NCBI RefSeq assembly: GCF_044324875.1
Contig: NZ_CP172185.1
DNA from: Escherichia coli
GTDB taxonomy: Bacteria > Pseudomonadota > Gammaproteobacteria > Enterobacterales > Enterobacteriaceae
Length of the DNA stretch: 64,000 nucleotides
Direction: 5' to 3' (one strand)
Part shown: positions 1 to 64,000 of the stretch, piece after piece
Layout of the letters: each line of letters begins with the position of its first letter
Numbering within the stretch: the first letter of the stretch is position 1
The notes under the pieces: model-generated
Database searches by the model: none
The model's input: the letters and a program-made list of their open reading frames with translations, nothing else
What the model was told of the DNA's origin: nothing
Position numbers and translations under genes: made by a program

Positions 1-1
1 C

Positions 2-781
2 GACCGTTTGCTCACTATTATGCAGCGCCTGCGCGACCCGGAAAACGGCTGCCCGTGGGATAAAGAGCAGACATTTGCCACCATTGCGCCTTACACCCTT
101 GAAGAAACCTACGAAGTGCTGGACGCCATCGCCCGTGAAGATTTTGACGATCTTCGCGGTGAACTGGGCGATCTGCTATTCCAGGTGGTGTTTTACGCGC
201 AAATGGCTCAGGAAGAAGGGCGCTTTGACTTTAATGATATTTGCGCTGCTATTAGCGATAAATTAGAGCGTCGCCATCCGCATGTTTTTGCTGACAGTTC
301 TGCCGAAAACAGTAGTGAAGTGCTTACCCGTTGGGAGCAAATCAAAACCGAAGAGCGCGCGCAGAAAGCGCAGCATTCAGCGCTGGACGATATTCCTCGT
401 AGTTTACCGGCTTTAATGCGTGCGCAAAAAATCCAGAAACGTTGCGCCAACGTTGGTTTCGACTGGACGACGCTTGGTCCGGTAGTCGATAAAGTCTACG
501 AAGAGATCGACGAGGTGATGTACGAGGCGCGGCAGGCTGTTATCGACCAGGCTAAACTGGAGGAGGAAATGGGTGACCTGCTGTTTGCCACGGTCAACAT
601 GGCACGCCATTTAGGGACAAAAGCAGAGATTGCACTACAAAAAGCCAATGAAAAATTCGAGCGCCGTTTTCGCGAAGTGGAGCGTATTGTTGCCGCGCGT
701 GGACTGGAAATGACAGGTGTTGACCTCGAAACAATGGAAGAAGTCTGGCAACAGGTAAAACGGCAGGAAATTGATCTCTAA
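2..781 (+). CDS. mazG: Nucleoside triphosphate pyrophosphohydrolase MazG, 5'-truncated by window edge
   Basis: ORF track 8..781; same frame is open back to position 2; product matches the MazG N- and C-terminal EE..E..D halves (LEETYEVLDAIARED, EEIDEVMYEARQ). Confidence 0.9.
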   Translation, partial: DRLLTIMQRLRDPENGCPWDKEQTFATIAPYTLEETYEVLDAIAREDFDDLRGELGDLLFQVVFYAQMAQEEGRFDFNDICAAISDKLERRHPHVFADSSAENSSEVLTRWEQIKTEERAQKAQHSALDDIPRSLPALMRAQKIQKRCANVGFDWTTLGPVVDKVYEEIDEVMYEARQAVIDQAKLEEEMGDLLFATVNMARHLGTKAEIALQKANEKFERRFREVERIVAARGLEMTGVDLETMEEVWQQVKRQEIDL

Positions 782-993
782 GGGAATTACGTGGTCAAGC
801 GCGATTTGTGTCATTTTTTAAATGACAAGCGCTTGATTTGCGTCAAAAACATTTACCCCAAAGGGGCTATTTTCTCACTCCTGATTTCAATAGTGCGCTG
901 GCGAAGAGGAGGGATAATGAAAGTTTGTGGCACAGGTCATGTTCGGGTATACTGCTTTCCCGTCCTGGTTATTCCATCGTCTTTTCAACCTAA

Positions 994-2646
<1,653 letters not shown>

Positions 2647-2666
2647 GTAAAAAAGTTAGAACGGCA

Positions 2667-2694
2667 ACGCGTACCCTGGGTACGCGTTGTTTGT
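2667..2694 (+). terminator. Stem-loop in pyrG-eno spacer (10-bp inverted repeat AACGCGTACC / GGTACGCGTT followed by GTTTGTCTGG); partial terminator or processing site
   Basis: Perfect inverted repeat read directly; U-rich but interrupted tail. Confidence 0.4.
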
Positions 2695-2718
2695 CTGGAG
2701 TTTCAGTTTAACTAGTGA

Positions 2719-4032
<1,314 letters not shown>

Positions 4033-4056
4033 GTCTGACTTTATCTGATTAAAAAA

Positions 4057-4082
4057 TGCCAGCCTTCGGGCTGGCATTTTTT
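4057..4082. terminator. Bidirectional rho-independent terminator between convergent eno and TPM gene
   Basis: TGCCAGCC-TTCG-GGCTGGCA hairpin flanked by A6 upstream and T6 downstream. Confidence 0.75.
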
Positions 4083-4091
4083 ATGGTTGAG

Positions 4092-4985
4092 TTACCAGCG
4101 ACCGGACGCGCCGCCACCGCCAGAAGAACCGCCCCCGCCGCTAAATCCGCCGCCACTTGAGCCGCCACCGGAAGAGGATGAAGAAGAACCTTTTCTTGAA
4201 GCTCTTTCTTTACTGAGTTTTTTGTATTTGGCGCGTAGCTTTTTATTAACGATAAGCCAAAAAATAACCAGTGGTACGATAGCAAAAGGCGTGAGCATAC
4301 CGCAGGCAACGATTAAATTCGTCCATGGTCCTGGCTCGGCAACATAGAGGAATACCATCCCATAAATTCCGCCAGTCAGTGCTATCCAGGGTAAATTCGA
4401 CGGATCGGTAAAAACAATAAAATATGAAAGTACCGCCAGCAATATAATTACAGCAAGCGATAATGGAATAGGGGGATTGATACTGTAATAATCCCCCCTG
4501 TCTTCCGGTAATTCACCATTCAACAGAAGCGCTCCGATATTTTCGCTTGCCAGTGTTAACCCACCCATCAAGTCATCACTTTTGAAGGCTGGGATTAATA
4601 TATTACGGATAATCTTCGCTGCTTGCAGATCGGTAACCACCCCTTCCAGCCCGTAGCCCACTTCTATACGGACAGCATGATCTTCCCAGGCAACCAGCAG
4701 TAAAATACCATCGTTTCGCTGCTTATCTCCCAGTTTCCAGCTATCAAAAACGCGTGTTGCATATTGTTCAATGGTATCGTCTCCGGTGGATGGCACTATT
4801 AATACGGCGACCTGGGCCCGTGTTTTTTGTGTGATATCCTGCAGCTGTTGTGTCAGTGATTGTTGTTCAGACGTGCTTAACGTACCAGTAATATCGGTCA
4901 CCTGTTGGCGCAGCTCCGGCACAGCAATTTGCTGGGCAAGCCCAGGAAGGCACCATAAAGTAAGTAGAAAAAAGATTAAGCGCAT
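4092..4985 (-). CDS. TPM-domain membrane protein (YgcG-like), paralog A
   Basis: 297 aa; signal peptide, TPM-type domain (VAVLIVPSTGDDTIEQYATRVFDSWKLGDK, ILLLVAWEDH), TM helices, Gly/Ser-rich C-terminal tail ending GGGGASGRW. Confidence 0.85.
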   Translation of the reverse strand: MRLIFFLLTLWCLPGLAQQIAVPELRQQVTDITGTLSTSEQQSLTQQLQDITQKTRAQVAVLIVPSTGDDTIEQYATRVFDSWKLGDKQRNDGILLLVAWEDHAVRIEVGYGLEGVVTDLQAAKIIRNILIPAFKSDDLMGGLTLASENIGALLLNGELPEDRGDYYSINPPIPLSLAVIILLAVLSYFIVFTDPSNLPWIALTGGIYGMVFLYVAEPGPWTNLIVACGMLTPFAIVPLVIFWLIVNKKLRAKYKKLSKERASRKGSSSSSSGGGSSGGGFSGGGGSSGGGGASGRW

Positions 4986-4990
4986 AATGA

Positions 4991-6139
4991 TTACCAGCGT
5001 CCGGATGAACCGCCGCCTCCTGAAGAACCACCACCACCGCGGAAAGAATTTCTCGACGAAGAGCGAGAATGAGCATTACGATTCCCCGTTTTCCTGTTGC
5101 TTTTTTCTCCTGACCCCAGTTTAAGATTGCCAGTAAATTTGGCCACAATGATCAGCAGAACTATGCCAGCAATGGTTATTGGGCCGATAAAATGATCAAT
5201 TAGCCCAATAATTGTTGAGATGAATGCAATATCTTTATTACTGGCGAACACCAGGCACCATCCCACAATAATTATCAGCATCACGACAAACAATGAATTT
5301 CGTCCTGATTCACGAACCTGCGGAGTCTTCTTTTGTTTTTTCACTTTAGTGTTTTTATTTTTGGGGGCCAGCATCATAGGAAATGCGCGGCACATATTAA
5401 AAACTACCGCGAGACGCTGCCAGCAGGTTGTTGCTAACAATAAACTAAAACAAACGACCGATACCCGCCGAATGATGACATCGTCCTGAAAGGAGAAAAA
5501 CCAGACCATAGGGGTAATCATCGATATCATCCATATGCCACGCCCTGGGCGGCTGGCAAATCGCCAGAGGACAACGATGGCAACGATCATCAGCAGTGTC
5601 CAGGCAAGACAAGGCAGCGAACGTTGCGGATTAGCAAACAGATGATTGGCTAAAGCATCCAAAGGGCTAAGGTTCGCTTTGATATGGGTAAACTGTGCGA
5701 TGCTTTCAATTCCGCCCGTTAATCCAGCAAAGAGATTGTTTTTTTCGAATTCTGGCTGCATATGGTAACGAACAATTTGCGCAGCTTGTTCCGGCGGCAA
5801 CATCTGTTCCAGTCCATGTCCAATCTTCATTGACGCCAGCCCTTCCGGCCATACGACGAGAATTAAGATACCTTCGCCATATCGCTTCTCTCCAACGGGT
5901 TTCCAGTGATATACCCCGTATCTCTGCGAGGCTGCAAGTTTAATGTTTTTGCCCCCTGTGGTCGGCGTGACCAACACGGCCACCTGGAAGTGGTTTTGCT
6001 GCACGAGAGTCTGTAATTGTTGAGTTAAAGCAGTTTGTTCTTCTGTCGTTAATGTCCCGGTTAAGTCAGTTACTGAAGGCAATTGTTCAGCGAATACCTG
6101 AAAACCGCATAGCATCAGAAGTAAGAGAAAAATACGCAT
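4991..6139 (-). CDS. TPM-domain membrane protein, paralog B with extra internal hydrophobic insertion
   Basis: 382 aa; signal peptide, divergent TPM domain, additional TM segments, C-terminal tail ending GGGGSSGRW. Confidence 0.8.
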   Translation of the reverse strand: MRIFLLLLMLCGFQVFAEQLPSVTDLTGTLTTEEQTALTQQLQTLVQQNHFQVAVLVTPTTGGKNIKLAASQRYGVYHWKPVGEKRYGEGILILVVWPEGLASMKIGHGLEQMLPPEQAAQIVRYHMQPEFEKNNLFAGLTGGIESIAQFTHIKANLSPLDALANHLFANPQRSLPCLAWTLLMIVAIVVLWRFASRPGRGIWMISMITPMVWFFSFQDDVIIRRVSVVCFSLLLATTCWQRLAVVFNMCRAFPMMLAPKNKNTKVKKQKKTPQVRESGRNSLFVVMLIIIVGWCLVFASNKDIAFISTIIGLIDHFIGPITIAGIVLLIIVAKFTGNLKLGSGEKSNRKTGNRNAHSRSSSRNSFRGGGGSSGGGGSSGRW

Positions 6140-6153
6140 ATCAATTCCTTTTG

Positions 6154-7047
6154 TTACCAGCGCCCGGAAGCGCCACCGCCACCAGATGAACCGCCACCAC
6201 CGCTGAAATTGTCATTGTTGAATGAAGAGGATGACGATGATGAATAGTGGGAGGAAGAATTGCTTCTTGTATGGCGTGATGGCTGGTTGGCATCACGCAT
6301 CGAATCCCGAACCTTTTTGCCGAAGGGGGTAAAAGCGATGGCGACAGCCAGGAACGGTGTGGCGAAGCAGAGTAATGTTGCGAGTACTCCCCAGCTTCCG
6401 CTGAAGCCTGCTATAGGTAAAACAAAGGCCAGTACAATAGCTGCGAAGCAAATTACTCCCAGCGTTTTGATATATCCTCTGGCAGAAATAAACGTCAGTA
6501 CTATCGCCCAGACTAACAAAGCCCACCAACCGCTAAAAGGCAAAGGGTGATCGGTCGGTGTTATCGTTGCTAAATTATTCCCCGTCAGACGACTTTCAAT
6601 ATCGCTGATTCCCTTTTGCAAACCACCAGCCAGGTCCCCTTTTTTAAATGCCGGAATAATACTGTTGCGAATAATTTTCCCGGACTGTGCATCCGTAATA
6701 ATACCTTCCAGTCCGTAACCGATTTCAATACGCACGGTATGATCCTGCCAGGCGACTAACAGTAGAACGCCATCATCGTGGTCTTTATCACCCGGTTTCC
6801 AGCTATCGAATACCCGCGTTGCGTACTGCTCGATGGTTTCATCGCCTGTTGTTTCAACCACTAACACGACCAACTGTGCGTTGTTTTTTTGCGTCAGGGC
6901 TTTAATCTGGTTGGTCAGGGTGTTTACTTCACTGTTTGTCAATGTGCCGGTTAAGTCATTCACATACCTGGGTGATTCAGGTACTGGAATTTGTGTGGCA
7001 AACACAGATGAACAGAAGAAAGCCATAAGGAAGATAAAATTTCGCAT
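6154..7047 (-). CDS. TPM-domain membrane protein, paralog C
   Basis: ORF 6154..7077; start moved to internal ATG at 7047 (MRNFIFLMAFF signal peptide, GGGGAAG 4 nt upstream); tail ends GGGGASGRW. Confidence 0.8.
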   Translation of the reverse strand: MRNFIFLMAFFCSSVFATQIPVPESPRYVNDLTGTLTNSEVNTLTNQIKALTQKNNAQLVVLVVETTGDETIEQYATRVFDSWKPGDKDHDDGVLLLVAWQDHTVRIEIGYGLEGIITDAQSGKIIRNSIIPAFKKGDLAGGLQKGISDIESRLTGNNLATITPTDHPLPFSGWWALLVWAIVLTFISARGYIKTLGVICFAAIVLAFVLPIAGFSGSWGVLATLLCFATPFLAVAIAFTPFGKKVRDSMRDANQPSRHTRSNSSSHYSSSSSSSFNNDNFSGGGGSSGGGGASGRW

Positions 7048-7060
7048 ATAACTTCCCCGC

Positions 7061-7663
7061 TTAATGCGCATTAGCATTCTGGCTAAAATCTATTATTGGT
7101 GCTTTACTCACAGCTGCGACGTCATCCGGCAAATAATTTTTCTTCGGTGTGTAATCCATGACCTTTGCGGTTAATACAGCGGGGAATTTGCGGATAGTGA
7201 CATTATATTGTTCAATGGCTTTAATATATCTTCCTCGCGCAACGGCAATTCTATTTTCACTTCCTTCGAGCTGTACCATTAAATTTTGATAGAGTTCCTG
7301 AGCTTTTAAATCAGGGTAACGTTCACTAATTATCGTTAACTGACCGAGAGTGCGAGACACCTGCGCCTGGGCTTGTTGCCAGGCTTGTAATTTTTGCGCA
7401 TCTCCCGGAGCTTGCTGAAGATCGCTACTGGCGCGATTAGCCTGGCTACGTGCCAATGTTACGGCTTCCAGTACCTCTTGTTCATGGCTGGAATAACCTT
7501 TAATACTGGCGACAAGATTAGGAATAAGATCGGCGCGACGTTGATATTGATTCAATACCTCAGACCAGGAGGCGTTAACCTGCTCATCATAGGTTTGAAT
7601 ATCGTTATATCCACAGCCTGATAAATTGGCAATAAATATAATTACGATGAATATCCTGAGCAT
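7061..7663 (-). CDS. LemA-family lipoprotein
   Basis: 200 aa; lipobox LSGC near N-terminus; LemA-like coiled region; first gene of a co-directional lemA-TPM-TPM-TPM run. Confidence 0.8.
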   Translation of the reverse strand: MLRIFIVIIFIANLSGCGYNDIQTYDEQVNASWSEVLNQYQRRADLIPNLVASIKGYSSHEQEVLEAVTLARSQANRASSDLQQAPGDAQKLQAWQQAQAQVSRTLGQLTIISERYPDLKAQELYQNLMVQLEGSENRIAVARGRYIKAIEQYNVTIRKFPAVLTAKVMDYTPKKNYLPDDVAAVSKAPIIDFSQNANAH

Positions 7664-7835
7664 GTCTATGTCCCTTTTAATTAATTCCTTAAAACATAAT
7701 ACGCCGCTTCATTTTATTCTTTATGATCTCATCCACTTTTTGCCTTAAACCTGCCTGTAACAGAATGTTAATAAGACATGATTGTTGTGGCAGGATCTGC
7801 AATAATTAACAATTATCCACTTCACAGAGAATGCT

Positions 7836-8507
7836 ATGCAGTACCCGATTAACGAGATGTTCCAGACCCTGCAAGGTGAGGGTTACTTTACCGGCGTCCC
7901 CGCCATTTTTATTCGTTTACAGGGATGCCCGGTTGGCTGTGCCTGGTGCGACACCAAACACACCTGGGAAAAGCTTGAGGATCGGGAAGTCTCCCTTTTC
8001 AGCATTCTGGCGAAGACCAAAGAGAGTGATAAGTGGGGGGCGGCGAGCAGTGAAGACTTGCTGGCTGTCATTGGTCGCCAGGGATACACCGCGCGGCATG
8101 TGGTGATTACGGGTGGTGAGCCTTGCATTCATGATTTGCTGCCACTGACTGACCTGCTCGAAAAGAACGGTTTTAGCTGCCAGATCGAAACCAGTGGTAC
8201 TCATGAGGTACGCTGCACACCGAATACCTGGGTTACCGTATCGCCAAAGCTGAACATGCGCGGCGGCTATGAAGTGTTGTCACAGGCACTGGAGCGAGCC
8301 AACGAAATCAAGCATCCAGTGGGACGCGTACGTGATATTGAAGCACTGGATGAACTACTGGCAACACTGACCGATGATAAACCGCGAGTCATTGCACTGC
8401 AGCCGATTAGCCAAAAGGATGATGCTACTCGTTTATGTATCGATACGTGCATTGCGCGCAACTGGCGTTTGTCGATGCAAACGCATAAATATTTAAATAT
8501 TGCCTGA
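7836..8507 (+). CDS. queE: 7-carboxy-7-deazaguanine synthase (radical SAM)
   Basis: 223 aa; radical-SAM Cys motif CPVGCAWCDT; position next to CRISPR array as in E. coli ygcF. Confidence 0.92.
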   Translation: MQYPINEMFQTLQGEGYFTGVPAIFIRLQGCPVGCAWCDTKHTWEKLEDREVSLFSILAKTKESDKWGAASSEDLLAVIGRQGYTARHVVITGGEPCIHDLLPLTDLLEKNGFSCQIETSGTHEVRCTPNTWVTVSPKLNMRGGYEVLSQALERANEIKHPVGRVRDIEALDELLATLTDDKPRVIALQPISQKDDATRLCIDTCIARNWRLSMQTHKYLNIA

Positions 8508-8689
8508 TTAAACATTTATAAGCGTTATAAATGGGTGGAACCTGTAAAGACTTCTACTCATTTATATTCTTTGTCGCCTCTGAAAAACCTCCATTTTGCC
8601 CATCCTGAACTAATCATTATCATTCTCTACAAATTTTATGGCGTTAATTTTTCGTTGGAGTGAAAATTATTGCGGTGAAATTTGGTAGA

Positions 8690-8845
8690 TTTTAGTTTGA
8701 ATAGAGTTATTTCAAATATTTATCTTTTTAATCAATGGATTAAATGCTCTTTAACATAATGGATGTGTTGTTTGTGTGATACTGTAAAGTTGGTAGATTG
8801 TGACTGGCTTAAAAAATCATTAATTAATAATAGGTTATGTTTAGA
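8690..8845 (+). promoter_or_regulatory. CRISPR leader (AT-rich) for array at 8846
   Basis: AT-rich tract directly 5' of first repeat; contains motif AGTTGGTAGATTGT 44 bp upstream of repeat 1, also present at the same spacing in the second leader (37409..37422). Confidence 0.65.
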
Positions 8846-9118
8846 GAGTTCCCCGCGCCAGCGGGGATAAACCGCTTCATCTGTCGGGCTAACTGGACAA
8901 AGAAACGAGTTCCCCGCGCCAGCGGGGATAAACCGTCGGTTTGACATCAAAGAAGCCATCAATCAGGGAGTTCCCCGCGCCAGCGGGGATAAACCGGTCT
9001 GGCCATAGGAACAAAGAAATTTGTCTTTGAGTTCCCCACGTCAGCGGGGATAAACCGGACACAGAGCGCCGCTATAGCGCCTATGCCAAGAGTTCCCCGC
9101 GCCAGCGGGGATAAACCA
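8846..9118 (+). CRISPR. Type I-E CRISPR array, 5 repeats / 4 spacers (29-bp repeat GAGTTCCCCGCGCCAGCGGGGATAAACCG, 32-bp spacers)
   Basis: Repeats start at 8846, 8907, 8968, 9029, 9090 (61-bp period); repeat 4 has two substitutions, repeat 5 ends A instead of G. Confidence 0.97.
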
Positions 9119-9571
9119 CCATATAACCCGTTATCTCTTTCTCAAGTTTTTATATTAGCAGTACTTGTAATAAGCAACATATCCACGTAACACCTCATGT
9201 TCAAAATAGTTCTCCATGCCAGAGAAGTTCACAATTATCGATACAAAAAATTAAATTTAATCAAAGTGTTATTTGTATGATTCTTAAATCGTTAAGAAAT
9301 TTTAATATATTATTTTTTTAATATTAATTAATGCCTGTTAATTTTTTCTTTAGAATAACAGTGTATTTTTTAAGCTTATTATTCATTGATTAAGTAATAA
9401 ATCTGGAAATTTGTCTTTGTTTTGAGGCTAATGAGTGATTTTACATAATCGCCTCTATACGCTGTTGATGAATAGTTCTTATGAATAAAGATATCCAGTT
9501 CATACTTTAAGTGAAAATTGATAAAGTGCGATTCGTATTGTCTTTTATTCTAAAGACATCGAGTGTAGTTA

Positions 9572-9709
9572 ATATTCCTTGTAAAAACAGGGATAAACCG
9601 AACTAGTTAAAGTTTTTATTATGTTCCCTGCATCAGCGGGGATAAACCGGACTTGTTATCATTTTTTAAGTTGTCGAACTTATGTTCCCCGCGTCAGCGG
9701 GGATAACCA
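9572..9709 (+). CRISPR. Degenerate CRISPR remnant (2 recognisable repeats at 9621 and 9682 with one 32-bp spacer, plus a partial repeat ending 9600)
   Basis: ATGTTCCCTGCATCAGCGGGGATAAACCG and ATGTTCCCCGCGTCAGCGGGGATAACC read directly; no convincing leader. Confidence 0.65.
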
Positions 9710-9755
9710 TTCAGGTATGTTCAGGCCGGGCAGTTTCCCGCCCGGTCTTCCTCAC

Positions 9756-11234
9756 TTACGCATTCGACCAGCTCTGGATCGAATCTTCATTCCCCAGCTC
9801 ACCATGCATCACTTCATACGATTTTTTCAGGATCACATCAGTGTGTTTGGTTAGGTCTTTGAAAATGCCTTTATTCATCGCGTTGTAGCGTTTGGCGTTG
9901 CTCTCAACAGGCATAAAGATATCTTTCACGCGAACCATTTTGTCGACAGCCGTTGCGTAATCCGGGTATAGCCCCAGACCTACCGCCGTATTAATCGCTG
10001 CCCCCAGGCTTGCACAACCATTAATGGCGTTACGGCGTGCCGGAAGGTTGAACACGTCGGCAAAAATCTGCATAAACAGATCGCTGTTCGAACCGCCGCC
10101 AGTAATGATCACATGCTTTGCAAAGTGATTCATTTCATTACACATATTGTCGTAATTGTTCTTCAGCGTCAGCGCCACGCTTTCCAGTATCGAACGATAT
10201 ATCCATGCGTAATCCATGCTGGAATCAAAGCCAATCATAATCCCGCGTTTGTACGGTTCCCACGGATTGGTCAGCCAGTCCAGCACCGTCATCAGACCAT
10301 TACAGCCTGGCGGCACACAAGAAGCTTTTTTGTTGAGTAAATCTTCCGGTGAAAGATCCTGCGCCCTGGCATCCTGAATTAACGACTCGCCTAGCATGTC
10401 GCGCAGCCAGCTCACCGTCCACATGCCTTTGCGAATACCGTAACCTTCATACAGCAAGGTTTGCGGAATAGAAGACATAATCGGCCAGTACGCTACCGGA
10501 TCTTTCGGCAGTACTTTGCCGTTCATCATCAACGCGATGTAAGTGCCAAGAGAAATTACCGCAGTTTCATCATCCAGTAACCCGGCTCCCAGTGCTTCTA
10601 CCGGTTTATCACTGGTGGTACAAACAACCGGCAGCCCAGCCGGGAAATGTGTCGCCAGCGCGGCTTGAGGAGTGATATGCCCAAGAACAGTGCCCGGCAT
10701 TTGCACATCAAACAGCATATGACGGGGGATATTAAACTTCTCCATGACTGCGGCATCTTCACTCCATGCCCAGGTCTTATAATCCACCGGCCACTGACCA
10801 AAATAGTTGGCGATATTGTCTTTAAACTCGCCGGTTAAGCGATGCGTCAGATAACCCGAAAAAGAGGTGACATATGCCACGTCAGGATTCGTATGTTCGT
10901 AAGGGCGTGTAACGCGTGCATCCTGCCAGCTAATCAACGGCGCAGCTGGCGTGCCATCGGCTTTCAATAACGCACGGCAGCAACGGATGGATCCCAGACC
11001 AATACCGACAATATCTTCTTTATTTCCGGCAAACTGACTCATCAAATCGTGACCGGCAAAGCATAATGATGCCCATAAATCGTCGTCAGGATGTTCTGCG
11101 GTATCGGCATCTGGCGTGTGCATCGGCTGCAATAAGCCTTTGCCTTCGCAAACCACATTACCTTCCAGATCGTACATCACCACTTTTGTGCTCTGACTTC
11201 CACCATCAATCCCTATGATGTATTTTTTCGACAT
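9756..11234 (-). CDS. ygcE: FGGY-family carbohydrate kinase
   Basis: 492 aa; N-terminal IGIDGGSQSTK typical of FGGY kinases. Confidence 0.88.
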   Translation of the reverse strand: MSKKYIIGIDGGSQSTKVVMYDLEGNVVCEGKGLLQPMHTPDADTAEHPDDDLWASLCFAGHDLMSQFAGNKEDIVGIGLGSIRCCRALLKADGTPAAPLISWQDARVTRPYEHTNPDVAYVTSFSGYLTHRLTGEFKDNIANYFGQWPVDYKTWAWSEDAAVMEKFNIPRHMLFDVQMPGTVLGHITPQAALATHFPAGLPVVCTTSDKPVEALGAGLLDDETAVISLGTYIALMMNGKVLPKDPVAYWPIMSSIPQTLLYEGYGIRKGMWTVSWLRDMLGESLIQDARAQDLSPEDLLNKKASCVPPGCNGLMTVLDWLTNPWEPYKRGIMIGFDSSMDYAWIYRSILESVALTLKNNYDNMCNEMNHFAKHVIITGGGSNSDLFMQIFADVFNLPARRNAINGCASLGAAINTAVGLGLYPDYATAVDKMVRVKDIFMPVESNAKRYNAMNKGIFKDLTKHTDVILKKSYEVMHGELGNEDSIQSWSNA

Positions 11235-11260
11235 GATTTTTCTCCTGTAATTTTCTGGAC

Positions 11261-12538
11261 TTACTTGCTGCTAGCCATAGCAGGGGCGCTATCAGCAGTA
11301 CGAATTTTTTGGAACAGCAAAAAGGTAAAGACGATCACCATGGCAAGCGCCGCCATGCCCATCAGCCACATATTGCGGTAGGCTTCTGCAGCGGGCAGGG
11401 TGTCTTGCCAGTAGCCGATAATCGGGTAAACGAAGACATCCGGCAGGAATCCAATCACCGAACAAATACCTACCGTGGTGCCCATAATGTAAGACGGTGT
11501 TCTCGCTTCGCCAGGGCAGGCCCAGTACAGCCCGCGTGAGGCGTAACAGGTGAATCCCAGCAGTAAAATCAGGCCAATCCCCATCGCGACCGATTGCGGG
11601 TTAGAGTTCGTGACGAGCAGGGCAGTTAACGCCAGCAAGCCGAGTACGGAAAGGATTTGGATCACGCGGGTAGGGGATTTCACTTTGCTGTAGGTGGTGA
11701 TAATGCCACCAAGTGGGCCGCACAGTGCGCGGAAGATTTTGTTGATCACAATCCCCATGTAGCTCGCCGCCACCAGCGACATGCCGTACATTTCGGTCAG
11801 ATAGTTGGTGGAGTAACTCAGAATGGCGTAGATGGTGAAGACACCAAAAATCACCATGCTGCAATACCAGGTGGTGCTGATGCGCAAAACAGCCAGGATG
11901 TCGCTAAGCTGGAATGACTGTTTTTCTTCGTTATTGGTATTGCACAGGTTGTTGTTATCGCTAACAAAAAACCAACACAAAATGCCCAGCAGAATGTAAA
12001 CCACACTATAGATAATAATGACCGTTTTCAGGCTGGCGCTGTCATCCGGTGCAAAGCGAGAAAAGACCCACATGGTAAACACCGCCAGCGACATTACACC
12101 GACGCCGCGCAGCCCTTCCATCCAGCCCATAATTTTCCCTTGCTCGCTATGATCGCCCAGCAACGAGGCGGCTTTAATCGACACCGACCACAGCATTAAA
12201 ATAGTGGTTATCGCAAAGGCGACCTGAATACAGAGCATTACCCACAGCGGTGGATATGTTGCCATTAACAGACCCAGTAATCCGGTAATGATCATCGCGG
12301 AAGTAATCATTTTGCGGTGTGAAAATTTATCGGCAATAACGCCGCTGGGGGCATAAAGAATAATAGCCGCAATACCAAAGGTACTCATTATTAAACCTAT
12401 CTCGGTATTGCTGAATCCCATAAATTTCGCCATGGGAATTTGATAAATATAACGTAAATAAGCCAGGTCGAAACTAACGCCGCCGCTAAAACTAATTATC
12501 GCGAGGGTTATCCAACGGCGATATGAGTTGTGTTGCAT
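11261..12538 (-). CDS. yqcE: MFS transporter
   Basis: 425 aa, about 12 predicted TM helices. Confidence 0.85.
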   Translation of the reverse strand: MQHNSYRRWITLAIISFSGGVSFDLAYLRYIYQIPMAKFMGFSNTEIGLIMSTFGIAAIILYAPSGVIADKFSHRKMITSAMIITGLLGLLMATYPPLWVMLCIQVAFAITTILMLWSVSIKAASLLGDHSEQGKIMGWMEGLRGVGVMSLAVFTMWVFSRFAPDDSASLKTVIIIYSVVYILLGILCWFFVSDNNNLCNTNNEEKQSFQLSDILAVLRISTTWYCSMVIFGVFTIYAILSYSTNYLTEMYGMSLVAASYMGIVINKIFRALCGPLGGIITTYSKVKSPTRVIQILSVLGLLALTALLVTNSNPQSVAMGIGLILLLGFTCYASRGLYWACPGEARTPSYIMGTTVGICSVIGFLPDVFVYPIIGYWQDTLPAAEAYRNMWLMGMAALAMVIVFTFLLFQKIRTADSAPAMASSK

Positions 12539-12562
12539 ATCGTATTCCCATTTGTAATAGAC

Positions 12563-12610
12563 AAAAAAAAGAGAAAAGTAAGCCGCCCTTTCAGGTGGAT
12601 TACTTTTCTC
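12563..12610 (-). terminator. Leader hairpin + T8 on minus strand immediately upstream of yqcE start (candidate attenuator)
   Basis: Perfect 11-bp inverted repeat GAGAAAAGTAA / TTACTTTTCTC (12571..12581 and 12600..12610) with A8 at 12563..12570 on + strand, i.e. U8 after the hairpin in the minus-strand transcript; about 22 nt before the yqcE ATG. Confidence 0.55.
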
Positions 12611-12716
12611 AGGTCTCTAGTAATTGCAATAAGAAATAACATGGAAAGCAGTGGTGTTGTGTGAGAGTAATCACGCTTCTGCTTTTTAAAATTATTTGAC
12701 AATTCGAATATCACAC

Positions 12717-12732
12717 TGTGATTACGATCACA
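12717..12732. promoter_or_regulatory. Candidate CRP binding site, TGTGA-N6-TCACA perfect half-sites
   Basis: TGTGATTACGATCACA read directly in the divergent yqcE / ygcW intergenic region. Confidence 0.55.
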
Positions 12733-12788
12733 TTAGCGATTATGCCCTTATGATAAAAATTATCTCCAGTTACCAGAGATAATGAGAA

Positions 12789-12832
12789 AGGTAACTTCCC
12801 TCTCGCGGGGGAAGTTACCTTTCTTTTTTTTT
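12789..12832 (+). terminator. Leader hairpin + T-run on plus strand 25 nt upstream of ygcW start (candidate attenuator)
   Basis: Perfect 12-bp inverted repeat AGGTAACTTCCC / GGGAAGTTACCT with 8-nt loop, followed by TTCTTTTTTTTT. Confidence 0.6.
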
Positions 12833-12856
12833 GCCTTACGGAAATTGGAGCTAACT

Positions 12857-13642
12857 ATGTCAATCGAATCTCTCAATGCGTTCTCAATGGATTTTTTCTC
12901 CCTGAAAGGCAAAACCGCAATTGTTACCGGCGGGAATAGCGGTTTAGGCCAGGCATTTGCCATGGCGCTGGCCAAAGCAGGCGCAAATATCTTTATTCCA
13001 AGCTTCGTTAAAGATAACGGCGAAACAAAGGAAATGATTGAAAAACAGGGTGTTGAGGTGGACTTCATGCAGGTGGATATCACCGCAGAAGGCGCGCCGC
13101 AGAAGATAATCGCCGCCTGTTGCGAACGTTTCGGTACCGTCGATATTCTGATTAACAATGCCGGTATTTGTAAGCTGAATAAGGTGCTGGACTTCGGTCG
13201 TGCCGACTGGGACCCGATGATTGATGTGAACCTGACCGCCGCATTCGAGTTAAGCTATGAAGCTGCAAAAATTATGATCCCGCAGAAAAGCGGTAAAATC
13301 ATTAATATCTGTTCATTATTCTCTTACTTAGGTGGACAATGGTCACCTGCATATTCTGCCACTAAACATGCTCTTGCCGGATTCACCAAAGCTTATTGTG
13401 ATGAACTAGGTCAATATAATATTCAGGTAAATGGTATTGCCCCTGGCTATTATGCAACAGATATTACGCTGGCGACACGCAGTAATCCAGAAACTAATCA
13501 GCGCGTTCTTGATCATATTCCGGCAAACCGTTGGGGCGATACTCAGGATTTAATGGGCGCAGCCGTATTCCTCGCAAGTCCGGCTTCAAATTATGTTAAC
13601 GGGCATTTATTAGTGGTCGATGGCGGTTATTTAGTGCGCTAA
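12857..13642 (+). CDS. ygcW: Short-chain dehydrogenase/reductase
   Basis: ORF 12782..13642; start set at internal ATG 12857 preceded by GGAG; Rossmann TGGNSGLG, catalytic YSATK. Confidence 0.9.
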   Translation: MSIESLNAFSMDFFSLKGKTAIVTGGNSGLGQAFAMALAKAGANIFIPSFVKDNGETKEMIEKQGVEVDFMQVDITAEGAPQKIIAACCERFGTVDILINNAGICKLNKVLDFGRADWDPMIDVNLTAAFELSYEAAKIMIPQKSGKIINICSLFSYLGGQWSPAYSATKHALAGFTKAYCDELGQYNIQVNGIAPGYYATDITLATRSNPETNQRVLDHIPANRWGDTQDLMGAAVFLASPASNYVNGHLLVVDGGYLVR

Positions 13643-13711
13643 TCCATAACGGTGGTTTCTGTTTTCTCTTATTAATGATTATTCCATTTTTATTATCAGG
13701 AAGGAATTACT

Positions 13712-15166
13712 ATGTCTTTATCTCGCGCAGCGATTGTCGACCAGCTAAAGAAAATTGTTGGTGCAGATCGCGTAATTACCGATGAAACAGTATTAAAGAA
13801 GAACAGTATTGACCGTTTTCGCAAATTTCCGGATATTCATGGCATTTATACTTTGCCGATTCCGGCAGCGGTCGTAAAACTCGGTTCCACAGAACAAGTA
13901 TCCCGTGTGCTGAATTTTATGAATGCGCACAAAATTAACGGTGTGCCGCGTACCGGTGCTTCCGCTACCGAAGGTGGGCTGGAAACCGTTGTGGAAAACT
14001 CGGTGGTGCTCGACGGCTCTGCCATGAATCAAATCATTAATATTGATATTGAGAATATGCAGGCCACGGCGCAATGCGGAGTTCCGCTGGAAGTGCTGGA
14101 AAACGCGTTGCGTGAAAAAGGTTACACCACGGGGCATTCTCCGCAGTCAAAGCCGCTGGCGCAGATGGGCGGCCTGGTAGCAACCCGCAGTATCGGGCAG
14201 TTCTCCACACTCTACGGCGCAATCGAAGATATGGTCGTTGGTCTGGAAGCAGTATTGGCTGATGGCACCGTAACACGCATTAAAAACGTACCACGCCGCG
14301 CGGCAGGCCCGGACATTCGTCACATCATCATCGGCAACGAAGGTGCATTGTGCTATATCACTGAAGTAACAGTGAAAATCTTTAAGTTCACCCCGGAAAA
14401 CAACCTCTTCTACGGCTATATCCTGGAAGACATGAAAACCGGCTTCAACATCCTACGTGAAATCATGGTGGAAGGGTATCGTCCGTCGATCGCTCGTTTG
14501 TATGACGCTGAAGATGGCACCCAACACTTCACCCATTTTGCCGACGGAAAATGCGTGCTGATCTTTATGGCTGAAGGTAACCCTCGCATTGCGAAGGCGA
14601 CGGGCGAAGGGATTGCTGAAATCGTGGCACGTTACCCGCAATGCCAGCGAGTGGACAGCAAGCTGATCGAAACCTGGTTTAACAACCTGAACTGGGGACC
14701 GGATAAAGTAGCTGCCGAACGTGTGCAGATCCTCAAAACCGGCAACATGGGCTTTACCACCGAAGTGTCCGGCTGCTGGAGCTGCATTCACGAAATCTAC
14801 GAAAGCGTTATTAACCGTATTCGTACCGAGTTCCCGCACGCCGACGACATCACCATGCTGGGCGGTCACTCCTCTCATAGCTATCAGAACGGCACCAACA
14901 TGTACTTCGTCTACGACTACAACGTCGTTGACTGTAAGCCGGAAGAGGAAATCGACAAGTACCACAATCCGCTCAACAAAATCATCTGCGAAGAAACCAT
15001 TCGCCTCGGTGGTTCGATGGTGCACCACCACGGTATCGGTAAACATCGCGTTCACTGGAGCAAACTGGAACACGGCAGCGCGTGGGCGTTGCTGGAAGGG
15101 CTGAAAAAGCAGTTCGATCCTAACGGCATTATGAATACGGGTACTATCTATCCGATTGAAAAATAA
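13712..15166 (+). CDS. ygcU: FAD-linked oxidase (GlcD / alkyl-DHAP synthase-like)
   Basis: 484 aa; FAD-binding PCMH-type N-terminal domain. Confidence 0.88.
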   Translation: MSLSRAAIVDQLKKIVGADRVITDETVLKKNSIDRFRKFPDIHGIYTLPIPAAVVKLGSTEQVSRVLNFMNAHKINGVPRTGASATEGGLETVVENSVVLDGSAMNQIINIDIENMQATAQCGVPLEVLENALREKGYTTGHSPQSKPLAQMGGLVATRSIGQFSTLYGAIEDMVVGLEAVLADGTVTRIKNVPRRAAGPDIRHIIIGNEGALCYITEVTVKIFKFTPENNLFYGYILEDMKTGFNILREIMVEGYRPSIARLYDAEDGTQHFTHFADGKCVLIFMAEGNPRIAKATGEGIAEIVARYPQCQRVDSKLIETWFNNLNWGPDKVAAERVQILKTGNMGFTTEVSGCWSCIHEIYESVINRIRTEFPHADDITMLGGHSSHSYQNGTNMYFVYDYNVVDCKPEEEIDKYHNPLNKIICEETIRLGGSMVHHHGIGKHRVHWSKLEHGSAWALLEGLKKQFDPNGIMNTGTIYPIEK

Positions 15167-15207
15167 TGTGTCAGGCAGCGTTCCGCGATGACGGAGCGTT
15201 GCCTTTT

Positions 15208-15237
15208 CGGCTTCTCAGGCGAGAAGCCGTTCTTATT
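15208..15237 (+). terminator. GC-rich hairpin (CGGCTTCTC-AGGC-GAGAAGCCG) followed by TTCTTATT between ygcU and ygcS; weak terminator or attenuator
   Basis: 9-bp perfect stem read directly; U-tract interrupted. Confidence 0.35.
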
Positions 15238-15259
15238 ACCGGACAATGAAGGGGTAAAG

Positions 15260-16597
15260 ATGAACACTTCACCGGTGCGAATGGATGATTTACCGCTTAA
15301 CCGTTTTCACTGTCGAATTGCTGCGCTCACTTTCGGCGCACACCTGACCGACGGTTATGTTCTAGGCGTCATTGGTTACGCCATTATTCAGCTTACGCCC
15401 GCCATGCAACTGACGCCGTTTATGGCGGGTATGATCGGCGGCTCGGCGCTCCTTGGTTTGTTTCTTGGCAGCCTGGTTCTTGGGTGGATCTCCGACCATA
15501 TTGGTCGGCAAAAAATCTTCACCTTCAGCTTTTTGCTGATTACGCTCGCTTCGTTCTTGCAATTTTTTGCCACCACGCCAGAGCATCTTATTGGATTGCG
15601 CATTTTGATCGGCATTGGTCTGGGAGGCGATTACTCAGTCGGTCACACCTTGCTGGCTGAATTTTCCCCGCGCCGCCATCGCGGTATTTTGCTGGGCGCA
15701 TTCAGTGTGGTGTGGACCGTAGGCTATGTGCTGGCAAGTATTGCCGGACATCACTTTATTACCGAAAGCCCGGAGGCCTGGCGCTGGCTGCTGGCATCAG
15801 CGGCGTTACCAGCCTTGCTGATTACGCTGCTACGTTGGGGCACGCCGGAATCGCCACGCTGGCTACTGCGCCAGGGGCGTTTTGCTGAAGCTCACGCTAT
15901 CGTGCATCGCTACTTTGGTCCCCATGTTTTACTGGGCGATGAAGTGGCAACGGCGACCCATAAACACATCAAAACATTGTTCTCTTCGCGCTACTGGCGG
16001 CGCACAGCGTTTAACAGCGTCTTCTTTGTCTGCCTCGTAATCCCATGGTTTGTGATTTATACCTGGCTGCCAACTATCGCCCAAACTATTGGTCTGGAAG
16101 ATGCGCTGACAGCCAGCCTGATGCTTAATGCGTTGTTAATTGTGGGCGCGCTGCTGGGATTAGTTCTGACGCACCTGCTGGCACATCGCAAATTTTTGCT
16201 GGGAAGTTTTTTGCTGCTGGCGGCAACGCTGGTCGTGATGGCCTGTTTGCCTTCCGGCAGTTCATTAACGCTGCTGCTTTTTGTTCTCTTCAGCACCACC
16301 ATTTCGGCAGTCAGTAATCTGGTGGGCATTTTGCCTGCGGAAAGTTTTCCTACTGACATTCGCTCGCTGGGCGTCGGTTTTGCCACCGCCATGAGTCGGT
16401 TGGGCGCGGCAGTAAGTACGGGCCTGCTGCCGTGGGTGCTGGCGCAGTGGGGAATGCAAGTCACCTTATTGCTCCTGGCGGCAGTGTTGTTGGTTGGTTT
16501 TGTCGTGACCTGGCTATGGGCACCAGAAACCAAAGCACTCCCGCTGGTGGCGGCGGGAAATGTAGGAGGTGCGAATGAACATTCTGTTAGCGTTTAA
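15260..16597 (+). CDS. ygcS: MFS transporter
   Basis: ORF 15188..16597; start moved to ATG 15260 (MNTSPVRMDD) with GGGG SD-like upstream. Confidence 0.85.
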   Translation: MNTSPVRMDDLPLNRFHCRIAALTFGAHLTDGYVLGVIGYAIIQLTPAMQLTPFMAGMIGGSALLGLFLGSLVLGWISDHIGRQKIFTFSFLLITLASFLQFFATTPEHLIGLRILIGIGLGGDYSVGHTLLAEFSPRRHRGILLGAFSVVWTVGYVLASIAGHHFITESPEAWRWLLASAALPALLITLLRWGTPESPRWLLRQGRFAEAHAIVHRYFGPHVLLGDEVATATHKHIKTLFSSRYWRRTAFNSVFFVCLVIPWFVIYTWLPTIAQTIGLEDALTASLMLNALLIVGALLGLVLTHLLAHRKFLLGSFLLLAATLVVMACLPSGSSLTLLLFVLFSTTISAVSNLVGILPAESFPTDIRSLGVGFATAMSRLGAAVSTGLLPWVLAQWGMQVTLLLLAAVLLVGFVVTWLWAPETKALPLVAAGNVGGANEHSVSV

Positions 16598-17354
16598 AGC
16601 CGAACCGGATGTCGGAATGCTGGCGGAAAAAGAGTGGCAGGCGGCGGCTCAGGGTAATAGCGGACCGGATGTTTCGCTTCTGCGAAGTTTACTCGGTGCT
16701 GATGAACAGGCTGCCGCCGCGCTGCTGTTGGCGCAGAGAAAAAACGGTACGTCGATGTCTTTAACCGCGTTGAGCATGGGGGATGAACGGGCGTTGCACT
16801 GGCTGCGCTATCTCATGGCTCTTGGGTTTGAGGAAGCTGTATTGCTGGAGACGGTGGCAGATCTGCGCTTTGCGCCGGAATTTGTCGCTCGCCATATTGC
16901 CGAATGGCAGCGTCAGAATCCGCTGGATCTGATAATTACCGGCTGCCAAAGCAGCGAAGGGCAGAATGGGCAAACGCCATTTTTGCTGGCGGAAATGCTG
17001 GGCTGGCCCTGCTTCACCCAGGTGGAGCGTTTTACTCTCGACGCGCCGTTTATCACCCTTGAACAGCGTACTGAAAACGGGCTGCGCTGTTGCCGGGTTC
17101 GCTTGCCTGCGGTGATTGCCGTGCGTCAGTGCGGTGAAGTGGCCTTGCCAGTACCGGGAATGCGTCAGCGAATGGCGGCGGGGAAAGCAGCAATTATCCG
17201 TAAAACTGTTGCTGCCGAATTGCCAGCGATGCTGTGTCTGCAACTGGCAAGAGCAGAGCAACAACGCGGAGCGACGCTGATTGATGGGCAAACGGTAGCA
17301 GAAAAAGCGCAAAAGCTATGGCAGGACTATTTACGCCAAAGGATGCAGCCATGA
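16575..17354 (+). CDS. ygcR: Electron transfer flavoprotein beta-subunit-like protein
   Basis: ORF 16569..17354; EtfB/FixA-like; stop overlaps ygcQ start (ATGA). Confidence 0.82.
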   Translation: MNILLAFKAEPDVGMLAEKEWQAAAQGNSGPDVSLLRSLLGADEQAAAALLLAQRKNGTSMSLTALSMGDERALHWLRYLMALGFEEAVLLETVADLRFAPEFVARHIAEWQRQNPLDLIITGCQSSEGQNGQTPFLLAEMLGWPCFTQVERFTLDAPFITLEQRTENGLRCCRVRLPAVIAVRQCGEVALPVPGMRQRMAAGKAAIIRKTVAAELPAMLCLQLARAEQQRGATLIDGQTVAEKAQKLWQDYLRQRMQP

Positions 17355-18211
17355 ATATCGCAATTGTGACAATAAATCAGGAGAATGCCGCAATAGCGAG
17401 CTGGCAGGCGGCGCAGGATTTCAGCGGTTGTACCCTGGCGCACTGGAAGATTGAACCTCAGCCCGCTGTGGCGGAACAGGTGCTGGATGCGCTGGTGGAA
17501 CAGTGGCAGCGAACGCCTGCGGACGTTGTTCTCTTTCCGCCGGGAACGTTTGGCGATGAACTGTCGACCCGGCTGGCCTGGCGTTTACATGGTGCAAGCA
17601 TCTGCCAGGTGACTTCGTTAGATATTCCAACCGTAAGCGTGCGCAAATCCCACTGGGGAAATGCGCTAACGGCGACGCTGCAAACAGAAAAACGCCCGCT
17701 ATGCCTTTCCCTGGCGCGTCAGGCGGGAGCAGCGAAAAACGCCACGTTGCCCTCTGGTATGCAGCAACTGAACATTGTCCCAGGTGCGCTTCCCGACTGG
17801 CTGGTTAGCATAGAGAATCTGAAAAATGTTAGCCGCGACCCATTAGCTGAAGCCAGACGGGTGCTGGTGGTGGGGCAGGGCGGAGAGGCAGATAACCAGG
17901 AAATCGCTATGCTGGCAGAAAAGCTGGGAGCCGAAGTGGGCTACAGTCGGGCACGAGTGATGAACGGTGGCGTTGATGCCGAAAAAGTGATTGGTATTTC
18001 TGGACATCTGCTGGCACCTGAGGTGTGTATTGTTGTTGGCGCTTCCGGCGCAGCAGCGTTAATGGCGGGCGTACGCAATAGCAAGTTTGTGGTGGCGATT
18101 AATCATGACGCCAGCGCGGCGGTATTTTCACAGGCAGATGTTGGCGTGGTTGATGACTGGAAAGCGGTGCTGGAGGCTCTGGTGACAAACATTCACGCAG
18201 ATTGCCAATAA
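17351..18211 (+). CDS. ygcQ: Electron transfer flavoprotein alpha-subunit-like protein
   Basis: ORF 17318..18211; start set at ATG 17351 overlapping ygcR stop; EtfA/FixB-like C-terminal FAD domain. Confidence 0.82.
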   Translation: MNIAIVTINQENAAIASWQAAQDFSGCTLAHWKIEPQPAVAEQVLDALVEQWQRTPADVVLFPPGTFGDELSTRLAWRLHGASICQVTSLDIPTVSVRKSHWGNALTATLQTEKRPLCLSLARQAGAAKNATLPSGMQQLNIVPGALPDWLVSIENLKNVSRDPLAEARRVLVVGQGGEADNQEIAMLAEKLGAEVGYSRARVMNGGVDAEKVIGISGHLLAPEVCIVVGASGAAALMAGVRNSKFVVAINHDASAAVFSQADVGVVDDWKAVLEALVTNIHADCQ

Positions 18212-18217
18212 CGTGCT

Positions 18218-18322
18218 GCCGGATGATCCTGCCTACGGTTCTGGGCTGGGGACTTGTAAGCCTGATAAGACGCGTCAAGCGTCGTATCAGGCGCTGAATG
18301 TCGGATGTGGCGTGCAGCCTAC
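18218..18322. repeat. REP/BIME-type extragenic palindromic repeat cluster
   Basis: GCCTGATAAGACGCGTCAAGCGTCGTATCAGGC palindrome plus flanking GCCGGATG.. and ..GCAGCCTAC units between convergent ygcQ and ygcP. Confidence 0.6.
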
Positions 18323-18357
18323 AAATCACACAAATTCAACTCGTTACGAGTATCCCG

Positions 18358-18933
18358 TCAAAGCAATTTTTTCGCTAACGTCCAGACCCCGGTATTCGTG
18401 GTGGAAAGCGCCACAACACCCGCGTTAATCGCATTACGCGCATCTTCTTCATCGCACACCAGCCCGCCGGCAATCAGCGGTTGGCGGATTTTCTCCGTCA
18501 CCCAGCCTAGCACTTTAGGCATACAGCCTGGCAGGATCTCAATACAATCCGGATTCGATTGCGCAACTTGCTTATCAATGTTGTGAAACGAAATCGAATC
18601 AACAATAAACAGGCGATGAATACAGAAAAAACCTTCCGCTCTTGCCGCTTTTAGCATCGATGCTTTCGTGCTGATAATGCCGTCCGCCTCGGTCACCAGT
18701 TTCAGAAACTGAATCACCACTTCTTTGTTCGATGCGCCTTCCAGCAAATCAACATGAATAAAGGCATATTTTCCGGCGTTTTTAATCTTTTTAACGATAT
18801 TACTGATGGTGCAGATATTGCCGTACAACACGGAAATAAACTGGCATTCAGAGTCGATTGCCAGTTGCAGGCTGGCATTATCTTTAACGGCAGCAATCAC
18901 CGGATTCTGGCGGAGCAGGTGTAAGAGGGGCAT
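18358..18933 (-). CDS. ygcP: GlpP-family putative RNA-binding antiterminator
   Basis: 191 aa; matches glycerol-3-phosphate-responsive antiterminator family as I recognise it. Confidence 0.8.
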   Translation of the reverse strand: MPLLHLLRQNPVIAAVKDNASLQLAIDSECQFISVLYGNICTISNIVKKIKNAGKYAFIHVDLLEGASNKEVVIQFLKLVTEADGIISTKASMLKAARAEGFFCIHRLFIVDSISFHNIDKQVAQSNPDCIEILPGCMPKVLGWVTEKIRQPLIAGGLVCDEEDARNAINAGVVALSTTNTGVWTLAKKLL

Positions 18934-18949
18934 AAATTATCCTTATTAT

Positions 18950-19210
18950 TTATCCAAAGCGGTAGGTGATGCCGAATCCGGAAGGCGGATAGTGCCACTG
19001 TTGTAGCGTTTTTTCATCGCACAGCAAACGGCAGGTGCCGCACTCCAGACAATTACGATAATCAACGTGCAAATCACCCTCCGGTGTGAGCGAAAAAAGA
19101 CCAGCCGGACAAGCGTTAATCAACTGTTGTGCCGTCTGGCGCTCAACGGAGTCTGCCGGAACAATATGTGGCGCATCAGCAGCGCGCCAGAGATTACGGG
19201 CTACAGACAT
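18950..19210 (-). CDS. ygcO: Ferredoxin-like protein (FixX-like)
   Basis: ORF 18950..19246; start set at ATG 19210 overlapping the ygcN stop; 4-Cys motif CLECGTCRLLC. Confidence 0.8.
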   Translation of the reverse strand: MSVARNLWRAADAPHIVPADSVERQTAQQLINACPAGLFSLTPEGDLHVDYRNCLECGTCRLLCDEKTLQQWHYPPSGFGITYRFG

Positions 19211-20502
19211 CGAATACTCCTGACAACATCGCCCGCCAGATGCCACAGGCCATGACGACGTAAATGACGCCAGAATAACTGGCGCAGCGGTGGAACAGGT
19301 TTATCACCCTGATCCCATAAATCACGGGAAATATCCTGCATTAACGCAGGCCACGCCCGATACCAGCCAGGGCGTTGCAAAAGCGCCGGAACATGCTGAT
19401 AACGCTGTAAAACATCCCACAGCAGGCTGCGCTCTACGTTGTGATGATAAAGCGGAAACAGATTTTGCGGCTCGCGGTGCTGGCAGGCGCTTATTAGCGT
19501 TTGTGCCGCCGCCTGCGCGCCAGTTAGCGCCATATCCATGCCGCGCACGGAAATTCCGGTATTGACGCAACTGCGCAACGCATCGCCCACCAGCAGTCAG
19601 CCGTTACCGGCGTATTGCATCGGCATACTGTGTAAGCCACCTTCTGGCACCAGATGCGCACCATACTCCAGTGATTCCGTGTTTTTGATAAGCGGGCGCA
19701 CTGCCGGATGCGTTTTAAAGCGAGCCAGCAGCTCGCTTGCCGGAACACGACTTTGCGTAAGGGAAGAGAGCGGGCAAACAATCCCTAACGAGAGCGTTTG
19801 TTGATTAGTATAAAGAAATGCGCCGCCGGGTAAGTCATCACAGATCCCGCCGCTGAACAGCAACGCTGCGCCTTCGTTATTCTCCAGATGAAAACGTTCT
19901 TCAATAGCGGATGTTTCCAGCGACAGCACTTCTTTGATCCCCAACGCCATCGCTTCGCCAGCAGGACGAGTCACTAACCCGTGACGTTCAGCCAGGACGC
20001 TGTTGGCACCTTCTGCCAGCACCACATAACGGGCGCGGAGAATATCGTCACCACAAATGACACCACACACCCTGCCGTTTTCTTCATACAGCGCATCCAC
20101 CGTCGCACCGGGGATGCATTCGACACCTTCTTTTTCGGCTTCGGCAACCAGCCACGGATCGAACCGTGCACGTAATACACTCCAGGATTCACCGCCGGGC
20201 TGTAAGCTGGAAAACGTCGTTGCGCCATCCGGCGTTAGCAGAGAAAGGCTTTCGTGAGTGATGCGTCGTTCAAGAGGCGCGGTCAGATGAAATTGCGGGA
20301 GGAGTTCCGCGAGCGCATGGGTGTATAAACGCCCGCCGGAAAGATTTTTGCTGCCGGGGATTTCAGCGCGTTCCAGTAACAGAACGGACAAACCTGCCCG
20401 CGCGCAGCGTAAAGCACAAGCGGTACCTGCTATACCCGCACCAATAATAATAATGTCGCAGTTGTCTTCCATGTCATGCCCCAGATATCCAGAACACAAC
20501 AC
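19201..20502 (-). pseudogene. ygcN: FAD-dependent oxidoreductase (FixC / ETF-QO-like) interrupted by in-frame TGA
   Basis: Two track ORFs (19597..20502 and 19201..19590) are in the same frame, separated by TGA at 19597..19599 (..MQYAGNG * LLVGDALRS..); N-terminal FAD fold IIIIGAGIAGTACAL. Confidence 0.6.
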
Positions 20503-20549
20503 CCTAACATGGCGTTACTTAAGGGAAATTGACCGCCGACACACTCTTA

Positions 20550-20915
20550 TCATTCGCCGCGATAGATACAGCCTGCAGTACAGGTTTCTTTTACCATCAC
20601 CGCACTTAACAGCGGCACAACGGGTTTAACCTGATCCCAAATCCATTTTGCTAAAACTTCGCTGGTTGGGTTTTCCAGACCTGGAATATCATTGAGATAA
20701 TGGTGATCGAGGCGCTCATAAGTTGGCTTAAACGCCGCTTTCAGTTCAGCGAAATCGATAATCCAGCCCGTATGCGGATCGACCTCCCCGGTAATTTCCA
20801 GTCGCACCATAAAGGAATGCCCGTGCAGGCGACCACATTTATGCCCTTCCGGGACGTGTGGTAAGCGGTGAGCGGCTTCGAAGGTGAAATCTTTAAATAA
20901 CGTGGTGGACATCAT
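20550..20915 (-). CDS. queD: 6-carboxy-5,6,7,8-tetrahydropterin synthase
   Basis: ORF 20550..20999; start set at [10 protein letters not shown] giving 121 aa; zinc-binding His residues present. Confidence 0.9.
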
Positions 20916-21230
20916 AATTTCTCTACAGGACGATAAAACCGCCGTAGAGTACCGGAAAGGCTGTTTTTTCGCATTATCTAAAACGACTTTGTTGCGCAAA
21001 ATCGCTGATTTATCTTATTGATGGGCAATATTCATTTGTTTTTCATTGGGTTGGTTAATCTATTTTGTTGTTAAAGACTATTGCTAAAACAGGTTAGTCG
21101 ATTTGGTTATTAGTTATCGCTATCCCGTCTTTAATCCACACCGTTCACCCCGTTAACCTTACCTTCTCTTCTGTTTTATGGGCGCTGACAGGGCGCAGAA
21201 ACAGCTTTGCTTACTGGAACATAACGACGC

Positions 21231-23030
21231 ATGACGACACAGGTCCCACCTTCCGCGTTGCTTCCGTTGAACCCGGAGCAACTGGCACGCCTTCAGGCGG
21301 CCACGACCGATTTAACTCCCACCCAGCTTGCCTGGGTTTCTGGCTATTTCTGGGGCGTGCTCAACCAGCAGCCAGCTGCGCTTGCAGCGACGCCAGCGCC
21401 CGCCGCAGAAATGCCGGATATAACTATTATCTCCGCTTCGCAAACCGGCAATGCGCGCCGGGTTGCTGAAGCATTACGCGATGATTTATTGGCGGCAAAA
21501 CTGAACGTTAAGCTGGTGAACGCGGGCGACTATAAATTCAAACAAATCGCCAGCGAAAAACTGCTTATCGTGGTGACGTCAACGCAAGGGGAAGGGGAAC
21601 CGCCGGAAGAAGCCGTCGCGCTGCATAAGTTCCTGTTCTCCAAAAAAGCGCCAAAGCTGGAAAACACTGCATTTGCCGTGTTTAGCCTCGGCGATAGCTC
21701 TTATGAATTTTTCTGCCAGTCCGGGAAAGATTTTGACAGCAAGCTGGCGGAACTGGGCGGTGAACGCCTGCTCGACCGTGTCGATGCCGACGTTGAATAC
21801 CAGGCTGCTGCCATCGAGTGGCGCGCCCGCGTGGTTGATATTCTGAAGTCCCGTGCGCCTGTCGCGGCACCTTCGCAATCCGTCGCTACTGGCGCGGTAA
21901 ATGAAATCCACACCAGCCCGTACAGCAAAGACGCGCCGCTGGTGGCGAGCCTCTCTGTTAACCAGAAAATTACCGGGCGTAACTCTGAAAAAGACGTTCG
22001 CCATATCGAAATTGACTTAGGTGACTCGGGCCTGCGTTACCAGCCGGGTGACGCGCTGGGCGTCTGGTATCAGAACGATCCGGCACTGGTGAAAGAACTT
22101 GTCGAACTGCTGTGGCTGAAAGGCGATGAAACTGTCACCGTTGACGGCAAAACGCTGACCCTGAGCGAAGCGCTCCAGTGGCACTTTGAACTCACCGTCA
22201 ACACCGCGAATATTGTTGAGAACTACGCCACGCTTACCCGCAGCGAAACGCTGCTGCCGCTGGTGGGCGATAAAGCGAAGTTACAGCATTACGCCGCGAC
22301 CACGCCGATTGTTGACATGGTGCGTTTCTCTCCGGCGCAACTGGATGCCGAAGCGCTGATTAACCTGTTGCGCCCGCTGACCCCGCGCCTGTATTCCATC
22401 GCCTCCTCGCAGGCGGAAGTCGAGAACGAAGTGCACGTTACCGTTGGTGTGGTGCGTTACGACGTGGAAGGCCGCGCCCGTGCCGGTGGTGCCTCCAGCT
22501 TCCTCGCGGATCGTGTGGAAGAAGAGGGTGAAGTCCGCGTCTTTATCGAACATAACGACAACTTCCGCCTGCCCGCTAACCCGGAAACCCCGGTGATCAT
22601 GATTGGCCCTGGCACCGGCATCGCGCCGTTCCGTGCCTTTATGCAGCAGCGTGCTGCCGACGAAGCGCCGGGTAAAAACTGGCTATTCTTTGGCAACCCA
22701 CACTTTACGGAAGATTTCCTCTACCAGGTGGAGTGGCAGCGCTACGTGAAAGAAGGCGTATTGAGCCGCATCGATCTTGCCTGGTCGCGCGACCAAAAAG
22801 AAAAAGTTTATGTACAAGACAAACTGCGCGAACAGGGCGCGGAGCTGTGGCGCTGGATCAATGACGGTGCCCACATTTATGTCTGCGGCGACGCTAATCG
22901 CATGGCGAAAGACGTTGAGCAGGCACTTCTGGAAGTGATTGCCGAATTTGGTGGCATGGACACCGAAGCGGCGGATGAATTTTTAAGTGAGCTGCGCGTA
23001 GAGCGCCGTTATCAGCGAGATGTCTACTAA
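21231..23030 (+). CDS. cysJ: Sulfite reductase [NADPH] flavoprotein alpha subunit
   Basis: 599 aa; flavodoxin + FAD/NADPH reductase domains. Confidence 0.96.
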
Positions 23031-24742
23031 TGAGCGAAAAACATCCAGGGCCTTTAGTGGTCGAAGGAAAACTGACAGACGCCGAGCGCATGAAGCTTGA
23101 AAGCAACTACCTGCGCGGCACCATTGCGGAAGATTTAAACGACGGTCTGACCGGTGGTTTTAAGGGCGACAACTTCCTGCTGATCCGCTTCCACGGCATG
23201 TATCAGCAGGATGACCGCGACATCCGCGCTGAACGTGCTGAACAGAAGCTGGAGCCGCGTCATGCGATGCTGCTGCGCTGTCGTCTGCCGGGTGGGGTGA
23301 TTACCACCAAACAGTGGCAGGCGATCGATAAATTTGCCGGTGAAAACACCATTTATGGCAGCATTCGCCTGACCAACCGCCAGACGTTCCAGTTCCATGG
23401 CATTCTGAAAAAGAACGTCAAACCGGTGCACCAGATGCTGCACTCAGTCGGTCTTGATGCGCTGGCGACCGCCAACGACATGAACCGTAACGTACTCTGT
23501 ACCTCGAACCCTTACGAGTCGCAGCTGCACGCGGAATCCTATGAATGGGCGAAGAAAATATCTGAACATCTGCTGCCGCGTACCCGCGCGTATGCGGAGA
23601 TCTGGCTCGATCAGGAAAAAGTCGCCACCACCGATGAAGAACCGATCCTCGGTCAGACTTATTTGCCGCGTAAATTCAAAACCACGGTAGTGATCCCGCC
23701 GCAGAACGATATCGATCTGCACGCCAACGACATGAACTTCGTGGCGATCGCCGAAAACGGCAAGCTGGTGGGCTTTAACCTGCTGGTGGGCGGTGGGCTT
23801 TCCATCGAGCACGGCAACAAGAAAACCTACGCCCGCACGGCGAGTGAGTTTGGTTATCTGCCGCTGGAGCATACGCTGGCGGTGGCAGAAGCCGTCGTGA
23901 CGACTCAGCGCGACTGGGGTAACCGTACCGATCGTAAAAATGCCAAAACCAAATACACGCTGGAGCGCGTGGGGGTTGAGACGTTTAAAGCGGAAGTGGA
24001 GCGTCGCGCGGGGATCAAATTTGAACCGATCCGTCCGTATGAGTTTACCGGACGCGGCGATCGTATTGGTTGGGTTAAGGGCATTGATGATAACTGGCAC
24101 CTGACGCTGTTTATCGAAAATGGTCGCATCCTTGATTATCCGGGGCGTCCGCTGAAAACTGGCCTGCTGGAGATCGCGAAGATCCACAAAGGTGATTTCC
24201 GCATTACGGCGAACCAGAATCTGATCATCGCCGGTGTGCCGGAAAGCGAGAAAGCGAAGATCGAGAAGATCGCCAAAGAGAGCGGGTTAATGAATGCCGT
24301 CACGCCGCAGCGTGAAAACTCAATGGCCTGCGTGTCATTCCCGACTTGCCCGCTGGCGATGGCCGAAGCCGAGCGTTTCCTGCCGTCTTTTATCGACAAC
24401 ATCGATAATTTAATGGCGAAACATGGTGTCAGCGATGAGCATATCGTGATGCGTGTAACAGGCTGCCCGAACGGTTGTGGTCGCGCGATGCTGGCGGAAG
24501 TGGGCCTGGTGGGTAAAGCGCCGGGTCGCTACAACCTGCATCTTGGCGGCAACCGCATTGGGACACGTATCCCACGGATGTATAAAGAAAACATCACCGA
24601 GCCGGAAATCCTGGCGTCGCTTGATGAACTGATAGGGCGCTGGGCGAAAGAGCGCGAAGCGGGTGAAGGCTTCGGCGACTTTACGGTGCGTGCGGGCATC
24701 ATTCGCCCGGTGCTCGATCCGGCGCGCGATTTGTGGGATTAA
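23030..24742 (+). CDS. cysI: Sulfite reductase [NADPH] hemoprotein beta subunit
   Basis: 570 aa; siroheme/4Fe-4S Cys cluster ([20 protein letters not shown]); start overlaps cysJ stop. Confidence 0.96.
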
Positions 24743-24759
24743 CCATCAGCCCGGTCTTG

Positions 24760-24795
24760 TAGGCCTGATAAGACGCGTGAGCGTCGCATCAGGCA
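24760..24795. repeat. REP element (GCCTGATAAGACGCG..CGTCGCATCAGGC) between cysI and cysH
   Basis: Inverted repeat read directly. Confidence 0.6.
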
Positions 24796-24815
24796 AGGCA
24801 AACAGTGAGGAATCT

Positions 24816-25550
24816 ATGTCCAAACTCGATCTAAACGCCCTGAACGAACTGCCGAAGGTAGATCGCATTCTGGCGCTGGCAGAAACTAACGCCGAACTGG
24901 AAAAACTGGATGCTGAAGGCCGCGTTGCCTGGGCGCTGGATAATCTGCCCGGTGAATATGTACTTTCTTCCAGTTTCGGCATTCAGGCGGCGGTGAGCCT
25001 GCATCTGGTGAATCAGATTCACCCGGATATCCCGGTGATCCTGACCGATACGGGTTATCTGTTCCCGGAAACCTACCGCTTTATTGACGAGTTAACGGAC
25101 AAACTCAAGCTCAACCTGAAAGTGTACCGCGCTACCGAAAGCGCCGCCTGGCAGGAAGCGCGCTACGGCAAACTGTGGGAGCAGGGTGTTGAAGGCATTG
25201 AAAAGTACAATGACATCAACAAAGTCGAACCGATGAACCGGGCGCTGAAAGAACTGAATGCGCAAACGTGGTTTGCTGGCCTGCGCCGCGAACAATCCGG
25301 CAGTCGCGCCAATTTACCGGTGCTGGCAATTCAGCGTGGCGTATTTAAAGTGCTGCCGATTATCGACTGGGATAACCGAACGATATATCAGTATCTGCAA
25401 AAACATGGCCTGAAATATCATCCATTATGGGACGAAGGATATTTATCCGTCGGTGATACCCATACAACCCGTAAATGGGAACCCGGCATGGCGGAAGAAG
25501 AAACGCGTTTCTTTGGCTTAAAAAGGGAATGTGGGCTGCACGAAGGGTAA
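24816..25550 (+). CDS. cysH: Phosphoadenosine phosphosulfate (PAPS) reductase
   Basis: ORF 24663..25550; start set at ATG 24816 ([11 protein letters not shown]) after GAGG; 244 aa; C-terminal ECGLH motif. Confidence 0.95.
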
Positions 25551-25815
25551 AATATCGTACCGCTTAATAAACGTCTCTGTCTGAAAAGATGGGGGCGTTT
25601 TTATTTTGCGAGCAGCATTCCTGATTTTAAACGTGAACGCCGCTGGAAGAATTATCAAGTATAGAATGGCGTTGGGTGCTTGAGGCTGTCTGGCGTTAAG
25701 CATTCGCGAGGTTCCAGATGGACAAAAGCCCCAGGCGATATTTCTATCAACCTGAGGCCAGCGTTCGAACCTAAGCAATTCGAATGTTAGTCTCTTCTTT
25801 GCAGGGAGGCAAGAC

Positions 25816-25968
25816 ATGCTGACAAAATATGCCCTTGTGGCAATCATCGTACTGTGTTGTACAGTACTGGGATTCACGCTGATGGTAGGCGACTCGTTGT
25901 GTGAGTTGAGTATCAGAGAACGTGGTATGGAGTTTAAGGCAGTTCTCGCTTACGAATCGAAGAAGTAG
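25816..25968 (+). CDS. Hok/Gef-family type I toxin (50 aa)
   Basis: Not in ORF track (<60 aa). ATG 25816 preceded by GGGAGG; product [50 protein letters not shown] has the Hok architecture (single TM then DSLCEL..); followed by ACGCGGGG-loop-CCCCGCGT hairpin (25974..25995). Confidence 0.75.
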
Positions 25969-26319
25969 CCACCACGCGGGGGTAAAACCCCGCGTATTGA
26001 ATTGTGATGGTTTGGTCTCCTGCACCCTTTTTTAATTTATATTGTTTATGTGAATATTATGCCTATGTTTATTATTCATATATATTACGGATGAAAATTA
26101 TTTGATTATTCATAATGTGCAAAATGGCATCTGAATCGATCGCAGTTTGGCATTCGAATCGATCATGATTTGGCATCCATCTCCGATCACAGTTTGGCAT
26201 CACAATCGATCACGATTTGGCATGCTTCCGATCATTGATTGGCATCCTGCCAGTCACTCCGGGAATTAACTCTTTTCACCACAGTCTCCATTGCCGTGTT
26301 TAAACCAGTGGAGACGTCA

Positions 26320-27885
26320 ATGTCCAGAAAGAGAAAATCCAGGAGCACTATGGAAACCTGTTTTAAGATCCTTCAGCTCAAGTTCGACAAGAAGCTGACT
26401 AACCGTTGTATCGGACTGACGTTACACATCAGCGCCTCAACCGTTTTTGAGGTTCTTGCCCGCTTCAAAGCCTCTTCTCTGTCATGGCCATTACCTGCTG
26501 ATATATCCCATGACACGCTGGAGAAACTCATTTTTCCGCCCAAAGACACCTTTGCATCAGAGCTTGTAATGCCTGACATGTTGTACTTCGATACGGAAAT
26601 GAGAAAACCAGGTGTGACGCGGCAACTGTTGTGGATGGAATACAAGGCACAGGCGGGTAACAAAGCGATGGGATACTCGCACTTCTGCCGTTGCTACCGG
26701 GAGTGGAAAAAAACGCGACGTCTCTCCATGCGCCAGGAGCATCGTGCCGGCGAAAAGCTTTTTATCGACTTCTGTGGTCCTACGGTTCCTGTTATTAATC
26801 CGGACACCGGTGAGATACGCCGCGTGGCAATCTTCGTGGCCGTAATGGGGGCGTCCAACTATACCTACGTTGAAGCGTGCGAAGGTCAGGACATGATGTC
26901 ATGGTTAAATGCCCACAGCCGTTGCCTGACCTTCCTGGGCGGCGTACCGAAGCTGCTCATCCCCGATAACCTCAGAAGCGCAGTGAAAAAGGCCGATCGA
27001 TATGAGCCTGTCATCAACGACAGTTATCAGGCACTGGCTGAGCACTATGGCACGGTTATCATCCCGGCCCGACCACGCAAACCTAAAGATAAACCAAAAG
27101 CAGAAAACGGCGTCCTCATCGTTGAACGATGGCTTCTTGCCCGCATCCGTAATGAAACCTTCCACACGCTCAGGGCGCTGAATGCGCGCCTTAGGGAGTT
27201 ACTGACAGACATGAATAACCGGCCAATGAAGGGGTACGGCAATCAAACCCGTGCAGAACGCTTCCGCATACTGGATGCGCCAGCACTCTCTCCGCTGCCT
27301 CTGGCACCTTATGAATACACGGAATACAAAGCTGTGAAGGTTGGCCCTGACTACCACGTTGAATATGCCCGTCACTGGTACTCCGTTCCACACGAACTGG
27401 TCGGTCAGCGTCTGTCACTGAAGGCGGGGCAGTCGGTGGTACAGCTCTGGCACAAGGGGCAGTGTGTGGCGCAACATCCGCGCAGCACACATGAATATAA
27501 ACACACAACCAATCCGCTTCACATGCCAGAGCGCCACCGGCAGCACGGGACATGGACACCGGAACGCCTGATCGAGCAGGGAAAACGTACGGGCCCGTCC
27601 ACAGGCCGGGTGGTTGAATCCATGCTGAAGGCAAAACCCCATCCGGAACTGGCTTATCGTGCAGTTCTGGGGCTGCTGGCACTTCAGAAAAAATACGGCC
27701 CGGAACGGCTGGAAAAGGCCTGTTACGTTGCCCTGCACTATAACGCCCCTGACAGACGCTTTATCGACAATCTGCTGCGTCACCATCGGGAGAACCTGGA
27801 GCTTCCATTATCCCGCCAGGGCGAACAACATCCGGCATATGCTTCAGAGCATGAAAACCTGCGTGGTCCGGGCTACTACCACTGA
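26320..27885 (+). CDS. istA: IS21-family transposase IstA
   Basis: ORF 26239..27885; start set at ATG 26320 (MSRKRK..); N-terminal HTH region and DDE-type core. Confidence 0.85.
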   Translation: MSRKRKSRSTMETCFKILQLKFDKKLTNRCIGLTLHISASTVFEVLARFKASSLSWPLPADISHDTLEKLIFPPKDTFASELVMPDMLYFDTEMRKPGVTRQLLWMEYKAQAGNKAMGYSHFCRCYREWKKTRRLSMRQEHRAGEKLFIDFCGPTVPVINPDTGEIRRVAIFVAVMGASNYTYVEACEGQDMMSWLNAHSRCLTFLGGVPKLLIPDNLRSAVKKADRYEPVINDSYQALAEHYGTVIIPARPRKPKDKPKAENGVLIVERWLLARIRNETFHTLRALNARLRELLTDMNNRPMKGYGNQTRAERFRILDAPALSPLPLAPYEYTEYKAVKVGPDYHVEYARHWYSVPHELVGQRLSLKAGQSVVQLWHKGQCVAQHPRSTHEYKHTTNPLHMPERHRQHGTWTPERLIEQGKRTGPSTGRVVESMLKAKPHPELAYRAVLGLLALQKKYGPERLEKACYVALHYNAPDRRFIDNLLRHHRENLELPLSRQGEQHPAYASEHENLRGPGYYH

Positions 27886-27901
27886 CAGAAGGAACAACAG
27901 T

Positions 27902-28657
27902 ATGAGTGATAACCTGTTAAACAAACTGACCCAACTGAAACTCCCGGCGATGGCCGGGAGCCTGATACGGCAGCGGGAAACGCCTCAGACCTACGACGAA
28001 CTGTCGTTCGAGGAAAGGCTGACGCTGCTGGTTGATGACGAGCTTCTGAGCAGGGAAAACAGCCGTGTGGCACGGTTGAGAAAAAATGCCGGCCTGAAAT
28101 ACCAGGCAACACCGGAAGGGCTGCGCTATCCGGCCTCAAGAGGTCTGCGGGCTGAACAGATGAGAGAACTGCTGAACGGCCACTACATAACCCACAGGAA
28201 AAACCTGCTGATAACCGGTCCGACAGGATGTGGCAAGAGCTGGATAGCCAATGCGCTGGGCGAACAGGCATGTCGACAGAAACACAGCGTCCGGTACTGT
28301 AGAACCGGGCGATTACTGGAACAACTGGCTCAGGGACGTGTTGATGGCAGCTGGCTGAAATATCTGAAACAGTTGCAAAAAATACAGGTTCTAATCCTGG
28401 ACGATCTGGGGCTGGAACAGTTAAGTAACGCCCAGTGTAATGACCTTCTGGAGCTCATAGAGGATCGTTACGGACAAAGCAGCACGATAGTGGTAAGCCA
28501 GTTCCCGGTAGATAAATGGCATGGTCTGATGGAGAACCCAACAACAGCAGATGCCATCCTGGACAGACTGGTACATAACTCACACCGAGTGGTCCTTCAG
28601 GGAGAGTCACTGAGGAAAAATCCCCCGGTAGTGGAAAGCAGCGAAAAAACGCGTTAA
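27902..28657 (+). CDS. istB: IS21-family ATP-binding helper protein IstB
   Basis: ORF 27659..28657; start set at ATG 27902 (MSDNLLNKLTQL); Walker A GPTGCGKS, Walker B ILDDLG. Confidence 0.88.
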   Translation: MSDNLLNKLTQLKLPAMAGSLIRQRETPQTYDELSFEERLTLLVDDELLSRENSRVARLRKNAGLKYQATPEGLRYPASRGLRAEQMRELLNGHYITHRKNLLITGPTGCGKSWIANALGEQACRQKHSVRYCRTGRLLEQLAQGRVDGSWLKYLKQLQKIQVLILDDLGLEQLSNAQCNDLLELIEDRYGQSSTIVVSQFPVDKWHGLMENPTTADAILDRLVHNSHRVVLQGESLRKNPPVVESSEKTR

Positions 28658-28808
28658 AAAGCGGTAGAAAAAGTTAAGTTCCCGGTTGATCGAATGGATG
28701 CGAATCGCTGATCGGACTTCGATGCCAATCCGTGATCGAATAGAGCGGAATACGCACATAATGTAAATATTTTATTGAACGATATATATCACAGATAATT
28801 TTTAATAT

Positions 28809-31508
28809 ATGCGTAAATATCCTTTAAGTTTACTGAAGGATAAAAATATTGTGACTTTTTTTGATTTCTGGGGAAAAACCCGACGCGGCGAGAAAGACGG
28901 GGGCGACGACTATCACCTTCTTTGCTGGCATTCGCTGGATGTAGCCGCGATGGGCTATTTAATGGTTAAAAGCAATTGCTTCGGGCTGACTGACTATTTT
29001 CGTCAACTAGGTTTCGCTGATACGGAGCAGGCAGCACAATTTTTCGCCTGGCTATTGTGCTGGCACGATACTGGAAAATTTGCCCGCTCTTTTCAGCAAC
29101 TTTACCTGCACCCACAACTCAAGGTTCCGGAAGGCGCAAGAAAGAATTACGAAAAGATCTCTCATTCAACGCTGGGCTACTGGCTGTGGCATCATTATTT
29201 AAGTGAATACGAAGAATTGCTTCCTTCATCTTCACTCTCTCCGCGCAAACTTAAACGGGTGATGGAGATGTGGATGCCCATAACTACCGGGCATCATGGT
29301 CGCCCGCCTGACCGTATTGATGAACTGGATAATTTTCTGCCTGAAGACAAAGCTGCCGCGCGAGATTTTCTTCTTGAAATCAAACCACTGTTTCCGCTCA
29401 TAGAGATCCCCGCATTCTGGGATGATGATGAGGGCATTGAACTTATAAAACACCTTTCCTGGTATATCTCTGCAACCGTCGTGCTCGCAGACTGGACGGG
29501 TTCGTCAACGCGATTTTTTCCACGCGTCGCACACCCAATGGATATTAAAGGTTACTGGCAGAAAACTTTAGTTCAGGCTCAAAACGCCTTAACCGTCTTT
29601 CCTCTAAAAGCAAAAGTCGCGCCTTTCACCGGAATTAATACGCTGTTTCCTTTTATTGAGAATCCGACACCGTTACAGCAAAAGGTGCTGGATCTGGATA
29701 TCAGCCAGCCAGGGCCACAGTTATTTATTCTGGAAGATGTGACTGGCGCAGGTAAAACGGAAGCGGCGCTTATCCTGGCGCACAGGTTGATGGCTGCGGG
29801 TAAAGCGCAGGGTTTGTTTTTTGGCCTGCCAACAATGGCAACGGCCAATGCCATGTACGATCGACTGGTCAAAACCTGGCTTGCTTTCTATTCGCCAGAG
29901 TCCCGCCCCAGCCTGGTGCTGGCACACAGTGCCCGAACATTAATGGACCGCTTTAATGAATCACTCTGGTCCGGTGATTTAGTCGGGTCAGAAGAACCGG
30001 ATGAACAAACGTTCAGTCAGGGATGTGCGGCCTGGTTTGCCGACAGTAACAAGAAGGCGCTACTGGCTGAAATTGGCGTCGGCACGCTGGATCAGGCGAT
30101 GATGGCTGTGATGCCGTTCAAACATAATAATCTGCGGCTTCTGGGACTGAGTAACAAAATCCTGCTGGCTGATGAGATCCATGCCTGTGACGCTTACATG
30201 TCATGCATTCTTGAAGGGCTGATCGAGCGGCAGGCGCGTGGCGGAAACAGCGTCATTTTGCTTTCTGCCACGTTATCTCAACAGCAGTGCGACAAACTCG
30301 TTGCTGCCTTTGCGCGTGGTACAGAGGGCCAGCAAGAAGCTCCGTTCCTGGAAAAGGATGATTACCCCTGGCTGACGCACGTTACGAAATCCGATGTGCA
30401 TTCACACCGGGTAGCGACGCGCAAAGACGTTGAGCGTAGCGTGAGCGTGGGTTGGCTTCATAGCGAACAAGAATGTATTGCGCGTATCGAATCGGCAGTA
30501 AGTCAGGGGAAATGCATCGCCTGGATCCGGAATTCTGTCGATGACGCTATTAAGGTTTATCGTCAGTTGCTTGCCCGCGGCGTCATTCCTGCTTCCAGCC
30601 TTTCTCTGTTTCATAGCCGCTTTGCTTTTAGCGATCGCCAGCGAATTGAAACGGAAACGCTGGCACGCTTCGGTAAAGAAGATAGCTCACAGCGTGCCGG
30701 AAAAGTCCTCATTTGTACTCAGGTCTTAGAGTCGAGCGTTGATTGCGATATGGACGAAATGATTTCCGACCTGGCCCCTGTTGATTTGCTGATCCAGCGA
30801 GCGGGGCGATTACAGCGGCATATCCGCGATATTAATGGTCAGTTAAAGCGTGACGGAAAAGACGAGCGTTCCCCTCCTGAATTGCTGATTCTGGCCCCCG
30901 TCTGGGACGACGCTCCAGGTGACGAATGGTTCGGCAGTGCCATGCGTAACAGTGCATATGTCTATCCCGATCATGGACGAATCTGGCTGACGCAGCGTGT
31001 ACTGCGTGAGCAAGGCGCTATTCAAATGCCACACGCAGCCCGCCTTCTTATTGAATCAGTCTACGGTGAGGACGTGGTAATGCCGGAAGGATTTGCCCGC
31101 AGCGAGCAGGAGCAAGTGGGCAAATATTACTGCGATCGCGCAATGGCTAAAAAGTTTGTGCTGAACTTCAGGCCTGGCTATGCCGCCAATATCAACGATT
31201 ACCTTCCGGAAAAGCTGTCGACACGTCTGGCGGAGGAGTCTGTTTCCCTGTGGCTGGCTACCTGTATTGCCAGTGTGGTGAAGCCTTATGCCAACGGTGC
31301 TCACGCATGGGAAATGAGCGTTGTCAGAGTGCGTCGAAGCTGGTGGAAAAAACATCGGGATGAGTTTTCTTTACTGGAAGGGGAAGCGTTCAGGCAGTGG
31401 TGCATTGAACAGCGGAAAGATCCGGAGATGGCAAACGTGATTTTAGTTACCGATGACGAAAGTTGCGGGTATTCGGCTATGGAAGGATTGACTGGCAAGG
31501 TTGGTTGA
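28809..31508 (+). CDS. cas3: Cas3 nuclease/helicase (type I-E)
   Basis: 899 aa; HD nuclease motifs (LLCWHSLDVAA, WHDTGKF), DEAH-type helicase (GAGKTEAA, LADEIHA); immediately precedes cse1. Confidence 0.93.
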   Translation: MRKYPLSLLKDKNIVTFFDFWGKTRRGEKDGGDDYHLLCWHSLDVAAMGYLMVKSNCFGLTDYFRQLGFADTEQAAQFFAWLLCWHDTGKFARSFQQLYLHPQLKVPEGARKNYEKISHSTLGYWLWHHYLSEYEELLPSSSLSPRKLKRVMEMWMPITTGHHGRPPDRIDELDNFLPEDKAAARDFLLEIKPLFPLIEIPAFWDDDEGIELIKHLSWYISATVVLADWTGSSTRFFPRVAHPMDIKGYWQKTLVQAQNALTVFPLKAKVAPFTGINTLFPFIENPTPLQQKVLDLDISQPGPQLFILEDVTGAGKTEAALILAHRLMAAGKAQGLFFGLPTMATANAMYDRLVKTWLAFYSPESRPSLVLAHSARTLMDRFNESLWSGDLVGSEEPDEQTFSQGCAAWFADSNKKALLAEIGVGTLDQAMMAVMPFKHNNLRLLGLSNKILLADEIHACDAYMSCILEGLIERQARGGNSVILLSATLSQQQCDKLVAAFARGTEGQQEAPFLEKDDYPWLTHVTKSDVHSHRVATRKDVERSVSVGWLHSEQECIARIESAVSQGKCIAWIRNSVDDAIKVYRQLLARGVIPASSLSLFHSRFAFSDRQRIETETLARFGKEDSSQRAGKVLICTQVLESSVDCDMDEMISDLAPVDLLIQRAGRLQRHIRDINGQLKRDGKDERSPPELLILAPVWDDAPGDEWFGSAMRNSAYVYPDHGRIWLTQRVLREQGAIQMPHAARLLIESVYGEDVVMPEGFARSEQEQVGKYYCDRAMAKKFVLNFRPGYAANINDYLPEKLSTRLAEESVSLWLATCIASVVKPYANGAHAWEMSVVRVRRSWWKKHRDEFSLLEGEAFRQWCIEQRKDPEMANVILVTDDESCGYSAMEGLTGKVG

Positions 31509-31605
31509 GATGCCTGCGACAGGGCTCTCTGAATAGTTGATACACCGAAAAGGATGGAATGATGGACAACCGACCTGGGATGGTCTTTTTTACGAGAGGA
31601 TGCGT

Positions 31606-33168
31606 ATGAACTCGTTTTCACTTCTGACAACCCCGTGGTTGCCCGTTCGTTATAAAGACGGAACGACAGGCAAACTGGCGCCTGTCGATCTGGCGGATGA
31701 AAATGTTGTCGATATTGCTGCGCCACGGGCAGATCTCCAGGGAGCGGCATGGCAGTTTTTGCTGGGGCTACTACAAACCAGCTTTGCGCCAAAAGATCAT
31801 CGTCGTTGGGATGATATCTGGGAAGACGGACTGGAATCTGAAAAGCTACGGGAAGCATTGCTGTCCTTAGAACACGCTTTCCAGTTTGGGCCAGATTCCC
31901 CTTCATTTATGCAGGATTTCGAGGCGCTCACAGGAGATAAAGTTCAGGTCGCTTCGCTACTGCCTGAGATTCCCGGCGCTCAAACAACGAAGTTTAATAA
32001 AGACCACTTTATCAAGCGTGGTGTAACGGAATACCTGTGCCCACATTGTTCTGCGTTAGCTCTGTTCTCCCTACAGTTAAATGCGCCGTCAGGTGGTAAA
32101 GGCTACCGCACCGGTTTACGCGGCGGTGGGCCGATGACCACTCTGATTGAATTACAGGAATATCAGGGCAATCAACAAACGCCCTTGTGGCGCAAACTGT
32201 GGCTCAATGTGATGCCGCAGGACGAAGCCGACTTACCGCTACCCAAAAAATTTGACGATCTGGTTTTCCCCTGGCTTGGCCCGACGCGTACCAGCGAACT
32301 GGCCGGTGCGGTGGTAACCGATGATCAGGTTAATAAACTCCAGGCGTACTGGGGAATGCCGCGGCGTATTCGTATTGATTTTAATACCACGACAGTCGGC
32401 AACTGCGATATTTGCGGCGAGCAGAACGACGCGCTCCTGAGCCTGATGACGACCAAAAATTACGGCGCGAATTATGCCATGTGGCAGCATCCCTTAACGC
32501 CTTACCGTGTACCCCTTAAAGAGGGCGGCGAGTTTTACTCGGTCAAACCACAACCAGGCGGTTTAATCTGGCGCGACTGGTTAGGCCTTATCGAAACGGG
32601 TAAATCAGAAAACAATACGGAACTTCCCGCGCTGGTGGTGAAACTCTTTAATGCCAGCAGTCTCAAGCAGGCAAAAGTGGGCCTGTGGGGATTTGGTTAT
32701 GATTTTGACAACATGAAAGCGCGCTGTTGGTACGAACACCATTTTCCGCTGCTGCTCGATAAAAAAGAAGGCCAGATACCGAAGCTGCGGCTGGCTGCGC
32801 AAACGGCTTCACGGATTCTGAGTCTGTTACGGAGTGCATTGAAAGAAGCGTGGTTCTCCGATCCAAAAGGTGCACGGGGTGATTTCAGTTTTGTGGATAT
32901 CGACTTCTGGAACAAAACTCAGCATCGCTTCCTGAGGTTAGTGCGCCACATTGAAGAAGGTCAGGATGCGGATGAATTACTCAGCAAATGGCAAAAGGAA
33001 ATTTGGTTATTCGCGCGTCAGGATTTTGACGAGCGTGTCTTCACCAATCCATATGAGCCCGTTGATTTGAAACGCGTCATGACCGCGCGCAAGAAATATT
33101 TTACAACATCGGCGGAGAAGCAAAATGCTAAAGCCGCCAGGGAGAAAAAGCAGGAGGCTGCTGAATGA
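31606..33168 (+). CDS. casA: Cascade large subunit Cse1/CasA
   Basis: ORF 31537..33168; start set at ATG 31606 (MNSFSLLTTPWLPVR), 6 nt after GAGG; size and position fit Cse1. Confidence 0.85.
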   Translation: MNSFSLLTTPWLPVRYKDGTTGKLAPVDLADENVVDIAAPRADLQGAAWQFLLGLLQTSFAPKDHRRWDDIWEDGLESEKLREALLSLEHAFQFGPDSPSFMQDFEALTGDKVQVASLLPEIPGAQTTKFNKDHFIKRGVTEYLCPHCSALALFSLQLNAPSGGKGYRTGLRGGGPMTTLIELQEYQGNQQTPLWRKLWLNVMPQDEADLPLPKKFDDLVFPWLGPTRTSELAGAVVTDDQVNKLQAYWGMPRRIRIDFNTTTVGNCDICGEQNDALLSLMTTKNYGANYAMWQHPLTPYRVPLKEGGEFYSVKPQPGGLIWRDWLGLIETGKSENNTELPALVVKLFNASSLKQAKVGLWGFGYDFDNMKARCWYEHHFPLLLDKKEGQIPKLRLAAQTASRILSLLRSALKEAWFSDPKGARGDFSFVDIDFWNKTQHRFLRLVRHIEEGQDADELLSKWQKEIWLFARQDFDERVFTNPYEPVDLKRVMTARKKYFTTSAEKQNAKAAREKKQEAAE

Positions 33169-33701
33169 GTATTGTAAAAGAGGAGCACAAAGCCACGCTG
33201 CGTAAATGGCACGAAGAGTTGCAGGAAAAACGCGGCAATCGTGCCAGTCTGCGGCGTAGCACAACGGTTAATGATGTTTGTCTGTCAGAAGGGTTTCGTT
33301 CTCTGCTGATGCAGACCCACACTTTGTGGAAAATTGAAGCACAAGAGTGGCGTTTTACCGCACTGGCGCTGGTCGCCGCAGTTAGCGCCAATGTTAAAGC
33401 TATTGATGAACGGCAGCCTTTTGCCGCGCAGCTGGCGGCGGTAATGTCGGAGGGGCGTTTTACTCGCCTGTCGGCAGTAAAAACGCCTGATGATTTACTG
33501 CGTCAGTTACGTCGCGCGGTCAAATTATTAAATGGTTCCGTCAATCTTATCTCTTTGGCAGAAGATATTTTCCGCTGGTGCCAGGAGAGCGACGACCTGC
33601 TCAATCATCACCGCCGCCAGCAGCGGCCAACAGAATTTATCCGTATCCGCTGGGCGCTGGAATATTACCAGGCTGGCGACGCCGATAACGAACAAAATTA
33701 A
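33165..33701 (+). CDS. casB: Cascade small subunit Cse2/CasB
   Basis: 178 aa; start overlaps casA stop (ATGA). Confidence 0.85.
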   Translation: MSIVKEEHKATLRKWHEELQEKRGNRASLRRSTTVNDVCLSEGFRSLLMQTHTLWKIEAQEWRFTALALVAAVSANVKAIDERQPFAAQLAAVMSEGRFTRLSAVKTPDDLLRQLRRAVKLLNGSVNLISLAEDIFRWCQESDDLLNHHRRQQRPTEFIRIRWALEYYQAGDADNEQN

Positions 33702-33715
33702 TAAAGGACTATCTC

Positions 33716-34771
33716 ATGACGACATTTATTCAGCTTCATTTGTTAACCGCTTACCCTGCTGCCAACCTTAACCGTGATGACACCGGTGCGCCAAAAACTG
33801 TGGTACTGGGTGGAGCAACGCGTCTGCGCGTTTCCTCACAAAGTCTGAAACGTGCGTGGCGCACTTCTGCACTTTTTGAACAGGCACTGGCGGGCCATAT
33901 TGGTATTCGCAGTGGGCGTATTGCGCGTGAGGCGGCAACTATCCTGATTGAGAAAGGCATCGAAGAGAAAAAAGCCATCGAATGGGCGGCAAAAATTGCG
34001 GATTATCTTGGGAAAGCTAAAAACGACAAAAAACCAAAAGATCCGCTCACTAACGCCGAAACTGAACAGCTAGTCCATATCAGCCCGGCAGAATTTGACG
34101 CCGTAAAAGCGCTGGCCCATCAACTGGCCGAAGAAAAGCGCGCGCCAAAAGAGGAAGATCTCGCTTTGTTACGTAAAGATCGCATGGCGGTAGATATCGC
34201 TATGTTTGGTCGTATGCTGGCGAATAAACCCGAATTTAATGTTGAAGCCGCCTGCCAGGTCGCGCATGCATTTGGTGTCAGTGAAACGATTGTCGAAGAT
34301 GATTTTTTCACCGCCGTTGATGATTTGCGCCAGGCTTCTGAAGATGCCGGTGCCGGGCATCTTGGTGAAACCGGATTCGGTTCTGCGCTGTTCTACACCT
34401 ATATCTGCATCGATAAAGATCTGCTGGTCGAAAACCTCGGCGGTGACGAAGCGTTAGCTAATCAGACCTTGCGCGCCTTTACGGAAGCCGCACTTAAAGT
34501 CTCCCCAACCGGCAAACAGAACAGCTTTGCCAGCCGTGCCTACGCCTCCTGGGCGCTGGCAGAAAAAGGCACTGAACAACCACGCTCTCTGGCGGCGGCT
34601 TTCTATGAACCCATTAATGGCACCCGGCAGTTAGATGTGGCGGTGCAGCGTATTACAACGCTTCGCGAAAATATGAATACGGTCTATGAACAGAAGACCG
34701 AATGCGCAAGCTTTGACGTGATGAACAAACAGGGAAGCATGAAGGACGTGCTGGACTTTATCTGCGCGTAA
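33716..34771 (+). CDS. casC: Cascade backbone Cas7e/CasC
   Basis: 351 aa; position and size in the type I-E operon. Confidence 0.88.
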   Translation: MTTFIQLHLLTAYPAANLNRDDTGAPKTVVLGGATRLRVSSQSLKRAWRTSALFEQALAGHIGIRSGRIAREAATILIEKGIEEKKAIEWAAKIADYLGKAKNDKKPKDPLTNAETEQLVHISPAEFDAVKALAHQLAEEKRAPKEEDLALLRKDRMAVDIAMFGRMLANKPEFNVEAACQVAHAFGVSETIVEDDFFTAVDDLRQASEDAGAGHLGETGFGSALFYTYICIDKDLLVENLGGDEALANQTLRAFTEAALKVSPTGKQNSFASRAYASWALAEKGTEQPRSLAAAFYEPINGTRQLDVAVQRITTLRENMNTVYEQKTECASFDVMNKQGSMKDVLDFICA

Positions 34772-34781
34772 GGGGCGGCTA

Positions 34782-35528
34782 ATGAGCCAATATTTGATTT
34801 TTCAGCTTCATGGGCCAATGGCATCCTGGGGCGTCGATGCCCCCGGCGAAGTGCGTCATACCCATGAACTGCCTTCGCGCTCAGCATTGCTGGGGCTGCT
34901 GGCTGCCGGGGTAGGGATTCGGCGTGATGATACCGAACGATTAAACGCGTTTAACCGCCACTATTCACTGGTGGTTTGCGCCAGCCGTAACCCGCGCTGG
35001 GCACGGGATTATCACACGGTCCAGATGCCAAAAGAGGTGCGTAAAGCGCGTTATTTCAGCCGTCGCGAAGAGTTGAGCGCCCCTGATCTTCTGAGCGCGA
35101 TTATCTCCCGGCGCGACTACTACACCGATGCCTGGTGGATGGTGGCGGTGGCAACAACCCCCGATGCGCCTTACAGGCTTGAACAGTTGCAGGACGGTTT
35201 ACGTCATCCGGTTTTTCCGCTTTATCTGGGGCGAAAAAGTCATCCGCTGGCGTTACCACTTGCGCCGTTACTGCTCGAAGGCAACGCGTCTGATGTCTTA
35301 CGTAACGCATACCAACAGTATCAGGATAGTTTCCGCGAACTGAAAGTCTCACTCCCGAAACTTCAGGATGAATGCTGGTGGGAAGGGGAACACGACGGCC
35401 TGGTCGCGAGCAAAATATTACGTCGCCGGGATGTTCCTTTAAATCGTCAGCAGTGGCTGTTTGGGGAACGCACCATCAATCAGGGGCCGTGGCTCAGCAA
35501 GGAGGAACCATGTACCTCTCAAGAATAA
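34782..35528 (+). CDS. casD: Cascade Cas5e/CasD
   Basis: 248 aa; position and size in the type I-E operon. Confidence 0.85.
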   Translation: MSQYLIFQLHGPMASWGVDAPGEVRHTHELPSRSALLGLLAAGVGIRRDDTERLNAFNRHYSLVVCASRNPRWARDYHTVQMPKEVRKARYFSRREELSAPDLLSAIISRRDYYTDAWWMVAVATTPDAPYRLEQLQDGLRHPVFPLYLGRKSHPLALPLAPLLLEGNASDVLRNAYQQYQDSFRELKVSLPKLQDECWWEGEHDGLVASKILRRRDVPLNRQQWLFGERTINQGPWLSKEEPCTSQE

Positions 35529-36156
35529 CCTTACATACCGGCCAGCTTTTGCCTGCGCAGTTGCTGCATTTGGTGGATCGCGGTGAATATGTAATGCATC
35601 AGTGGCTGTGGGATCTTTTTCCTGGCGGCAAAGAAAGGCAATTTCTTTATCGTCGGGAAGAACTCCAGGGGGCGTTTCGCTTTTTTGTCCTGTCGCAGGA
35701 ACGCCCGGCGGAAAGTGATATTTTCACCATCGAATGCCGACCATTTGCGCCAGAGTTGCGTACCGGACAATCCCTTTGTTTCAACCTGCGGGCGAATCCA
35801 ACAATTTGTAAAGCGGGCAAACGCCACGACTTGCTGATGGAGGCGAAACGGCAGGTGAGGGGGCAGGTGGAAGGAAGTGATGTCTGGTTGCATCAACAAC
35901 AGGCGGCGCTGGACTGGCTGGCAGCGCAGGGGGAAAGAAGCGGTTTTACACTACTGGATACCTCGGTCGATGCCTACCGACAACAGCAACTGCGGCGGGA
36001 AAACTCCCGGCAACTGATCCAGTTCAGTAGCGTGGATTATACGGGGATGCTTACGGTCACCGATCCTGGGTTATTTCTGCAACGTCTCAGTCAGGGGTAT
36101 GGCAAAAGCCGGGCGTTCGGTTGTGGTCTGATGCTGATCAAACCCGGAGCAGAGGC

Positions 36157-36160
<4 letters not shown>
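35510..36160 (+). CDS. casE: Cas6e/CasE pre-crRNA endoribonuclease
   Basis: ORF 35372..36160; start set at ATG 35510 (MYLSRITL) after AGGAGG; overlaps casD end. Confidence 0.88.
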
Positions 36161-37370
<1,210 letters not shown>

Positions 37371-37466
37371 GTTAGACGTTCTTTAAAAATAAGGAAATGT
37401 TTGAATTTAGTTGGTAGATTGTTGATGTGGAATAAATTTGTTTAAAAACAGATATGTATGCTTAGT
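37371..37466 (+). promoter_or_regulatory. CRISPR leader for cas-adjacent array
   Basis: AT-rich 96 bp between cas2 stop and first repeat; contains AGTTGGTAGATTGT at 37409..37422. Confidence 0.75.
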
Positions 37467-37983
37467 GTGTTCCCCGCGCCAGCGGGGATAAACCGCTTTT
37501 GTTTCTGATTTCTACGCCTGTGGGTAAGTGTTCCCCGCGCCAGCGGGGATAAACCGGAGCAACTACTCGCAGCACAACAGGCAGGTAGGTGTTCCCCGCG
37601 CCAGCGGGGATAAACCGTTTTCTCTAATTACAGTGATTTTTCAAAATCCGTGTTCCCCGCGCCAGCGGGGATAAACCGCGATTCAAAAATAAAATGACGA
37701 CGGAGGAGGCGTGTTCCCCGCGCCAGCGGGGATAAACCGCCGTCGAAGTGACCATGCTCTTTCATTGTGATGTGTTCCCCGCGCCAGCGGGGATAAACCG
37801 AACACAGCGTAAAACCGTCGCAGCCATGCCGAGAGTTCCCCGCGCCAGTGGGGATAAACCGATTGGTCGGTTATGCATCCTGCTAACCAGATTGTGTTCC
37901 CCGCACCAGCGGGGATAAACCGTAATATTAGACTAATGTTTTTTTGTTGAGTTCGTGTTCCCCCGCCACTGCGGTAGAACTCC
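37467..37983 (+). CRISPR. Type I-E CRISPR array, 9 repeats / 8 spacers (repeat GTGTTCCCCGCGCCAGCGGGGATAAACCG; terminal repeat degenerate)
   Basis: Repeats start at 37467, 37528, 37589, 37650, 37711, 37772, 37833, 37894, 37955 (61-bp period); repeats 7 and 8 carry point changes; repeat 9 is GTGTTCCCCCGCCACTGCGGTAGAACTCC. Confidence 0.97.
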
Positions 37984-38004
37984 CAGCTCCCATTTTCATA
38001 CCCA

Positions 38005-39042
38005 TCAAGACGCCTTCGCCAGCTCCTTCACCAGCGGTAGCATTATCCGCATAACATCACGGCAGCGACGTTCTATTCTTCCTGGAAGTGCCTTATCAAT
38101 ATGTTGTTGATTATCCAGTCTTACGTCATGCCAGCTATTTCCCGCAGGGAATGCAGCTGTTTTTGCGCGTTGCTGATAACCATCCTTATTCCCAAGATTC
38201 CAATTTGTTGCTTCTACCGAAAGTACGGCAATACCGGCTTTGTCGAAAACTTCGGCGTCATTACAACAGCCAGTACCCTTCGGATAATTTTTATTCAAAC
38301 CCGGATTGGTCGTTGCGGCAATTCCATGACTACGCGCAATTGCCAGTGCCCTGTCGCGCGTTAATTTCCTTACTGCTTCAGGGGTTTTTACACCACTGTT
38401 GAAATACAATTTATCGCCAACAATTAAGTTATCGAGATTAATCACCAGCAGCGTATTTTTCTTTTCGGTGTCACTCATCCGCTTGAGTAAATTCTCAGCT
38501 CCTAATTTCCCTTCCTCTTCACCACTGGTCGCCACAAATCGAATACCATACTCGGTAGGCGTATTTTTCAGGCGTTCTGCCAGTTCCAGCATGACACCTA
38601 AACCTGCGGCGTTATCATCCATTCCTTGTAACGTCAGTCCGCCGAGATTGGCATCGGCGTCAGCATCGCTCAGCGGGGCGTAAGTATCCAGATGCGCCAT
38701 AATGATGATCTGCTGCGGCGCTTTGCCTTCATGAGCGGCAATCACCGTACTTCCCGTCACGTTATGCCAGCTCTTGCGATTATCGCGGGCGGTATAAATA
38801 TACCGACTATTAAATGTCCGAATATCACTGCGATAACCCATTTGCTGAAACTGTTGGCGAATATAATCGGCAGATAACATTTCTGCAGGAGTTCCGGTCA
38901 TGCGTCCCGGAAAGAAAGTAGCAATATGTCGTGCCTGGGTATTAGCAAAATCGCCAGGTTTAGGTGACGAGGCGTGTACGGGGAGAATAAAGCATACGCC
39001 GAGCGCCAGGGCAGCGGTACGGTGGCGCAATGCGGAAAACAT
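38005..39042 (-). CDS. iap: Alkaline phosphatase isozyme conversion aminopeptidase (M28 family)
   Basis: 345 aa with signal peptide; position flanking the CRISPR array. Confidence 0.92.
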   Translation of the reverse strand: MFSALRHRTAALALGVCFILPVHASSPKPGDFANTQARHIATFFPGRMTGTPAEMLSADYIRQQFQQMGYRSDIRTFNSRYIYTARDNRKSWHNVTGSTVIAAHEGKAPQQIIIMAHLDTYAPLSDADADANLGGLTLQGMDDNAAGLGVMLELAERLKNTPTEYGIRFVATSGEEEGKLGAENLLKRMSDTEKKNTLLVINLDNLIVGDKLYFNSGVKTPEAVRKLTRDRALAIARSHGIAATTNPGLNKNYPKGTGCCNDAEVFDKAGIAVLSVEATNWNLGNKDGYQQRAKTAAFPAGNSWHDVRLDNQQHIDKALPGRIERRCRDVMRIMLPLVKELAKAS

Positions 39043-39293
39043 AGTGAGTCCTTAAATACCATGCAAATTTTTTTACCGCCATAGTATGAAACTGCCGCTG
39101 CGCTAAAACAATTTCAAATCTTCCTAAACGCCCGAAATCCGGTGGCTTAAGCACTTTTTGATATTAGCTTTGCCAAATCGTTATTCCGTTAAGGAACTAC
39201 TCATTCTAATTGGTAATTTCATTCGTTCTCTTACGCTCCCTATAGTCGAAACATCTGATGGCAAGAAAATAGCGGTATTGCAAAGGAACGGTT

Positions 39294-40202
39294 ATGGATC
39301 AAAAACGACTTACTCACCTGCGGCAACTGGAGGCGGAAAGCATCCACATTATTCGCGAGGTGGCGGCAGAATTCTCAAATCCGGTGATGCTCTACTCTAT
39401 CGGTAAAGATTCCAGCGTCATGCTGCATCTGGCGCGCAAGGCGTTTTATCCAGGTACGCTGCCTTTCCCGTTGCTGCATGTCGATACCGGCTGGAAATTC
39501 CGCGAGATGTATGAGTTCCGCGATCGTACGGCGAAAGCCTACGGCTGCGAGCTGCTGGTGCATAAAAACCCGGAAGGCGTGGCGATGGGGATTAATCCAT
39601 TCGTGCACGGCAGCGCGAAACATACCGATATTATGAAAACTGAAGGCCTGAAACAGGCGCTGAACAAATACGGTTTTGATGCCGCCTTCGGTGGTGCGCG
39701 CCGTGACGAAGAGAAATCCCGCGCTAAAGAGCGAATCTACTCTTTCCGTGACCGCTTCCATCGCTGGGATCCGAAAAATCAGCGCCCGGAGCTGTGGCAC
39801 AACTACAACGGGCAAATTAACAAAGGCGAAAGCATCCGCGTCTTCCCGCTCTCTAACTGGACCGAGCAGGATATCTGGCAATACATCTGGCTGGAAAATA
39901 TTGACATTGTTCCACTGTATCTCGCTGCGGAACGACCGGTTCTGGAACGCGACGGTATGTTGATGATGATTGATGACAACCGTATCGACCTGCAACCGGG
40001 AGAAGTGATTAAAAAACGGATGGTGCGTTTCCGTACGCTGGGCTGCTGGCCGCTGACCGGTGCGGTGGAGTCAAATGCACAAACACTGCCGGAAATCATC
40101 GAAGAGATGCTGGTTTCCACCACCAGTGAACGCCAGGGTCGCGTGATTGACCGCGACCAGGCGGGGTCTATGGAGCTGAAAAAACGTCAGGGGTATTTTT
40201 AA
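39294..40202 (+). CDS. cysD: Sulfate adenylyltransferase subunit 2
   Basis: 302 aa; PAPS-reductase-like fold ([12 protein letters not shown]). Confidence 0.96.
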
Positions 40203-40203
40203 G

Positions 40204-41631
40204 ATGAACACCGCACTTGCACAACAAATCGCCAATGAAGGCGGCGTCGAAGCCTGGATGATTGCGCAACAACATAAAAGCCTGCTGCGTTTTCTGACCT
40301 GTGGTAGCGTCGATGACGGCAAAAGTACCCTGATTGGTCGCCTGCTGCACGATACCCGCCAAATCTACGAAGATCAGCTCTCATCGCTGCATAACGACAG
40401 TAAACGTCACGGCACCCAGGGCGAAAAACTGGATCTGGCACTGCTGGTGGACGGCCTGCAAGCTGAGCGCGAACAGGGCATCACCATTGACGTGGCTTAC
40501 CGTTATTTCTCTACCGAGAAGCGTAAATTTATTATCGCCGATACCCCAGGGCACGAGCAGTACACTCGCAATATGGCGACTGGCGCATCGACATGTGAAC
40601 TGGCGATCTTACTGATCGATGCCCGTAAAGGCGTGCTCGATCAAACCCGTCGTCACAGTTTTATCTCCACACTGTTGGGGATCAAACATCTGGTCGTGGC
40701 GATCAACAAAATGGATCTGGTGGGTTACAGTGAAGAGACGTTCACCCGTATTCGCGAAGATTATCTGACGTTTGCCGGGCAGCTGCCGGGTAATCTGGAT
40801 ATCCGCTTTGTGCCGCTCTCTGCACTGGAAGGCGACAACGTGGCTTCGCAAAGTGAAAGTATGCCGTGGTACAGCGGTCCGACACTGCTCGAAGTGCTGG
40901 AAACCGTGGAGATCCAGCGAGTGGTGGATGCCCAGCCAATGCGCTTCCCGGTGCAGTACGTTAATCGCCCGAATCTCGATTTTCGTGGCTACGCCGGAAC
41001 GCTTGCCTCCGGTCGCGTGGAAGTCGGGCAACGTGTCAAAGTGCTGCCCTCTGGTGTGGAATCAAACGTCGCGCGGATCGTGACTTTTGATGGCGATCGC
41101 GAAGAAGCCTTTGCCGGAGAAGCGATCACCCTGGTGCTGACGGATGAGATCGACATCAGCCGTGGCGATCTGCTGCTGGCGGCAGACGAAGCGTTACCGG
41201 CTGTGCAGAGCGCGTCGGTGGATGTGGTATGGATGGCGGAACAGCCGCTTTCCCCAGGCCAGAGTTACGACATCAAAATTGCCGGTAAGAAGACGCGTGC
41301 TCGTGTTGATGGCATTCGTTATCAGGTTGATATTAATAACCTTACCCAACGCGAAGTTGAAAACCTGCCGCTGAACGGCATCGGCCTGGTGGATCTCACT
41401 TTTGACGAGCCACTGGTGTTAGATCGTTATCAGCAAAACCCGGTTACCGGTGGGCTGATTTTTATCGATCGCCTGAGCAATGTGACCGTGGGTGCCGGTA
41501 TGGTGCACGAGCCAGTTAGCCAGGCAACTACTGCGCCATCTGAATTCAGTGCATTCGAACTGGAATTGAATGCCCTGGTTCGCCGCCACTTTCCACACTG
41601 GGGCGCGCGCGATTTGCTGGGGGATAAATAA
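40204..41631 (+). CDS. cysN: Sulfate adenylyltransferase subunit 1 (GTPase)
   Basis: 475 aa; GTP-binding motifs [18 protein letters not shown]. Confidence 0.96.
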
Positions 41632-42236
41632 TGGCGCTGCATGACGAAAACGTCGTCTGGCATAGCCATCCGGTCACTGTGCAACAACGCGAGCTACACC
41701 ACGGTCATCGTGGTGTAGTGCTGTGGTTTACCGGCCTCTCCGGGTCCGGTAAATCAACGGTCGCCGGGGCGCTGGAGGAGGCGTTACATAAACTCGGCGT
41801 CAGTACGTATCTGCTGGATGGCGACAATGTTCGCCATGGATTATGCAGCGATCTCGGTTTTAGCGATGCCGATCGTAAAGAGAATATCCGTCGCGTCGGT
41901 GAAGTGGCGAATTTGATGGTTGAAGCCGGACTGGTGGTGCTGACCGCATTCATCTCGCCACACCGCGCCGAACGCCAGATGGTTCGCGAACGCGTAGGAG
42001 AAGGGCGCTTTATCGAAGTGTTTGTCGATACACCGCTGGCGATTTGCGAAGCCCGCGATCCAAAAGGCTTATATAAGAAAGCGCGTGCCGGTGAACTGCG
42101 TAACTTTACGGGAATAGATTCCGTTTACGAAGCGCCTGAATCGGCAGAAATTCATCTCAATGGTGAACAATTAGTAACAAATTTGGTACAGCAATTATTA
42201 GATCTGTTGAGACAGAACGATATTATCAGATCCTGA
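41631..42236 (+). CDS. cysC: Adenylylsulfate (APS) kinase
   Basis: 201 aa; P-loop GLSGSGKST. Confidence 0.96.
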
Positions 42237-42285
42237 GACACCACCGGGTTTCCATGCCCGGTTCGTCAAAGTAACAGGATCAAAT

Positions 42286-42609
42286 ATGCGTAATAGCCAT
42301 AACATTACACTAACAAATAACGACAGCCTTACTGAGGATGAAGAAACCACATGGTCACTGCCTGGTGCCGTGGTCGGTTTTATCTCCTGGTTATTTGCGC
42401 TGGCGATGCCGATGTTGATTTATGGCTCTAACACGCTGTTCTTCTTTATCTACACCTGGCCTTTCTTTTTGGCACTGATGCCTGTCGCGGTAGTGGTGGG
42501 GATTGCGCTGCATTCATTGATGGACGGAAAGCTACGCTACAGTATTGTTTTCACCCTGATGACAGTAGGCATTATGTTTAGCGCACTGTTTATGTGGCTA
42601 CTGGGCTAA
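42286..42609 (+). CDS. ygbE: Small inner-membrane protein
   Basis: 107 aa, hydrophobic; position between cysC and ftsB. Confidence 0.75.
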   Translation: MRNSHNITLTNNDSLTEDEETTWSLPGAVVGFISWLFALAMPMLIYGSNTLFFFIYTWPFFLALMPVAVVVGIALHSLMDGKLRYSIVFTLMTVGIMFSALFMWLLG

Positions 42610-42802
42610 TTTGTACTTTCTTGTCTCCTCTGTTCATAATTCAAACCGTAACTAATAATGAGATTATGTTCTGCACGCCCTGGGTATACGTAACAATGGA
42701 CAAATGTGGTACATTTGCCCGCGTTGTCGCGGTATCCCCAACAGAGGATGTAGAGTCATCTTCGGATGCATGGGATGATGATGCCGTTTTTCAGGGGGCA
42801 GG

Positions 42803-43114
42803 ATGGGTAAACTAACGCTGCTGTTGCTGGCTATTCTGGTCTGGCTACAGTATTCGCTGTGGTTCGGTAAGAACGGTATACATGACTATACCCGCGTCAA
42901 TGATGATGTGGCGGCACAGCAAGCTACAAACGCGAAACTTAAAGCGCGAAACGATCAACTTTTTGCCGAAATTGACGATCTCAATGGCGGCCAGGAGGCG
43001 CTCGAAGAGCGTGCGCGTAATGAACTCAGCATGACCAGGCCGGGCGAAACTTTTTATCGTCTGGTGCCTGACGCGTCGAAGCGCGCACAGTCTGCGGGGC
43101 AAAACAATCGATAA
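42803..43114 (+). CDS. ftsB: Cell division protein FtsB
   Basis: 103 aa; N-terminal TM + coiled coil. Confidence 0.92.
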
Positions 43115-43132
43115 ATCAGCCCAGGAATTAAC

Positions 43133-43843
43133 ATGGCAACCACTCATTTGGATGTTTGCGCCGTGGTTCCGGCGGCCGGATTTGGCCGTCGAATGCAAAC
43201 GGAATGTCCTAAGCAATATCTCTCAATCGGTAATCAAACCATTCTTGAACACTCGGTGCATGCGCTGCTGGCGCATCCCCGGGTGACACGTGTCGTCATT
43301 GCCATAAGTCCTGGCGATAGCCGTTTTGCACAACTTCCTCTGGCGAATCATCCGCAAATCACCGTTGTAGATGGCGGTGATGAGCGTGCCGATTCCGTGC
43401 TGGCAGGTCTGAAAGCCGCTGGCGACGCGCAGTGGGTATTGGTGCATGACGCCGCTCGTCCTTGTCTGCATCAGGATGACCTCGCGCGATTGTTGGCGTT
43501 GAGCGAAACCAGCCGCACGGGGGGGATCCTCGCCGCACCAGTGCGCGATACGATGAAACGTGCCGAACCGGGCAAAAATGCCATTGCTCATACCGTTGAT
43601 CGCAACGGCTTATGGCACGCGCTGACGCCGCAATTTTTCCCTCGTGAGCTGTTACATGACTGCCTGACGCGCGCTCTAAATGAAGGCGCTACCATTACCG
43701 ACGAAGCCTCGGCGCTGGAATATTGCGGATTTCATCCGCAGTTGGTCGAAGGCCGCGCGGATAACATTAAAGTCACGCGCCCGGAAGATTTGGCACTGGC
43801 CGAGTTTTACCTCACCCGAACCATCCATCAGGAGAATACATAA
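43133..43843 (+). CDS. ispD: 2-C-methyl-D-erythritol 4-phosphate cytidylyltransferase
   Basis: 236 aa; [10 protein letters not shown] nucleotide-binding motif. Confidence 0.95.
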
Positions 43844-44322
43844 TGCGAATTGGACACGGTTTTGACGTACACGCCTTTGGCGGTGAAGGCCCAATTATCA
43901 TTGGTGGCGTACGCATTCCTTACGAAAAAGGATTGCTGGCGCATTCTGATGGCGACGTGGCGCTCCATGCGTTGACCGATGCATTGCTTGGCGCGGCGGC
44001 GCTGGGGGATATCGGCAAACTGTTCCCGGATACCGATCCGGCATTTAAAGGTGCCGACAGCCGCGAGCTGCTACGCGAAGCCTGGCGTCGTATTCAGGCG
44101 AAGGGTTATACCCTGGGCAACGTCGATGTCACTATCATCGCTCAGGCACCGAAGATGTTGCCGCACATTCCACAAATGCGCGTGTTTATTGCCGAAGATC
44201 TCGGCTGCCATATGGATGATGTTAACGTGAAAGCCACTACTACGGAAAAACTTGGATTTACCGGACGTGGGGAAGGGATTGCCTGTGAAGCGGTGGCGCT
44301 ACTCATTAAGGCAACAAAATGA
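43843..44322 (+). CDS. ispF: 2-C-methyl-D-erythritol 2,4-cyclodiphosphate synthase
   Basis: 159 aa; IGHGFDVH zinc-site motif. Confidence 0.95.
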
Positions 44323-45348
44323 TTGAGTTTGATAATCTCACTTACCTCCACGGTAAACCGCAAGGCACCGGGCTGCTGAAAGCCAATCCGGAAGACTTTG
44401 TGGTGGTGGAAGATTTGGGCTTTGAGCCTGATGGTGAAGGTGAGCATATTCTGGTTAGAATCCTCAAAAACGGCTGCAATACCCGTTTTGTGGCGGATGC
44501 ACTGGCGAAATTCCTGAAAATTCATGCCCGTGAAGTCAGCTTCGCTGGGCAAAAAGACAAACATGCTGTTACGGAACAGTGGTTATGCGCTCGCGTGCCG
44601 GGCAAGGAAATGCCCGATCTGAGCGCCTTTCAACTGGAAGGCTGCCAGGTGCTGGAGTATGCGCGGCACAAGCGCAAGCTGCGTTTAGGCGCGCTGAAAG
44701 GTAACGCCTTTACCCTGGTTCTGCGCGAAGTGAGCAATCGCGATGACGTTGAACAACGTCTGATCGATATTTGCGTAAAAGGCGTGCCTAACTATTTTGG
44801 TGCCCAACGTTTTGGGATTGGCGGTAGCAACTTGCAGGGCGCGCTGCGCTGGGCGCAAACCAATACTCCGGTGCGCGATCGCAATAAACGGAGTTTTTGG
44901 TTGTCGGCAGCCCGCAGTGCGTTGTTTAATCAGATTGTTGCTGAGCGCCTCAAAAAAGCAGACGTTAATCAAGTTGTTGACGGCGATGCGCTACAATTAG
45001 CCGGACGTGGTAGCTGGTTTGTCGCAACCACCGAAGAACTGGCGGAATTACAGCGTCGCGTCAACGATAAAGAGCTGATGATAACCGCCGCATTGCCGGG
45101 CAGTGGCGAATGGGGAACTCAGCGTGAAGCGTTGGCATTCGAACAAGCAGCTGTCGCCGCAGAAACTGAATTACAAGCCTTACTGGTGCGCGAAAAAGTT
45201 GAAGCCGCGCGCAGAGCGATGCTGCTGTATCCGCAACAATTAAGCTGGAACTGGTGGGATGACGTCACCGTAGAAATCCGTTTCTGGCTTCCGGCGGGTA
45301 GTTTTGCAACCAGCGTTGTCAGGGAACTTATCAACACAACAGGTGATT

Positions 45349-45368
<20 letters not shown>
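44319..45368 (+). CDS. truD: tRNA pseudouridine(13) synthase
   Basis: 349 aa; start overlaps ispF stop. Confidence 0.93.
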
Positions 45369-46730
<1,362 letters not shown>

Positions 46731-46869
46731 AACGTGAGGAAATACCTGGATTTTTCCTGGTTATTTTGCCGCAGGTCAGCGTATCGTGAACATCTTTTCC
46801 AGTGTTCAGTATGGTGCCTTGCACGGTAATTATGTCACTGGTTATTAACCAATTTTTCCTGGGGGATAA

Positions 46870-48009
46870 ATGAGCGCGGGAAGCCCAAAATTCACCGTTC
46901 GCCGCATTGCGGCTTTGTCACTGGTTTCGCTATGGCTGGCAGGCTGTTCTGACACTTCAAATCCACCGGCACCGGTCAGCTCCGTTAATGGCAATGCGCC
47001 TGCAAATACCAATTCTGGTATGTTGATTACGCCGCCGCCGAAAATGGGAACGACGTCTACAGCGCAGCAACCGCAAATTCAGCCGGTACAGCAGCCACAA
47101 ATTCAGGCTACTCAACAACCGCAAATCCAGCCAGTACAGCCAGTAGCTCAGCAGCCGGTACAGATGGAAAACGGACGCATCGTCTATAACCGTCAGTATG
47201 GGAACATTCCGAAAGGCAGTTATAGCGGCAGTACCTATACCGTGAAAAAAGGCGACACACTTTTCTATATCGCCTGGATTACTGGCAACGATTTCCGTGA
47301 CCTTGCTCAGCGCAACAATATTCAGGCACCATACGCGCTGAACGTCGGTCAGACCTTACAGGTGGGTAATGCTTCCGGTACGCCAATCACTGGCGGAAAT
47401 GCCATTACCCAGGCCGACGCAGCAGAGCAAGGAGTTGTGATCAAGCCTGCACAAAATTCCACCGTTGCTGTTGCGTCGCAACCGACAATTACGTATTCTG
47501 AGTCTTCGGGTGAACAGAGTGCTAACAAAATGTTGCCGAACAACAAGCCAACTGCGACCACGGTCACAGCGCCTGTAACGGTACCAACAGCAAGCACAAC
47601 CGAGCCGACTGTCAGCAGTACATCAACCAGTACGCCTATCTCCACCTGGCGCTGGCCGACTGAGGGCAAAGTGATCGAAACCTTTGGCGCTTCTGAGGGG
47701 GGCAACAAGGGGATTGATATCGCAGGCAGCAAAGGACAGGCAATTATCGCGACCGCAGATGGCCGCGTTGTTTATGCCGGTAACGCGCTGCGCGGCTACG
47801 GTAATCTGATTATCATCAAACATAATGATGATTACCTGAGTGCCTACGCCCATAACGACACAATGCTGGTCCGGGAACAACAAGAAGTGAAGGCGGGGCA
47901 AAAAATAGCAACCATGGGTAGCACCGGAACCAGTTCAACACGCTTGCATTTTGAAATTCGTTACAAGGGGAAATCCGTAAACCCGCTGCGTTATTTACCG
48001 CAGCGATAA
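46870..48009 (+). CDS. nlpD: Murein hydrolase activator lipoprotein NlpD (LysM + degenerate M23)
   Basis: 379 aa; lipobox LAGCS; Gln/Pro-rich repeats; C-terminal M23-like domain; the rpoS promoter is known to lie within this gene (established knowledge, not resolved here). Confidence 0.95.
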
Positions 48010-48071
48010 TTCGGCGGAACCAGGCTTTTGCTTGCTAGTTCCGTCAAGGGATCACGGGTAGGAGCCACCTT

Positions 48072-49064
48072 ATGAGTCAGAATACGCTGAAAGTTCATGA
48101 TTTAAATGAAGACGCGGAATTTGATGAGAACGGAGTTGAGGTTTTTGACGAGAAAGCCTTAGTTGAAGAGGAACCCAGTGATAACGATTTGGCTGAAGAG
48201 GAGCTGTTATCGCAAGGGGCCACACAGCGTGTGTTGGACGCGACTCAGCTTTACCTTGGTGAGATTGGTTATTCGCCACTGTTAACGGCCGAAGAAGAAG
48301 TTTATTTCGCGCGTCGCGCACTGCGTGGAGATGTCGCTTCACGTCGCCGGATGATTGAAAGTAACCTGCGTCTGGTCGTGAAGATTGCCCGCCGTTATGG
48401 CAATCGTGGTCTGGCGCTGTTGGACCTGATCGAAGAGGGCAACCTGGGGCTGATCCGCGCGGTAGAGAAGTTTGACCCGGAACGTGGTTTCCGCTTCTCA
48501 ACATACGCAACCTGGTGGATCCGCCAGACGATCGAACGGGCGATTATGAACCAAACCCGTACTATTCGTTTGCCGATTCACATCGTAAAGGAGCTGAACG
48601 TTTACCTGCGAACCGCACGCGAGTTGTCCCATAAACTGGACCACGAACCAAGTGCGGAAGAGATCGCAGAGCAACTGGATAAGCCAGTTGATGACGTCAG
48701 CCGTATGCTTCGTCTTAACGAGCGCATTACCTCGGTAGACACCCCGCTGGGTGGTGATTCCGAAAAAGCGTTGCTGGACATCCTGGCCGATGAAAAAGAG
48801 AACGGTCCGGAAGATACCACGCAAGATGACGATATGAAGCAGAGCATCGTCAAATGGCTGTTCGAGCTGAACGCCAAACAGCGTGAAGTGCTGGCACGTC
48901 GATTCGGTTTGCTGGGGTACGAAGCGGCAACACTGGAAGATGTAGGTCGTGAAATTGGCCTCACCCGTGAACGTGTTCGCCAGATTCAGGTTGAAGGCCT
49001 GCGCCGTTTGCGCGAAATCCTGCAAACGCAGGGGCTGAATATCGAAGCGCTGTTCCGCGAGTAA
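48072..49064 (+). CDS. rpoS: RNA polymerase sigma factor RpoS
   Basis: 330 aa; sigma-70 family regions 2-4. Confidence 0.97.
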
Positions 49065-49080
49065 GTAAGCATCTGTCAGA

Positions 49081-49116
49081 AAGGCCAGTCTCAAGCGAGG
49101 CTGGCCTTTTTCTTTT
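49081..49116. terminator. Rho-independent terminator after rpoS (AAGGCCAG..CTGGCCTT hairpin + TTTTTCTTTT)
   Basis: Inverted repeat and T-run read directly; lies between convergent rpoS and the MarR-like gene. Confidence 0.75.
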
Positions 49117-49184
49117 GTTTGGGAAGTCGGTGTGTTTTGTCGCCTGGATAAGACTCGTCAGCGTCCTACCCGGCAATCAGCATC

Positions 49185-49592
49185 CTATTTGCTCATCATC
49201 TTGCGCACCAGCTGCATAAACAGCTCCTGCTCTTCTCCACTCAAACGCCCCAAAAATTCCGCATCCACACTGTCACCAATCGGTATCGCCGCAGCAAGTA
49301 CCTTTTCTCCTTCGGCAGTCAGCCAGACAAAGCGTCGCCGCTTGTCAGCGGCGTCATGTTCACGTCTGACTAAGCCACGATTTTCCATTCTTGCCAACAT
49401 TTCTGCCAGCGTTGCTTTGGTGCTGACTGCTGCTTCTATCAGTGCCGCCTGTTCGATACTAGGCTTATCAGCAATGGCGCGCATCACCGCGTACTGTGGT
49501 TTGGTGAGGTCAGGTAACTCGTGCTGCCAGCGAGCCGTGTGCTGCTGAAAAAGCTGTCGTAACTGATGGAACGCTTTATTTCGTAACGCCAT
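49185..49592 (-). CDS. MarR/SlyA-family transcriptional regulator
   Basis: ORF 49185..49625; probable start ATG 49592 (MALRNKAFHQL, GGAG 8 nt upstream), alternative 49625; winged-HTH core. Confidence 0.8.
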   Translation of the reverse strand: MALRNKAFHQLRQLFQQHTARWQHELPDLTKPQYAVMRAIADKPSIEQAALIEAAVSTKATLAEMLARMENRGLVRREHDAADKRRRFVWLTAEGEKVLAAAIPIGDSVDAEFLGRLSGEEQELFMQLVRKMMSK

Positions 49593-49707
49593 GTAAACTC
49601 CGGGCAAACTATCTGCCGCTATCATAGCGGTTTTTCAGTGACGAAGAAGATGTTGTTACTTTTCAGTGCTTGCCGCGATGAAAACAGAGGCGTATTTTAA
49701 TAATAAC

Positions 49708-49721
49708 GTTCGTATACGAAC
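49708..49721. promoter_or_regulatory. Perfect 14-bp palindrome GTTCGTATACGAAC, candidate operator of the MarR-like regulator
   Basis: Read directly 18 bp upstream of the UbiX-like gene start, in the divergent intergenic region. Confidence 0.45.
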
Positions 49722-49738
49722 AATTAAGAGAATAAACA

Positions 49739-50332
49739 ATGAGACTGATCGTCGGGATGACAGGGGCTACCGGTGCGCCTCTTGGGGTGGCATTACTGCA
49801 AGCGCTGCGGGAGATGCCGAATGTCGAGACTCATCTGGTGATGTCGAAGTGGGCGAAAACCACCATTGAACTGGAAACGCCTTACAGCGCTCGCGATGTT
49901 GCTGCCCTCGCAGACTTCAGTCATAACCCGGCGGATCAGGCGGCGACCATCTCCTCAGGTTCCTTTCGTACCGACGGCATGATCGTTATTCCGTGCAGTA
50001 TGAAAACGCTCGCCGGTATCCGTGCCGGTTACGCCGATGGCCTGGTAGGGCGCGCGGCGGACGTCGTGCTCAAAGAAGGCCGCAAACTAGTGCTGGTGCC
50101 GCGTGAAATGCCGCTTAGCACCATCCATCTCGAAAATATGCTCGCACTTTCACGCATGGGCGTGGCGATGGTGCCGCCGATGCCTGCCTTTTATAACCAT
50201 CCCGAAACGGTAGATGACATTGTCCACCACGTGGTAGCCCGCGTGCTGGATCAATTTGGCCTCGAACATCCTCACGCCAGGCGCTGGCAAGGATTGCCGC
50301 AGGCCCGGAATTTTTCTCAGGAGAATGAATAA
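49739..50332 (+). CDS. UbiX/Pad1-family flavin prenyltransferase (decarboxylase B subunit)
   Basis: 197 aa; MRLIVGMTGATGAP flavoprotein N-terminus. Confidence 0.88.
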   Translation: MRLIVGMTGATGAPLGVALLQALREMPNVETHLVMSKWAKTTIELETPYSARDVAALADFSHNPADQAATISSGSFRTDGMIVIPCSMKTLAGIRAGYADGLVGRAADVVLKEGRKLVLVPREMPLSTIHLENMLALSRMGVAMVPPMPAFYNHPETVDDIVHHVVARVLDQFGLEHPHARRWQGLPQARNFSQENE

Positions 50333-51759
50333 TGGCATTTGATGATTTACGCAGCTTTTTACAGGCGCTTGATGACCACGGCCAGTTACTGAAAATCAGC
50401 GAAGAGGTGAACGCGGAACCGGATCTGGCAGCCGCTGCCAACGCCACCGGACGTATCGGCGATGGTGCACCGGCGCTGTGGTTTGACAATATTCGCGGCT
50501 TTATCGATGCCCGCGTTGCAATGAACACCATCGGTTCCTGGCAGAACCACGCGATTTCCCTCGGCCTGCCGCCAAACACCCCGGTTAAAAAACAGATTGA
50601 TGAGTTTATCCGCCGCTGGGATAACTTCCCCATTGCCCCGGAGCGCCGCGCCAATCCAGCCTGGGCGCAGAACACCGTCGATGGCGACGAGATCAATTTG
50701 TTCGATATCCTGCCACTGTTTCGTTTAAACGACGGTGATGGCGGTTTCTATCTCGACAAAGCCTGCGTAGTTTCCCGCGATCCGCTCGACCCGGATAACT
50801 TCGGCAAGCAGAACGTCGGCATCTACCGCATGGAAGTGAAGGGCAAGCGTAAGCTCGGCCTGCAACCGGTGCCGATGCACGATATCGCTCTGCATCTGCA
50901 TAAAGCGGAAGAACGCGGTGAAGATCTGCCGATTGCGATCACACTCGGTAACGATCCGATCATCACCCTGATGGGGGCCACGCCGCTGAAATACGATCAG
51001 TCTGAGTACGAAATGGCGGGCGCGCTGCGCGAAAGCCCGTACCCGATCGCCACCGCCCCGCTGACCGGTTTTGATGTGCCGTGGGGTTCAGAAGTGATCC
51101 TCGAAGGGGTCATCGAAAGCCGTAAACGCGAAATCGAAGGGCCGTTCGGTGAGTTTACCGGCCACTACTCCGGCGGGCGTAACATGACCGTGGTGCGTAT
51201 CGATAAAGTCTCTTACCGTACCAAACCGATTTTCGAATCGCTCTATCTTGGTATGCCGTGGACCGAAATCGACTACCTGATGGGGCCTGCCACCTGCGTG
51301 CCGCTGTATCAGCAACTGAAAGCCGAGTTCCCGGAAGTGCAGGCGGTAAACGCCATGTACACCCACGGCCTGTTGGCGATTATCTCCACCAAAAAACGCT
51401 ACGGTGGCTTTGCCCGCGCGGTGGGCCTGCGTGCGATGACCACGCCGCACGGTCTGGGCTACGTGAAGATGGTGATTATGGTCGATGAAGACGTTGATCC
51501 GTTCAACCTGCCGCAGGTGATGTGGGCGCTCTCTTCGAAAGTGAACCCGGCAGGGGATTTGGTGCAGTTGCCGAATATGTCCGTGCTGGAACTCGACCCC
51601 GGCTCAAGCCCGGCCGGTATCACCGACAAGCTGATTATCGACGCTACCACGCCTGTCGCCCCGGACAACCGTGGTCACTACAGCCAGCCGGTGGTGGATT
51701 TACCGGAAACCAAAGCCTGGGCTGAAAAACTGACCGCTATGCTGGCCGCACGTCAATAA
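50332..51759 (+). CDS. UbiD-family (de)carboxylase (C subunit)
   Basis: 475 aa; start overlaps upstream stop (TAATG). Confidence 0.88.
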   Translation: MAFDDLRSFLQALDDHGQLLKISEEVNAEPDLAAAANATGRIGDGAPALWFDNIRGFIDARVAMNTIGSWQNHAISLGLPPNTPVKKQIDEFIRRWDNFPIAPERRANPAWAQNTVDGDEINLFDILPLFRLNDGDGGFYLDKACVVSRDPLDPDNFGKQNVGIYRMEVKGKRKLGLQPVPMHDIALHLHKAEERGEDLPIAITLGNDPIITLMGATPLKYDQSEYEMAGALRESPYPIATAPLTGFDVPWGSEVILEGVIESRKREIEGPFGEFTGHYSGGRNMTVVRIDKVSYRTKPIFESLYLGMPWTEIDYLMGPATCVPLYQQLKAEFPEVQAVNAMYTHGLLAIISTKKRYGGFARAVGLRAMTTPHGLGYVKMVIMVDEDVDPFNLPQVMWALSSKVNPAGDLVQLPNMSVLELDPGSSPAGITDKLIIDATTPVAPDNRGHYSQPVVDLPETKAWAEKLTAMLAARQ

Positions 51760-51769
51760 GGAGAACAAG

Positions 51770-52006
51770 ATGATTTGTCCACGTTGTGCTGATGAACAGA
51801 TTGAAGTGATGGCGAAATCGCCGGTAAAAGATGTCTGGACGGTCTACCAGTGCCAGCATTGCCTCTATACCTAGCGCGATACCGAACCGCTACGTCGCAC
51901 CAGCCGCGAACATTATCCCGAAGCGTTCCGCATGACGCAGAAAGATATTGATGACGCGCCGATGGTGCCGAGCATCCCGCCGCTGCTGGCGGCAGATAAG
52001 CGTTAA
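51770..52006 (+). pseudogene. Decarboxylase small (D) subunit-like ORF interrupted by in-frame amber codon
   Basis: ATG 51770 (SD GGAGAA upstream) opens a 78-codon frame MICPRCADEQ..CLYT * RDTEPLRRTSREHYPEAF..LLAADKR with TAG at 51872..51874; Cys-x2-Cys..Cys-x2-Cys zinc-ribbon pattern. Confidence 0.55.
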
Positions 52007-52015
52007 ATAAAAAAT

Positions 52016-52043
52016 GCCGGGTAGAGGCTTTGCTTTACCCGGC
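52016..52043. terminator. Bidirectional terminator hairpin (GCCGGGTA..TACCCGGC) between decarboxylase module and pphB
   Basis: Inverted repeat with A6 upstream (U-run for the minus-strand transcript) and T-rich downstream. Confidence 0.6.
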
Positions 52044-52047
52044 CTCA

Positions 52048-52704
52048 TTACTTTATTTTATAAAATGACAGCCGCCCGCTTTTCGGCGATCCGGTATCAA
52101 TATAAACCTGATTGGCAAATGTCTGGATATTTGTAAACATCATATGCCCGAAGATAAAACAGTCGGCACCGTTTATTTCTTTTAACTCGCCTTTGAGTGA
52201 TTTCTGCACGCGATCAACAGGCCAGAGTACCTCTCTTTCCGCTACTTCCTTGCCAAACTGATATTCATCACCCGGATAATCTGCATGTGCGATAACATAT
52301 TTTATAATATCGTTGGTGATTTCTATAATATGCGGAAGATGATGAAAGCGAAGCAACAGGTCTATTGCTTCTTTTTGTTCTGAATCATTTAACTCAAAGA
52401 ACCAGTCACCGCCACTGGCAAGCCACATATTGCCATCGCCAGTCGCGAAGGCATCAAGCGCCATTGCCTCGTGGTTGCCTTTAACCGATGTAAACCAGGG
52501 CTGGTTTAACAGGCGTAGCACGTTAAGACTATCCGGCCCACGATCAATATTATCGCCTACGGAAATAAGTAAGTCAGTTTCGGGGCAAAAAGAGAGTTGG
52601 TGTAAGCGGGATTGTAATAATTGATAATCGCCATGAATATCACCAACGGCCCATATATGGCGATAATTAAATGATTCTATTTTGTGATAGCGAATAGATG
52701 GCAT
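52048..52704 (-). CDS. pphB: Serine/threonine protein phosphatase 2
   Basis: ORF 52048..52716; start set at MPSIRYHK; metallophosphatase motifs GDIHG, GDNIDRG, GNHE. Confidence 0.88.
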   Translation of the reverse strand: MPSIRYHKIESFNYRHIWAVGDIHGDYQLLQSRLHQLSFCPETDLLISVGDNIDRGPDSLNVLRLLNQPWFTSVKGNHEAMALDAFATGDGNMWLASGGDWFFELNDSEQKEAIDLLLRFHHLPHIIEITNDIIKYVIAHADYPGDEYQFGKEVAEREVLWPVDRVQKSLKGELKEINGADCFIFGHMMFTNIQTFANQVYIDTGSPKSGRLSFYKIK

Positions 52705-52728
52705 TAATTTGAGCATTTTGGTTTGGAG

Positions 52729-53592
52729 TTAGTCTATTTTTTTTGAAATAATGGCGTTGATCTGTTTATCAGTAAATTGACCTTGGGCTTTGGCTTTATT
52801 TAACCAGAGCAACGCTTCTTCTTTATTTATGCCATTTCCATCAAGCCCCCAGGCATAAATTTGTCCTAAAGTAATTTGTGCAATAGGTAAGTTTTGAGTA
52901 GCAGCTTTCTCAAACCAGTATTTAGCCTGTCGTATATCTTTGGGAACGCCCTGACCATTAAAAAAAAGTGTCCCATAATTATATTGGCCGAGTCGCTGAC
53001 CCTTTTCTGCCGCTATTTTTAAGTGAGGGATAGCTTCAGCATACTTATTCTCTTGAATTCCGATAATCCCTAAGTTTGCATGTGCAATAGGATTGTCCTT
53101 CTGTACTGCTTTCTGAAGCCAATACTTGGCTTTGTTAATGTTTTGGAATTCCTGTGGGCCAAATTGATAAATATTCGCACAGTTTATTTGAGCTTGTTCA
53201 TTCCCTTTTTCTGCCGCTTTCTCATACCAGTATATCGCAATACGATAGTTAGGCCCCGTATTATCATATCCGTAATGATAAATCTGTCCTAAGTAAAATT
53301 CAGCTTCATCATAATTTTGCTTTGCTGCAAGGTTGAGCCAATAAAATGCTTTGTTTATATCCTTCACTGAAGGACTTTCAGATAGACCATTCAGGTATAT
53401 GAGTCCCATCACCGTTTGTGAGGCTTTATCGCCATGTTGAGCCTTGGCAATGATATCCTGCAGTTTATTTCGTGATTCCTTCGTAATATTATTTAATACT
53501 TGCTCGGGAATATCAAAATGTGAAGGGGTATCTTCGGCGCCTATTGCAGTGGCGCTAATTATTAAAATTATTGATGCAATCGTTATTCTCAT
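52729..53592 (-). CDS. Sel1-repeat (TPR-like) secreted protein
   Basis: 287 aa; signal peptide; repeated Sel1-like units (LGxxYxxG..A..WYxKAA); gene is visibly AT-rich. Confidence 0.75.
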   Translation of the reverse strand: MRITIASIILIISATAIGAEDTPSHFDIPEQVLNNITKESRNKLQDIIAKAQHGDKASQTVMGLIYLNGLSESPSVKDINKAFYWLNLAAKQNYDEAEFYLGQIYHYGYDNTGPNYRIAIYWYEKAAEKGNEQAQINCANIYQFGPQEFQNINKAKYWLQKAVQKDNPIAHANLGIIGIQENKYAEAIPHLKIAAEKGQRLGQYNYGTLFFNGQGVPKDIRQAKYWFEKAATQNLPIAQITLGQIYAWGLDGNGINKEEALLWLNKAKAQGQFTDKQINAIISKKID

Positions 53593-53696
53593 TTTTTTCT
53601 TGAATGTTTTGTTCTTAATAGTGTTTATTTTACTCCTTTTTTATCTATCGGATAAGAGATATATGAGCCCCGAAGTTTAATCGGGGCTCATTAATA

Positions 53697-56258
53697 TTAT
53701 ACCAGACTCTTCAACCGATAAATCCACTCCAGCGCCTGGCGCGGAGTGAGTGAATCCGGGTCGAGATTTTCCAGCGCTTCCACCGCGGGCGAGGTTTCTT
53801 CCGGCACTGAAAGCAGCGACATCTGCGTGCCATCGACCTGTGTCGCGGCGGCATTCGGCGAAATGCTCTCCAGCTCGCGCAGTTTTTGCCGCGCACGCTT
53901 GATCACCTCTTTCGGCACACCTGCCAGTGCAGCAACCGCCAGGCCGTAGCTTTTGCTCGCCGCGCCATCCTGCACGCTGTGCATAAAGGCAATGGTGTCG
54001 CCGTGCTCCAGTGCATCGAGATGCACGTTGGCGACGCCTTCCATTTTCTCCGGTAACTGGGTCAGCTCGAAATAGTGGGTAGCAAACAACGTCAACGCTT
54101 TAATCTTATTCGCCAGATTTTCCGCGCACGCCCACGCCAGCGACAGACCATCGTAAGTGGACGTCCCGCGCCCAATCTCATCCATCAGCACCAGACTGTA
54201 CTCGGTGGCGTTATGCAGAATATTGGCGGTTTCGGTCATCTCCACCATAAAGGTTGAACGCCCGGATGCCAGATCATCCGCTGCTCCTACGCGCGTGAAG
54301 ATACGGTCGATCGGCCCAATCTCGACTTTTTGCGCCGGTACGTAGCTGCCGATATACGCCATCAGCGCAATCAACGCGGTCTGGCGCATATAGGTACTTT
54401 TACCGCCCATATTCGGACCGGTAATGATCAACATGCGACGCTGCGGCGACAGGTTCAGCGGGTTGGCGATAAATGGCTCGTTCAGTACCTGTTCAACCAC
54501 CGGATGGCGGCCTTCGGTGATGCGAATACCCGGTTTATCAATGAAGGTCGGGCAGGTGTAGTTCAGGGTATAGGCCCGTTCCGCCAGGTTCACCAGCACG
54601 TCGAGTTCCGCTAGCGCGCTCGCGCTCTGTTGCAACGCTTCCAGATGCGGCAACAGCAGGTCGAACAACTCTTCATAAAGCTGTTTTTCCAGTGCCAGTG
54701 CTTTGCCTTTTGAAGTGAGAACTTTGTCTTCGTACTCTTTTAGCTCTGGAATAATGTAGCGCTCGGCGTTTTTCAGCGTCTGGCGACGCATGTAATTGAT
54801 GGGTGCCAGATGGCTTTGTCCACGGCTGATCTGAATGTAATAACCATGAACCGCGTTAAAGCCGACTTTCAGCGTGTCCAGGCCAGTACGTTCACGCTCG
54901 CGGACTTCCAGACGCTCCAGATAATCGGTCGCGCCGTCAGCCAGCGCGCGCCACTCATCCAGCTCTTCGTTATAGCCCGATGCGATAACACCACCGTCGC
55001 GTACCAGCACTGGCGGTGTTTCGATGATTGCCCGCTCCAGCAGATCGCGCAGCTCGGCAAACTCGCCCATTTTTTCACGCAGCGCCTGTACCGGAGCGCT
55101 ATCGACATTTTCTAATTGCGCACGCAGCTCCGGCAATTGCTGGAAAGCGTGACGCATACGGGCCAGATCGCGCGGGCGAGCAGTTCGTAAAGCCAGACGC
55201 GCCAGAATACGTTCCAGGTCTCCGACCTGACGCAGCACCGGCTGTAGCCCGGCGGTGAAATCCTGCAATGCGCCAATAGTTTGCTGGCGCTCAAGTAACA
55301 CGCGGGTATCGCGCACTGGCATATGCAGCCAGCGTTTCAGCATACGACTACCCATCGGCGTTACAGTGCAGTCGAGCACTGAAGCCAGCGTATTTTCCGC
55401 ACCGCCCGCCAGGTTCTGGGTAATTTCCAGGTTACGACGCGTCGCGGAATCCATAATGATGCTGTCCTGCTCACGTTCCATAGTGATAGAACGAATATGC
55501 GGCAGAGTCGTACGTTGGGTATCTTTCGCATACTGCAACAGACAACCGGCAGCACAAAGTCCGCGCGGCGCGTTCTCGACGCCAAAACCGACCAGATCGC
55601 GGGTGCCAAATTGCAGATTCAACTGCTGGCGCGCGGTGTCGATTTCAAACTCCCACAGCGGACGACGGCGCAGACCGCGACGACCTTCAATCAGCGACAT
55701 CTCAGCAAAATCTTCTGCATATAGCAGTTCCGCCGGATTAGTGCGTTGCAGTTCTGCCGCCATCGTTTCCCGGTCAGCCGGTTCGCTCAGGCGAAAACGA
55801 CCGGAACTGATATCCAGCGTCGCGTAGCCGAAACCTTTACTGTCCTGCCAGATAGCCGCCAGCAGATTGTCCTGGCGCTCTTGTAACAGGGCTTCATCGC
55901 TGATGGTGCCTGGCGTAACGATACGCACAACTTTGCGCTCAACTGGACCTTTGCTGGTCGCCGGATCGCCAATTTGTTCGCAGATGGCAACGGACTCGCC
56001 CTGATTCACCAGTTTGGCGAGGTAGTTTTCCACCGCATGGTAGGGGATCCCCGCCATCGGGATCGGCTCTCCCGCCGAAGCACCGCGTTTGGTCAGTGAA
56101 ATATCCAGCAGTTGCGACGCGCGTTTTGCGTCGTCATAAAACAGTTCATAAAAATCACCCATCCGGTAAAACAGCAGGATCTCGGGATGCTGGGCTTTCA
56201 GCTTGAGATATTGCTGCATCATGGGCGTATGGGCATCGAAATTTTCTATTGCACTCAT
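53697..56258 (-). CDS. mutS: DNA mismatch repair protein MutS
   Basis: 853 aa; Walker [10 protein letters not shown]. Confidence 0.97.
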
Positions 56259-56504
56259 GGGGTTATGTCCGGTTCCCTGATATTAAATGGGGTGTGATGG
56301 TTTTTATTTTCGTTGTAATCACATAAGGCGCACATGATACCGGAGTTAATCATTTCAGGGGAAGAAGCGAACGGCGAGTTCTTGATGGTGATTCCGGGAA
56401 AGATGCTGTTTTGCAGCTTTTGCGTGATGCTTATGAAGCAAGTACGCAAAATTGTATCGGTTGGCTAACCCTTCTTCTTTAGAGTCATAGTGCCCTTTAA
56501 GATT

Positions 56505-56527
56505 AAGTTGTAATATAAATGCATCTT
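56505..56527. promoter_or_regulatory. Candidate NsrR operator (AAGTTGTAATA-T-AAATGCATCTT) upstream of ygbA
   Basis: Right half matches the NsrR half-site AAATGCATCTT exactly, left half 8/11; 18 bp upstream of the ygbA ATG. Confidence 0.5.
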
Positions 56528-56544
56528 AATGAGATGGAGGCAGC

Positions 56545-56889
56545 ATGTCCGGCAAGCGTATCTCTCGTGAAAAACTGACGATTAAAAAAATGATCGATCT
56601 TTATCAAGCGAAATGCCCGCAGGCGTCAGCGGAGCCGGAGCATTATGAGGCGTTGTTTACTTACGCGCAAAAGCGGCTGGATAAATGTGTGTTCGGCGAA
56701 GAGAAACCAGCCTGTAAGCAGTGTCCGGTGCACTGTTACCAGCCTGCAAAGCGTGAAGAGATGAAACAGATTATGCGTTGGGCTGGGCCGCGAATGCTGT
56801 GGCGTCATCCGATCTTAACCGTGCGTCATCTCATCGATGACAAGCGTCCGGTGCCGGAGTTGCCAGAAAAATATCGTCCAAAGAAATAA
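56545..56889 (+). CDS. ygbA: Nitrosative-stress-induced protein YgbA
   Basis: 114 aa, Cys-rich; RBS GGAGG; position next to mutS. Confidence 0.85.
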   Translation: MSGKRISREKLTIKKMIDLYQAKCPQASAEPEHYEALFTYAQKRLDKCVFGEEKPACKQCPVHCYQPAKREEMKQIMRWAGPRMLWRHPILTVRHLIDDKRPVPELPEKYRPKK

Positions 56890-56927
56890 ATCTGCCGGAG
56901 AGCCATACTCTCCGGCAAATAAGGCGC

Positions 56928-57356
56928 TTACGCTTTGGTGGCAATCAGGATGGCTGATGCTTTGATCAATGCAATAACGCGCGAGCCAGTGGTGAGTTTC
57001 ATTTCATCCTGACTTTCATTTGTTACCACTGCCACAATTTCAAAACCCGCATCCGTTTTGATATGGACAGTGGCGTTCACTGCTCCTTCGGTGATTGTCG
57101 ACACGCTGCCAGCAAACTGGTTGCGAGCAGAGAATTTCAGTCCACAGTCTTCCGTTGCCAGCGTTACCCACGGGGCTTTAATCAGGGCAATCGCTTCTTT
57201 CCCTTTCGCCAGACCCAGCGCTTGCTGGCTGCTGTGAGTCACAATTGCCACCAGCTTTGCACCACCTGCCAGCGTCAGTTCTACTTCATCATTCACAGCG
57301 CCCATTGCTACTGCGCTAACTGTTCCGGTTAATTGATTTCTTGCTGAAACTGCCAT
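56928..57356 (-). CDS. Molybdate-binding Mop protein (tandem TOBE domains)
   Basis: ORF 56928..57395; start set at ATG 57356 (MAVSARNQLTGTVS) after AAGGAGG; two repeated TOBE units (ARNQL/F.G.V..I..GAVN..V). Confidence 0.8.
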   Translation of the reverse strand: MAVSARNQLTGTVSAVAMGAVNDEVELTLAGGAKLVAIVTHSSQQALGLAKGKEAIALIKAPWVTLATEDCGLKFSARNQFAGSVSTITEGAVNATVHIKTDAGFEIVAVVTNESQDEMKLTTGSRVIALIKASAILIATKA

Positions 57357-57400
57357 ACTGCCTCCTTTCATTGAATGTTGATCGAGTATAACCACATCTG

Positions 57401-59479
57401 TTAAATCAATGCCGATTTATCAATTCCCAGTCGCTTCATCCGTGACAGCAGAGTCGTGCGTTTCAGCCCCAGACGTTGCGCAGCGCCTTTAGGCCCGGCA
57501 ACCACGCCGTTGGTTTCTTTCAGCACGCGAACAATCAACTGATATTCATCTTCGCCCTCCTGGGCGACAACCGTTGCGGCAGGCGGCGTTTCAGGCTCCG
57601 GTAAAGCAATATCAGGCAATGACAGCTGCAGCACGTTGCCGCGTGTTAGCAATACCGCGCGCTCAATGACGTTTTCCAGTTCGCGTACGTTACCCGGCCA
57701 CTCCATGTTGCTCAAGGTGCGCAGCGTCTCGGCAGGAATGCTGTCGATATTGCGCCCCAGACGACGGGCAATTTTGAAGGTAAAGGCTTTCGCCAGCAGC
57801 GGAATATCTTCCGGACGCTCGCGTAGTGGCGGCAGGTGAATCGGGAATACGTTCAGGCGGTAATAGAGATCGCTACGGAACTCACGGTCGGCGACCATTT
57901 TTTTCAGATCGCGGTTAGTTGCGGCGATTAGACGCACGTCCGTCTGAATGATTTTGTTGCTGCCGAGACGTTCAAACTCCTGTTCCTGTAATACACGCAG
58001 CAACTTCGGCTGTAACTCCAGTGGCATATCGCCCACTTCGTCGAGGAACAGGGAGCTTTTATCCGCCAGTTCAAAACGACCGATACGCTGGGCGCTGGCA
58101 CCGGTAAAAGCCCCACGCTCATGACCAAACAGATCGCTCTCCAGCAATCCGGCAGGCATCGCCGCGCAGTTCATTTTGACCATGCGGCGATTATTACGCC
58201 CACTGAGATTATGGATAGCACGGGCAATCAGCTCTTTACCCGTGCCAGTTTCACCGAGGATCAGCACGGTACTGTCACTTTGCGCCACCATTTCAACTTG
58301 TTTAAGCACGCTGTACATGGCTTCGCTGCGGCCAATAATCTCGCCAAATTCACTATCAACATTGTTGAGCTGCTCGGTCAGGGCGAGGTTTTCATCAACC
58401 AGCCGTTCTTTCAGACGATGGATTTCCTGATAGGCGAGGGCGTTATCGACAGCGATTGCCACACGTTCGGCAATCTGGCGCAGTAAATTCAGATTGGTAG
58501 TGGTAAACACTTTCTCTTCGCATTGCGCCAGTTTCAGCACGCCCAGCATGGTGTCGCCAGACATCAGCGGTAACAGGCACAAGGTTTGAATCTGGTTGCC
58601 CCAGGTGTCGAACAACATGCGTTCATAGGGGGCTAAATCGTCCCGCTCGTGGAGATTAATCAGCAGCATCTCTTTGCTTTTGAACACGCGTTCGGTGAGG
58701 GTTCCGGCTTCATCGACTTCGCTCTGTTCGTGGGCGGGATGCTGTTTATCAAGATAGTGAGTGGAGTAGATGTTGAGTTTGTTTTTACGGTGGCTGCGTA
58801 AGACGATGCTGATATCGTCAATGTCGAAGTAGTAATGGATTTCTTTGGCGACTTCGCTGACCAGTTCGTCCATATCCAGGCGGGAAAGCACCGCGTTGGT
58901 AATGGCAACCAGGATGCGGAAGTTATCGCGCTCCCGGCATAACAACTCATAGTCGACATTATTGACGACGCGGCTCTGGATTTGTTCGGTGACGACAGAA
59001 ACGATCTGCGTAAATGTTTGCAGACGATTGAACTCTTTTTCGCTCCAGGGGCGATCGTCATAACGAATAAATTCACAGCCACCAAAAATATGCCCTTCCG
59101 CCGCCAGTGGCATCAGGCAATAGTGACCAAATTTGGGGTATAGCCCACCTGCGGCCAGCTGCGGCCAGGTTTCACAAAATTCTTCGTAACTGCAATGCAG
59201 CGTATCAGGGCGCGACAAAATGCTGCGTACCGGACCGTGTGCCAGAACAGTTTCGTCTTCATATTTAATGGGGGTGTCTTTTTCACGCGATGCGTAATAA
59301 GACGCACGTTGAGTCTGCGCTTGCCACAACACAATAGCCGCGTTGTCGGCGAGCGCAGAACGCTTTACCAGTTGCGAAAGAGCCTCACACAGCGAGGCCA
59401 GATCGGGCTGCTGCAATAGTGTCCGAGTGATGTCGAACAACCCTTGTTGTCCGAGATCACTCATCGGTGTATATGACAT
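57401..59479 (-). CDS. fhlA: Formate hydrogenlyase transcriptional activator FhlA (sigma54-dependent)
   Basis: ORF 57401..59515; start set at MSYTPMSDL (692 aa); GAF domains, AAA+ sigma54-interaction domain (GETGTGKE, GAFTGA), C-terminal HTH. Confidence 0.95.
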   Translation of the reverse strand: MSYTPMSDLGQQGLFDITRTLLQQPDLASLCEALSQLVKRSALADNAAIVLWQAQTQRASYYASREKDTPIKYEDETVLAHGPVRSILSRPDTLHCSYEEFCETWPQLAAGGLYPKFGHYCLMPLAAEGHIFGGCEFIRYDDRPWSEKEFNRLQTFTQIVSVVTEQIQSRVVNNVDYELLCRERDNFRILVAITNAVLSRLDMDELVSEVAKEIHYYFDIDDISIVLRSHRKNKLNIYSTHYLDKQHPAHEQSEVDEAGTLTERVFKSKEMLLINLHERDDLAPYERMLFDTWGNQIQTLCLLPLMSGDTMLGVLKLAQCEEKVFTTTNLNLLRQIAERVAIAVDNALAYQEIHRLKERLVDENLALTEQLNNVDSEFGEIIGRSEAMYSVLKQVEMVAQSDSTVLILGETGTGKELIARAIHNLSGRNNRRMVKMNCAAMPAGLLESDLFGHERGAFTGASAQRIGRFELADKSSLFLDEVGDMPLELQPKLLRVLQEQEFERLGSNKIIQTDVRLIAATNRDLKKMVADREFRSDLYYRLNVFPIHLPPLRERPEDIPLLAKAFTFKIARRLGRNIDSIPAETLRTLSNMEWPGNVRELENVIERAVLLTRGNVLQLSLPDIALPEPETPPAATVVAQEGEDEYQLIVRVLKETNGVVAGPKGAAQRLGLKRTTLLSRMKRLGIDKSALI

Positions 59480-59552
59480 TTTGTTCTTCCAGGAAAGCAC
59501 CGCAAAGCGGTGCAAAAGGTCATTGACTAACTATAGGAGATTTAGAATTTTA

Positions 59553-60563
59553 TTAGCATATACGCGGAAGCGGTTCGGCGTGCGGTAGATCGAGGGTTCG
59601 TTTCACGCCATACAGACCGGCAAGACGAACACCTTTACGTTCCACCACTTCACCAATCAGCGCCGCGTCTTTTCCCAGTGGATGGGAATGTAACGCTGCC
59701 AGCACTTGCTCTGCCGCGTTGCGTTCAACGGCGATCACCAGTTTGCCTTCGTTGGCAAAGTTAAGGGCGTCCAGTCCCAGCAGTTCGCAAACGCCGCGCA
59801 CAGCAGGTTTAACCGGCAGTGCCGCTTCTGAAATTTCAATACCGCAACCGCAGGCTGCCGCGAACTCATGAACTACCGCGTTCACACCACCACGGGTGGC
59901 ATCACGCAGCGCTTTCACGCCGGGAATGTCACGCAGCGTCTGAATAAGCGGCGTTAGTACCGCACAGTCGCTGACCAGTTCGCCATCCAGCCCCAGCTGC
60001 TCACGCAGGTTAAGGATAGTCGCCCCGTGGTCGCCGAGTGTACCGCTAACCAGCAATACATCGCCTGCGGTTAGCGTCTGTGCGCCCCAGTGAATATTCG
60101 CCGGAATTGCGCCCATGCCAGCGGTGTTGATAAACAGTTTATCTGCCGCGCCGCGCTGCACCACTTTAGTATCGCCAGTGACGATGGCAATGCCTGCCGC
60201 GCGCGCGGTTTCTGCCATGCTGGTCACTACGGCTTTCAGTGTCTCCATCGGCAATCCTTCTTCGAGGATAAAGCCACAGGAGAGATAGCGCGGAATAGCG
60301 CCACTGACCGCAACGTCATTCGCGGTGCCGCAAATCGCCAGCTTGCCGATATTACCGCCAGGAAAGAACAGCGGGTCAATGACGTAACTGTCGGTGGAGA
60401 ACGCCAGACGGTCGCCTTCCGCTACCAGCTGCGCCAGATCAAGACGGGCCTGATCTTCCTGCTCTGCCAGCCACGGGTTGGCAAAGGCTTCCATAAACAG
60501 GCTGTTGATTAATTGCTGCATCGCCTGGCCGCCGCTGCCGTGGGCGAGTTGGATATTATTCAC
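59553..60563 (-). CDS. hypE: Hydrogenase maturation protein HypE
   Basis: 336 aa; C-terminal PRIC. Confidence 0.95.
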   Translation of the reverse strand: MNNIQLAHGSGGQAMQQLINSLFMEAFANPWLAEQEDQARLDLAQLVAEGDRLAFSTDSYVIDPLFFPGGNIGKLAICGTANDVAVSGAIPRYLSCGFILEEGLPMETLKAVVTSMAETARAAGIAIVTGDTKVVQRGAADKLFINTAGMGAIPANIHWGAQTLTAGDVLLVSGTLGDHGATILNLREQLGLDGELVSDCAVLTPLIQTLRDIPGVKALRDATRGGVNAVVHEFAAACGCGIEISEAALPVKPAVRGVCELLGLDALNFANEGKLVIAVERNAAEQVLAALHSHPLGKDAALIGEVVERKGVRLAGLYGVKRTLDLPHAEPLPRIC

Positions 60564-61681
60564 GCTTCACTCTCCTGCTGACGATACTGATACCACGCGG
60601 CGCACGCTCCTTCGGAGGAGACCATCAGTGCACCAAACGCGGTTTGAGGATTACAGGTGTTACCAAACAGCGGGCATTGATGCGGCTTACATTTGCCCGT
60701 TAATACTTCGCCACAACGCGCACGCGGGTCATCGCAGACCTGCTGCGGTGCCGGGCGGAAATGCGCTTCGGCATCGAATCGTTGATAATCCGGCGTCAGG
60801 TGTACACCAGAAGATTCAATCACGCCTAAGCCGCGCCATTCGCTGTCGCCGTTGACACAGAACACATCGGCAATCGCCTGTTGCGCCAGCAGGTTACCGG
60901 CATCCGGCACCACCCGACGATACTGATTCTCCACCTTGCTGTGGGCCGCTATTTTCTGCTCCACCAGCATGACCACGCCTTGCAGTAGATCAAGCGGTTC
61001 GAAACCAGCCACCACCAGCGGACGATGAAAATCGCTGGCGATAAAATTATAGGCATCAGTGCCGATCACCATACTGACGTGGCCGGGCGCGAGGAACGCG
61101 TCGATACCGTTATCCGGCTGTTCCAGCAAACTGCGCAGTGTTGGGATGAGCGTAATATGCTGGCAGAAGAAGTAAAAATTCTGCACATCGCGGGCTTTTG
61201 CCTGTTGCAGCGTGATGGCGGTGGTCGGCATGGTGGTTTCAAACCCTAAGCCGAAGAACACCACTTTGCGGGTTGGATTCTCCTGAGCCAGTTTTAACGC
61301 ATCCATTGGCGAGTAAACGATGCGCACATCGGCACCGCGTGCCTTTGCCTGTAACAGCGAACCCTGTTTCCCTGGTACGCGCATGGCGTCGCCAAAGGTA
61401 CAGAAGATGACTTCCGGATGGCTGGCAATCTCCACGCAGGTGTCGATTCTACCCATCGGCAGTACACACACCGGGCAACCGGGACCGTGGATAAACTCAA
61501 CGTTTTCCGGTAGCAACTGGTCGAGGCCGAATTTAAAAATGGCGTGGGTATGACCGCCACACACTTCCATAATCCGCAGAGGGCGTTCGGCGGTGTAAGA
61601 GAGATGTGAAGCACGTTCGCGCAGATGCTCAATTAACTGCATCACCTGTTCCAGCGCGCGATATTCATCAACAAAACGCAT
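60560..61681 (-). CDS. hypD: Hydrogenase maturation protein HypD
   Basis: 373 aa; CGGHTHA and CPVCV motifs. Confidence 0.95.
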   Translation of the reverse strand: MRFVDEYRALEQVMQLIEHLRERASHLSYTAERPLRIMEVCGGHTHAIFKFGLDQLLPENVEFIHGPGCPVCVLPMGRIDTCVEIASHPEVIFCTFGDAMRVPGKQGSLLQAKARGADVRIVYSPMDALKLAQENPTRKVVFFGLGFETTMPTTAITLQQAKARDVQNFYFFCQHITLIPTLRSLLEQPDNGIDAFLAPGHVSMVIGTDAYNFIASDFHRPLVVAGFEPLDLLQGVVMLVEQKIAAHSKVENQYRRVVPDAGNLLAQQAIADVFCVNGDSEWRGLGVIESSGVHLTPDYQRFDAEAHFRPAPQQVCDDPRARCGEVLTGKCKPHQCPLFGNTCNPQTAFGALMVSSEGACAAWYQYRQQESEA

Positions 61682-61953
61682 TATTTTTCCTCGCCATACA
61701 ACAGCGCACCGACATCCGGCTCAACGTCAAACATATTTTGTAAGGCGTCGAGAGTGTCGCGCGCTTCGGCTTCATTAATTACGCTCATGGCAAAGCCAAC
61801 GTGAACCAGTACCCACTGGCCTACGCGTGGCTGACCGTTTTCATCGCAGCTGCCGACTAACGTTAAATCGACATCGCGCTGAATGCCGCAGACGTCGACT
61901 TTCGCCTGGTTGCCGTCAATGGTGCGGATTTGGCCGGGAACGCCTATGCACAT
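61681..61953 (-). CDS. hypC: Hydrogenase maturation chaperone HypC
   Basis: ORF 61681..61980; start set at MCIGVPGQI (90 aa). Confidence 0.92.
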
Positions 61954-62816
61954 CGCTGTGTCTCCAGCCAGTTCAGCCACTGGTCCATCCCTTCGCCGCT
62001 GGTGGCGGAAATAAGGATGATTTCAATTTCTGGATTGACTTCGCGGGCGCAGGCGATGCACTTCTCAACGTCAAAGTTGAGATACGGCAGCAGGTCAACT
62101 TTGTTGAGCAGCATCAGCGAGGCGGCGGCAAACATATGGGGATATTTCAGCGGTTTGTCTTCACCTTCGGTAACGGAAAGCACCGCCACTTTGTGTTTTT
62201 CACCGAGATCGAAGCTCGCCGGGCAAACGAGATTGCCGACGTTTTCGATAAACAAAATACCGTTATCGTCCAGTGGCAGGCGCGGTGCGGCGTCGGCAAT
62301 CATCTGTGCGTCAAGATGGCAGCCTTTACCGGTGTTCACCTGAATCGCTGGTGTGCCGGTAGCGCGAATGCGTGCGGCATCGTTCACGGTTTGCTGGTCG
62401 CCTTCAATAACTGCGCACGGAACGCTGTCTTTCAGGCGCATTAAAGTTTCCGTCAGCAGGGTGGTTTTACCGGAACCAGGGCTGGAAACCAGGTTGAGCA
62501 CCAGTTGCTTGCGGGCAGCAAAGCGCGCGCGGTTGCGTTCAGCCAGACGGTTATTTTTGTCCAGCACGTCAATTTCGACTTCCAGCATCCGACGCTGGCT
62601 CATGCCCGGCGAGTGAGTGCCCGCTTCGCCATGACCGTAATGCAGGTCGCCTTCTTCAGTCTGGCTGGGGGTAAATTCAGGCGCTTTAATGCCGGTGATT
62701 TTCATCTTCGGGCGTGCCGCCGGGGCAAATGGCGCGCTACGAAACGCGGAATGAGGGTTATGTTCATCACCCTCGATATACAGGTTGCCTTCACCGCAAC
62801 CGCATGTTGTACACAT
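61944..62816 (-). CDS. hypB: Hydrogenase nickel-incorporation GTPase HypB
   Basis: 290 aa; N-terminal Cys/His metal site, G-domain GSGKTT. Confidence 0.95.
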
Positions 62817-62819
62817 CGC

Positions 62820-63170
62820 TCACTCCTGGTCTATTTCTATCCGCCGAATCTGTAAACCGTCGTCTGCCACAATCTGTAGCATGTCACCATGACACTGTGG
62901 ACAGCGGCGGACGCGTTGGGTCAGTAGCGTCACATACTGTTGGCATGTTTCACACCAGCATTCGGCCTCTTGTTCTTCGAGGTGCAGTTTACAACCTTCC
63001 GCCACGCTGCCGCGGCAAACCAGATCAAAACAAAAGGCAAGAGAGCTGGTTTCGACACAAGAAAATGCGCCAATTTTGAGCCAGACCCCAGTTACGCGTT
63101 TTGCGCCGTGTTTTGCGGCCTGCTGTTCGATCAATTCCAGTGCCCGTTGGCAGAGGGTTATTTCGTGCAT
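62820..63170 (-). CDS. hypA: Hydrogenase nickel-incorporation protein HypA
   Basis: ORF 62820..63182; start set at MHEITLCQ (116 aa); CxxC..CxxC zinc site. Confidence 0.92.
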   Translation of the reverse strand: MHEITLCQRALELIEQQAAKHGAKRVTGVWLKIGAFSCVETSSLAFCFDLVCRGSVAEGCKLHLEEQEAECWCETCQQYVTLLTQRVRRCPQCHGDMLQIVADDGLQIRRIEIDQE

Positions 63171-63200
63171 ATCGCCTCCCATTAACTATTGCCAGCTACA

Positions 63201-63216
63201 AGCAATAATTGTGCCA
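63201..63216 (-). promoter_or_regulatory. sigma54 promoter (TGGCAC-N5-TTGCT on minus strand) upstream of hypA
   Basis: Reverse complement of AGCAATAATTGTGCCA reads TGGCACAATTATTGCT, a perfect -24/-12 consensus. Confidence 0.65.
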
Positions 63217-63329
63217 GTGTTGATTATCCCTGCGGTGAATAATGTCGATGATGTCGAAATGACACGTCGACACGGCGACGAAATTCATCTTTAGCTTAAA
63301 AATCGCTTTAATAACAACAAATTAAAAGT

Positions 63330-63345
63330 TGGCACAGAAAATGCT
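63330..63345 (+). promoter_or_regulatory. sigma54-type promoter (TGGCAC-N5-ATGCT) upstream of hycA
   Basis: TGGCACAGAAAATGCT read directly about 37 bp upstream of the hycA ATG. Confidence 0.55.
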
Positions 63346-63381
63346 TAAAGCTGGCATCTCTGTTAAACGGGTAACCTGACA

Positions 63382-63843
63382 ATGACTATTTGGGAAATAA
63401 GCGAGAAAGCCGATTACATCGCACAGCGGCATCGTCGCCTACAGGACCAGTGGCACATCTACTGCAATTCGCTGGTTCAGGGGATCACGTTATCGAAAGC
63501 GCGCCTGCATCACGCCATGAGCTGCGCGCCGGACAAAGAACTCTGTTTCGTCCTTTTTGAACATTTTCGTATTTACGTCACCCTGGCGGATGGCTTTAAC
63601 AGCCACACCATCGAGTATTACGTCGAAACAAAAGATGGTGAAGACAAACAGCGGATTGCGCAGGCGCAACTGAGCATTGACGGCATGATTGATGGCAAGG
63701 TCAACATCCGCGATCGCGAACAGGTTCTGGAACACTATCTCGAAAAAATCGCTGGCGTTTACGACAGCTTATACACCGCCATTGAAAACAATGTGCCGGT
63801 GAATTTAAGCCAACTGGTAAAGGGACAAAGCCCGGCAGCATGA
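63382..63843 (+). CDS. hycA: Formate hydrogenlyase regulatory protein HycA
   Basis: 153 aa; divergent from hypA. Confidence 0.93.
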   Translation: MTIWEISEKADYIAQRHRRLQDQWHIYCNSLVQGITLSKARLHHAMSCAPDKELCFVLFEHFRIYVTLADGFNSHTIEYYVETKDGEDKQRIAQAQLSIDGMIDGKVNIRDREQVLEHYLEKIAGVYDSLYTAIENNVPVNLSQLVKGQSPAA

Positions 63844-63967
63844 GCTGAGGCTTTGCCCGTTTTGCAGGCGTTACGCCTGTTTGGGGATGGGCGTGTCGAT
63901 GAGTGTCGAAAATGACATTTCATCGGCATGTTTTCGTCAAAAATGACAATCACCTGAGGAATGCCTG

Positions 63968-64000
63968 GTGAATCGTTTTGTAATTGCTGACTCCACGCTC
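63968..64000 (+). CDS. hycB: Formate hydrogenlyase subunit HycB, 3'-truncated by window edge (GTG start)
   Basis: GTG 63968 seven nt after AGGA; translation VNRFVIADSTL.. matches the HycB N-terminus as I recall it. Confidence 0.55.
   Translation, partial: MNRFVIADSTL

Follow-up and report, generated by a model that had tools for sequence, protein, structure and literature searches.

The repeats that depart from the consensus in the CRISPR array at 37467-37983 very probably mark the leader-distal, oldest end of a chromosomal type I-E CRISPR1 array in a cas-E1 strain, their heterogeneity being a normal by-product of array growth and inheritance. The repeat pattern is real and was correctly described in the initial annotation of this DNA; it is also ordinary, with documented precedents in E. 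coli and in CRISPR arrays generally. The window, i.e., the whole stretch of 64,000 nucleotides analysed here, is identified by sequence comparison as Escherichia coli chromosome carrying cas-E1 type I-E genes, a CRISPR1 array and iap. The array is framed by the following features:

28809..31508, + strand: cas3 (type I-E, cas-E1 variant), above the cut-offs of the NCBIfam Cas3 core and HD domain models
31606..35528, + strand: casA(cse1)-casB(cse2)-cas7-cas5, Cascade genes, four NCBIfam equivalog models above cut-off
35510..36160, + strand: cas6e (casE), pre-crRNA endoribonuclease recognising the repeat hairpin, TIGR01907 casE_Cse3
36157..37370, + strand: cas1e-cas2e, adaptation genes, TIGR03638 and TIGR01873 above cut-off
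37371..37466, + strand: AT-rich leader between cas2 and repeat 1, 96 nt, 74% A+T, adjoining the identical repeats 1-6
38005..39042, - strand: iap, ORF of 345 aa, convergent with and downstream of the array

The eight Cas proteins encoded at 28809-37370 match NCBIfam type I-E models above cut-off and their genes are intact. The operon is complete, including cas6e, cas1 and cas2, with the AT-rich leader on the cas side of the array, and it shares 99.5% identity with annotated cas operons of E. coli; the lengths of the casA, casB, cas7 and cas5 genes equal those in the RefSeq annotation of strain 7/2. Cas6e is full length (216 aa) and scores 287.8 bits against TIGR01907 casE_Cse3, for a cut-off of 45.2. 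Cas2 has 97 aa, as in the non-K-12 strains whose gene set was named cas-E1 by Almendros et al. (PMC3903273), the cas2 of a K-12-like strain being 285 nt long, and the K-12-specific NCBIfam equivalogs stay below cut-off for the Cas proteins of the window. Beyond the array, iap-cysDN shares 99.3% identity with the annotated E. coli segment.

Upstream of the operon, a hok/sok toxin-antitoxin locus, recognised by its sok antitoxin RNA (25674-25831; Rfam RF01794, 111.7 bits), has cysH on one side and the cas region on the other, an arrangement also annotated in other E. coli. An IS21-family element (26125-28760) separates it from cas3, which starts at 28809. The element harbors an IstA-like ORF with Mu-transposase C-terminal and rve domains (26239-27885), an IstB-like ATPase (27659-28657) and, at its left end, a block of 23-nt tandem repeats (26125-26246). 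It is taken to be an insertion just upstream of cas3 because the hok-cas3 gap is only ~195 nt in strain 7/2, and it might change cas3 expression.

The array itself consists of nine 29-nt direct repeats (R1 to R9) with a 61-nt period and eight unique 32-nt spacers (S1 to S8) at 37467-37983, as seen in the raw sequence and in repeat searches, which is the layout of a type I-E array (~29-nt direct repeats, ~32-nt unique spacers, regular spacing):

37467..37800, + strand: repeats 1-6 and spacers 1-5, six exact repeat copies at 61-nt spacing
37833..37861, + strand: repeat 7 variant (T2A, C17T), canonical hairpin kept
37894..37922, + strand: repeat 8 variant (G12A, first tetraloop base), hairpin kept
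37923..37954, + strand: spacer 8 (oldest, 22% GC, T7 run), anchor spacer of a rare lineage, in only 8 of 5426 genomes
37955..37983, + strand: repeat 9, degenerate terminal repeat, canonical stem probability 0.00

R1 to R6 (starts 37467, 37528, 37589, 37650, 37711 and 37772) all read GTGTTCCCCGCGCCAGCGGGGATAAACCG, so that their reported identity is borne out base for base by the sequence and the repeat searches. R7 (start 37833) is GAGTTCCCCGCGCCAGTGGGGATAAACCG, R8 (start 37894) is GTGTTCCCCGCACCAGCGGGGATAAACCG and R9 (start 37955) is GTGTTCCCCCGCCACTGCGGTAGAACTCC, exactly as the initial annotation had described their differences; it was also right to regard the divergent repeats as the oldest, leader-distal ones. 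The three variants are exactly the last three of the nine repeats, a placement with a chance of 1/84 = 0.012, or of 1/28 for the other two variants when the terminal repeat is excluded. A search for the repeat pattern with up to 3 mismatches gave 8 matches in the array, versus 0 expected from 100 shuffles. R9 was undetected by an ungapped repeat search even with 9 substitutions tolerated and becomes alignable to the consensus once gaps are allowed: positions 1-9 are identical, indels occur mid-repeat, and 4 of the last 8 nt agree, the divergence thus being strongest at the 3' end. In Rfam, no CRISPR-repeat family was matched, and the window at gathering threshold and the array at an E-value threshold gave chance matches only.

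A second, cas-distant array is present at 8846-9118, with five GAG-type repeats and four 32-nt spacers, and has the same leader-distal polarity as the main array. Its repeat 4 has lost a stem pair through G10A and also has C13T, and its terminal repeat 5 ends with A instead of G. In the main array, an alternative hairpin (37481-37497) can be drawn between the 3' arm of R1 and the first bases of S1, followed by the T-rich start of S1. Such terminator-like sites occur at chance frequency (1 found, 1.2 expected), and the scan gave none at the distal end, by which R9 or S8 was rejected as an intrinsic terminator.

The consensus repeat is predicted to form, at -15.2 kcal/mol, a stem of 7 bp (positions 5-11 against 16-22) closed by a 4-nt loop (12-15), as has been reported for the 3' handle of type I-E (PMC5965381). 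R1 to R8 all take this predicted fold, ....(((((((....)))))))......., and have the 8-nt 5'-handle sequence downstream of it; R9 has neither. In R7, T2A lies outside the hairpin and C17T lies in the 3' arm, where it turns the G10-C17 pair into a G-U wobble within the same 7-bp stem (-13.2 kcal/mol, versus -15.2 for the perfect repeat), and R8 folds at -14.4 kcal/mol with its stem unchanged. When the whole pre-crRNA was folded by partition function, the mean probability of the seven canonical pairs was 0.93 for R7, 0.96 for R8 and 0.00 for R9, with 0.46-0.98 among the perfect repeats R1 to R6; energies computed with the canonical structure imposed on repeats that have non-standard pairs were left out. 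R7 and R8 moreover retain ATAAACCG, which codes for the 5' handle of the next crRNA, where the corresponding end of R9 is AGAACTCC. R9 would form an alternative hairpin of 4 bp plus 4 bp (CCGC/GCGG and GUUC/GAAC) at -10.0 kcal/mol. The initial annotation had placed the mutations in the stem recognised by Cas6e and proposed folding each repeat as a check: this placement holds for the wobble-compensated C17T of R7 and for R9, but not for the tetraloop change of R8 or for T2A of R7, and R9 alone is without the Cas6e hairpin.

These folds bear on the view, put forward with the initial annotation, that stem substitutions progressively disable processing and leave the S6, S7 and S8 crRNAs all poorly made. 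The loss of the canonical stem in R9 speaks for it, as do the 2 kcal/mol that C17T costs the stem of R7, the stem-breaking G10A in repeat 4 of the second array (whose fold reaches only -9.7 kcal/mol) and the suggestion that lower expression of promoter-distal crRNAs may be general (discussion in PMC4499155). Yet we consider this view unlikely: the change in R8 is in the loop and that in R7 preserves the helix, both repeats fold like perfect ones alone and in context, and both keep the 5'-handle sequence. In addition, the 5' stem arm shows zero substitutions among 274 sampled repeat-plus-spacer units, the terminal repeats of other species have their substitutions concentrated at positions 24-29 and in the loop and not in the stem, and the 3' handle is largely dispensable for Cascade loading in vitro (PMC4288178). 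A general processing failure of the oldest crRNAs is therefore weakly supported, and poor processing would be expected at most at R9, i.e., at the 3' end of the S8 crRNA, because R7 and R8 keep both hairpin and handle sequence and R9 keeps neither.

From the thermodynamic folds, normal cleavage is predicted at R7 and R8, with normal production of the S6 and S7 crRNAs. The S8 crRNA would receive a normal 5' handle through cleavage of R8 and would be without a 3' end defined by Cas6e, and R9 is predicted to be unable to give an extraneous crRNA from the iap flank. The undefined 3' end may lower the function of the S8 crRNA and not abolish it, because most of the 3' handle can be dispensed with in Cascade loading, where the 5' handle is essential and sequence-specific (PMC4288178), and because cleavage by Cas6e is dispensable where crRNA ends are otherwise set (PMC4499155). 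The type I-E system of E. coli is normally silenced by H-NS (PMC5965381).

The last three repeats differ in their distribution among strains. The segment from the third base of R9 into iap is matched, for the most part at 95-99% identity, in 3523 of the 5426 complete E. coli genomes, and R9 is identical at 27 of 29 positions to the commonest degenerate terminal repeat of the species. Because of this identity and of the conservation of the iap flank, R9 is read as the species-wide degenerate terminal repeat, a fixed relic and not a product of local decay, in line with the report that most strains have the same degenerated repeat and spacer at the iap end (Almendros et al., PMC3903273). The R8 variant (G12A) was likewise inherited with its spacer, since R8 and S8 are found identical in 8 other genomes among the 5426. 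S8 stands in the place of the universal anchor spacer GRCGCACTGGATGCGATGATGGAYATCACTTR, which accompanies the degenerate repeat in 2689 of the 5426 complete genomes and precedes it at the end of 45 of 48 tabulated arrays; a strain without the anchor spacer that about half of complete E. coli genomes carry is mildly unusual, and this is the only such point in the array.

Two strains, 4621 and TUM14771 (1563-1652 and 1560-1649 of the respective loci), resemble the window in having the identical R8 and S8 at the iap end in a cas-E1 context, and differ from it in every other spacer and in a 27-nt terminal repeat, GTGTTCCCCGCGCCAGCGGGGAACTCC, whose hairpin is intact, unlike that of R9. The history of R9 within the S8 lineage appears to be complicated by this intact-hairpin form in relatives. 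A similar array end, GTGTTCCCCGCGCCAGCGGGGATGTCCCA, is present in another Escherichia genome. A contig labelled 'MAG: Bacillota bacterium' harbors an array of E. coli type, with the degenerate terminal repeat of E. coli (GAGTTCCCCGCCCCTGCGGTAGAACACC) at its end, and is probably Escherichia contamination in the bin.

The two changes of R7 are private to this array among those sampled. Its C17T is unique among the 274 distinct units sampled, and S6 and S7 are absent from all other E. coli arrays in the 5426 complete genomes. Its GAG start is the repeat type of the second array and of K-12-type arrays, and its changes could come from point mutation or from recombination with a GAG-type array; a sequence error could also explain them but is less likely. 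That R7 was imported and not decayed, a GAG-type repeat having recombined with a flanking spacer from the second array or from a K-12-type array, would agree with the GAG start of all five repeats of the second array and of the leader-proximal repeats of cas-E2 arrays, with the GTG start of every main-array repeat except R7, and with the documented recombination among E. coli arrays (PMC4524480; PMC3903273). We nevertheless find the import doubtful, as neither adjoining spacer recurs in another E. coli array, C17T is absent from every sampled GAG repeat, and a single T-to-A change accounts for the GAG start equally well.

The same polarity is seen in the population. In 45 distinct E. coli arrays (42 loci retrieved from metagenomes with an iap-flank pattern, plus RefSeq examples), the repeat differs from the modal repeat of its array in 71% of cases beside the terminal repeat, in ~20% at ranks 2-4 from that end and in 2% at rank 8 or beyond, with 0-3% variants at leader ranks 1-4, although these counts are not independent events, many arrays sharing ancestral units. 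Variants account for 44 of the 274 distinct repeat-plus-spacer units; the loop allele C13T is dominant, the 5' stem arm is unchanged, and the distinct substitutions are spread fairly evenly across stem, loop and handle. An excess of loop variants (72/103 cells) was considered as a sign of purifying selection and withdrawn, since it largely reflects one inherited allele, C13T, and the distinct substitutions are even. Among other Enterobacterales, a consensus repeat scan of species-representative genomes yielded 49 arrays built on the same repeat, in which the share of variants from the terminal repeat inward is 82%, 41%, 35%, 22% and 7%. Where their terminal repeats could be aligned ungapped, substitutions are concentrated at positions 24-29 and in the loop. 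The degenerate repeat itself, sought as an exact pattern in species-representative genomes, gave no match. For type I-E arrays, 28.6 mutations per 1000 nt have been reported in terminal repeats versus 5.3 in internal ones (PMC12839519), and the leader-distal concentration of variants is already published (Touchon & Rocha 2010; Almendros 2014; Mitrofanov 2026).

Strain 7/2 displays array growth directly at the other end of its array (11159-11736 of its locus), where R1 to R7 have C27T and the older repeats keep the canonical sequence, the outcome predicted when the first repeat is the template of every new one. A mutation of the first repeat has thus spread into every later repeat. C27T sits inside the 5'-handle sequence (ATAAATCG) and could touch all recent crRNAs of that strain.

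Array growth and inheritance would account for the pattern in four steps. According to established knowledge, Cas1-Cas2 puts each new spacer at the leader and copies the first repeat, and R1 to R6 would be identical because they are recent copies of one template. Older units are never re-copied and are inherited vertically with the substitutions that they already carry, as the strain comparisons show for R8, whose G12A travels with S8. The same comparisons show R9 to be a relic fixed across E. coli, with no decay in this strain. Finally, following published models, distal variants may persist as lower repeat identity would lead to less loss by misalignment between repeats (PMC11472070, PMC12839519), and the terminal repeat would degenerate first in its last 8 nt, which have no downstream spacer to serve (PMC2886076); mutation of the last repeat may reduce deletion of the last spacer (PMC11472070).

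The fixation of R9 could alternatively reflect selection, a degenerate terminal repeat without hairpin and handle blocking an extraneous crRNA from the iap flank that would compete for Cascade and, through its lack of homology, protecting the anchor spacer. R9 has neither a cleavable hairpin nor the handle (AGAACTCC versus ATAAACCG), the 5' handle is required by Cascade in a sequence-specific manner (PMC4288178), suppression of extraneous crRNA by a mutated extra repeat is documented in type II-C (PMC12080349), mutation of the last repeat has been tied to fewer deletions of the last spacer (PMC11472070, PMC12839519), and positions 24-29 are those first lost in the terminal repeats of other species. 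On the other hand, R9 is conserved about as well as the neighbouring iap, the 95-99% identity being what neutral descent within a species would give; the variants of the terminal repeat show uncompensated differences at positions 2, 3, 10 and 13-14; and the lineage of the window lost the universal anchor spacer anyway. In the literature, no test of this idea was found for type I-E. Maintenance by selection is accordingly possible but on the unlikely side, and the fuller proposal, in which the E. coli terminal repeat including R9 is a selected array stop that shields the anchor unit and blocks extraneous crRNA at the sacrifice of the last spacer, is distinctly less probable. If it were true, the rare S8 lineage would be a natural comparison, having S8 in place of the universal anchor and relatives with a restored-hairpin terminal repeat.

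S8 and R9 could also be viewed as a CreR/CreA-like degenerate mini-CRISPR, whose RNA would guide Cascade to repress a cas promoter. As described for CreR, which has been reported for the type I-E system of Salmonella (bioRxiv 10.1101/2023.03.10.532045), a spacer-like segment lies here between an intact 5'-handle donor (R8) and a degenerate second repeat. But reported CreR lies in a cas intergenic region and has 15 consecutive nt in common with a target adjoining an AAG PAM, whereas S8-R9 lies at the end of the array and has no partial target in a cas promoter: the longest exact match of S8 to 27800-31700 (upstream region of cas3 and cas3-casA intergenic region) is 9 nt, which is chance level and short of the ~11-15 consecutive nt with a PAM in a cas promoter by which such RNAs are recognised, and its best ungapped match in the whole window, 20/32, is far from the cas genes. 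Most E. coli moreover have a different spacer before the degenerate repeat. We therefore reject a CreR-like role as extremely improbable, and inheritance of S8 and R9 as the oldest part of an ordinary array remains the preferred reading.

The initial annotation had found no recognisable target for any spacer, which sequence searches showed to be wrong for S7 and S1. The spacers with matches are:

37496..37527, + strand: spacer 1 (newest), protospacer in a prophage integrase gene
37679..37710, + strand: spacer 4, exact match inside CRISPR arrays of 27 complete E. coli genomes
37862..37893, + strand: spacer 7, protospacer in SSU5-like phage-plasmids

S1 matches at 33/33 positions, including the repeat-derived G, a tyrosine recombinase gene adjoining ttcA in E. 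coli STEC384 and STEC379, with an upstream PAM ATG. S7 matches at 31/32 positions Klebsiella phage ST13-OXA48phi12.3 and ~110-kb Klebsiella plasmids, the sole mismatch being at position 11 and the PAM again ATG, and at 29-30/32 positions SSU5 and its E. coli relatives; the protospacer is present in 12 phage records, and the plasmid search gave 747 records, all matches listed being to S7. AAG and ATG are consensus interference PAMs (PMC6568314), and the non-K-12 variant acquires spacers at the motif CWT, the complement of AWG (PMC3737337), so that both S7 and S1 have the AWG-flanked protospacers of spacers derived from mobile elements. BLAST of the eight spacers against phages and plasmids gave targets for S7 only, under a low-complexity filter that may mask the AT-rich S3 and S8, and S8 and S6 gave nothing against IMG/VR with every sixth base free; for spacers other than S7 and S1, no target was thus found in phages, plasmids or (S6, S8) IMG/VR.

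The pattern has little importance beyond correct annotation, in which it marks the orientation of the array and its oldest, phylogenetically informative end. Its main use here lies in the corrections that it brings: two of the three repeats described as decayed should, from their predicted folds, still work, the terminal repeat is a species-wide relic, and two spacers have targets in mobile elements.

The closest known system is the CRISPR-I (CRISPR2.1) array beside iap in E. coli K-12, which has the same cas2-leader-array-iap order and the same 29-nt repeat. It also has the same polarity, its last three repeats being variant (C13T+C14T, G18A and C13T) and followed by a homologous degenerate terminal repeat, GAATTCCCCCGCCCCTGCGGTAGAACTCC, from which R9 departs at a few positions. 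The window differs from it in having cas-E1 genes and leader instead of cas-E2, repeats that start with GTG instead of GAG, entirely different spacers, and S8 in place of the universal GGCGCACTGG... anchor. More broadly, it resembles arrays in general (Touchon & Rocha 2010, PMC2886076; Mitrofanov et al. 2026, PMC12839519), in which the terminal repeat is the most mutated, its distal neighbours are enriched in variants and the leader-proximal repeats are uniform. In other Enterobacterales with the same repeat, it is mostly positions 24-29 of the terminal repeat that are lost, the hairpin being retained, whereas in the E. coli form, R9 included, the canonical hairpin is gone as well, via small indels.

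Follow-up and report, generated by a model that had tools for sequence, protein, structure and literature searches.

A Gln/Pro tandem repeat in the linker of the Escherichia coli lipoprotein NlpD: a likely flexible spacer with rare in-frame length alleles

Introduction

The nlpD gene of Escherichia coli encodes a murein hydrolase activator lipoprotein, and a run of Gln- and Pro-rich tandem repeats lies inside its coding sequence. Two questions are raised by this locus: whether the repeat changes its length between strains, and what it does for the protein that carries it. An earlier note, made from the letters of a 64-kb stretch of one E. coli genome (64,000 nt of contig NZ_CP172185.1, hereafter the window, to which all unlabelled coordinates refer), had described the repeat as prone to slippage and had set a comparison of copy number between strains as the test.

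The repeat itself is already known, with literature reaching back to 1994. The title of Ichikawa et al. 1994 (cited in PMC2736372) already mentions a Gln/Pro repeat, the Pro/Gln-rich repeat region of NlpD was described by Tidhar et al. 2009 (PMC2736372), and the disordered linkers of NlpD have been under discussion since 2017–2021. The repeat analysed here is nothing different in kind from the one in those two papers; it lies in the same gene, at the same surE-pcm-nlpD-rpoS locus, and is the same Pro/Gln-rich N-terminal repeat. What we add is modest, namely a catalogue of natural slippage alleles together with their frequencies.

Results

The repeat is part of the NlpD linker between lipobox and LysM

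The open reading frame at 46870–48009 (+; 379 aa plus stop) is nlpD. Its product carries a lipobox and matches the Pfam profiles for LysM and Peptidase_M23, and it is identical in sequence to the entry named NLPD_ECOLI. The gene is flanked by pcm upstream (46104–46730, +; Pfam PCMT, 3e-83) and by rpoS downstream (48072–49064, +; Pfam Sigma70 regions r1_2, r2, r3 and r4). The gene order in the window is truD-surE-pcm-nlpD-rpoS, and the RefSeq annotation likewise gives surE, pcm, nlpD and rpoS. At the DNA level, nlpD matched RefSeq regions annotated nlpD in 5,421 of 5,426 complete E. coli genomes.

Read from the translation, the lipobox LAGC occupies residues 23–26 (46936–46947, +), with Cys26 as the lipidated residue; G25 and C26 are invariant in an alignment of 32 NlpD orthologues. 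It is followed by an N-terminal linker (residues 27–122; 46948–47235, +) with many P, Q, S, T and N residues (Q17, P15, S9, T8 and N8 among 96), by the LysM domain (residues 123–165; 47236–47364, +; PF01476, E = 2.7e-12) and by a probably degenerate LytM/Peptidase_M23 domain (residues 279–372; 47704–47985, +; PF01551, E = 4.6e-33). Active M23 enzymes carry H-x-x-x-D and H-x-H motifs; by eye, the NlpD domain reads NKGID and RLHFE at these metal-ligand positions. The repeat was indeed found in frame inside this 379-aa reading frame, and translation and Pfam together place it between the lipobox and the LysM domain, both as the earlier note had claimed.

A minor observation concerns the annotated start of the gene. 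Many RefSeq records begin nlpD at an internal TTG at 46915, 45 nt downstream of 46870, which gives a protein of 364 rather than 379 aa. This start, noted at the loci L001, L002, L003 and L004, cuts off the positively charged beginning of the signal peptide and is probably a start-codon miscall. The 364-aa annotation makes a second large NlpD protein cluster with 1,425 members. Alternative start calls, along with length variants, inflate the number of NlpD clusters in protein databases.

Three imperfect octads are followed by a degenerate tail

The repeat spans 47065–47163 and encodes residues 66–98 in frame (33 aa, or about 4.1 unit lengths). Its limits had previously been put at 47064–47163, which is right within one base, 47064 being the last base of the Ala65 codon. 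Where about five copies had been counted, there are three full units of 24 nt (8 aa) and a degenerate 9-aa tail (QPV-AQQPVQ). The unit had been given as QQPQIQP(V/A), which fits R1 (47065–47088, +; CAGCAACCGCAAATTCAGCCGGTA) and R3 (47113–47136, +; CAACAACCGCAAATCCAGCCAGTA), both encoding QQPQIQPV, but not R2 (47089–47112, +; CAGCAGCCACAAATTCAGGCTACT), which encodes QQPQIQAT. The tail begins with a QPV triplet (47137–47145, +; CAGCCAGTA) that repeats the last 9 nt of R3 exactly and in tandem, and continues with AQQPVQ (47146–47163, +; GCTCAGCAGCCGGTACAG). The last 12 nt of the tail (47152–47163; CAGCCGGTACAG) are an exact copy of 47080–47091, 72 nt upstream. Among the 33 residues of the repeat, 16 are Gln, 7 Pro, 4 Val and 3 Ile.

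Tandem Repeats Finder reported a repeat of period 24 at 47068–47132 (2.7 copies, 70% matches) and one of period 9 at 47128–47145 (+; 2 copies, 100% match). The latter is the QPV-QPV tandem, two copies of CAGCCAGTA, where the +9 and −9 nt alleles described below fall. The lag-24 self-match over 72 nt was 44, the highest in the window (mean 19.5, s.d. 4.0; about 6 s.d. above the mean), and this statistic rules out a chance low-complexity match as the origin of the repeat. The units are far from identical as DNA, with 21/24 matches between R1 and R3, 17/24 between R1 and R2 and 15/24 between R2 and R3. R1 and R3 encode the same peptide and differ by three synonymous codon differences only; R2 differs from R1 by two synonymous and two non-synonymous codon differences. 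Mapping of the exact direct repeats of at least 8 nt in the segment gave a 12-mer, an 11-mer, a 9-mer and an 8-mer whose copies stand 72, 48, 24 and 60 nt apart, respectively, together with a 9-mer repeated in tandem.

Such a pattern of differences bears on whether the repeat acts as protein or as nucleic acid. rpoS is co-transcribed with nlpD and is also transcribed from within nlpD, so that DNA internal to nlpD can be regulatory, and the peptide repeat could in principle be a by-product of a regulatory element or RNA structure for rpoS expression. We find this hardly credible. Most of the codon changes from unit to unit are synonymous, a sign of constraint at the protein level; no sigma-70-like promoter site was found in 46650–48150 and no Rfam family at the repeat, and the RNA fold of the repeat is no better than that of shuffled sequences (z = +0.51). 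The main rpoS promoter is reported to precede the rpoS start by about 567 nt; it would fall near 47505, roughly 340 nt downstream of the repeat, and this also counts against such a role.

Nearly all E. coli genomes keep three octads

Copy number was compared among complete E. coli genomes by allele-specific searches, in which short junction-centred queries were used that are unable to seed on both sides in the normal allele. Length variants were found in 15 of ~5,419 genomes (0.28%, a lower bound in which the designed allele classes are counted): seven genomes carry a −9 nt allele, four a +9 nt allele, two a −48 nt allele and two a −72 nt allele. Records H268–H272 were counted as SNP variants; the sampled EA7 and UTAK-6 have an annotated nlpD of normal length. 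The junction search gave no hit among the ~5,419 complete genomes for the −24 nt allele (R2R3 form) or for the R2-to-R1 duplication junction. In a spread sample of the hits of a 531-nt query, 58 of 59 full-length matches did not differ from the query in length, and the remaining one, from strain 2014C-3061, was short by 9 nt. Alignment revealed that strain 2014C-3061 has lost exactly one CAGCCAGTA. In strain Z142-6, a clean in-frame deletion of 72 nt between the two copies of the 12-mer CAGCCGGTACAG has reduced the array to a single QQPQIQPVQ. The in-frame variants refute invariance of copy number, the outcome that was to have spoken against the earlier note, and more than 99% of genomes keep an identical length, i.e. 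three octads. It is unlikely that the variants are sequencing or assembly artefacts, because 15 of them sit in finished genomes.

Separately, the 5′ region of nlpD had no match at all in 5 of 5,426 complete genomes, and in a sixth, E. coli O55:H7 DEC5A (H60), the sole match was a spurious 49 nt in another gene. A few finished genomes seem to be without this part of nlpD.

Predicted slippage products were built on the reference protein background and looked up as exact full-length sequences among ~15 billion proteins. Nine of the 14 exist exactly, in E. coli or Shigella assemblies, and range from one to five octads. The +QPV allele (382 aa) was present on 234 contigs, the −16 aa allele (363 aa) on 160 and the −QPV allele (376 aa) on 83. 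The −8 aa allele (371 aa) occurs in an R2R3 form on 25 contigs and in an R1R3 form on 1 contig, and the −24 aa allele (355 aa) on 20 contigs plus 38 on a second background. The −20 aa (359 aa), +16 aa (395 aa) and +8 aa (387 aa) alleles were found on 14, 6 and 3 contigs, respectively. Since the −QPV and −24 aa alleles each stand on two protein backgrounds, they arose, or were transferred, more than once.

The other five products (the tail form of the −8 aa allele, R1R2R2R3, R1R2R3R3, the +18 nt allele, and the +72 nt allele on the ATG-start background) had no exact full-length match among the ~15 billion proteins, which is weak evidence of their absence. The +24 aa (+72 nt) allele, the reciprocal of the −72 nt allele, exists as the protein P0039 with a different annotated start. 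The longest allele seen is a 405-aa NlpD with seven octads in the Escherichia-like assembly GCA_026283405.1, where the 72-nt three-unit block is present 2.5 times with 96% identity (locus L005, 2688–2864).

The repeat behaves as a low-rate, low-polymorphism minisatellite

Every exact repeat of at least 8 nt in the segment corresponds to an observed indel class. The repeat behaves as an in-frame minisatellite of low rate and low polymorphism, whose natural alleles are predictable from the map of exact repeats. The gain and loss alleles of natural E. coli arise by replication slippage or unequal recombination between the internal direct repeats. Because the units have diverged synonymously, the longest perfect repeats are only 8–12 nt, which offers slippage little to act on. 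The length of every unit is divisible by three, and the reading frame is therefore kept in every event. The three-copy allele may predominate because this divergence keeps slippage infrequent and because stabilizing selection on linker length removes most variants. The earlier claim of a slippage-prone repeat whose length differs between strains stands insofar as in-frame variants exist with breakpoints exactly on internal direct repeats. However, these variants are rare and, because the units do not match one another perfectly as DNA, "prone to slippage" is true in a weak sense only.

VNTR-like coding minisatellites of bacterial surface and envelope proteins share with the nlpD repeat head-to-tail copies, a unit that is a multiple of three, a strain-variable copy number and breakpoints in repeat homology, but the nlpD repeat is far less polymorphic. 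Its low polymorphism is due to the synonymous divergence of the units, and it is therefore of little use as a typing marker.

A series of natural alleles from one to seven octads, some of them recurring on different backgrounds, might also be expected of a contingency locus, in which phase or antigenic variation would allow rapid adaptive switching of NlpD length. We consider this very improbable here. Slippage of 24- and 9-nt units never shifts the frame, the units are imperfect (15–21/24 identical, longest exact repeat 12 nt), length variants at the lower-bound frequency given above leave more than 99% of complete genomes with the identical length, and the three-copy state is common to E. 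coli, E. fergusonii and unclassified Escherichia. Contingency loci, or phase-variable simple sequence repeats, are marked by perfect short repeats that shift the frame or alter a promoter and by high polymorphism, which is not what the nlpD repeat shows.

Linker length is kept across Enterobacteriaceae

The best 120 cluster representatives in a protein search were all NlpD orthologues and all came from Enterobacteriaceae. Among these, E. coli, E. fergusonii and unclassified Escherichia have three clean octads, and a clean array was seen in Escherichia only. In Citrobacter, Salmonella, Enterobacter, Kosakonia, Lelliottia and others the segment is degenerate and Q/P/V/T-rich; it still starts with a PQIQPV-like motif and ends in QPV..QPVQ. 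Within the repeat region, Q90 and V97 are invariant across genera in the 32-sequence alignment, and Q71, Q87 and P96 are nearly so. The linker from Cys to LysM has a median length of 92 aa (range 79–102) in 104 non-Escherichia representatives and is typically 96–97 aa in Escherichia. Linker length thus stays in a narrow band across Enterobacteriaceae, though the sequence degenerates outside Escherichia. In the comparison of Tidhar et al. 2009 (PMC2736372), E. coli and Salmonella have the Pro/Gln-rich repeat, and all Yersinia NlpD proteins are without the region.

Length differences were also noticed within two other species. In Citrobacter freundii (P0085 versus P0069/P0113), a cluster of 362 aa and 284 members misses 13 aa between two QIQPV motifs, and among the Kosakonia cowanii clusters P0107-P0114 the number of QPV triplets varies, with linkers of 90 versus 96 aa. 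Repeat-mediated indels of this type are thus seen in other genera as well.

Discussion

Taken together, we think it likely that residues 66–98, an imperfect in-frame tandem repeat within the linker of the outer-membrane lipoprotein NlpD, serve as a flexible spacer. The repeat peptide would be flexible and probably extended (polyproline-II-like), which would let lipid-anchored NlpD reach the septal peptidoglycan, and, like the remaining linker, it may assist in Lol-dependent sorting. How long it is and what its general composition is would count for more than the exact copy number.

Published work on the linker is consistent with such a role. The N-terminal linker of NlpD was predicted to be disordered by DISOPRED (Tsang et al. 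2017, PMC5533458). In El Rayes et al. 2021 (bioRxiv 10.1101/2021.01.05.425367), the linker was needed for efficient Lol-dependent outer-membrane sorting and for function: deletion of residues 29–64 left ~60% of NlpD in the inner membrane and impaired cell separation. This deletion ends just before the repeat (66–98), so that the octads were retained. The repeat-bearing linker resembles the disordered linkers of the outer-membrane lipoproteins treated in that study (RcsF, Pal and NlpD) in its post-lipobox position, low complexity and predicted disorder; for the RcsF linker, length and disorder mattered and sequence did not.

In the PDB, no structure covers NlpD N-terminal of residue ~235, and the relatives EnvC and DipM match only ~235 to 379. 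An AlphaFold2 model made from 32 aligned sequences, each sharing at least 81% identity with the query, had a mean pLDDT of 35 and values below 50 almost everywhere, including residues 1–119; pLDDT was also below 50 for the known M23 fold, and the model was therefore set aside as evidence for or against disorder. A comparable spacer occurs in TonB, whose Pro-rich periodic (Glu-Pro)n/(Lys-Pro)n region runs from the membrane anchor to the functional domain, and is presumed to be extended and to determine how far TonB reaches through the periplasm. Unlike these charged dipeptides, the NlpD octads are made of uncharged Gln, Pro, Val and Ile; the anchoring membrane also differs, and a rigid NlpD repeat is without support.

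The main rival to a spacer is a sequence-specific interaction motif, by which the octads would mediate midcell recruitment or bind a partner or peptidoglycan, with copy number setting avidity. All three units share an identical QQPQIQ core, which is the same throughout Escherichia species, being kept in E. fergusonii and unclassified Escherichia, and R1 and R3 arrive at the same peptide through three synonymous differences; this hints at selection that may act on the peptide sequence itself, beyond length alone. The PQIQPV start and QPV..QPVQ end retained across genera, with Q90 and V97 invariant, point in the same direction, as does the weak midcell enrichment of NlpD(1–115) alone (PMC5533458). 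However, natural single-octad alleles (355, 359 and 363 aa) exist in finished genomes and on contigs that number from dozens up to 160, most other genera are without clean octads, and Yersinia NlpD is without the region entirely (PMC2736372). On this evidence we regard an interaction motif as unlikely and keep a flexible spacer as the preferred reading.

A more specific form of the spacer can be put forward only tentatively, and we rate it as rather improbable. The octad array could act as a length-setting "ruler" for the reach of LysM and dLytM from the outer membrane toward septal peptidoglycan, and lineages with the rare natural alleles of one to seven octads could then differ measurably in AmiC activation and daughter-cell separation, or in how efficiently NlpD is sorted to the outer membrane. 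If this were true, the narrow linker band (median 92, 79–102 aa) would reflect selection matching the width of the periplasm. The natural series, with octad numbers of 1, 2, 3, 4, 5 and 7 and with one to three copies of QPV, offers material for asking whether linker length tunes reach, sorting and amidase activation.

Neighbouring genes and other features of the window

Several observations concern the surroundings of nlpD. Directly after rpoS lie a MarR-family regulator gene (49185–49625, −) and a UbiX-like flavoprotein gene (49739–50332, +), and locus L005 has the same MarR/UbiX-like arrangement at its positions 4891–6218, plus a UbiD-family decarboxylase gene; the Pfam basis for the MarR and UbiX-like genes is their L005 homologues only. 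We take these genes to be a strain-variable insert of the rpoS-mutS region that is missing from K-12.

Three chimeric proteins, P0080 (560 aa), P0127 (550 aa) and P0122 (403 aa), are 100% identical to NlpD over 81–85% of its length, and their NlpD part is fused to UbiD-family or Sigma70_r4 sequence. This suggests that deletions in some assemblies join nlpD to genes beyond or within rpoS, which would make them rpoS-loss alleles.

Far from nlpD, the sole Rfam match in the window is a full-length sok antitoxin RNA at 25674–25831 (+; RF01794, bit score 111.7, gathering score 59), and it implies a putative chromosomal toxin-antitoxin locus of the hok/sok type.

Follow-up and report, generated by a model that had tools for sequence, protein, structure and literature searches.

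The interval between rpoS and mutS in the analysed window, a stretch of 64,000 nucleotides of Escherichia coli DNA, has the gene order rpoS - hosA - vdcBCD - pphB - Sel1-repeat gene - mutS (Table 1). All ORFs between positions 49065 and 53696 were assigned to hosA, vdcBCD, pphB or the Sel1-repeat gene, while ygbN (o454) and the other ygb genes are absent. With slyA(hosA)-kpdBCD adjoining rpoS and no ygbN (o454), this is the O157:H7-type arrangement ('pattern I', PMC4209514). It contrasts with that of K-12, which has ygbI-N in place of the module, and with that of the pattern-IV strain 7/2. An earlier note, made from the letters alone, had described a MarR-like gene divergent from UbiX-like, UbiD-like and small-subunit genes and had remarked that they stand in place of the ygbI-N genes of K-12. 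The ORFs and profile matches bear out the former and the comparison with K-12 the latter. No RNA families were found between positions 48000 and 54000 (Rfam, gathering thresholds), so a riboswitch or small RNA was dropped as an explanation of the leader.

Table 1. Features of the rpoS-mutS interval and of the hosA-vdcB control region (positions in the window).
Feature	Position	Strand	Remarks
rpoS	48072..49064	+	330 aa, intact; full-length match to Sakai RpoS, identity rounds to 100%
Terminator-like hairpin	49078-49111		3' of rpoS
hosA, MarR/SlyA-family repressor gene	49185..49592	-	135 aa, intact
hosA-vdcB divergent control region	49593..49738		146 bp
Palindromic element CCGCTATCATAGCGG	49616..49630		Core CTAT(C/G)ATAG kept across genera; flagged as hairpin
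TTTTCAGTG direct repeat, two copies	49632-49640, 49660-49668	+	
Predicted vdcB promoter	49670..49698	+	-35 TTGCCG 49670-49675, 17-nt spacer, -10 TATTTT 49693-49698; predicted start ~49705
HosA operator, perfect 14-bp palindrome GTTCGTATACGAAC	49708..49721		~+3 to +17 of the predicted vdcB transcript, 17 nt before ATG
vdcB (= kpdB, ecdB, pad1), UbiX-type flavin prenyltransferase	49739..50332	+	NCBIfam VdcB, PDB 1SBZ
vdcC (= kpdC, ecdC, yclC), UbiD-family decarboxylase catalytic subunit	50332..51759	+	Intact
vdcD (= kpdD, ecdD), small zinc-ribbon subunit	51770..52006	+	Pseudogene, amber 51872-51874
Mutated Dcm site	51870..51874		CCTGG in reference alleles, CCTAG in the window (G51873A)
pphB, serine/threonine phosphatase 2	52048-52716	-	NCBIfam PRK09968, 457 bits
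Sel1/TPR-repeat gene	52729-53592	-	Pfam Sel1
mutS	53697-56258	-	Far end of the interval

The three genes downstream of the control region match the subunits of one enzyme family. VdcB matched NCBIfam NF041206 with 312.8 bits (cut-off 290) and PDB 1SBZ, the Pad1 protein of O157:H7 (E=3.6e-129). VdcC matched NF041204 over residues 4-469 with 789.2 bits (cut-off 650) and chain A of PDB 7AE4 (E=3e-160), and its identity to the Ecol_316 protein rounds to 100%. VdcD matched NF041205 on residues 3-34 with 57 bits (cut-off 30) and, like VdcC, PDB 7AE4. With all three scores above their cut-offs, the three-component hydroxyarylic-acid decarboxylase architecture that had been proposed is confirmed. The proposed small-subunit gene does match VdcD, but an in-frame TAG at its codon 35 had been overlooked. 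A complete subunit D has ~70-78 aa and two CXXC motifs; here both motifs are present in a product of 34 of 78 aa. By descent the locus is a member of the VdcBCD/KpdBCD/EcdBCD family, but a complete enzyme is not encoded.

For the regulator, we set the start codon at 49592 (MALRNK), as in its RefSeq homologues and in PDB 8AGA; the longest ORF reaches 49625. The protein matched 8AGA, 'Transcriptional regulator HosA', with E=4e-81 and 129 of 134 residues identical (5 differences, ~96%), and six more PDB entries hold HosA structures. Pfam PF01047 (MarR) was matched on a protein identical to the window HosA. The same gene is named hosA in the O157 Sakai annotation, RefSeq homologues are likewise annotated as hosA and kpdBCD, and the window gene is divergent from the decarboxylase operon and adjoins rpoS, as hosA does. 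Judged by its sequence, the window regulator is HosA, a 4-hydroxybenzoate-responsive repressor of the MarR/SlyA family. Asp110, the ligand-binding residue of HosA according to bioRxiv 10.1101/2024.04.24.590444, can be read from the window sequence beside the E111A difference. Relief of HosA DNA binding by 4-hydroxybenzoate is reported for the UMN026 and EPEC proteins in PMC6261655, PMC6694116 and the same preprint, and binding and effector specificity were repeated in PMC6694116. As summarised in the preprint, Roy & Ranjan (2016) found that 4-hydroxybenzoate frees HosA from DNA and de-represses the hydroxyarylic acid decarboxylase (HAD) operon, that HosA represses itself and the HAD operon, and that its site lies downstream of the transcription start.

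The control region contains the binding site for such a repressor. The palindrome GTTCGTATACGAAC lies exactly where the earlier note had placed it, although its distance to the ATG at 49739 is 17 nt and not 18. That note had called it a plausible MarR operator, and it is indeed the published HosA binding site: it equals the 14-bp palindromic sequence for which an EMSA shift and release by 4-hydroxybenzoate, as well as BLI and use in a biosensor, have been described (PMC6261655). The published probe oligos derived from UMN026 (Table S1 of that paper) match positions 49687-49745 of the window, bar two single-base discrepancies in the machine-read table. In some oligos of this machine-read version an extra T appears in the site printed bold (GTTTCG...), whereas the text gives its length as 14 bp and the exact 14-mer is found in another oligo.

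Within the 64 kb of the window, GTTCGTATACGAAC was the sole match with two or fewer mismatches, and thus no second HosA site was found at this threshold. A perfect 14-bp palindrome alone is not unusual, as the window has five and shuffles give an expectation of 3.7. The weight therefore rests on its position, its conservation and the published binding data. The half-sites GTTCG and CGAAC were nearly invariant in 79 of the 80 species loci scanned, whereas the central 4 bp vary. The outer 5+5 positions were invariant in all sequences compared (82/82), bar a change of G1 to A in five Rahnella loci, and the differences at the central four positions were transitions only. In most species, the operator is separated from the ATG by 15-19 nt.

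A simple consensus scan of positions 49000-52200 returned no sigma-70 promoter; at 8 of 12 consensus positions, the vdcB promoter fell below the strictness of the scan. We instead derived it from conservation in an alignment of the intergenic region of 80 species-representative loci. Across these species the columns 'cTTG' and 'gTA..tT' are kept, corresponding to a -35 TTG and a -10 TAnnnT that are 17 nt apart. From this conservation we infer the placement of the vdcB promoter, which would put the operator just after the predicted vdcB start. This agrees with the HosA site downstream of the transcription start reported in the preprint (bioRxiv 10.1101/2024.04.24.590444). On the other side of the control region, conservation suggests that CCGCTATCATAGCGG probably holds the hosA -10 (TATGAT, - strand, 49621-49626). 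Measured from the hosA start that this -10 predicts, the single operator is ~95-110 nt upstream, and the present promoter model does not account for the reported autorepression from one site.

The direct repeat TTTTCAGTG had also been pointed out in the control region. Two copies are indeed present, the second at 49660, while the first begins at 49632 and not 49631. As a regulatory element the repeat was rejected: two or more copies were reached in 24 of 100 shuffles of the whole window, and the second copy is not kept even within Escherichia. The repeat is probably due to chance. At the place of the second copy, many other genera show a second operator-like site, which is found in Klebsiella, Enterobacter and Kluyvera and is absent in Escherichia. 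In Klebsiella and Enterobacter this upstream site reads GATCGTGTACGAAC.

The module is common in the species. The strain comparison that the earlier note had called for showed that 2417 of the 5426 complete E. coli genomes carry hosA-vdcBCD, at 94-98% DNA identity. Among these RefSeq genomes, the best matches reached 98.1% for the module, 98.3% for mutS and 99.2% for cysD-rpoS, and the best HosA locus among GTDB species representatives reached 98%. Exact matches occur in NCBI draft assemblies; Shigella was considered as a source, with an IS21-family element as the only insertion-sequence candidate tested in the window, but the proteins that match exactly carry the name E. coli. Of the 80 species-representative loci retrieved, most have hosA-vdc(B)CD next to rpoS and usually mutS too. 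The regulator, its operator and the operon are conserved together in Rahnella and in those genera of the Enterobacteriaceae that were sampled. That the rpoS-mutS interval is polymorphic among E. coli, as the earlier note said, is documented together with this 2.9-kb insert (PMC4209514, PMC5491219), which has been described since 2000.

The vdcD gene departs from the reference alleles by a nonsense mutation. Ecol_316, Sakai and strain 7/2 have TGG at codon 35, where the window has TAG (W35*), and the tryptophan is conserved in ShdD of PDB 7AE4. The substitution G51873A results from deamination of a 5-methylcytosine on the - strand (CCAGG to CTAGG), a hotspot mechanism reviewed in PMC12606429. 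A sequencing or assembly error would be suggested by the fact that all complete RefSeq E. coli genomes tested differ from the amber codon by a single base; searches on three allele backgrounds likewise gave no exact match to an amber allele among these genomes. This reading has next to no probability, as it is effectively refuted by three independent NCBI assemblies with the same TAG (GCA_044691885.1, GCA_027274645.1 and GCA_900482385.1), which match the window at 99.98-100% identity along a 4.5-kb stretch. The 34-aa product was moreover called on 222 contigs.

Five or more divergent allele backgrounds of E. coli carry the same W35 amber. Horizontal transfer and mosaicism are known features of the rpoS-mutS region (PMC4209514), and the mutation could have spread by recombination from one origin rather than recurred at a Dcm hotspot. 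We consider this very unlikely. Sites that differ among the amber alleles flank the mutated base, 8 nt upstream and 19 nt downstream. Of 2822 positions, an O157-like amber allele has only 2 that differ from the Sakai TGG allele, against 106 that differ from the window. One origin would require conversion tracts shorter than ~27 nt, several times over, and the mutation is precisely the transition that deamination of 5-methylcytosine should give.

[quoted passage not shown] Considering that the conserved W35-R36-x-x-E39 segment is lost and that VdcC needs VdcD, the decarboxylase is most likely inactive in the window lineage, in which the HosA switch was probably retained. It is quite unlikely that the operon still works, either through activation of VdcC by the 34-aa zinc-ribbon fragment or through amber read-through supplying full-length VdcD. 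All four cysteines (C3, C6, C27, C30) do lie upstream of the stop, and their retention, together with the tolerated tail deletion, means that residual VdcD function may persist. The stop nevertheless deletes W35 and the two salt-bridge residues, and the vdcC frameshifts carried by other amber lineages fit a dead operon.

Taken together, the segment is very probably the hosA-vdcBCD locus of E. coli (kpdBCD, ecdBCD, slyA-pad1-yclC), the 2.9-kb 'O157/EPEC-type' insert, and represents a HosA-switched decarboxylase operon with a likely inactivating amber in vdcD. A HosA dimer on GTTCG-N4-CGAAC, between the vdcB start and ribosome-binding site, would block vdcBCD transcription until 4-hydroxybenzoate binds HosA and causes it to leave the DNA. 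VdcB would then make the prFMN cofactor, with which a VdcC-VdcD complex would convert 4-hydroxybenzoate and related hydroxyarylic acids to phenols. In the window hosA, the operator, vdcB and vdcC are intact, and vdcD has the W35* mutation at the Dcm methylation site. Published work reports binding, release by 4-hydroxybenzoate and de-repression for near-identical alleles, and the experiments suggested in the earlier note are already in the literature for such alleles.

HosA could instead act here mainly as a global, SlyA-like regulator of motility and virulence, with the decarboxylase genes incidental. The first description of HosA, in EPEC, was of a regulator that acts on motility and flagellin expression (Ferrandiz 2005, cited in PMC5491219 and bioRxiv 10.1101/2024.04.24.590444), and lineages with a broken vdcD, and sometimes a broken vdcC, retain an intact hosA. 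As the main role this is unlikely: the sole operator match in the window fronts vdcB, regulator, operator and operon are conserved together, and the HosA effector is the decarboxylase substrate. The global role and the operon switch are mutually compatible. Tentatively, and with a rather low probability, the W35 amber may be a Dcm-hotspot mutation that recurs in E. coli lineages without close relation, knocks out the decarboxylase and its production of phenol, and is sometimes favoured, for example through avoidance of toxic phenol, with hosA and the operator kept for other HosA roles. If so, the amber would be a natural-population case of the classic lacI amber hotspot, here in an operon of niche adaptation.

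The regulator, operator, effector, enzyme family and rpoS-mutS polymorphism have all been published already, and HosA and its palindrome are in use as a 4-hydroxybenzoate biosensor part. Our analysis adds the cross-genus operator logo, with its invariant GTTCG/CGAAC and free 4-bp centre, a conserved promoter in support of the roadblock model from the literature, and the second operator-like site of genera other than Escherichia. It also calls for caution in annotation and in the prediction of phenotypes: the same Dcm-site amber knocks out the small-subunit gene in the window lineage and in several unrelated lineages, and the presence of 'kpdBCD' is thus no guarantee of decarboxylase activity.

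Among known systems, the closest are the HosA/HAD operons of E. coli UMN026, EPEC E2348/69 and O157:H7, which are like the window in gene order beside rpoS and have an identical 14-bp operator; the crystallised EPEC HosA is the ~96% identical protein compared above. The window differs from these operons in the codon-35 amber of vdcD, and no complete RefSeq E. coli genome matches its allele at more than 98.1%. The Sel1-repeat gene between pphB and mutS is shared with Ecol_316, which has the same gene order, and not with Sakai.

More distant are the VdcCD/ShdCD and BsdBCD systems of Sedimentibacter, Bacillus subtilis and Streptomyces. They have the same B/C/D set of a UbiX-type synthase, a UbiD-type subunit and a four-Cys zinc-ribbon activator, but their subunit D shows only a distant sequence relation to that of the window. 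The bsdBCD operon of B. subtilis is under the LysR-type BsdA and not a divergent MarR repressor. The best NCBIfam matches of HosA (BagL_FevM, 91.7 bits) and VdcB (BagM_FevK, 344 bits) were to BagL/BagM/BagN (FevM/K/L) of the Streptomyces bagremycin and ferroverdin clusters, whose genes are biosynthetic rather than catabolic or detoxifying. Membership in these families was rejected, since all scores were under the curated cut-offs (230, 420 and 1000 bits). The resemblance suggests that a cassette of MarR, UbiX and UbiD genes was ancestral to both the Bag/Fev trio and the window genes. PcaV of Streptomyces coelicolor is an aromatic-acid-responsive repressor with a palindromic operator. It is the closest solved MarR protein outside HosA (PDB 4FHT, E=6.6e-15, at low identity) and differs in having protocatechuate as its effector and in serving a ring-cleavage pathway rather than decarboxylation.

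The rpoS-mutS interval of the window contains a MarR-family gene divergent from vdcBCD (kpdBCD). The earlier note had described this set as a MarR-like gene facing UbiX-like, UbiD-like and small-subunit genes, and both the ORFs and the NCBIfam VdcB, VdcC and VdcD models agree. The MarR protein matched general MarR-type NCBIfam models alone, with every score below cut-off. Its full-length alignment with PDB 8AGA, 'Transcriptional regulator HosA', gave E=4e-81 and 5 substitutions in 134 residues, HosA being represented by seven PDB entries, and in the annotation of O157:H7 Sakai the same gene is named hosA and precedes kpdB, kpdC and kpdD. By homology, the regulator is HosA. VdcB matches 1SBZ, the crystal structure of O157:H7 Pad1 (E=3.6e-129), while VdcC and VdcD match 7AE4, the Sedimentibacter phenolic acid decarboxylase complex. 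All testable defining features of the HosA/hydroxyarylic acid decarboxylase (HAD) locus were found, save for a truncated subunit D, and the locus goes beyond mere resemblance: it is the HosA/HAD locus itself. The earlier interpretation is supported, but the experiments it proposed are already in print.

Features of the rpoS-mutS interval and the hosA-vdcB control region
Feature	Position	Strand	Remark
rpoS	48072-49064	+	left border of interval
hosA, MarR-family gene, 135 aa	49185-49592	-	ORF and homology
hosA-vdcB intergenic region, 146 bp	between 49592 and 49739		
Conserved 15-nt palindrome CCGCTATCATAGCGG	49616-49630		24-38 nt upstream of hosA ATG
vdcB -35, TTGCCG	49670-49675		predicted from conservation
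vdcB -10, TATTTT	49693-49698		predicted from conservation
vdcB	49739-50332	+	NCBIfam VdcB 312.8 bits, cut-off 290
vdcC	50332-51759	+	NCBIfam VdcC 789.2 bits, cut-off 650
vdcD	51770-52006	+	NCBIfam VdcD 57 bits, cut-off 30
pphB	52048-52716	-	
Sel1-repeat gene	52729-53592	-	
mutS	53697-56258	-	right border of interval

The mutS-rpoS interval of K-12 reads pphB-ygbI-ygbJ-ygbK-ygbL-ygbM-ygbN. None of these ygb genes was found in the window's interval, confirming the replacement noted earlier, and the arrangement is ygbN-negative and O157-like. Polymorphism of the interval among E. coli lineages, also claimed at first reading, is documented: both the mosaic interval and the 2.9-kb hosA-pad1-yclC insert beside rpoS have long been established (PMC5491219, citing Herbelin 2000; PMC4209514). 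Of 5426 complete E. coli genomes, 2417 carry the hosA-vdc module. The 287-aa Sel1/TPR-repeat gene between pphB and mutS is a further presence/absence polymorphism: E. coli Ecol_316 has it, as does a Pseudocitrobacter MAG (91% identity), and O157 Sakai and K-12 lack it.

A perfect palindrome, GTTCGTATACGAAC, lies at 49708-49721, with no further match of two or fewer mismatches elsewhere in the 64-kb window. By itself a perfect 14-bp palindrome is unremarkable, as the window holds five against 3.7 expected from shuffles; GTTCGTATACGAAC is set apart by position, conservation and direct experimental evidence. Rechecking showed the earlier coordinates to be right to within one base: the palindrome stood as placed, 17 rather than 18 nt before the vdcB ATG (49739), and the 9-nt direct repeat TTTTCAGTG occurs at 49660, as stated, and at 49632 instead of 49631. 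The suggestion that the palindrome is a plausible MarR operator proved correct, since it is the site in the HosA EMSA oligos of Cao et al. (PMC6261655). Oligo DNA-HosA-F0 (Table S1, a machine-read table) matches window positions 49687-49745 save for two single-base discrepancies, and another oligo holds the exact 14-mer. In that study HosA shifted its DNA and was released by 4-hydroxybenzoate (KD for the ligand 4.74 µM). The binding was reproduced in PMC6694116, where close analogues of 4-hydroxybenzoate did not release HosA. As relayed by a 2024 preprint (bioRxiv 10.1101/2024.04.24.590444), Roy & Ranjan 2016 (Biochemistry 55:1120) reported that HosA represses itself and the HAD operon, that 4-hydroxybenzoate induces the operon several-fold, and that its palindrome is positioned after the transcription start, suggesting a roadblock.

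Scanning one genome per species yielded 80 loci with a HosA relative (59-98% identity), in genera that include Escherichia, Citrobacter, Salmonella, Klebsiella, Enterobacter, Kluyvera and Kosakonia; Rahnella also has the module. Most of the 80 loci have hosA divergent from vdcBCD and adjoining rpoS, usually mutS too. This suggests an ancestral arrangement for Enterobacteriaceae that K-12 appears to have lost. We aligned the operator in 82 sequences: those of the window, Ecol_316, Sakai and 79 of the 80 loci. No variation was seen at positions 2-5 and 10-14, and position 1 was G in 77 and A in five, all Rahnella; all other variation was confined to the central four positions and consisted of transitions only. 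Such conservation matches a dimeric winged-helix site, in which the half-sites are contacted and the spacer is free. The distance from the operator to the vdcB ATG is 15-19 nt in most species.

The species alignment also revealed conserved TTG and TAnnnT motifs 17 nt apart. From these we predict a vdcB start near 49705, so that the operator would span about +3 to +17, in agreement with the downstream site described in the preprint. The core of CCGCTATCATAGCGG, CTAT(C/G)ATAG, is kept across genera; the element probably holds the hosA -10 (TATGAT, minus strand), though it may instead be the binding site of another protein. With this -10, the hosA start would have the single Escherichia operator some 100 nt upstream, a layout that does not explain the route of autorepression. 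A second operator-like site, GATCGTGTACGAAC and variants, occurs in about 38 of the 80 species; it precedes the main operator by 56-57 bp and the vdcB (or vdcC) ATG by about 72-81 nt. It was found in Klebsiella, Kluyvera, Enterobacter, Leclercia, Lelliottia, Pluralibacter and Pseudocitrobacter (comparison loci L008, L012, L018, L021-L023, L027-L029, L033, L037, L040-L056, L058-L060, L063-L066 and L070), but not in Escherichia, Citrobacter or Salmonella in this comparison, and would overlap the hosA -35 region. Its equivalent position in the window (~49650-49663) is that of the second TTTTCAGTG copy. We rejected this repeat as a signal: 24 of 100 shuffles contained at least two copies per window, and the second copy is unconserved even among Escherichia species.

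Codon 35 of vdcD is an in-frame TAG in the window (51872-51874) and TGG in Ecol_316, Sakai and strain 7/2; W35 is also present in crystallised ShdD. A sequence error is ruled out by three independent NCBI assemblies, which carry the same TAG and match the window at 99.98-100% identity across 4.5 kb. The 34-aa product keeps the four cysteines and loses W35, R36 and E39. According to Marshall et al. (PMC8379154), VdcC without VdcD has little or no activity, and VdcD, a zinc ribbon, forms salt bridges to VdcC through R36 and E39, only its C-terminal tail being dispensable. The decarboxylase is thus probably inactive in the window; the other parts of the locus (hosA, operator, vdcB and vdcC) are undamaged.

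The mutation falls within a Dcm site (51870-51874) that reads CCTGG in the reference alleles and CCTAG in the window. Read on the minus strand, the change is CCAGG to CTAGG, the product of 5-methylcytosine deamination; the account of Coulondre et al. 1978 in PMC12606429 places the classic lacI amber hotspots in the same class. The identical 34-aa VdcD product occurs on 222 contigs, those with a source name being labelled E. coli, and in three flanking contexts (ygbN downstream, pphB-mutS and pphB-Sel1-mutS). At least five divergent E. coli module alleles carry the amber (loci L088-L094 and the window); over 2822 positions, that of L089 shows 2 differences from the Sakai TGG allele but 106 from the window. 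One alternative is the spread of the amber by recombination. On either side of the mutated base, 8 nt upstream and 19 nt downstream, lie sites that vary among the amber alleles, which makes recurrent mutation much more parsimonious. Recurrence is what a hotspot would predict, and the vdcD amber looks like a natural 5-methylcytosine deamination hotspot. The allele is rare, with no exact match among complete RefSeq genomes for the three backgrounds searched. Some amber lineages also have vdcC broken by frameshifts (L088 and L094, 1564-2990; L090, 1574-2990), called as 131+330 aa or 202+276 aa products, with hosA intact. This indicates continuing decay of the operon around a retained regulator.

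The window lineage (39294-56258) is without a close representative among 5426 complete RefSeq E. coli genomes, where cysD-rpoS reaches at most 99.2% identity, the hosA-vdc module 98.1% and mutS 98.3%. In mutS most of these genomes share only 90-95% identity with the window, consistent with the mosaicism and horizontal transfer known for this gene. Elsewhere, an IS21-family element (26239-28657, +; an istA-like 548-aa ORF and an overlapping 332-aa ORF) lies between cysH and cas3, just downstream of an imperfect tandem repeat (26125-26246, about 2.4-4.3 copies of a 23/47-nt period). A type I-E CRISPR-Cas operon (28809-37080; cas3, cas7/casC and cas1e identified) is followed by an array at 37466-37922 with at least eight repeats of GTGTTCCCCGCGCCAGCGGGGATAAACCG at a 61-nt period.

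Among more distant relatives, the VdcBCD, BsdBCD and ShdCD enzymes share the B/C/D logic of the window locus and differ from it in regulation. The aromatic-acid-responsive MarR repressor PcaV is another, as is the Streptomyces BagL/M/N trio, which gave the best NCBIfam matches for HosA and VdcB, all below cut-off.

Follow-up and report, generated by a model that had tools for sequence, protein, structure and literature searches.

The window, by which we mean the whole 64-kb stretch of Escherichia coli DNA analysed here, carries a marR-vdcB-vdcC-vdcD gene cluster, located in the species' variable rpoS-mutS region. The cluster is flanked by rpoS (48072-49064) on one side and by pphB, a Sel1-repeat gene and mutS (53697-56258) on the other. 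A MarR-family regulator (49185-49592, minus strand; named "slyA" or kpdR in older literature; PMC4209514) is oriented divergently from three plus-strand genes: an intact vdcB, encoding UbiX-family flavin prenyltransferase subunit B (49739-50332; 312.8 bits against NF041206, cut-off 290), an intact vdcC, encoding UbiD-family decarboxylase subunit C (50332-51759; 789 bits against NF041204, cut-off 650), and vdcD (51770-52006), which is the last gene of the cluster. In earlier descriptions of the rpoS-mutS region, the B, C and D genes appear as kpdBCD/yclC and the regulator as slyA. The arrangement resembles patterns I and IV of the polymorphic rpoS-mutS (o454-nlpD) region, which contain slyA-kpdB-kpdC-kpdD, and the gene order of the window, nlpD-rpoS-marR/slyA-BCD-pphB-(Sel1)-mutS, is that of O157:H7/EPEC-type strains (PMC4209514). 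Whereas the published descriptions of this region concern the presence or absence of gene blocks, the window shows a point inactivation, and we found no description of a point inactivation of kpdD/vdcD in the literature searched.

The complete genomes closest to the window are phylogroup-D-like; E. coli 042, for example, has the same gene order and 98.8% identity over 12.5 kb. Across complete E. coli genomes the vdc gene is an accessory one, present in 2,414 of 5,426. The rpoS gene of the window is intact (330 aa, with Glu33). Elsewhere, the annotation of O157:H7 strain 7386WT gives rpoS (locus L002, 374-1366) as a pseudogene carrying an internal stop, and in two assemblies that carry the vdcD stop codon described below on an A15V allele (L031 and L034) rpoS is truncated or split at the left end of the locus.

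The vdcD frame starts at ATG 51770, behind what reads as a GGAG ribosome-binding site (51760-51763, plus strand) placed 6 nt before the start codon and 1 nt past the vdcC stop, and it runs for 78 codons to a TAA at 52004-52006. Codon 35 of this frame is an amber codon, TAG, in place of Trp35 (TGG) (51872-51874, plus strand; the mutated base is the A at 51873), in the local context CAT TGC CTC TAT ACC TAG CGC GAT ACC, and 43 further codons stay open 3' of it. The frame translates as MICPRCADEQIEVMAKSPVKDVWTVYQCQHCLYT up to the TAG and as RDTEPLRRTSREHYPEAFRMTQKDIDDAPMVPSIPPLLAADKR from there to the TAA. An earlier note, made from the letters of the window, had described this interrupted frame, and its coordinates were confirmed on the sequence. 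Codons 1-34 (51770-51871), which are still translated, contain both CxxC cysteine pairs (C3/C6 and C28/C31) and beta-strands 1 and 2. Codons 36-78 (51875-52003), now untranslated, encode R36, T38, E39, two short helices and a Pro-rich tail, and specify the same residues as the intact and common E. coli allele (P0038).

The convergent genes vdcD and pphB have between them a GC-rich 11-bp hairpin (52016-52043; RNA fold -20.8 kcal/mol, z = -4.1) that is probably a shared bidirectional terminator. A simple terminator scan missed this element owing to its loop rule, and it was found by RNA folding. The hairpin marks vdcD as the final gene of the operon, so the amber codon should have no polar effect on other genes.

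We identified the interrupted frame as vdcD (ecdD/kpdD), the zinc-ribbon subunit D of a non-oxidative hydroxyarylic acid decarboxylase, from profile, sequence and predicted-fold comparisons. With the tryptophan restored, the 78-residue sequence scored 121.2 bits against the NCBIfam VdcD profile NF041205 (cut-off 30), with residues 3-72 on positions 1-70 of the 70-position profile, and the frame is therefore no chance ORF; PF26358 is recorded even for the 34-aa product. The restored sequence also matched ShdD in the PDB (7ae4; 7AE4/7AE5; E=3.5e-11) in an alignment that covers C3, C6, C28, C31 and the motif Y-x-W-R-x-T-E. Among VdcD relatives, structures have been solved only for the ShdD/VdcD chains of the VdcCD complex from Sedimentibacter hydroxybenzoicus. 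An AlphaFold (AF2) model of the restored protein, built on an alignment of 29 homologues (pLDDT 92.4), has strands at residues 11-16, 24-28 and 34-36, a predicted three-stranded zinc-ribbon fold like that of ShVdcD, and its top seven Foldseek matches were all ShVdcD chains (E 2e-6 to 7e-3, TMt 0.78-0.84), the small chains of 7ae5/7ae4/7ae7 being matched at E 2e-6 and TM 0.68-0.84. W35 falls in the strand at 34-36, which puts the amber codon within strand 3 of the zinc ribbon.

The locus shares three features with S. hydroxybenzoicus VdcD/ShdD (7AE4, 7AE5, 7AE7) and with EcdD/KpdD (NF041205, PF26358): cysteines at 3, 6, 28 and 31, the sequence W-R-x-T-E after the second knuckle, and a gene position directly 3' of vdcB-vdcC, that is, of a UbiX-type B and a UbiD-type C gene. 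The four cysteines align with the zinc ligands C3, C6, C28 and C31 of ShVdcD (PMC8379154). The earlier note's reading of the frame as a small decarboxylase subunit with an N-terminal zinc ribbon is thus borne out by profile, structure match and predicted fold. Unlike the characterised VdcD members, which have uninterrupted frames of 66-80 codons, the copy in the window is broken at Trp35 and encodes a 34-residue fragment only. The locus is a pseudogene of the family and no working member of it.

Base-by-base alignment showed TGG at codon 35 in E. coli GF131, O157:H7 7386WT and 631. In the 29 aligned homologues, drawn from Enterobacterales, Vibrio, Shewanella, Halomonadaceae, two actinomycetes and Sedimentibacter (ShVdcD), W35 was kept in 27, both exceptions being frameshifted metagenome products, and R36 (directly preceded by Trp35), T38 and E39 were invariant. 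The earlier note had proposed a TGG ancestor and called for an alignment to small subunits; the residue found at this position is indeed Trp. The possibility that orthologous subunits naturally end here is ruled out by their lengths, 74-80 aa overall and 78 aa in those annotated E. coli genomes that were examined. We also considered pyrrolysine-type or other programmed recoding of the codon and rejected it: orthologues have Trp in place of a conserved stop, the organism is E. coli, and a scan of the 64-kb window with ARAGORN found no tRNA genes, dedicated or otherwise.

The amber allele is derived and rare, as judged from searches with two TAG-bearing 75-nt probes that represent the two major local haplotype families and retrieved 697 and 1,720 genomes: neither had an exact match among the ~2,417 complete RefSeq E. 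coli genomes carrying the gene, and the best matches of both were all one base off. The lesion is also recent, since VdcB and VdcC of the window show 100% protein identity to their E. coli 042 counterparts. In 62 genes compared with 042 across the window, an internal stop was found in two only, vdcD and ygcN. The latter, an FAD-dependent oxidoreductase gene (20472-19201, minus strand), carries the TGA that the earlier note had pointed out; it is W292* at 19597-19599 on the minus strand, a TGG>TGA change relative to E. coli 042. Its context, GCTGGC, is not a Dcm site, and W292* therefore looks like an ordinary transition.

An exact look-up of the 34-aa product, which appears in GenBank as [quoted passage not shown], returned 309 collection blocks and 222 contigs, the contig count being too high because of clonal sampling and of genes cut short at contig ends. 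Reading the DNA of public assemblies, we found TAG on at least eight distinct vdcD haplotypes: (1) that of the window and L008; (2) L007; (3) L009; (4) L005, which is O157:H7-like; (5) L004/L006/L010/L011; (6) L022, a V25I allele; (7) L027, an E9A/Q10L allele; and (8) L031-L038, an A15V allele. L008 is public contig UDIE01000012.1 (GCA_900482385.1), which agrees with the window at every one of 12,105 nt, the TAG among them, and may come from the same strain. Apart from this contig, the flanking 12 kb of L004-L011 differs from the window by 2-5%, and the TAG loci show at least four different downstream gene arrangements. Three of the TAG haplotypes have a TGG counterpart that is identical outside the nonsense sites; L005 differs from its O157:H7 counterpart (L002) by the amber base alone. 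The TGG relatives of L004 and L007 (L013 and L012, respectively) bear Q57* instead. We rejected an ancient shared TAG allele spread by recombination, as the two SNPs closest to the amber (position 96, which lies 8 nt upstream, and position 123, which lies 19 nt downstream) occur together with TAG in all four possible pairings. From these sequence comparisons, independent recurrence of TAG is far more parsimonious than the spread of one allele.

The same collection bears on whether the TAG could be a sequencing or assembly error in one record, a reading in whose favour a single base separates the window from the nearest intact alleles. We consider this barely conceivable: dozens of NCBI, ENA and Logan assemblies, independent of one another, carry the same TAG on the eight haplotypes, the 12.1-kb public contig is identical to the window, and assembly artefacts are not typically G>A changes outside homopolymers.

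Several features of the look-up results bear on how they are read. The 34-aa product was found on 222 contigs, compared with 0-23 for six control truncation lengths (38, 46, 48, 50, 56 and 57 aa), a contrast that is semi-quantitative only because many of the control truncations are genes cut by contig ends. A further nonsense allele, Q57* (CAG>TAG at codon 57, a non-Dcm site), recurs on three haplotypes (L012, L013-L015 and L021), so recurrence alone is no proof of a hotspot. A number of metagenome and Logan contigs (L023-L026, L028 and L016-L020) end within 1-2 bases of codon 35 or 57. Most likely these ends were selected for by the look-up itself, which sought exact truncated products; they could also reflect assembly-graph breaks at within-sample polymorphism. 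Separately, a Shigella dysenteriae VdcD allele (P0058, on 182 contigs) has a C6R substitution that removes one zinc ligand and has probably inactivated this subunit independently.

The change to TAG is probably explained by the position of codon 35 inside a Dcm site (51870-51874), which reads CCTGG in intact alleles and CCTAG in the window. Every TGG allele examined has the CCTGG context (aCCTGGc), and the G>A change falls at position 4 of the site, where the minus strand has the internal C of CCAGG. The second C of CCWGG is the base that Dcm methylates, on both strands (PMC4924334), and deamination there leaves T:G mismatches (CTWGG/CCWGG) on which Vsr acts in very-short-patch (VSP) repair (PMC2715241). 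[quoted passage not shown] We propose that Dcm would methylate the internal C of CCAGG on the strand opposite vdcD, within the ancestral aCCTGGc site that included codon 35. Spontaneous deamination of this 5-methylcytosine would give a T:G mismatch (CTAGG/CCTGG) which, when missed by VSP repair, would be fixed as CCTAG and hence as TAG in the vdcD frame. Since dcm and vsr lie outside the 64-kb window, methylation of the CCTGG site in this strain is assumed. On this account E. coli has acquired the amber codon many times independently, the site being hypermutable and the operon accessory and dispensable. Both the Dcm-site context and the recurrence on multiple backgrounds are additions to the earlier note's account.

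This origin closely resembles the classical 5-methylcytosine hotspots of lacI, which VSP repair by Vsr counteracts and with which it shares the CCWGG site, a transition at the methylated position, an amber product and recurrence (PMC2715241, PMC4924334). The two differ in that the lacI hotspots are CAG>TAG changes in a coding-strand CCAGG, whereas the vdcD change is TGG>TAG through a putative deamination on the non-coding strand of CCTGG. They differ also in that the lacI sites come from a selected mutant spectrum, and the vdcD sites from natural isolates in which methylation of the site is assumed.

The spectrum of changes at codon 35 agrees with such a bias. TGA at this codon would yield the same 34-aa product as TAG, yet it was found on none of the eight TAG backgrounds, an outcome with a binomial probability of ~0.004 under equal rates; the recurrence is thus biased to TAG over TGA, with clonal sampling and partial genes at contig ends as caveats. 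JGI metagenome scans with 31-mers for the codon-35 TGA and then for TAG were both empty, and so uninformative on the TAG:TGA ratio. In the surrounding 3.2-kb marR-vdcD region, compared across 15 haplotypes, transitions were polymorphic at 4 of 26 Dcm columns versus 17.7% of other C/G columns, no significant excess in a comparison of very low power at this number of haplotypes. Singleton transitions in the same small sample occurred at 2 of 24 Dcm columns versus 6.3% (p=0.66). One of these two singletons, 2.4 kb from the amber codon, is a CCAGG>CTAGG change at 49460 that produces G45S in the MarR-family regulator and is private to the window lineage among the 15 haplotypes. This second Dcm-type change fits the deamination model.

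We weighed whether loss of vdcD is instead positively selected in some niches, the Dcm site being merely the easiest route to it. Such selection could account for the number of inactivations in so small a gene (W35* on eight backgrounds, Q57* on three, C6R and the frameshifted products) and for the absence of the cluster from over half of complete E. coli genomes. That only TAG is seen where TGA would be equally null, however, points to mutation bias rather than selection. The TAG was also not found in the ~2,417 complete gene-carrying genomes, so no TAG lineage is common, and the presence or absence of the operon is equally well explained by relaxed selection. We therefore regard positive selection as unlikely.

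What the amber codon does to the decarboxylase can be judged from the characterised enzymes. VdcD is an integral, stoichiometric component of the decarboxylase (Marshall et al., PMC8379154): 59% of its residues lie in the interface with VdcC, R12, R36 and E39 of ShVdcD form salt bridges to VdcC, and VdcD is needed for VdcC activation in the Bacillus subtilis and S. hydroxybenzoicus enzymes, little to no activity being detected for VdcC without it (PMC8379154). Translation in the window would stop after Thr34. The 34-residue product keeps the four zinc-ligand cysteines and lacks strand 3, R36/T38/E39 and the C-terminal half, with the loss of two salt-bridge residues. Loss of VdcD function is the expected outcome, and since VdcC needs VdcD, the strain should have no active VdcBCD decarboxylase of the 4-hydroxybenzoate/vanillate type, even with vdcB and vdcC unbroken.

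Later events in TAG-bearing relatives point the same way. On a single TAG haplotype, vdcC is intact in L011 and frameshifted in three relatives, by loss of 1 nt in L004 and L010 (split vdcC at ~4564-5990) and of 11 nt in L006 (~4574-5990). As read from these sequences, the frameshifts suggest stepwise decay of the operon after the amber mutation, which is to be expected of an operon that no longer works and not of one whose amber is suppressed.

Could the 34-residue zinc-knuckle peptide still activate VdcC, or serve some other role, so that the operon remains functional? In its favour, the peptide has strands 1-2 and every zinc ligand, the window's vdcB and vdcC genes are unbroken, and ShVdcD deleted for its Pro-rich tail is little affected in activity (PMC8379154), which means that not all of the lost VdcD sequence is essential. 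The amber codon cuts far deeper than the tail, however, removing strand 3, W35/R36/T38/E39 and two of the three salt-bridge residues. Intact vdcB and vdcC are expected anyway after a recent lesion, and vdcC has since been lost by frameshift in other TAG lineages. An active fragment is accordingly very unlikely in our estimation.

A full-length VdcD might also be made if the UAG were decoded by an amber-suppressor tRNA encoded elsewhere in the genome or if termination were leaky. The frame 3' of the stop is perfectly preserved, and the base right after the TAG is a C, a comparatively weak termination context in E. coli. The preserved frame is accounted for by the recency of the lesion, however, and the stop is not conserved in orthologues. 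Efficient amber suppressors are not known from natural E. coli isolates. The earlier note's hint at amber suppression found no support, as the 64-kb window contains no tRNA gene and the vdcC frameshifts gained in other TAG lineages argue against maintained function. We hold readthrough to be highly improbable.

The same Dcm chemistry raises the idea that codon 35 is a methylation-driven, two-way mutational switch of the decarboxylase. Dcm-dependent deamination would turn vdcD off (CCTGG>CCTAG) at a raised rate, and Vsr would convert T:G replication mispairs in the opposite-strand CTAGG to C:G, raising the rate of reversion to TGG. If this were true, E. coli populations would carry a contingency-like ON/OFF polymorphism of phenolic-acid decarboxylation. 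We give this idea very little credence; the TAG lineages show further vdcC decay, not restoration.

Overall, we are fairly confident that the vdcD amber codon is a genuine, recent loss-of-function allele, that it arose by one G>A transition (TGG>TAG, Trp35>amber) at a Dcm hotspot, and that it is recurrent. It is an ordinary pseudogene with a textbook mutational origin, and no new mechanism or system. For annotation, vdcD of this strain is a pseudogene with an internal stop, and the strain is predicted to lack VdcBCD activity despite carrying vdcB and vdcC, which matters wherever 4-hydroxybenzoate/vanillate decarboxylation or phenol formation is inferred from gene presence. The locus also offers a clean natural example of a Dcm-site amber hotspot, in which one codon of an accessory gene has been hit with at least eight separate origins, always in the way that deamination predicts. 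Population genomics could use Dcm amber sites of this kind as internal markers of methylation-induced mutation.

Follow-up and report, generated by a model that had tools for sequence, protein, structure and literature searches.

The region between mutS and rpoS of Escherichia coli is mosaic and subject to horizontal gene transfer, with mutS itself included (PMC4209514), and mutS has been documented as recombining (PMC7232297). The polymorphisms known from this region comprise the K-12 ygbI-N segment, the O157-type 2.9-kb segment, the B2 2.1-kb insertion and the o454-nlpD patterns I-IV. The window studied here, by which we mean the whole stretch of 64,000 nucleotides that was analysed, covers this region (mutS at 53697..56258; rpoS at 48072..49064, located through the annotation of an ST69 genome and alignment), and our sliding identity analysis resolved it into mosaic blocks, which places it within the mutS-rpoS polymorphic region. 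Next to rpoS the window carries the O157-type ecdBCD/marR arrangement, as in the known polymorphisms. Whereas the polymorphisms described previously lie at the rpoS-proximal end (o454-nlpD), the one reported here is mutS-proximal and comprises the mutS tail, a gene for a Sel1-like-repeat (SLR) protein (hereafter sel1) and pphB. Our literature search on sel1 and on mutS-rpoS polymorphism found no description of a mutS-proximal sel1/pphB polymorphism, and the interest of the locus is mainly for E. coli population genomics, as a mutS-proximal polymorphism within a classic hot spot.

Solved SLR proteins of bacteria that share the α/α-solenoid of Sel1 include LceB (8SXQ) and LpnE (6DEH) of Legionella, three proteins of Oxalobacter formigenes (6OK3, 6ORK, 6UR7) and HcpC of Helicobacter (1OUV). 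LceB and LpnE are Dot/Icm-associated effectors. EsiB (c5321; PDB 4BWR) of the uropathogenic E. coli CFT073 resembles Sel1 in being accessory and in having a signal peptide followed by a superhelix of Sel1-like repeats, and it binds secretory IgA (SIgA) and dampens neutrophil activation (PMC3735183). It differs from Sel1 in its 11 repeats (467 residues in the crystallised chain, compared to approximately 7 repeats and 287 amino acids in Sel1), in a sequence identity of only ~29% and in its chromosomal locus. Orthology with EsiB was rejected, as Sel1 has neither 11 SLRs, nor a length of ~470-490 amino acids (PMC3735183), nor high identity, nor the same locus. The functional analogy that we favour is with ExoR, MotX, AlgK and MerG, which are Sec-exported Sel1-repeat proteins that bind a periplasmic partner. 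Sel1 belongs to none of these four families, its NCBIfam scores lying far below the respective cut-offs (MerG, 70.8 vs 350; MotX, 50.5 vs 330; AlgK, 46.9 vs 700; ExoR, 34.4 vs 450), and the likeness is that of the shared repeat only.

In our view the best explanation of the locus, and one that we regard as probable, is that an intact gene for a Sec-exported SLR protein, likely a periplasmic adaptor, was imported into this lineage by recombination. The gene is already annotated in RefSeq, where its product is named 'tetratricopeptide repeat protein' (WP_001223109.1), and it represents ordinary accessory-genome biology with no functional surprise. The features of the locus, in the direction of transcription, are as follows.

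53697..56258, minus strand: mutS, flanking gene
53697..53934, minus strand: 3' tail of mutS, of apparent donor (Pseudocitrobacter-like) ancestry, proposed left end of the import (identity comparison, SNP table)
53663..53691, minus strand: terminator-like hairpin of mutS (11-bp stem with 7 GC pairs, 7-nt loop)
53627..53632, minus strand: -10-like box, putative promoter for sel1, and likely for pphB as well (spacer alignment; TAAAAT here, TATAAT in other alleles)
53597..53605, minus strand: ATTCAAG(A/G)A motif, likely a weak ribosome-binding region (conserved columns, 5-13 nt upstream of the ATG)
53536..53592, minus strand: predicted Sec signal peptide, residues 1 to ~19, MRITIASIILIISATAIGA (hydropathy profile, sequence, orthologue alignment, AF2)
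52729..53592, minus strand: sel1 coding sequence, SLR protein (ORF, Pfam Sel1, AF2, Foldseek, dN/dS, comparison with strain 042)
52705..52728, minus strand: sel1-pphB spacer of 24 nt, no terminator-like site
52048..52704, minus strand: pphB (PrpB), PPP-family Ser/Thr phosphatase, a divergent allele that appears to travel with sel1 (NCBIfam PRK09968, 457 bits)

The ORF list of the window gives sel1 as an ATG-initiated frame of 287 amino acids (52729..53592, minus strand). Its 287 codons in DNA of 38% GC, together with a dN/dS of 0.19 (dS 0.21) against the orthologue of Pseudocitrobacter corydidari, show that the frame did not arise by chance; sel1 is a genuine gene under purifying selection comparable to that on pphB (dN/dS 0.11-0.12). 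Its protein matches WP_001223109.1 (E. coli 042 and ST69) at every residue, and the gene is one synonymous base apart from that of 042. The order found by the initial annotation, with sel1 downstream of mutS and upstream of pphB on one strand and after the mutS terminator hairpin, agrees with our positions, and the absence of the gene from K-12, which that annotation had stated, was confirmed, since a gene-free 105 bp separates mutS from pphB there.

The composition of sel1 is extreme for the window (GC 0.378, GC3 0.323), its GC3 being the minimum among the 38 ORFs of at least 250 amino acids (the runner-up has 0.434). The suggestion that it is more AT-rich than the flanking core genes holds against mutS (GC 0.561, GC3 0.623); pphB is itself AT-rich (GC 0.42), and is so in all E. 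coli examined, K-12 included. Homologues are equally AT-rich in the genera where sel1 appears native (GC 0.37-0.42), so the low GC is a property of the gene family and no mark of recent arrival. AT-richness alone is thus weak evidence for transfer, and the real evidence lies in the distribution of the gene and its donor-like flanks.

Among 5426 complete E. coli genomes, sel1 was present in 181 (~3%), each copy being at least 99% identical, and all 183 copies were chromosomal, with 0 on plasmids. Together with a closest relationship to Pseudocitrobacter, this restricted distribution bears out the horizontal acquisition that had been proposed from the composition; universal presence with host-like codon usage, which would speak for a resident gene, was looked for and is not what the genomes show. 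The carriers include an ST69 O15:H18 isolate from cerebrospinal fluid, strain 042 and one O169:H41 strain, and the sel1 block can conveniently serve to mark the sampled ST69 and 042 lineages. The whole 2.5-kb block around sel1 is contiguous in about 184 genomes; over these surrounding 2.5 kb no genome of the collection reaches 99% identity to the window, the best having 98.3%.

A search of 5.8 billion proteins returned three groups of relatives, namely the E. coli cluster, a P. corydidari protein with 92% identity, and a group with 50-55% identity of which several members are named Citrobacter. P. corydidari has the gene order mutS-sel1-pphB-ecdD-ecdC-ecdB-marR, and the same mutS-sel1-pphB-ecd order is found in the metagenome-assembled genome (MAG) of an uncultured Pseudocitrobacter, whose Sel1 is 91% identical at the amino acid level. 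Several Citrobacter have a Sel1 homologue (52-55%) directly after mutS, followed by a gene of 153-208 amino acids on the opposite strand which matches no Pfam family and is not pphB. A conserved partner gene of sel1 was accordingly rejected: this other gene takes the place of pphB in Citrobacter, and mutS is the only universal neighbour.

Our scan of 100,044 species-representative genomes detected only the Pseudocitrobacter MAG (91%) and Citrobacter werkmanii (52%), and a closer donor was absent from it. Compared to the window, the Pseudocitrobacter genomes share 93% identity over sel1, 90% over pphB and 93-95% over the mutS tail, and no donor with at least 99% identity was found. The divergence of the window tract from the two Pseudocitrobacter genomes (5-10%) is similar to that between these two. 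The present results suggest that the block of the window falls inside Pseudocitrobacter diversity. The donor lineage is thus identifiable as Pseudocitrobacter-like, and by these identities the donor itself was probably a third, unsampled member or a sister of Pseudocitrobacter. Between the same two genomes, those of the window and Pseudocitrobacter, dS is 0.21 for sel1 vs 0.79 for mutS.

The borders of the foreign ancestry lie within the neighbouring genes. The mutS tail (53697..53934) is 95.0% and 92.9% identical to the two Pseudocitrobacter genomes vs 85.7% to K-12, and the relation is reversed over the first 2300 bp of mutS (84.7% to Pseudocitrobacter vs 95.3% to K-12). According to our SNP table this left junction is staggered: the first donor-type site lies at 53931 in the window, at 53844 in 042 and at ~53700 in ST69. 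From ~52131 to 53700 the three are ~100% identical, both by sliding window and by site-by-site table, and at the right junction the window diverges from the other two below ~52130. The pphB gene follows the same pattern: between 52704 and ~52131 it is 100% identical to its copies in ST69 and 042, and 86-89% thereafter. PphB of the window has 85% amino acid identity to that of K-12, and at the nucleotide level its gene is at least 95% identical in 181 genomes only and 80-90% (~86%) identical in 5217. As a point against the import, it is only slightly nearer to Pseudocitrobacter (90%) than to some E. coli alleles (KFu014, 89%), and it looks mosaic; pphB alleles within E. coli differ by 9-16%. 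We found no integrase, IS or transposase ORFs in 50000..57500 and no flanking direct repeats around the tract. Insertion of a mobile element or genomic island was rejected, as there are no IS elements, integrases, flanking repeats or plasmid copies and the borders lie inside homologous genes.

The initial annotation had described sel1 as wedged between pphB and mutS, and this part must be refined, as the junctions indicate a replacement tract of ~1.8 kb (window ~52131..53934) rather than entry into an intact mutS-pphB junction. We propose that this tract, which covers the final ~235 bp of mutS, the spacer after it, sel1 and the larger part of pphB, came from a Pseudocitrobacter-like enterobacterium and replaced the resident segment by homologous recombination, for which the conserved mutS and pphB/ecd flanks would have served as anchors. 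Later recombination within E. coli would then have spread and trimmed the tract, so that its junctions are now staggered among the window, 042 and ST69; we infer the direction and the number of the transfer events from these alignments. The nested recombination junctions inside mutS fit a repeated exchange of mismatch-repair genes and their neighbours.

The position between mutS and pphB is also occupied by a second allele (type-2, the allele of the window being type-1), which encodes 284 amino acids, is 54% identical to the window Sel1 and is annotated in E. coli, Escherichia sp. and E. fergusonii. It fills the same mutS-pphB slot in 12 of the 5426 complete genomes, other than the carriers of type-1, and its right flank can be of the ecd type or of the K-12 type (ygbI-N); the pphB genes beside it represent still further alleles. 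Frameshifts are frequent in the type-2 allele, giving pieces of 170 and 87/119 amino acids. The slot is old and multi-allelic, with 'empty' the commonest state in E. coli, and Citrobacter, E. fergusonii and a few E. coli have other deeply diverged alleles in it. Apart from the terminator hairpin and a GTATAAT box, the 105-bp spacer of K-12 aligns with the flanks of neither sel1 allele; this alignment, in which hairpin and box are all that is shared, was also considered with respect to a clean deletion scar of sel1 in the K-12 spacer. As a separate observation, the occupancy of the slot in several genera and the promoter homology in K-12 are compatible with ancestral presence and widespread loss as well.

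If sel1-pphB were ancestral in Escherichia, Citrobacter and Pseudocitrobacter, most E. coli would have deleted sel1 and the lineage of the window would have kept it. This would account for a slot that is filled in Citrobacter, Pseudocitrobacter, E. fergusonii and the type-2 E. coli with both right-flank types, and for the hairpin and GTATAAT box common to K-12, where the box lies directly before pphB. We nevertheless consider such an origin most improbable, as mutS, 95% E. coli-like over most of its length, becomes 95% Pseudocitrobacter-like in its last ~235 bp, the dS of sel1 to Pseudocitrobacter lies far under the mutS background and the 181 carriers are so nearly identical. The slot may be old, yet the type-1 allele in E. 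coli appears to be an import.

Import by recombination leaves it to be asked what the gene does in its new host. Insertion of IS elements has split sel1 in three carriers (H84, H93 and H94), which together with the frequent frameshifts in the type-2 allele indicates that sel1 is dispensable. These disruptions, along with weak Shine-Dalgarno and -35 elements and the report that mutS is often horizontally replaced (PMC4209514), would fit a gene with no role in E. coli that hitch-hiked on a tract selected for other reasons, such as the pphB allele or mutS repair, and that is now in slow decay. Such a neutral passage is unlikely in our judgement, as full-length sel1 is kept in at least 176 of the 181 carriers (179 matches cover at least 80% of the gene), and the low dN/dS and the conservation over ~45% protein divergence in Citrobacter mark a functional family. 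The constraint on the sel1 family has mostly accumulated outside E. coli.

That the product is a Sel1-repeat protein with a signal peptide, as first annotated, was upheld by a Pfam Sel1 (PF08238) match of 135.7 bits (cut-off 30.7; E=2.8e-40), in which four stretches pass individually, and by the AF2 model, with export itself a Sec prediction. The N-terminus, MRITIASIILIISATAIGA-EDTP, is organised like a Sec signal peptide, with one basic residue in the n-region, ~14 hydrophobic residues in the h-region and small residues in the c-region; it contains no lipobox cysteine. A hydrophobic segment is present at the N-terminus of nine of the nine orthologues aligned, its sequence varying, and we infer from this that Sel1 is exported by Sec. 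The AF2 model, which was built on the orthologue alignment (pLDDT 87.4, pTM 0.79), leaves residues 1-24 disordered (pLDDT <50) and contains 14-15 helices, those between residues 38 and 283 forming ~7 pairs that correspond to Sel1-like repeats; the only repeats detected around sel1 are internal ones that reflect the same Sel1 periodicity of 108 and 204 nt. The model thus has the right-handed α/α solenoid of tandem antiparallel helix pairs by which SLR proteins are recognised. The top 13 Foldseek matches in the PDB are all SLR proteins (19-30% identity), with TM-scores of 0.6-0.7, normalised to the query, against solved bacterial SLR proteins, and the sequence search was concordant.

Segments conserved across the orthologues include QAQ[VI]NCANIYQFGP, DPIAHANLG and AAEKG..GQYNY. 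The mature protein has a single cysteine, the invariant C138. In Hcp proteins every repeat carries two cysteines joined by a disulfide bond, and with its one cysteine Sel1 was rejected as a Helicobacter cysteine-rich protein (Hcp). Its subfamily is uncharacterised, which makes Sel1 a new member of a repeat family that is itself very well known. To judge from other exported SLR proteins, Sel1 is most likely a periplasmic protein-binding adaptor, whose mature form of ~268 residues and ~7 helix pairs would hold a partner on the solenoid surface in the periplasm.

Among solved structures EsiB is the best match by sequence (E=2e-49) and rank 1 in Foldseek, UniRef gives the EsiB name to the P. corydidari orthologue, and the carriers include pathogenic lineages, with strain 042 and the ST69 isolate from cerebrospinal fluid. 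Sel1 might then reach the surface or the medium, bind a host molecule such as secretory IgA and aid extraintestinal or enteroaggregative virulence, a role that we regard as quite unlikely. The differences from EsiB set out above (29% identity, 7 rather than 11 repeats, another locus) indicate a match to the generic SLR consensus. The SIgA-binding peptide of EsiB, 244-VLFSQSAEQGNSIAQFR-260, which includes E251 (PMC3735183), is itself SLR-consensus-like and therefore not diagnostic, comparable 'AAEKGN' segments being found in the query. Moreover, the close homologues found were confined to Pseudocitrobacter and Citrobacter, where their chromosomal synteny is conserved, and no secretion system is encoded nearby.

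The SLR immunity proteins of type VI secretion systems (T6SS) also appear among the fold matches, with the solved PA5087, PA5086 and PA5088 of Pseudomonas aeruginosa, and as a predicted periplasmic SLR protein Sel1 could be an orphan immunity protein that neutralises a phospholipase- or VgrG-type effector, like P. aeruginosa PA5086-5088. One Citrobacter locus (L009) does have T6SS genes upstream of mutS. Those matches, however, come only at ranks 31-48 and share 13-15% identity, sel1 adjoins no effector, VgrG or PAAR gene in any of the Escherichia, Pseudocitrobacter and Citrobacter loci examined, and in L009 a Fic gene, another ORF and the whole of mutS separate the T6SS genes from sel1. We consider this role very improbable. 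As a class, T6SS SLR immunity proteins (PA5086-5088/Tli5b type; Klebsiella Sel1E type) were rejected for Sel1, as no effector (PLD or VgrG) adjoins it in the loci examined.

A role as periplasmic adaptor, which we prefer, raises the question of how sel1 relates to pphB. The gap between the two had been given as 13 bp; it is in fact 12 nt to the first in-frame ATG (52716) and 24 nt to the start (52704) given by RefSeq and by homology to K-12. A spacing of 22-24 nt is found in the window, 042, ST69, both Pseudocitrobacter genomes and the type-2 E. coli allele. No terminator-like site was found between sel1 and pphB, and the short spacer without a terminator suggests co-transcription, so that sel1 would probably be transcribed together with the cytoplasmic phosphatase gene as one unit from the conserved -10-like promoter.

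Co-transcription invites the idea of a conserved two-gene envelope-signalling unit, in which a periplasmic SLR adaptor, comparable to ExoR in its action on a sensor kinase, would be coupled to the cytoplasmic PPP phosphatase PphB/PrpB. A passage of PMC6610125 that cites Missiakas and Raina (1997) states that PphA/PrpA, the paralogue of PphB, positively modulates the CpxA/CpxR pathway, and by the same passage the 1997 study described PrpA and PrpB together. We hold such a unit to be very unlikely, and a periplasmic adaptor co-transcribed with pphB within the Cpx circuitry is likewise of low probability. Were sel1-pphB such a unit, K-12 and most E. coli would have lost its periplasmic half, and the deeply diverged alleles of sel1 and pphB would reflect diversifying or balancing selection and not only neutral introgression. 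Sel1 would gain in importance if it turned out to act together with PphB in signalling, or as a host-interaction factor of ExPEC/EAEC lineages.

The only match in an Rfam E-value scan of the spacers was a trpB-motif at 52005..52087, which is sub-threshold (26 bits vs 59, E=0.7) and was treated as chance, and a non-coding RNA in the spacers was rejected. Our alignment of eight mutS-sel1 spacers, which spans alleles only ~55% identical in protein, has invariant G-GTA-AAT-A columns with a GTA(T/A)AAT box ~35 nt 5' of the ATG; in K-12 the GTATAAT box aligns upstream of pphB, directly preceding that gene. A simple promoter scan did not call this -10-like box because its -35 element agrees at 3 of 6 positions only. 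The position of the ribosome-binding region reads AAGGA in Citrobacter vs AAGAA in the window. The mutS hairpin is orthologous in all haplotypes, K-12 included, and compensatory changes keep four of the ten consensus pairs across seven haplotypes.

The ecdBCD cluster of the window (49739..52006), which encodes a hydroxyarylic-acid decarboxylase, shares ~95% identity with its counterpart in Pseudocitrobacter, which makes the two as similar as E. coli strains are among themselves at this locus (95.9%). The genes are as follows:

49739..50332, ecdB
50332..51759, ecdC
~51770..52006, ecdD

For ecdC the identity to Pseudocitrobacter is 94.6-94.7% with a dS of 0.26; mutS, compared in the same genome pairs, shows ~85% identity and a dS of 0.79. 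These values suggest an exchange of ecdBCD itself between Escherichia and a Pseudocitrobacter-like lineage. The spacer between pphB and ecdD holds a weak Rfam match to the trpB ncRNA motif (52005..52087, minus strand; 26.4 bits, E = 0.7), which falls below the gathering score of 59 and is most likely due to chance.

On the other side of this spacer, pphB (52048..52704 in the window, and compared loci L001, L003, L004, L014 and L016) occurs in E. coli as at least four deeply diverged alleles, with 84-91% nucleotide identity among the allele classes, a divergence that far exceeds the usual diversity of core genes. The slot between mutS and pphB can be occupied by a second Sel1 allele, a 284-aa protein with 54% amino acid identity to the Sel1-repeat protein of the window, which is carried by 12 of the 5426 complete E. 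coli genomes as well as by Escherichia sp. and E. fergusonii, and which a frameshift breaks into two pieces in many assemblies. Its positions in the compared loci are:

6001..6854 in L011-L013
6001..6855 in L014-L016
6001..6855 in L017 (E. fergusonii)

The mutS body (53960..56258) has ~95% overall identity to K-12 (dS 0.26), and patches of 100-200 bp within it range from 89% to 100% identity against various E. coli strains. The mutS of the window is thus itself a mosaic, which fits the recombination that has been reported for this gene.

Upstream of mutS, two of the compared loci have a phage-type integrase gene, and the one from E. fergusonii also carries ThsA-Macro and ThsB-TIR (Thoeris-like) genes alongside it:

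3712..5169 in L005 (P. corydidari), integrase directly upstream of mutS
1721..3178 in L017 (E. fergusonii), integrase directly upstream of mutS

In both genomes, therefore, the fhlA-mutS side serves as a site of island integration. A further presence/absence polymorphism lies on this side of mutS, opposite to sel1:

56928..57356, minus strand, TOBE-domain gene between fhlA and ygbA

The window, ST69, 042 and KFu014 carry this gene, and K-12 and O55:H7 lack it.

Among the carriers of the block that contains sel1, three have it interrupted by IS elements (NZ_CP080260.1, NZ_CP119011.1 and NZ_CP063153.1), the types involved being ISKpn26-family IS5, ISVsa5-family IS4 and IS3; the insertion in NZ_CP080260.1 cuts sel1 in two.

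Follow-up and report, generated by a model that had tools for sequence, protein, structure and literature searches.

Genomic context of ygbA

The DNA immediately upstream of ygbA raises the question of whether this gene is under the control of the repressor NsrR in the Escherichia coli strain analysed, and how operator and promoter are placed relative to one another. The window, meaning the whole 64-kb stretch of DNA that was analysed, shows at this locus the order mutS (−), a 286-bp intergenic region, ygbA (+), a TOBE-domain gene (−) and fhlA (−). The ORF of mutS covers 53697..56258 on the minus strand. The regulated gene, ygbA, was found as an ORF on the plus strand at 56545..56889, annotated as ygbA in RefSeq and matching Pfam PF11756 (YgbA_NO) with E=5e-41. 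It encodes a small cysteine-rich protein of 114 aa, compared to 117 aa in K-12. The 1.3 kb tested around the locus is 100% identical to E. coli isolate AF40 (NZ_OZ547043).

Between ygbA and fhlA, a gene with two TOBE domains of the molybdate-binding type is located on the minus strand (56928..57356; Pfam PF03459, E=9e-35). This arrangement was observed in approximately 1888 of 5426 E. coli genomes; K-12 lacks the TOBE gene and has a fhlA-ygbA gap of 36 bp. The convergent ygbA and TOBE genes are separated by a terminator-like GC-rich hairpin of 14 pairs (56890..56920, assigned to neither strand), with a T-run on the minus strand side only. Transcription from both genes probably stops at the hairpin, which looks like the intrinsic terminator of the TOBE gene and serves ygbA at best as a stop without a U-tract.

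Two further elements were noted in the window. A small ORF on the plus strand in the mutS-ygbA intergenic region (56334..56468) is annotated in RefSeq as ‘hypothetical protein’ with a length of 44 or 59 aa, is marked as frameshifted or left unannotated in other strains and matches no Pfam family. Most likely this ORF does not represent a genuine gene. At 25674..25831 on the plus strand, a match to the sok antitoxin RNA (Rfam RF01794, 111.7 bits, E=1e-24) indicates a chromosomal hok/sok-type toxin-antitoxin locus.

The inverted repeat upstream of ygbA

An earlier note on this DNA had placed an NsrR-type repeat of the 11-1-11 kind at 56505..56527, and direct reading of the sequence showed both the letters and the coordinates to be exact. 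The site, AAGTTGTAATA-T-AAATGCATCTT, is an inverted repeat of two 11-bp motifs around a 1-bp spacer, as is characteristic of NsrR operators, and is not assigned to a strand. Its outer palindrome arms were also found by an inverted-repeat search. The left half-site AAGTTGTAATA covers 56505..56515, the spacer T is at 56516 and the right half-site AAATGCATCTT covers 56517..56527. Seventeen nucleotides separate the operator from the ygbA ATG at 56545, placing its final base at −18 relative to that codon.

The two half-sites are of unequal quality. Compared to the NsrR half-site consensus AAxATGCATTT, as quoted from Partridge et al. 2009, the right half-site (reverse complement AAGATGCATTT) is a perfect match at 11/11, as the earlier note had stated. 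The 8/11 given there for the left half does not hold under a strict count, which yields 7/11 against AAGATGCATTT; 8/11 is reached only when A or T is permitted at position 4, a tolerance that is supported by published NsrR sites. This degenerate half retains the NsrR-type bases A1, A2, G6, T7 and A8, and deviates at positions 9 and 11.

Identity with the described ygbA site

The NsrR site reported for ygbA in strain CFT073, AAGGTGCATTTATATTACAACTT (Mehta et al. 2015, Table 4), differs in its reverse complement by one base from the window, which has T instead of C at position 20, a change towards the consensus. The K-12 ortholog, AAGATGTAATATAAATACATCTT, lies just as far from the corresponding start codon. 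Locus, 23-bp frame and distance to the start codon are thus shared between the three strains, with the window matching the CFT073 and K-12 sites at 22/23 and 21/23 positions respectively. Unlike those two, the window allele combines T at position 20 with G at position 17, resulting in the perfect right half-site.

The earlier note had counted ygbA among the members of the NsrR regulon, and the literature agrees. Rodionov et al. (2005) already named ygbA as an NsrR target, based on a communication from Spiro, and Bodenmiller and Spiro (2006) are cited for the K-12 ygbA site. In K-12, ygbA is reported to be NsrR-regulated and its promoter to be bound by NsrR in ChIP-chip (Partridge 2009, as cited in Mehta et al. 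2015). In an nsrR mutant of Salmonella, ygbA mRNA is raised 31.8-fold, and NsrR- and NO-dependent regulation of ygbA is documented in both E. coli and Salmonella. ChIP-seq of NsrR in CFT073 missed the ygbA site, which was regarded by the authors as a false negative (Mehta et al. 2015). The text of the same paper lists ygbA among the most induced genes; its Table 1, in the version consulted, does not contain ygbA by name. The regulator itself is encoded outside the 64-kb window, and all but one of 5426 complete E. coli genomes (5425) carry nsrR at an identity of at least 95%. The repeat at 56505..56527 is the NsrR operator that had already been described for ygbA, and there is nothing new in the site itself.

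Weight-matrix analysis

A palindromic position weight matrix (PWM) was constructed from 24 published 11-1-11 sites (Mehta et al. 2015, Table 4). The ygbA site and the hycB site, the latter also located within the window, were left out of the training set. Upon scanning the approximately 64,000 positions of the window, the ygbA site scored 23.1 bits and ranked first, followed by one match of 14.1 bits and no other above 10.3 bits. The same ranking was obtained with a matrix made from ChIP-positive sites alone, and the ygbA site outscores 19 of the 24 published sites in the training set. According to the exact score distribution, a score of 23.1 bits corresponds to P=8e-9, equivalent to about 0.0005 expected matches per 64 kb or 0.04 per genome. 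When 200 windows were simulated with a first-order Markov model, matches of 23.1 bits or more occurred at a rate of 0.005 per window. A score below the PWM threshold, which had been named beforehand in the earlier note as an outcome that would speak against the operator, was therefore not what the scan returned. The two halves score unequally when taken singly: the right half-site reaches 15.66 bits, the maximum possible (P=2e-7), and the left half-site 7.15 bits (P=1e-3), which is weak alone.

Conservation across the Enterobacteriaceae

A search with the YgbA protein yielded 80 loci from distinct enterobacterial species, in genera including Escherichia, Citrobacter, Salmonella, Enterobacter, Klebsiella, Raoultella, Kluyvera, Leclercia and Lelliottia. 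In 80/80 species, the top match to the matrix in the 300 bp upstream of the gene was situated 12–22 nt from the ygbA ATG. The median of these scores was 20.2 bits, and the 1-bp spacing was retained in every species. The operator is thus conserved at orthologous ygbA promoters. In the site-anchored sequences, columns of the site carried 1.41 bits of information on average, versus 0.21 for those of the 60 bp upstream. Since anchoring on the matrix match could inflate this figure, a plain gapped MAFFT alignment of 22 genera was also built without use of the PWM. Outside the region of the start codon, this alignment had invariant columns only within the 23 bp of the operator, at window positions 56506, 56510–56512, 56515, 56516, 56520, 56522, 56526 and 56527.

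At the positions required by NsrR, the conservation is symmetric, with A1 A2 ... G6 Y7 A8 on the left mirrored by T16 R17 C18 ... T22 T23 on the right. In the left half, A1, A2 and G6 are invariant in 80–81 of 81 sequences. Two further positions are constant in a manner that NsrR does not ask for: position 11 is A in 80/81 sequences, where the NsrR motif prefers T, and position 12, the uninformative spacer of the NsrR site, is T in 81/81.

These data bear on the possibility that NsrR binds mainly through the perfect right half, the left half being promoter sequence that contributes little to binding. The difference in score between the halves (15.66 versus 7.15 bits) is in line with this, as is a report that single 11-bp motifs are functional as NsrR sites (Partridge 2009, as cited by others). 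On the other hand, A1, A2 and G6 conform to the NsrR consensus and lie outside the −10 hexamer described below, and the canonical spacing is kept throughout the species sampled. Binding mainly by the right half is consequently considered unlikely, and an operator made up of both halves is preferred.

Predicted core promoter

The pattern TAnnAT occupies site positions 7–12 with little variation, the four bases being found in 81 (T), 81 (A), 80 (A) and 81 (T) of 81 sequences. An invariant TAnnAT, with T at −12, A at −11 and T at −7, is what characterises the −10 hexamer of sigma-70 promoters. In the window it reads TAATAT (56511..56516, plus strand), has these three bases and would be formed by the left half-site together with the spacer base. 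Exactly 17 bp upstream of TAnnAT, a (T/C)TG motif was observed, the G of which is conserved in 75/81 sequences and is found at 56490 in the window. It belongs to a weak putative −35 hexamer, TAGTGC (56488..56493, plus strand), that matches the consensus at 2/6 positions with a spacing of 17 bp; only its G is conserved, and this base is nearly invariant in the MAFFT alignment. Transcription is predicted to start at the A at 56523 on the plus strand, 7 nt past the −10 hexamer, and the leader would then measure about 22 nt. The A at this position shows almost no variation, either among the 81 sequences or in the MAFFT alignment. A Shine-Dalgarno sequence, GGAGG, was read directly at 56536..56540 on the plus strand, where a G-rich block is conserved.

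From the invariant TAnnAT and the conserved G 17 bp upstream, we infer that the core promoter of ygbA is embedded in the operator, with a start near 56523. The weakness of the left half-site would then apparently be due to the double use of positions 7–12 as a −10 hexamer. The proposal in the earlier note that the NsrR site overlaps the ygbA promoter gains support from the −10-like hexamer inside the site, the overlap itself being predicted on the basis of sequence features that include a −35 hexamer of 2/6. The operator lies in the regulatory region of the gene, at or near a predicted core promoter with a putative −10. Scanning 56200..57000 for consensus promoters returned no sigma-70 promoter, because the −35 hexamer of ygbA matches at only two of six positions, and a search of Cappable-seq supplements for a ygbA transcription start returned no entry.

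Two other assignments were considered and rejected. TATAAA (56514..56519) was discarded as a −10 hexamer, since it ends in A in almost every species, whereas T is expected at −7. An overlapping pseudo half-site upstream, AAGATTAAGTT (56499..56509), which scores like the left half (7.1 bits) and forms a shifted palindrome, was not included in the operator because it is unconserved across genera and even within E. coli.

The invariant TAnnAT and the conserved G of the −35 region, in or near the block, could also be taken to mean that the conserved block is simply the core promoter of ygbA (−10 hexamer, discriminator and start) and that its resemblance to an NsrR site is incidental, with no repressor involved; the lack of an NsrR peak at ygbA in the CFT073 ChIP-seq points in the same direction. 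This is very improbable. Both arms carry invariant bases outside the promoter elements, namely AA at positions 1–2 and TT at 22–23, as well as G6 and C18, and these symmetric bases, together with the reported nsrR phenotype, show that the block is not merely a promoter. The PWM score, with its P=8e-9, argues against an incidental resemblance too, as do the NsrR-dependent regulation and ChIP-chip binding reported in the literature. A site that would serve as NsrR operator and promoter at once is the reading retained.

Comparison with other NsrR sites

The operator of ytfE, AAGATGCATTTAAAATGCATCTT, is built on the 11-1-11 plan as well and has a right half identical to that of ygbA (AAATGCATCTT). 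The ytfE site is a near-perfect palindrome of 31.6 bits, whereas the left half of the ygbA site deviates at positions 7, 9 and 11, resulting in 23.1 bits. The hmpA site NSRRB of Vibrio vulnificus is likewise a single site of the 11-1-11 type on the core promoter and start, with repression until the Fe-S cluster is lost according to the literature; for ygbA, the promoter overlap is predicted. The two differ in position: the V. vulnificus footprint, mapped from −2 to +18, lies downstream of the −10 hexamer, whereas at ygbA the protein would extend from about −18 to +5 and cover it.

A second site in the window, AAATGACATTTCATCGGCATGTT at 63910..63932, is the second-best match to the same matrix and is identical to the ‘hycB’ site that was ChIP-seq positive in CFT073 (Mehta et al. 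2015, Table 4). The match falls just past hycA (63382..63843) and before hycB. With 14.1 bits it is much weaker than the ygbA site, and in its place between the two genes it is not at an obvious core promoter.

Proteins of the Rrf2 family recognise AT-rich inverted repeats of comparable size, so the repeat upstream of ygbA might be the operator of another regulator, such as the Rrf2 protein IscR, and not of NsrR. CC and GG dinucleotides define the IscR type 2 motif, and on direct reading the site contains neither. It also scores 23 bits against an NsrR-specific matrix of ChIP-seq sites, and in Salmonella ygbA is reported to respond to deletion of nsrR. There is hardly any likelihood left for a different regulator, and NsrR is kept as the protein bound.

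Allelic variation within E. coli

Operator alleles were found by sampling across identity classes and counted by exact 30-mer searches in 5426 genomes. Four alleles were obtained, jointly covering 96% of the genomes, with one chromosomal copy each. The K-12 allele (AAGATGTAATATAAATACATCTT, 22.5 bits) was present in 2111 genomes, a fourth allele (AAGTTGTAATATAAATACACCTT, 21.0 bits) in 1300, the CFT073 allele (AAGTTGTAATATAAATGCACCTT, 21.8 bits) in 1120 and the window allele (AAGTTGTAATATAAATGCATCTT, 23.1 bits) in 681. The latter is the rarest of the four main alleles and has the top PWM score; O157:H7 strains are among its carriers. The alleles differ only at positions 4 (A/T), 17 (G/A) and 20 (T/C), all of which are variations tolerated by the motif. 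TAATAT does not change, and more variation is seen in the flanks. As a separate observation, the 91-bp segment 56470..56560 is unusually polymorphic within E. coli, with 1790 of the 5426 genomes sharing any exact 28-mer with it; within it, the operator varies at three positions.

With this, a chance match, for which the AT-rich intergenic region and the degenerate left half might plead, can be set aside as next to impossible, given the 0.0005–0.005 matches of this quality expected per 64 kb, the orthologous position in 80 species and the four alleles, nearly identical to each other, of which one or another is carried by 96% of the 5426 E. coli genomes.

A more speculative interpretation concerns the alleles themselves. 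The left half, in which NsrR site and −10 hexamer would be fused, may be frozen across the Enterobacteriaceae, and the alleles may form an affinity series that sets the NO threshold of ygbA for each lineage. This is put forward tentatively and is rather doubtful. If true, the allele of the window and O157-type strains would repress tightest, and that of the CFT073 type would be weak enough to evade ChIP-seq.

Proposed regulation of ygbA

In conclusion, 56505..56527 very probably is the NsrR operator of ygbA, with a left half that would double as −10 hexamer, and is likely to act by promoter occlusion and release upon NO. NsrR, a NO-sensing repressor of the Rrf2 family carrying an iron-sulfur cluster, would control ygbA through this operator. 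A dimer of holo-NsrR is expected on the 11-1-11 repeat, where it would cover the core promoter from about −18 to +5 and exclude RNA polymerase. Damage to the iron-sulfur cluster by NO would remove NsrR from the DNA, allowing ygbA to be transcribed from approximately 56523. The match, its significance and its conservation are results of this study; expression dependent on NsrR and NO, as well as binding in K-12, is taken from the literature. The −10 and −35 hexamers, the start and the occlusion are predictions.

The identity of the operator was known, and what is added is modest: a conserved −10 hexamer that appears to be embedded in it, and a polymorphism of four alleles. For the strain analysed, the finding implies that the standard NO-responsive control of ygbA is kept, and its value is mainly that of a correct annotation. 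An operator and a promoter that would share the same bases in 80 species offer a compact example of such an arrangement, from which a transcription start is predicted. Within E. coli, the four common operator alleles may provide a natural series relating the sequence of an NsrR site to the strength of repression.
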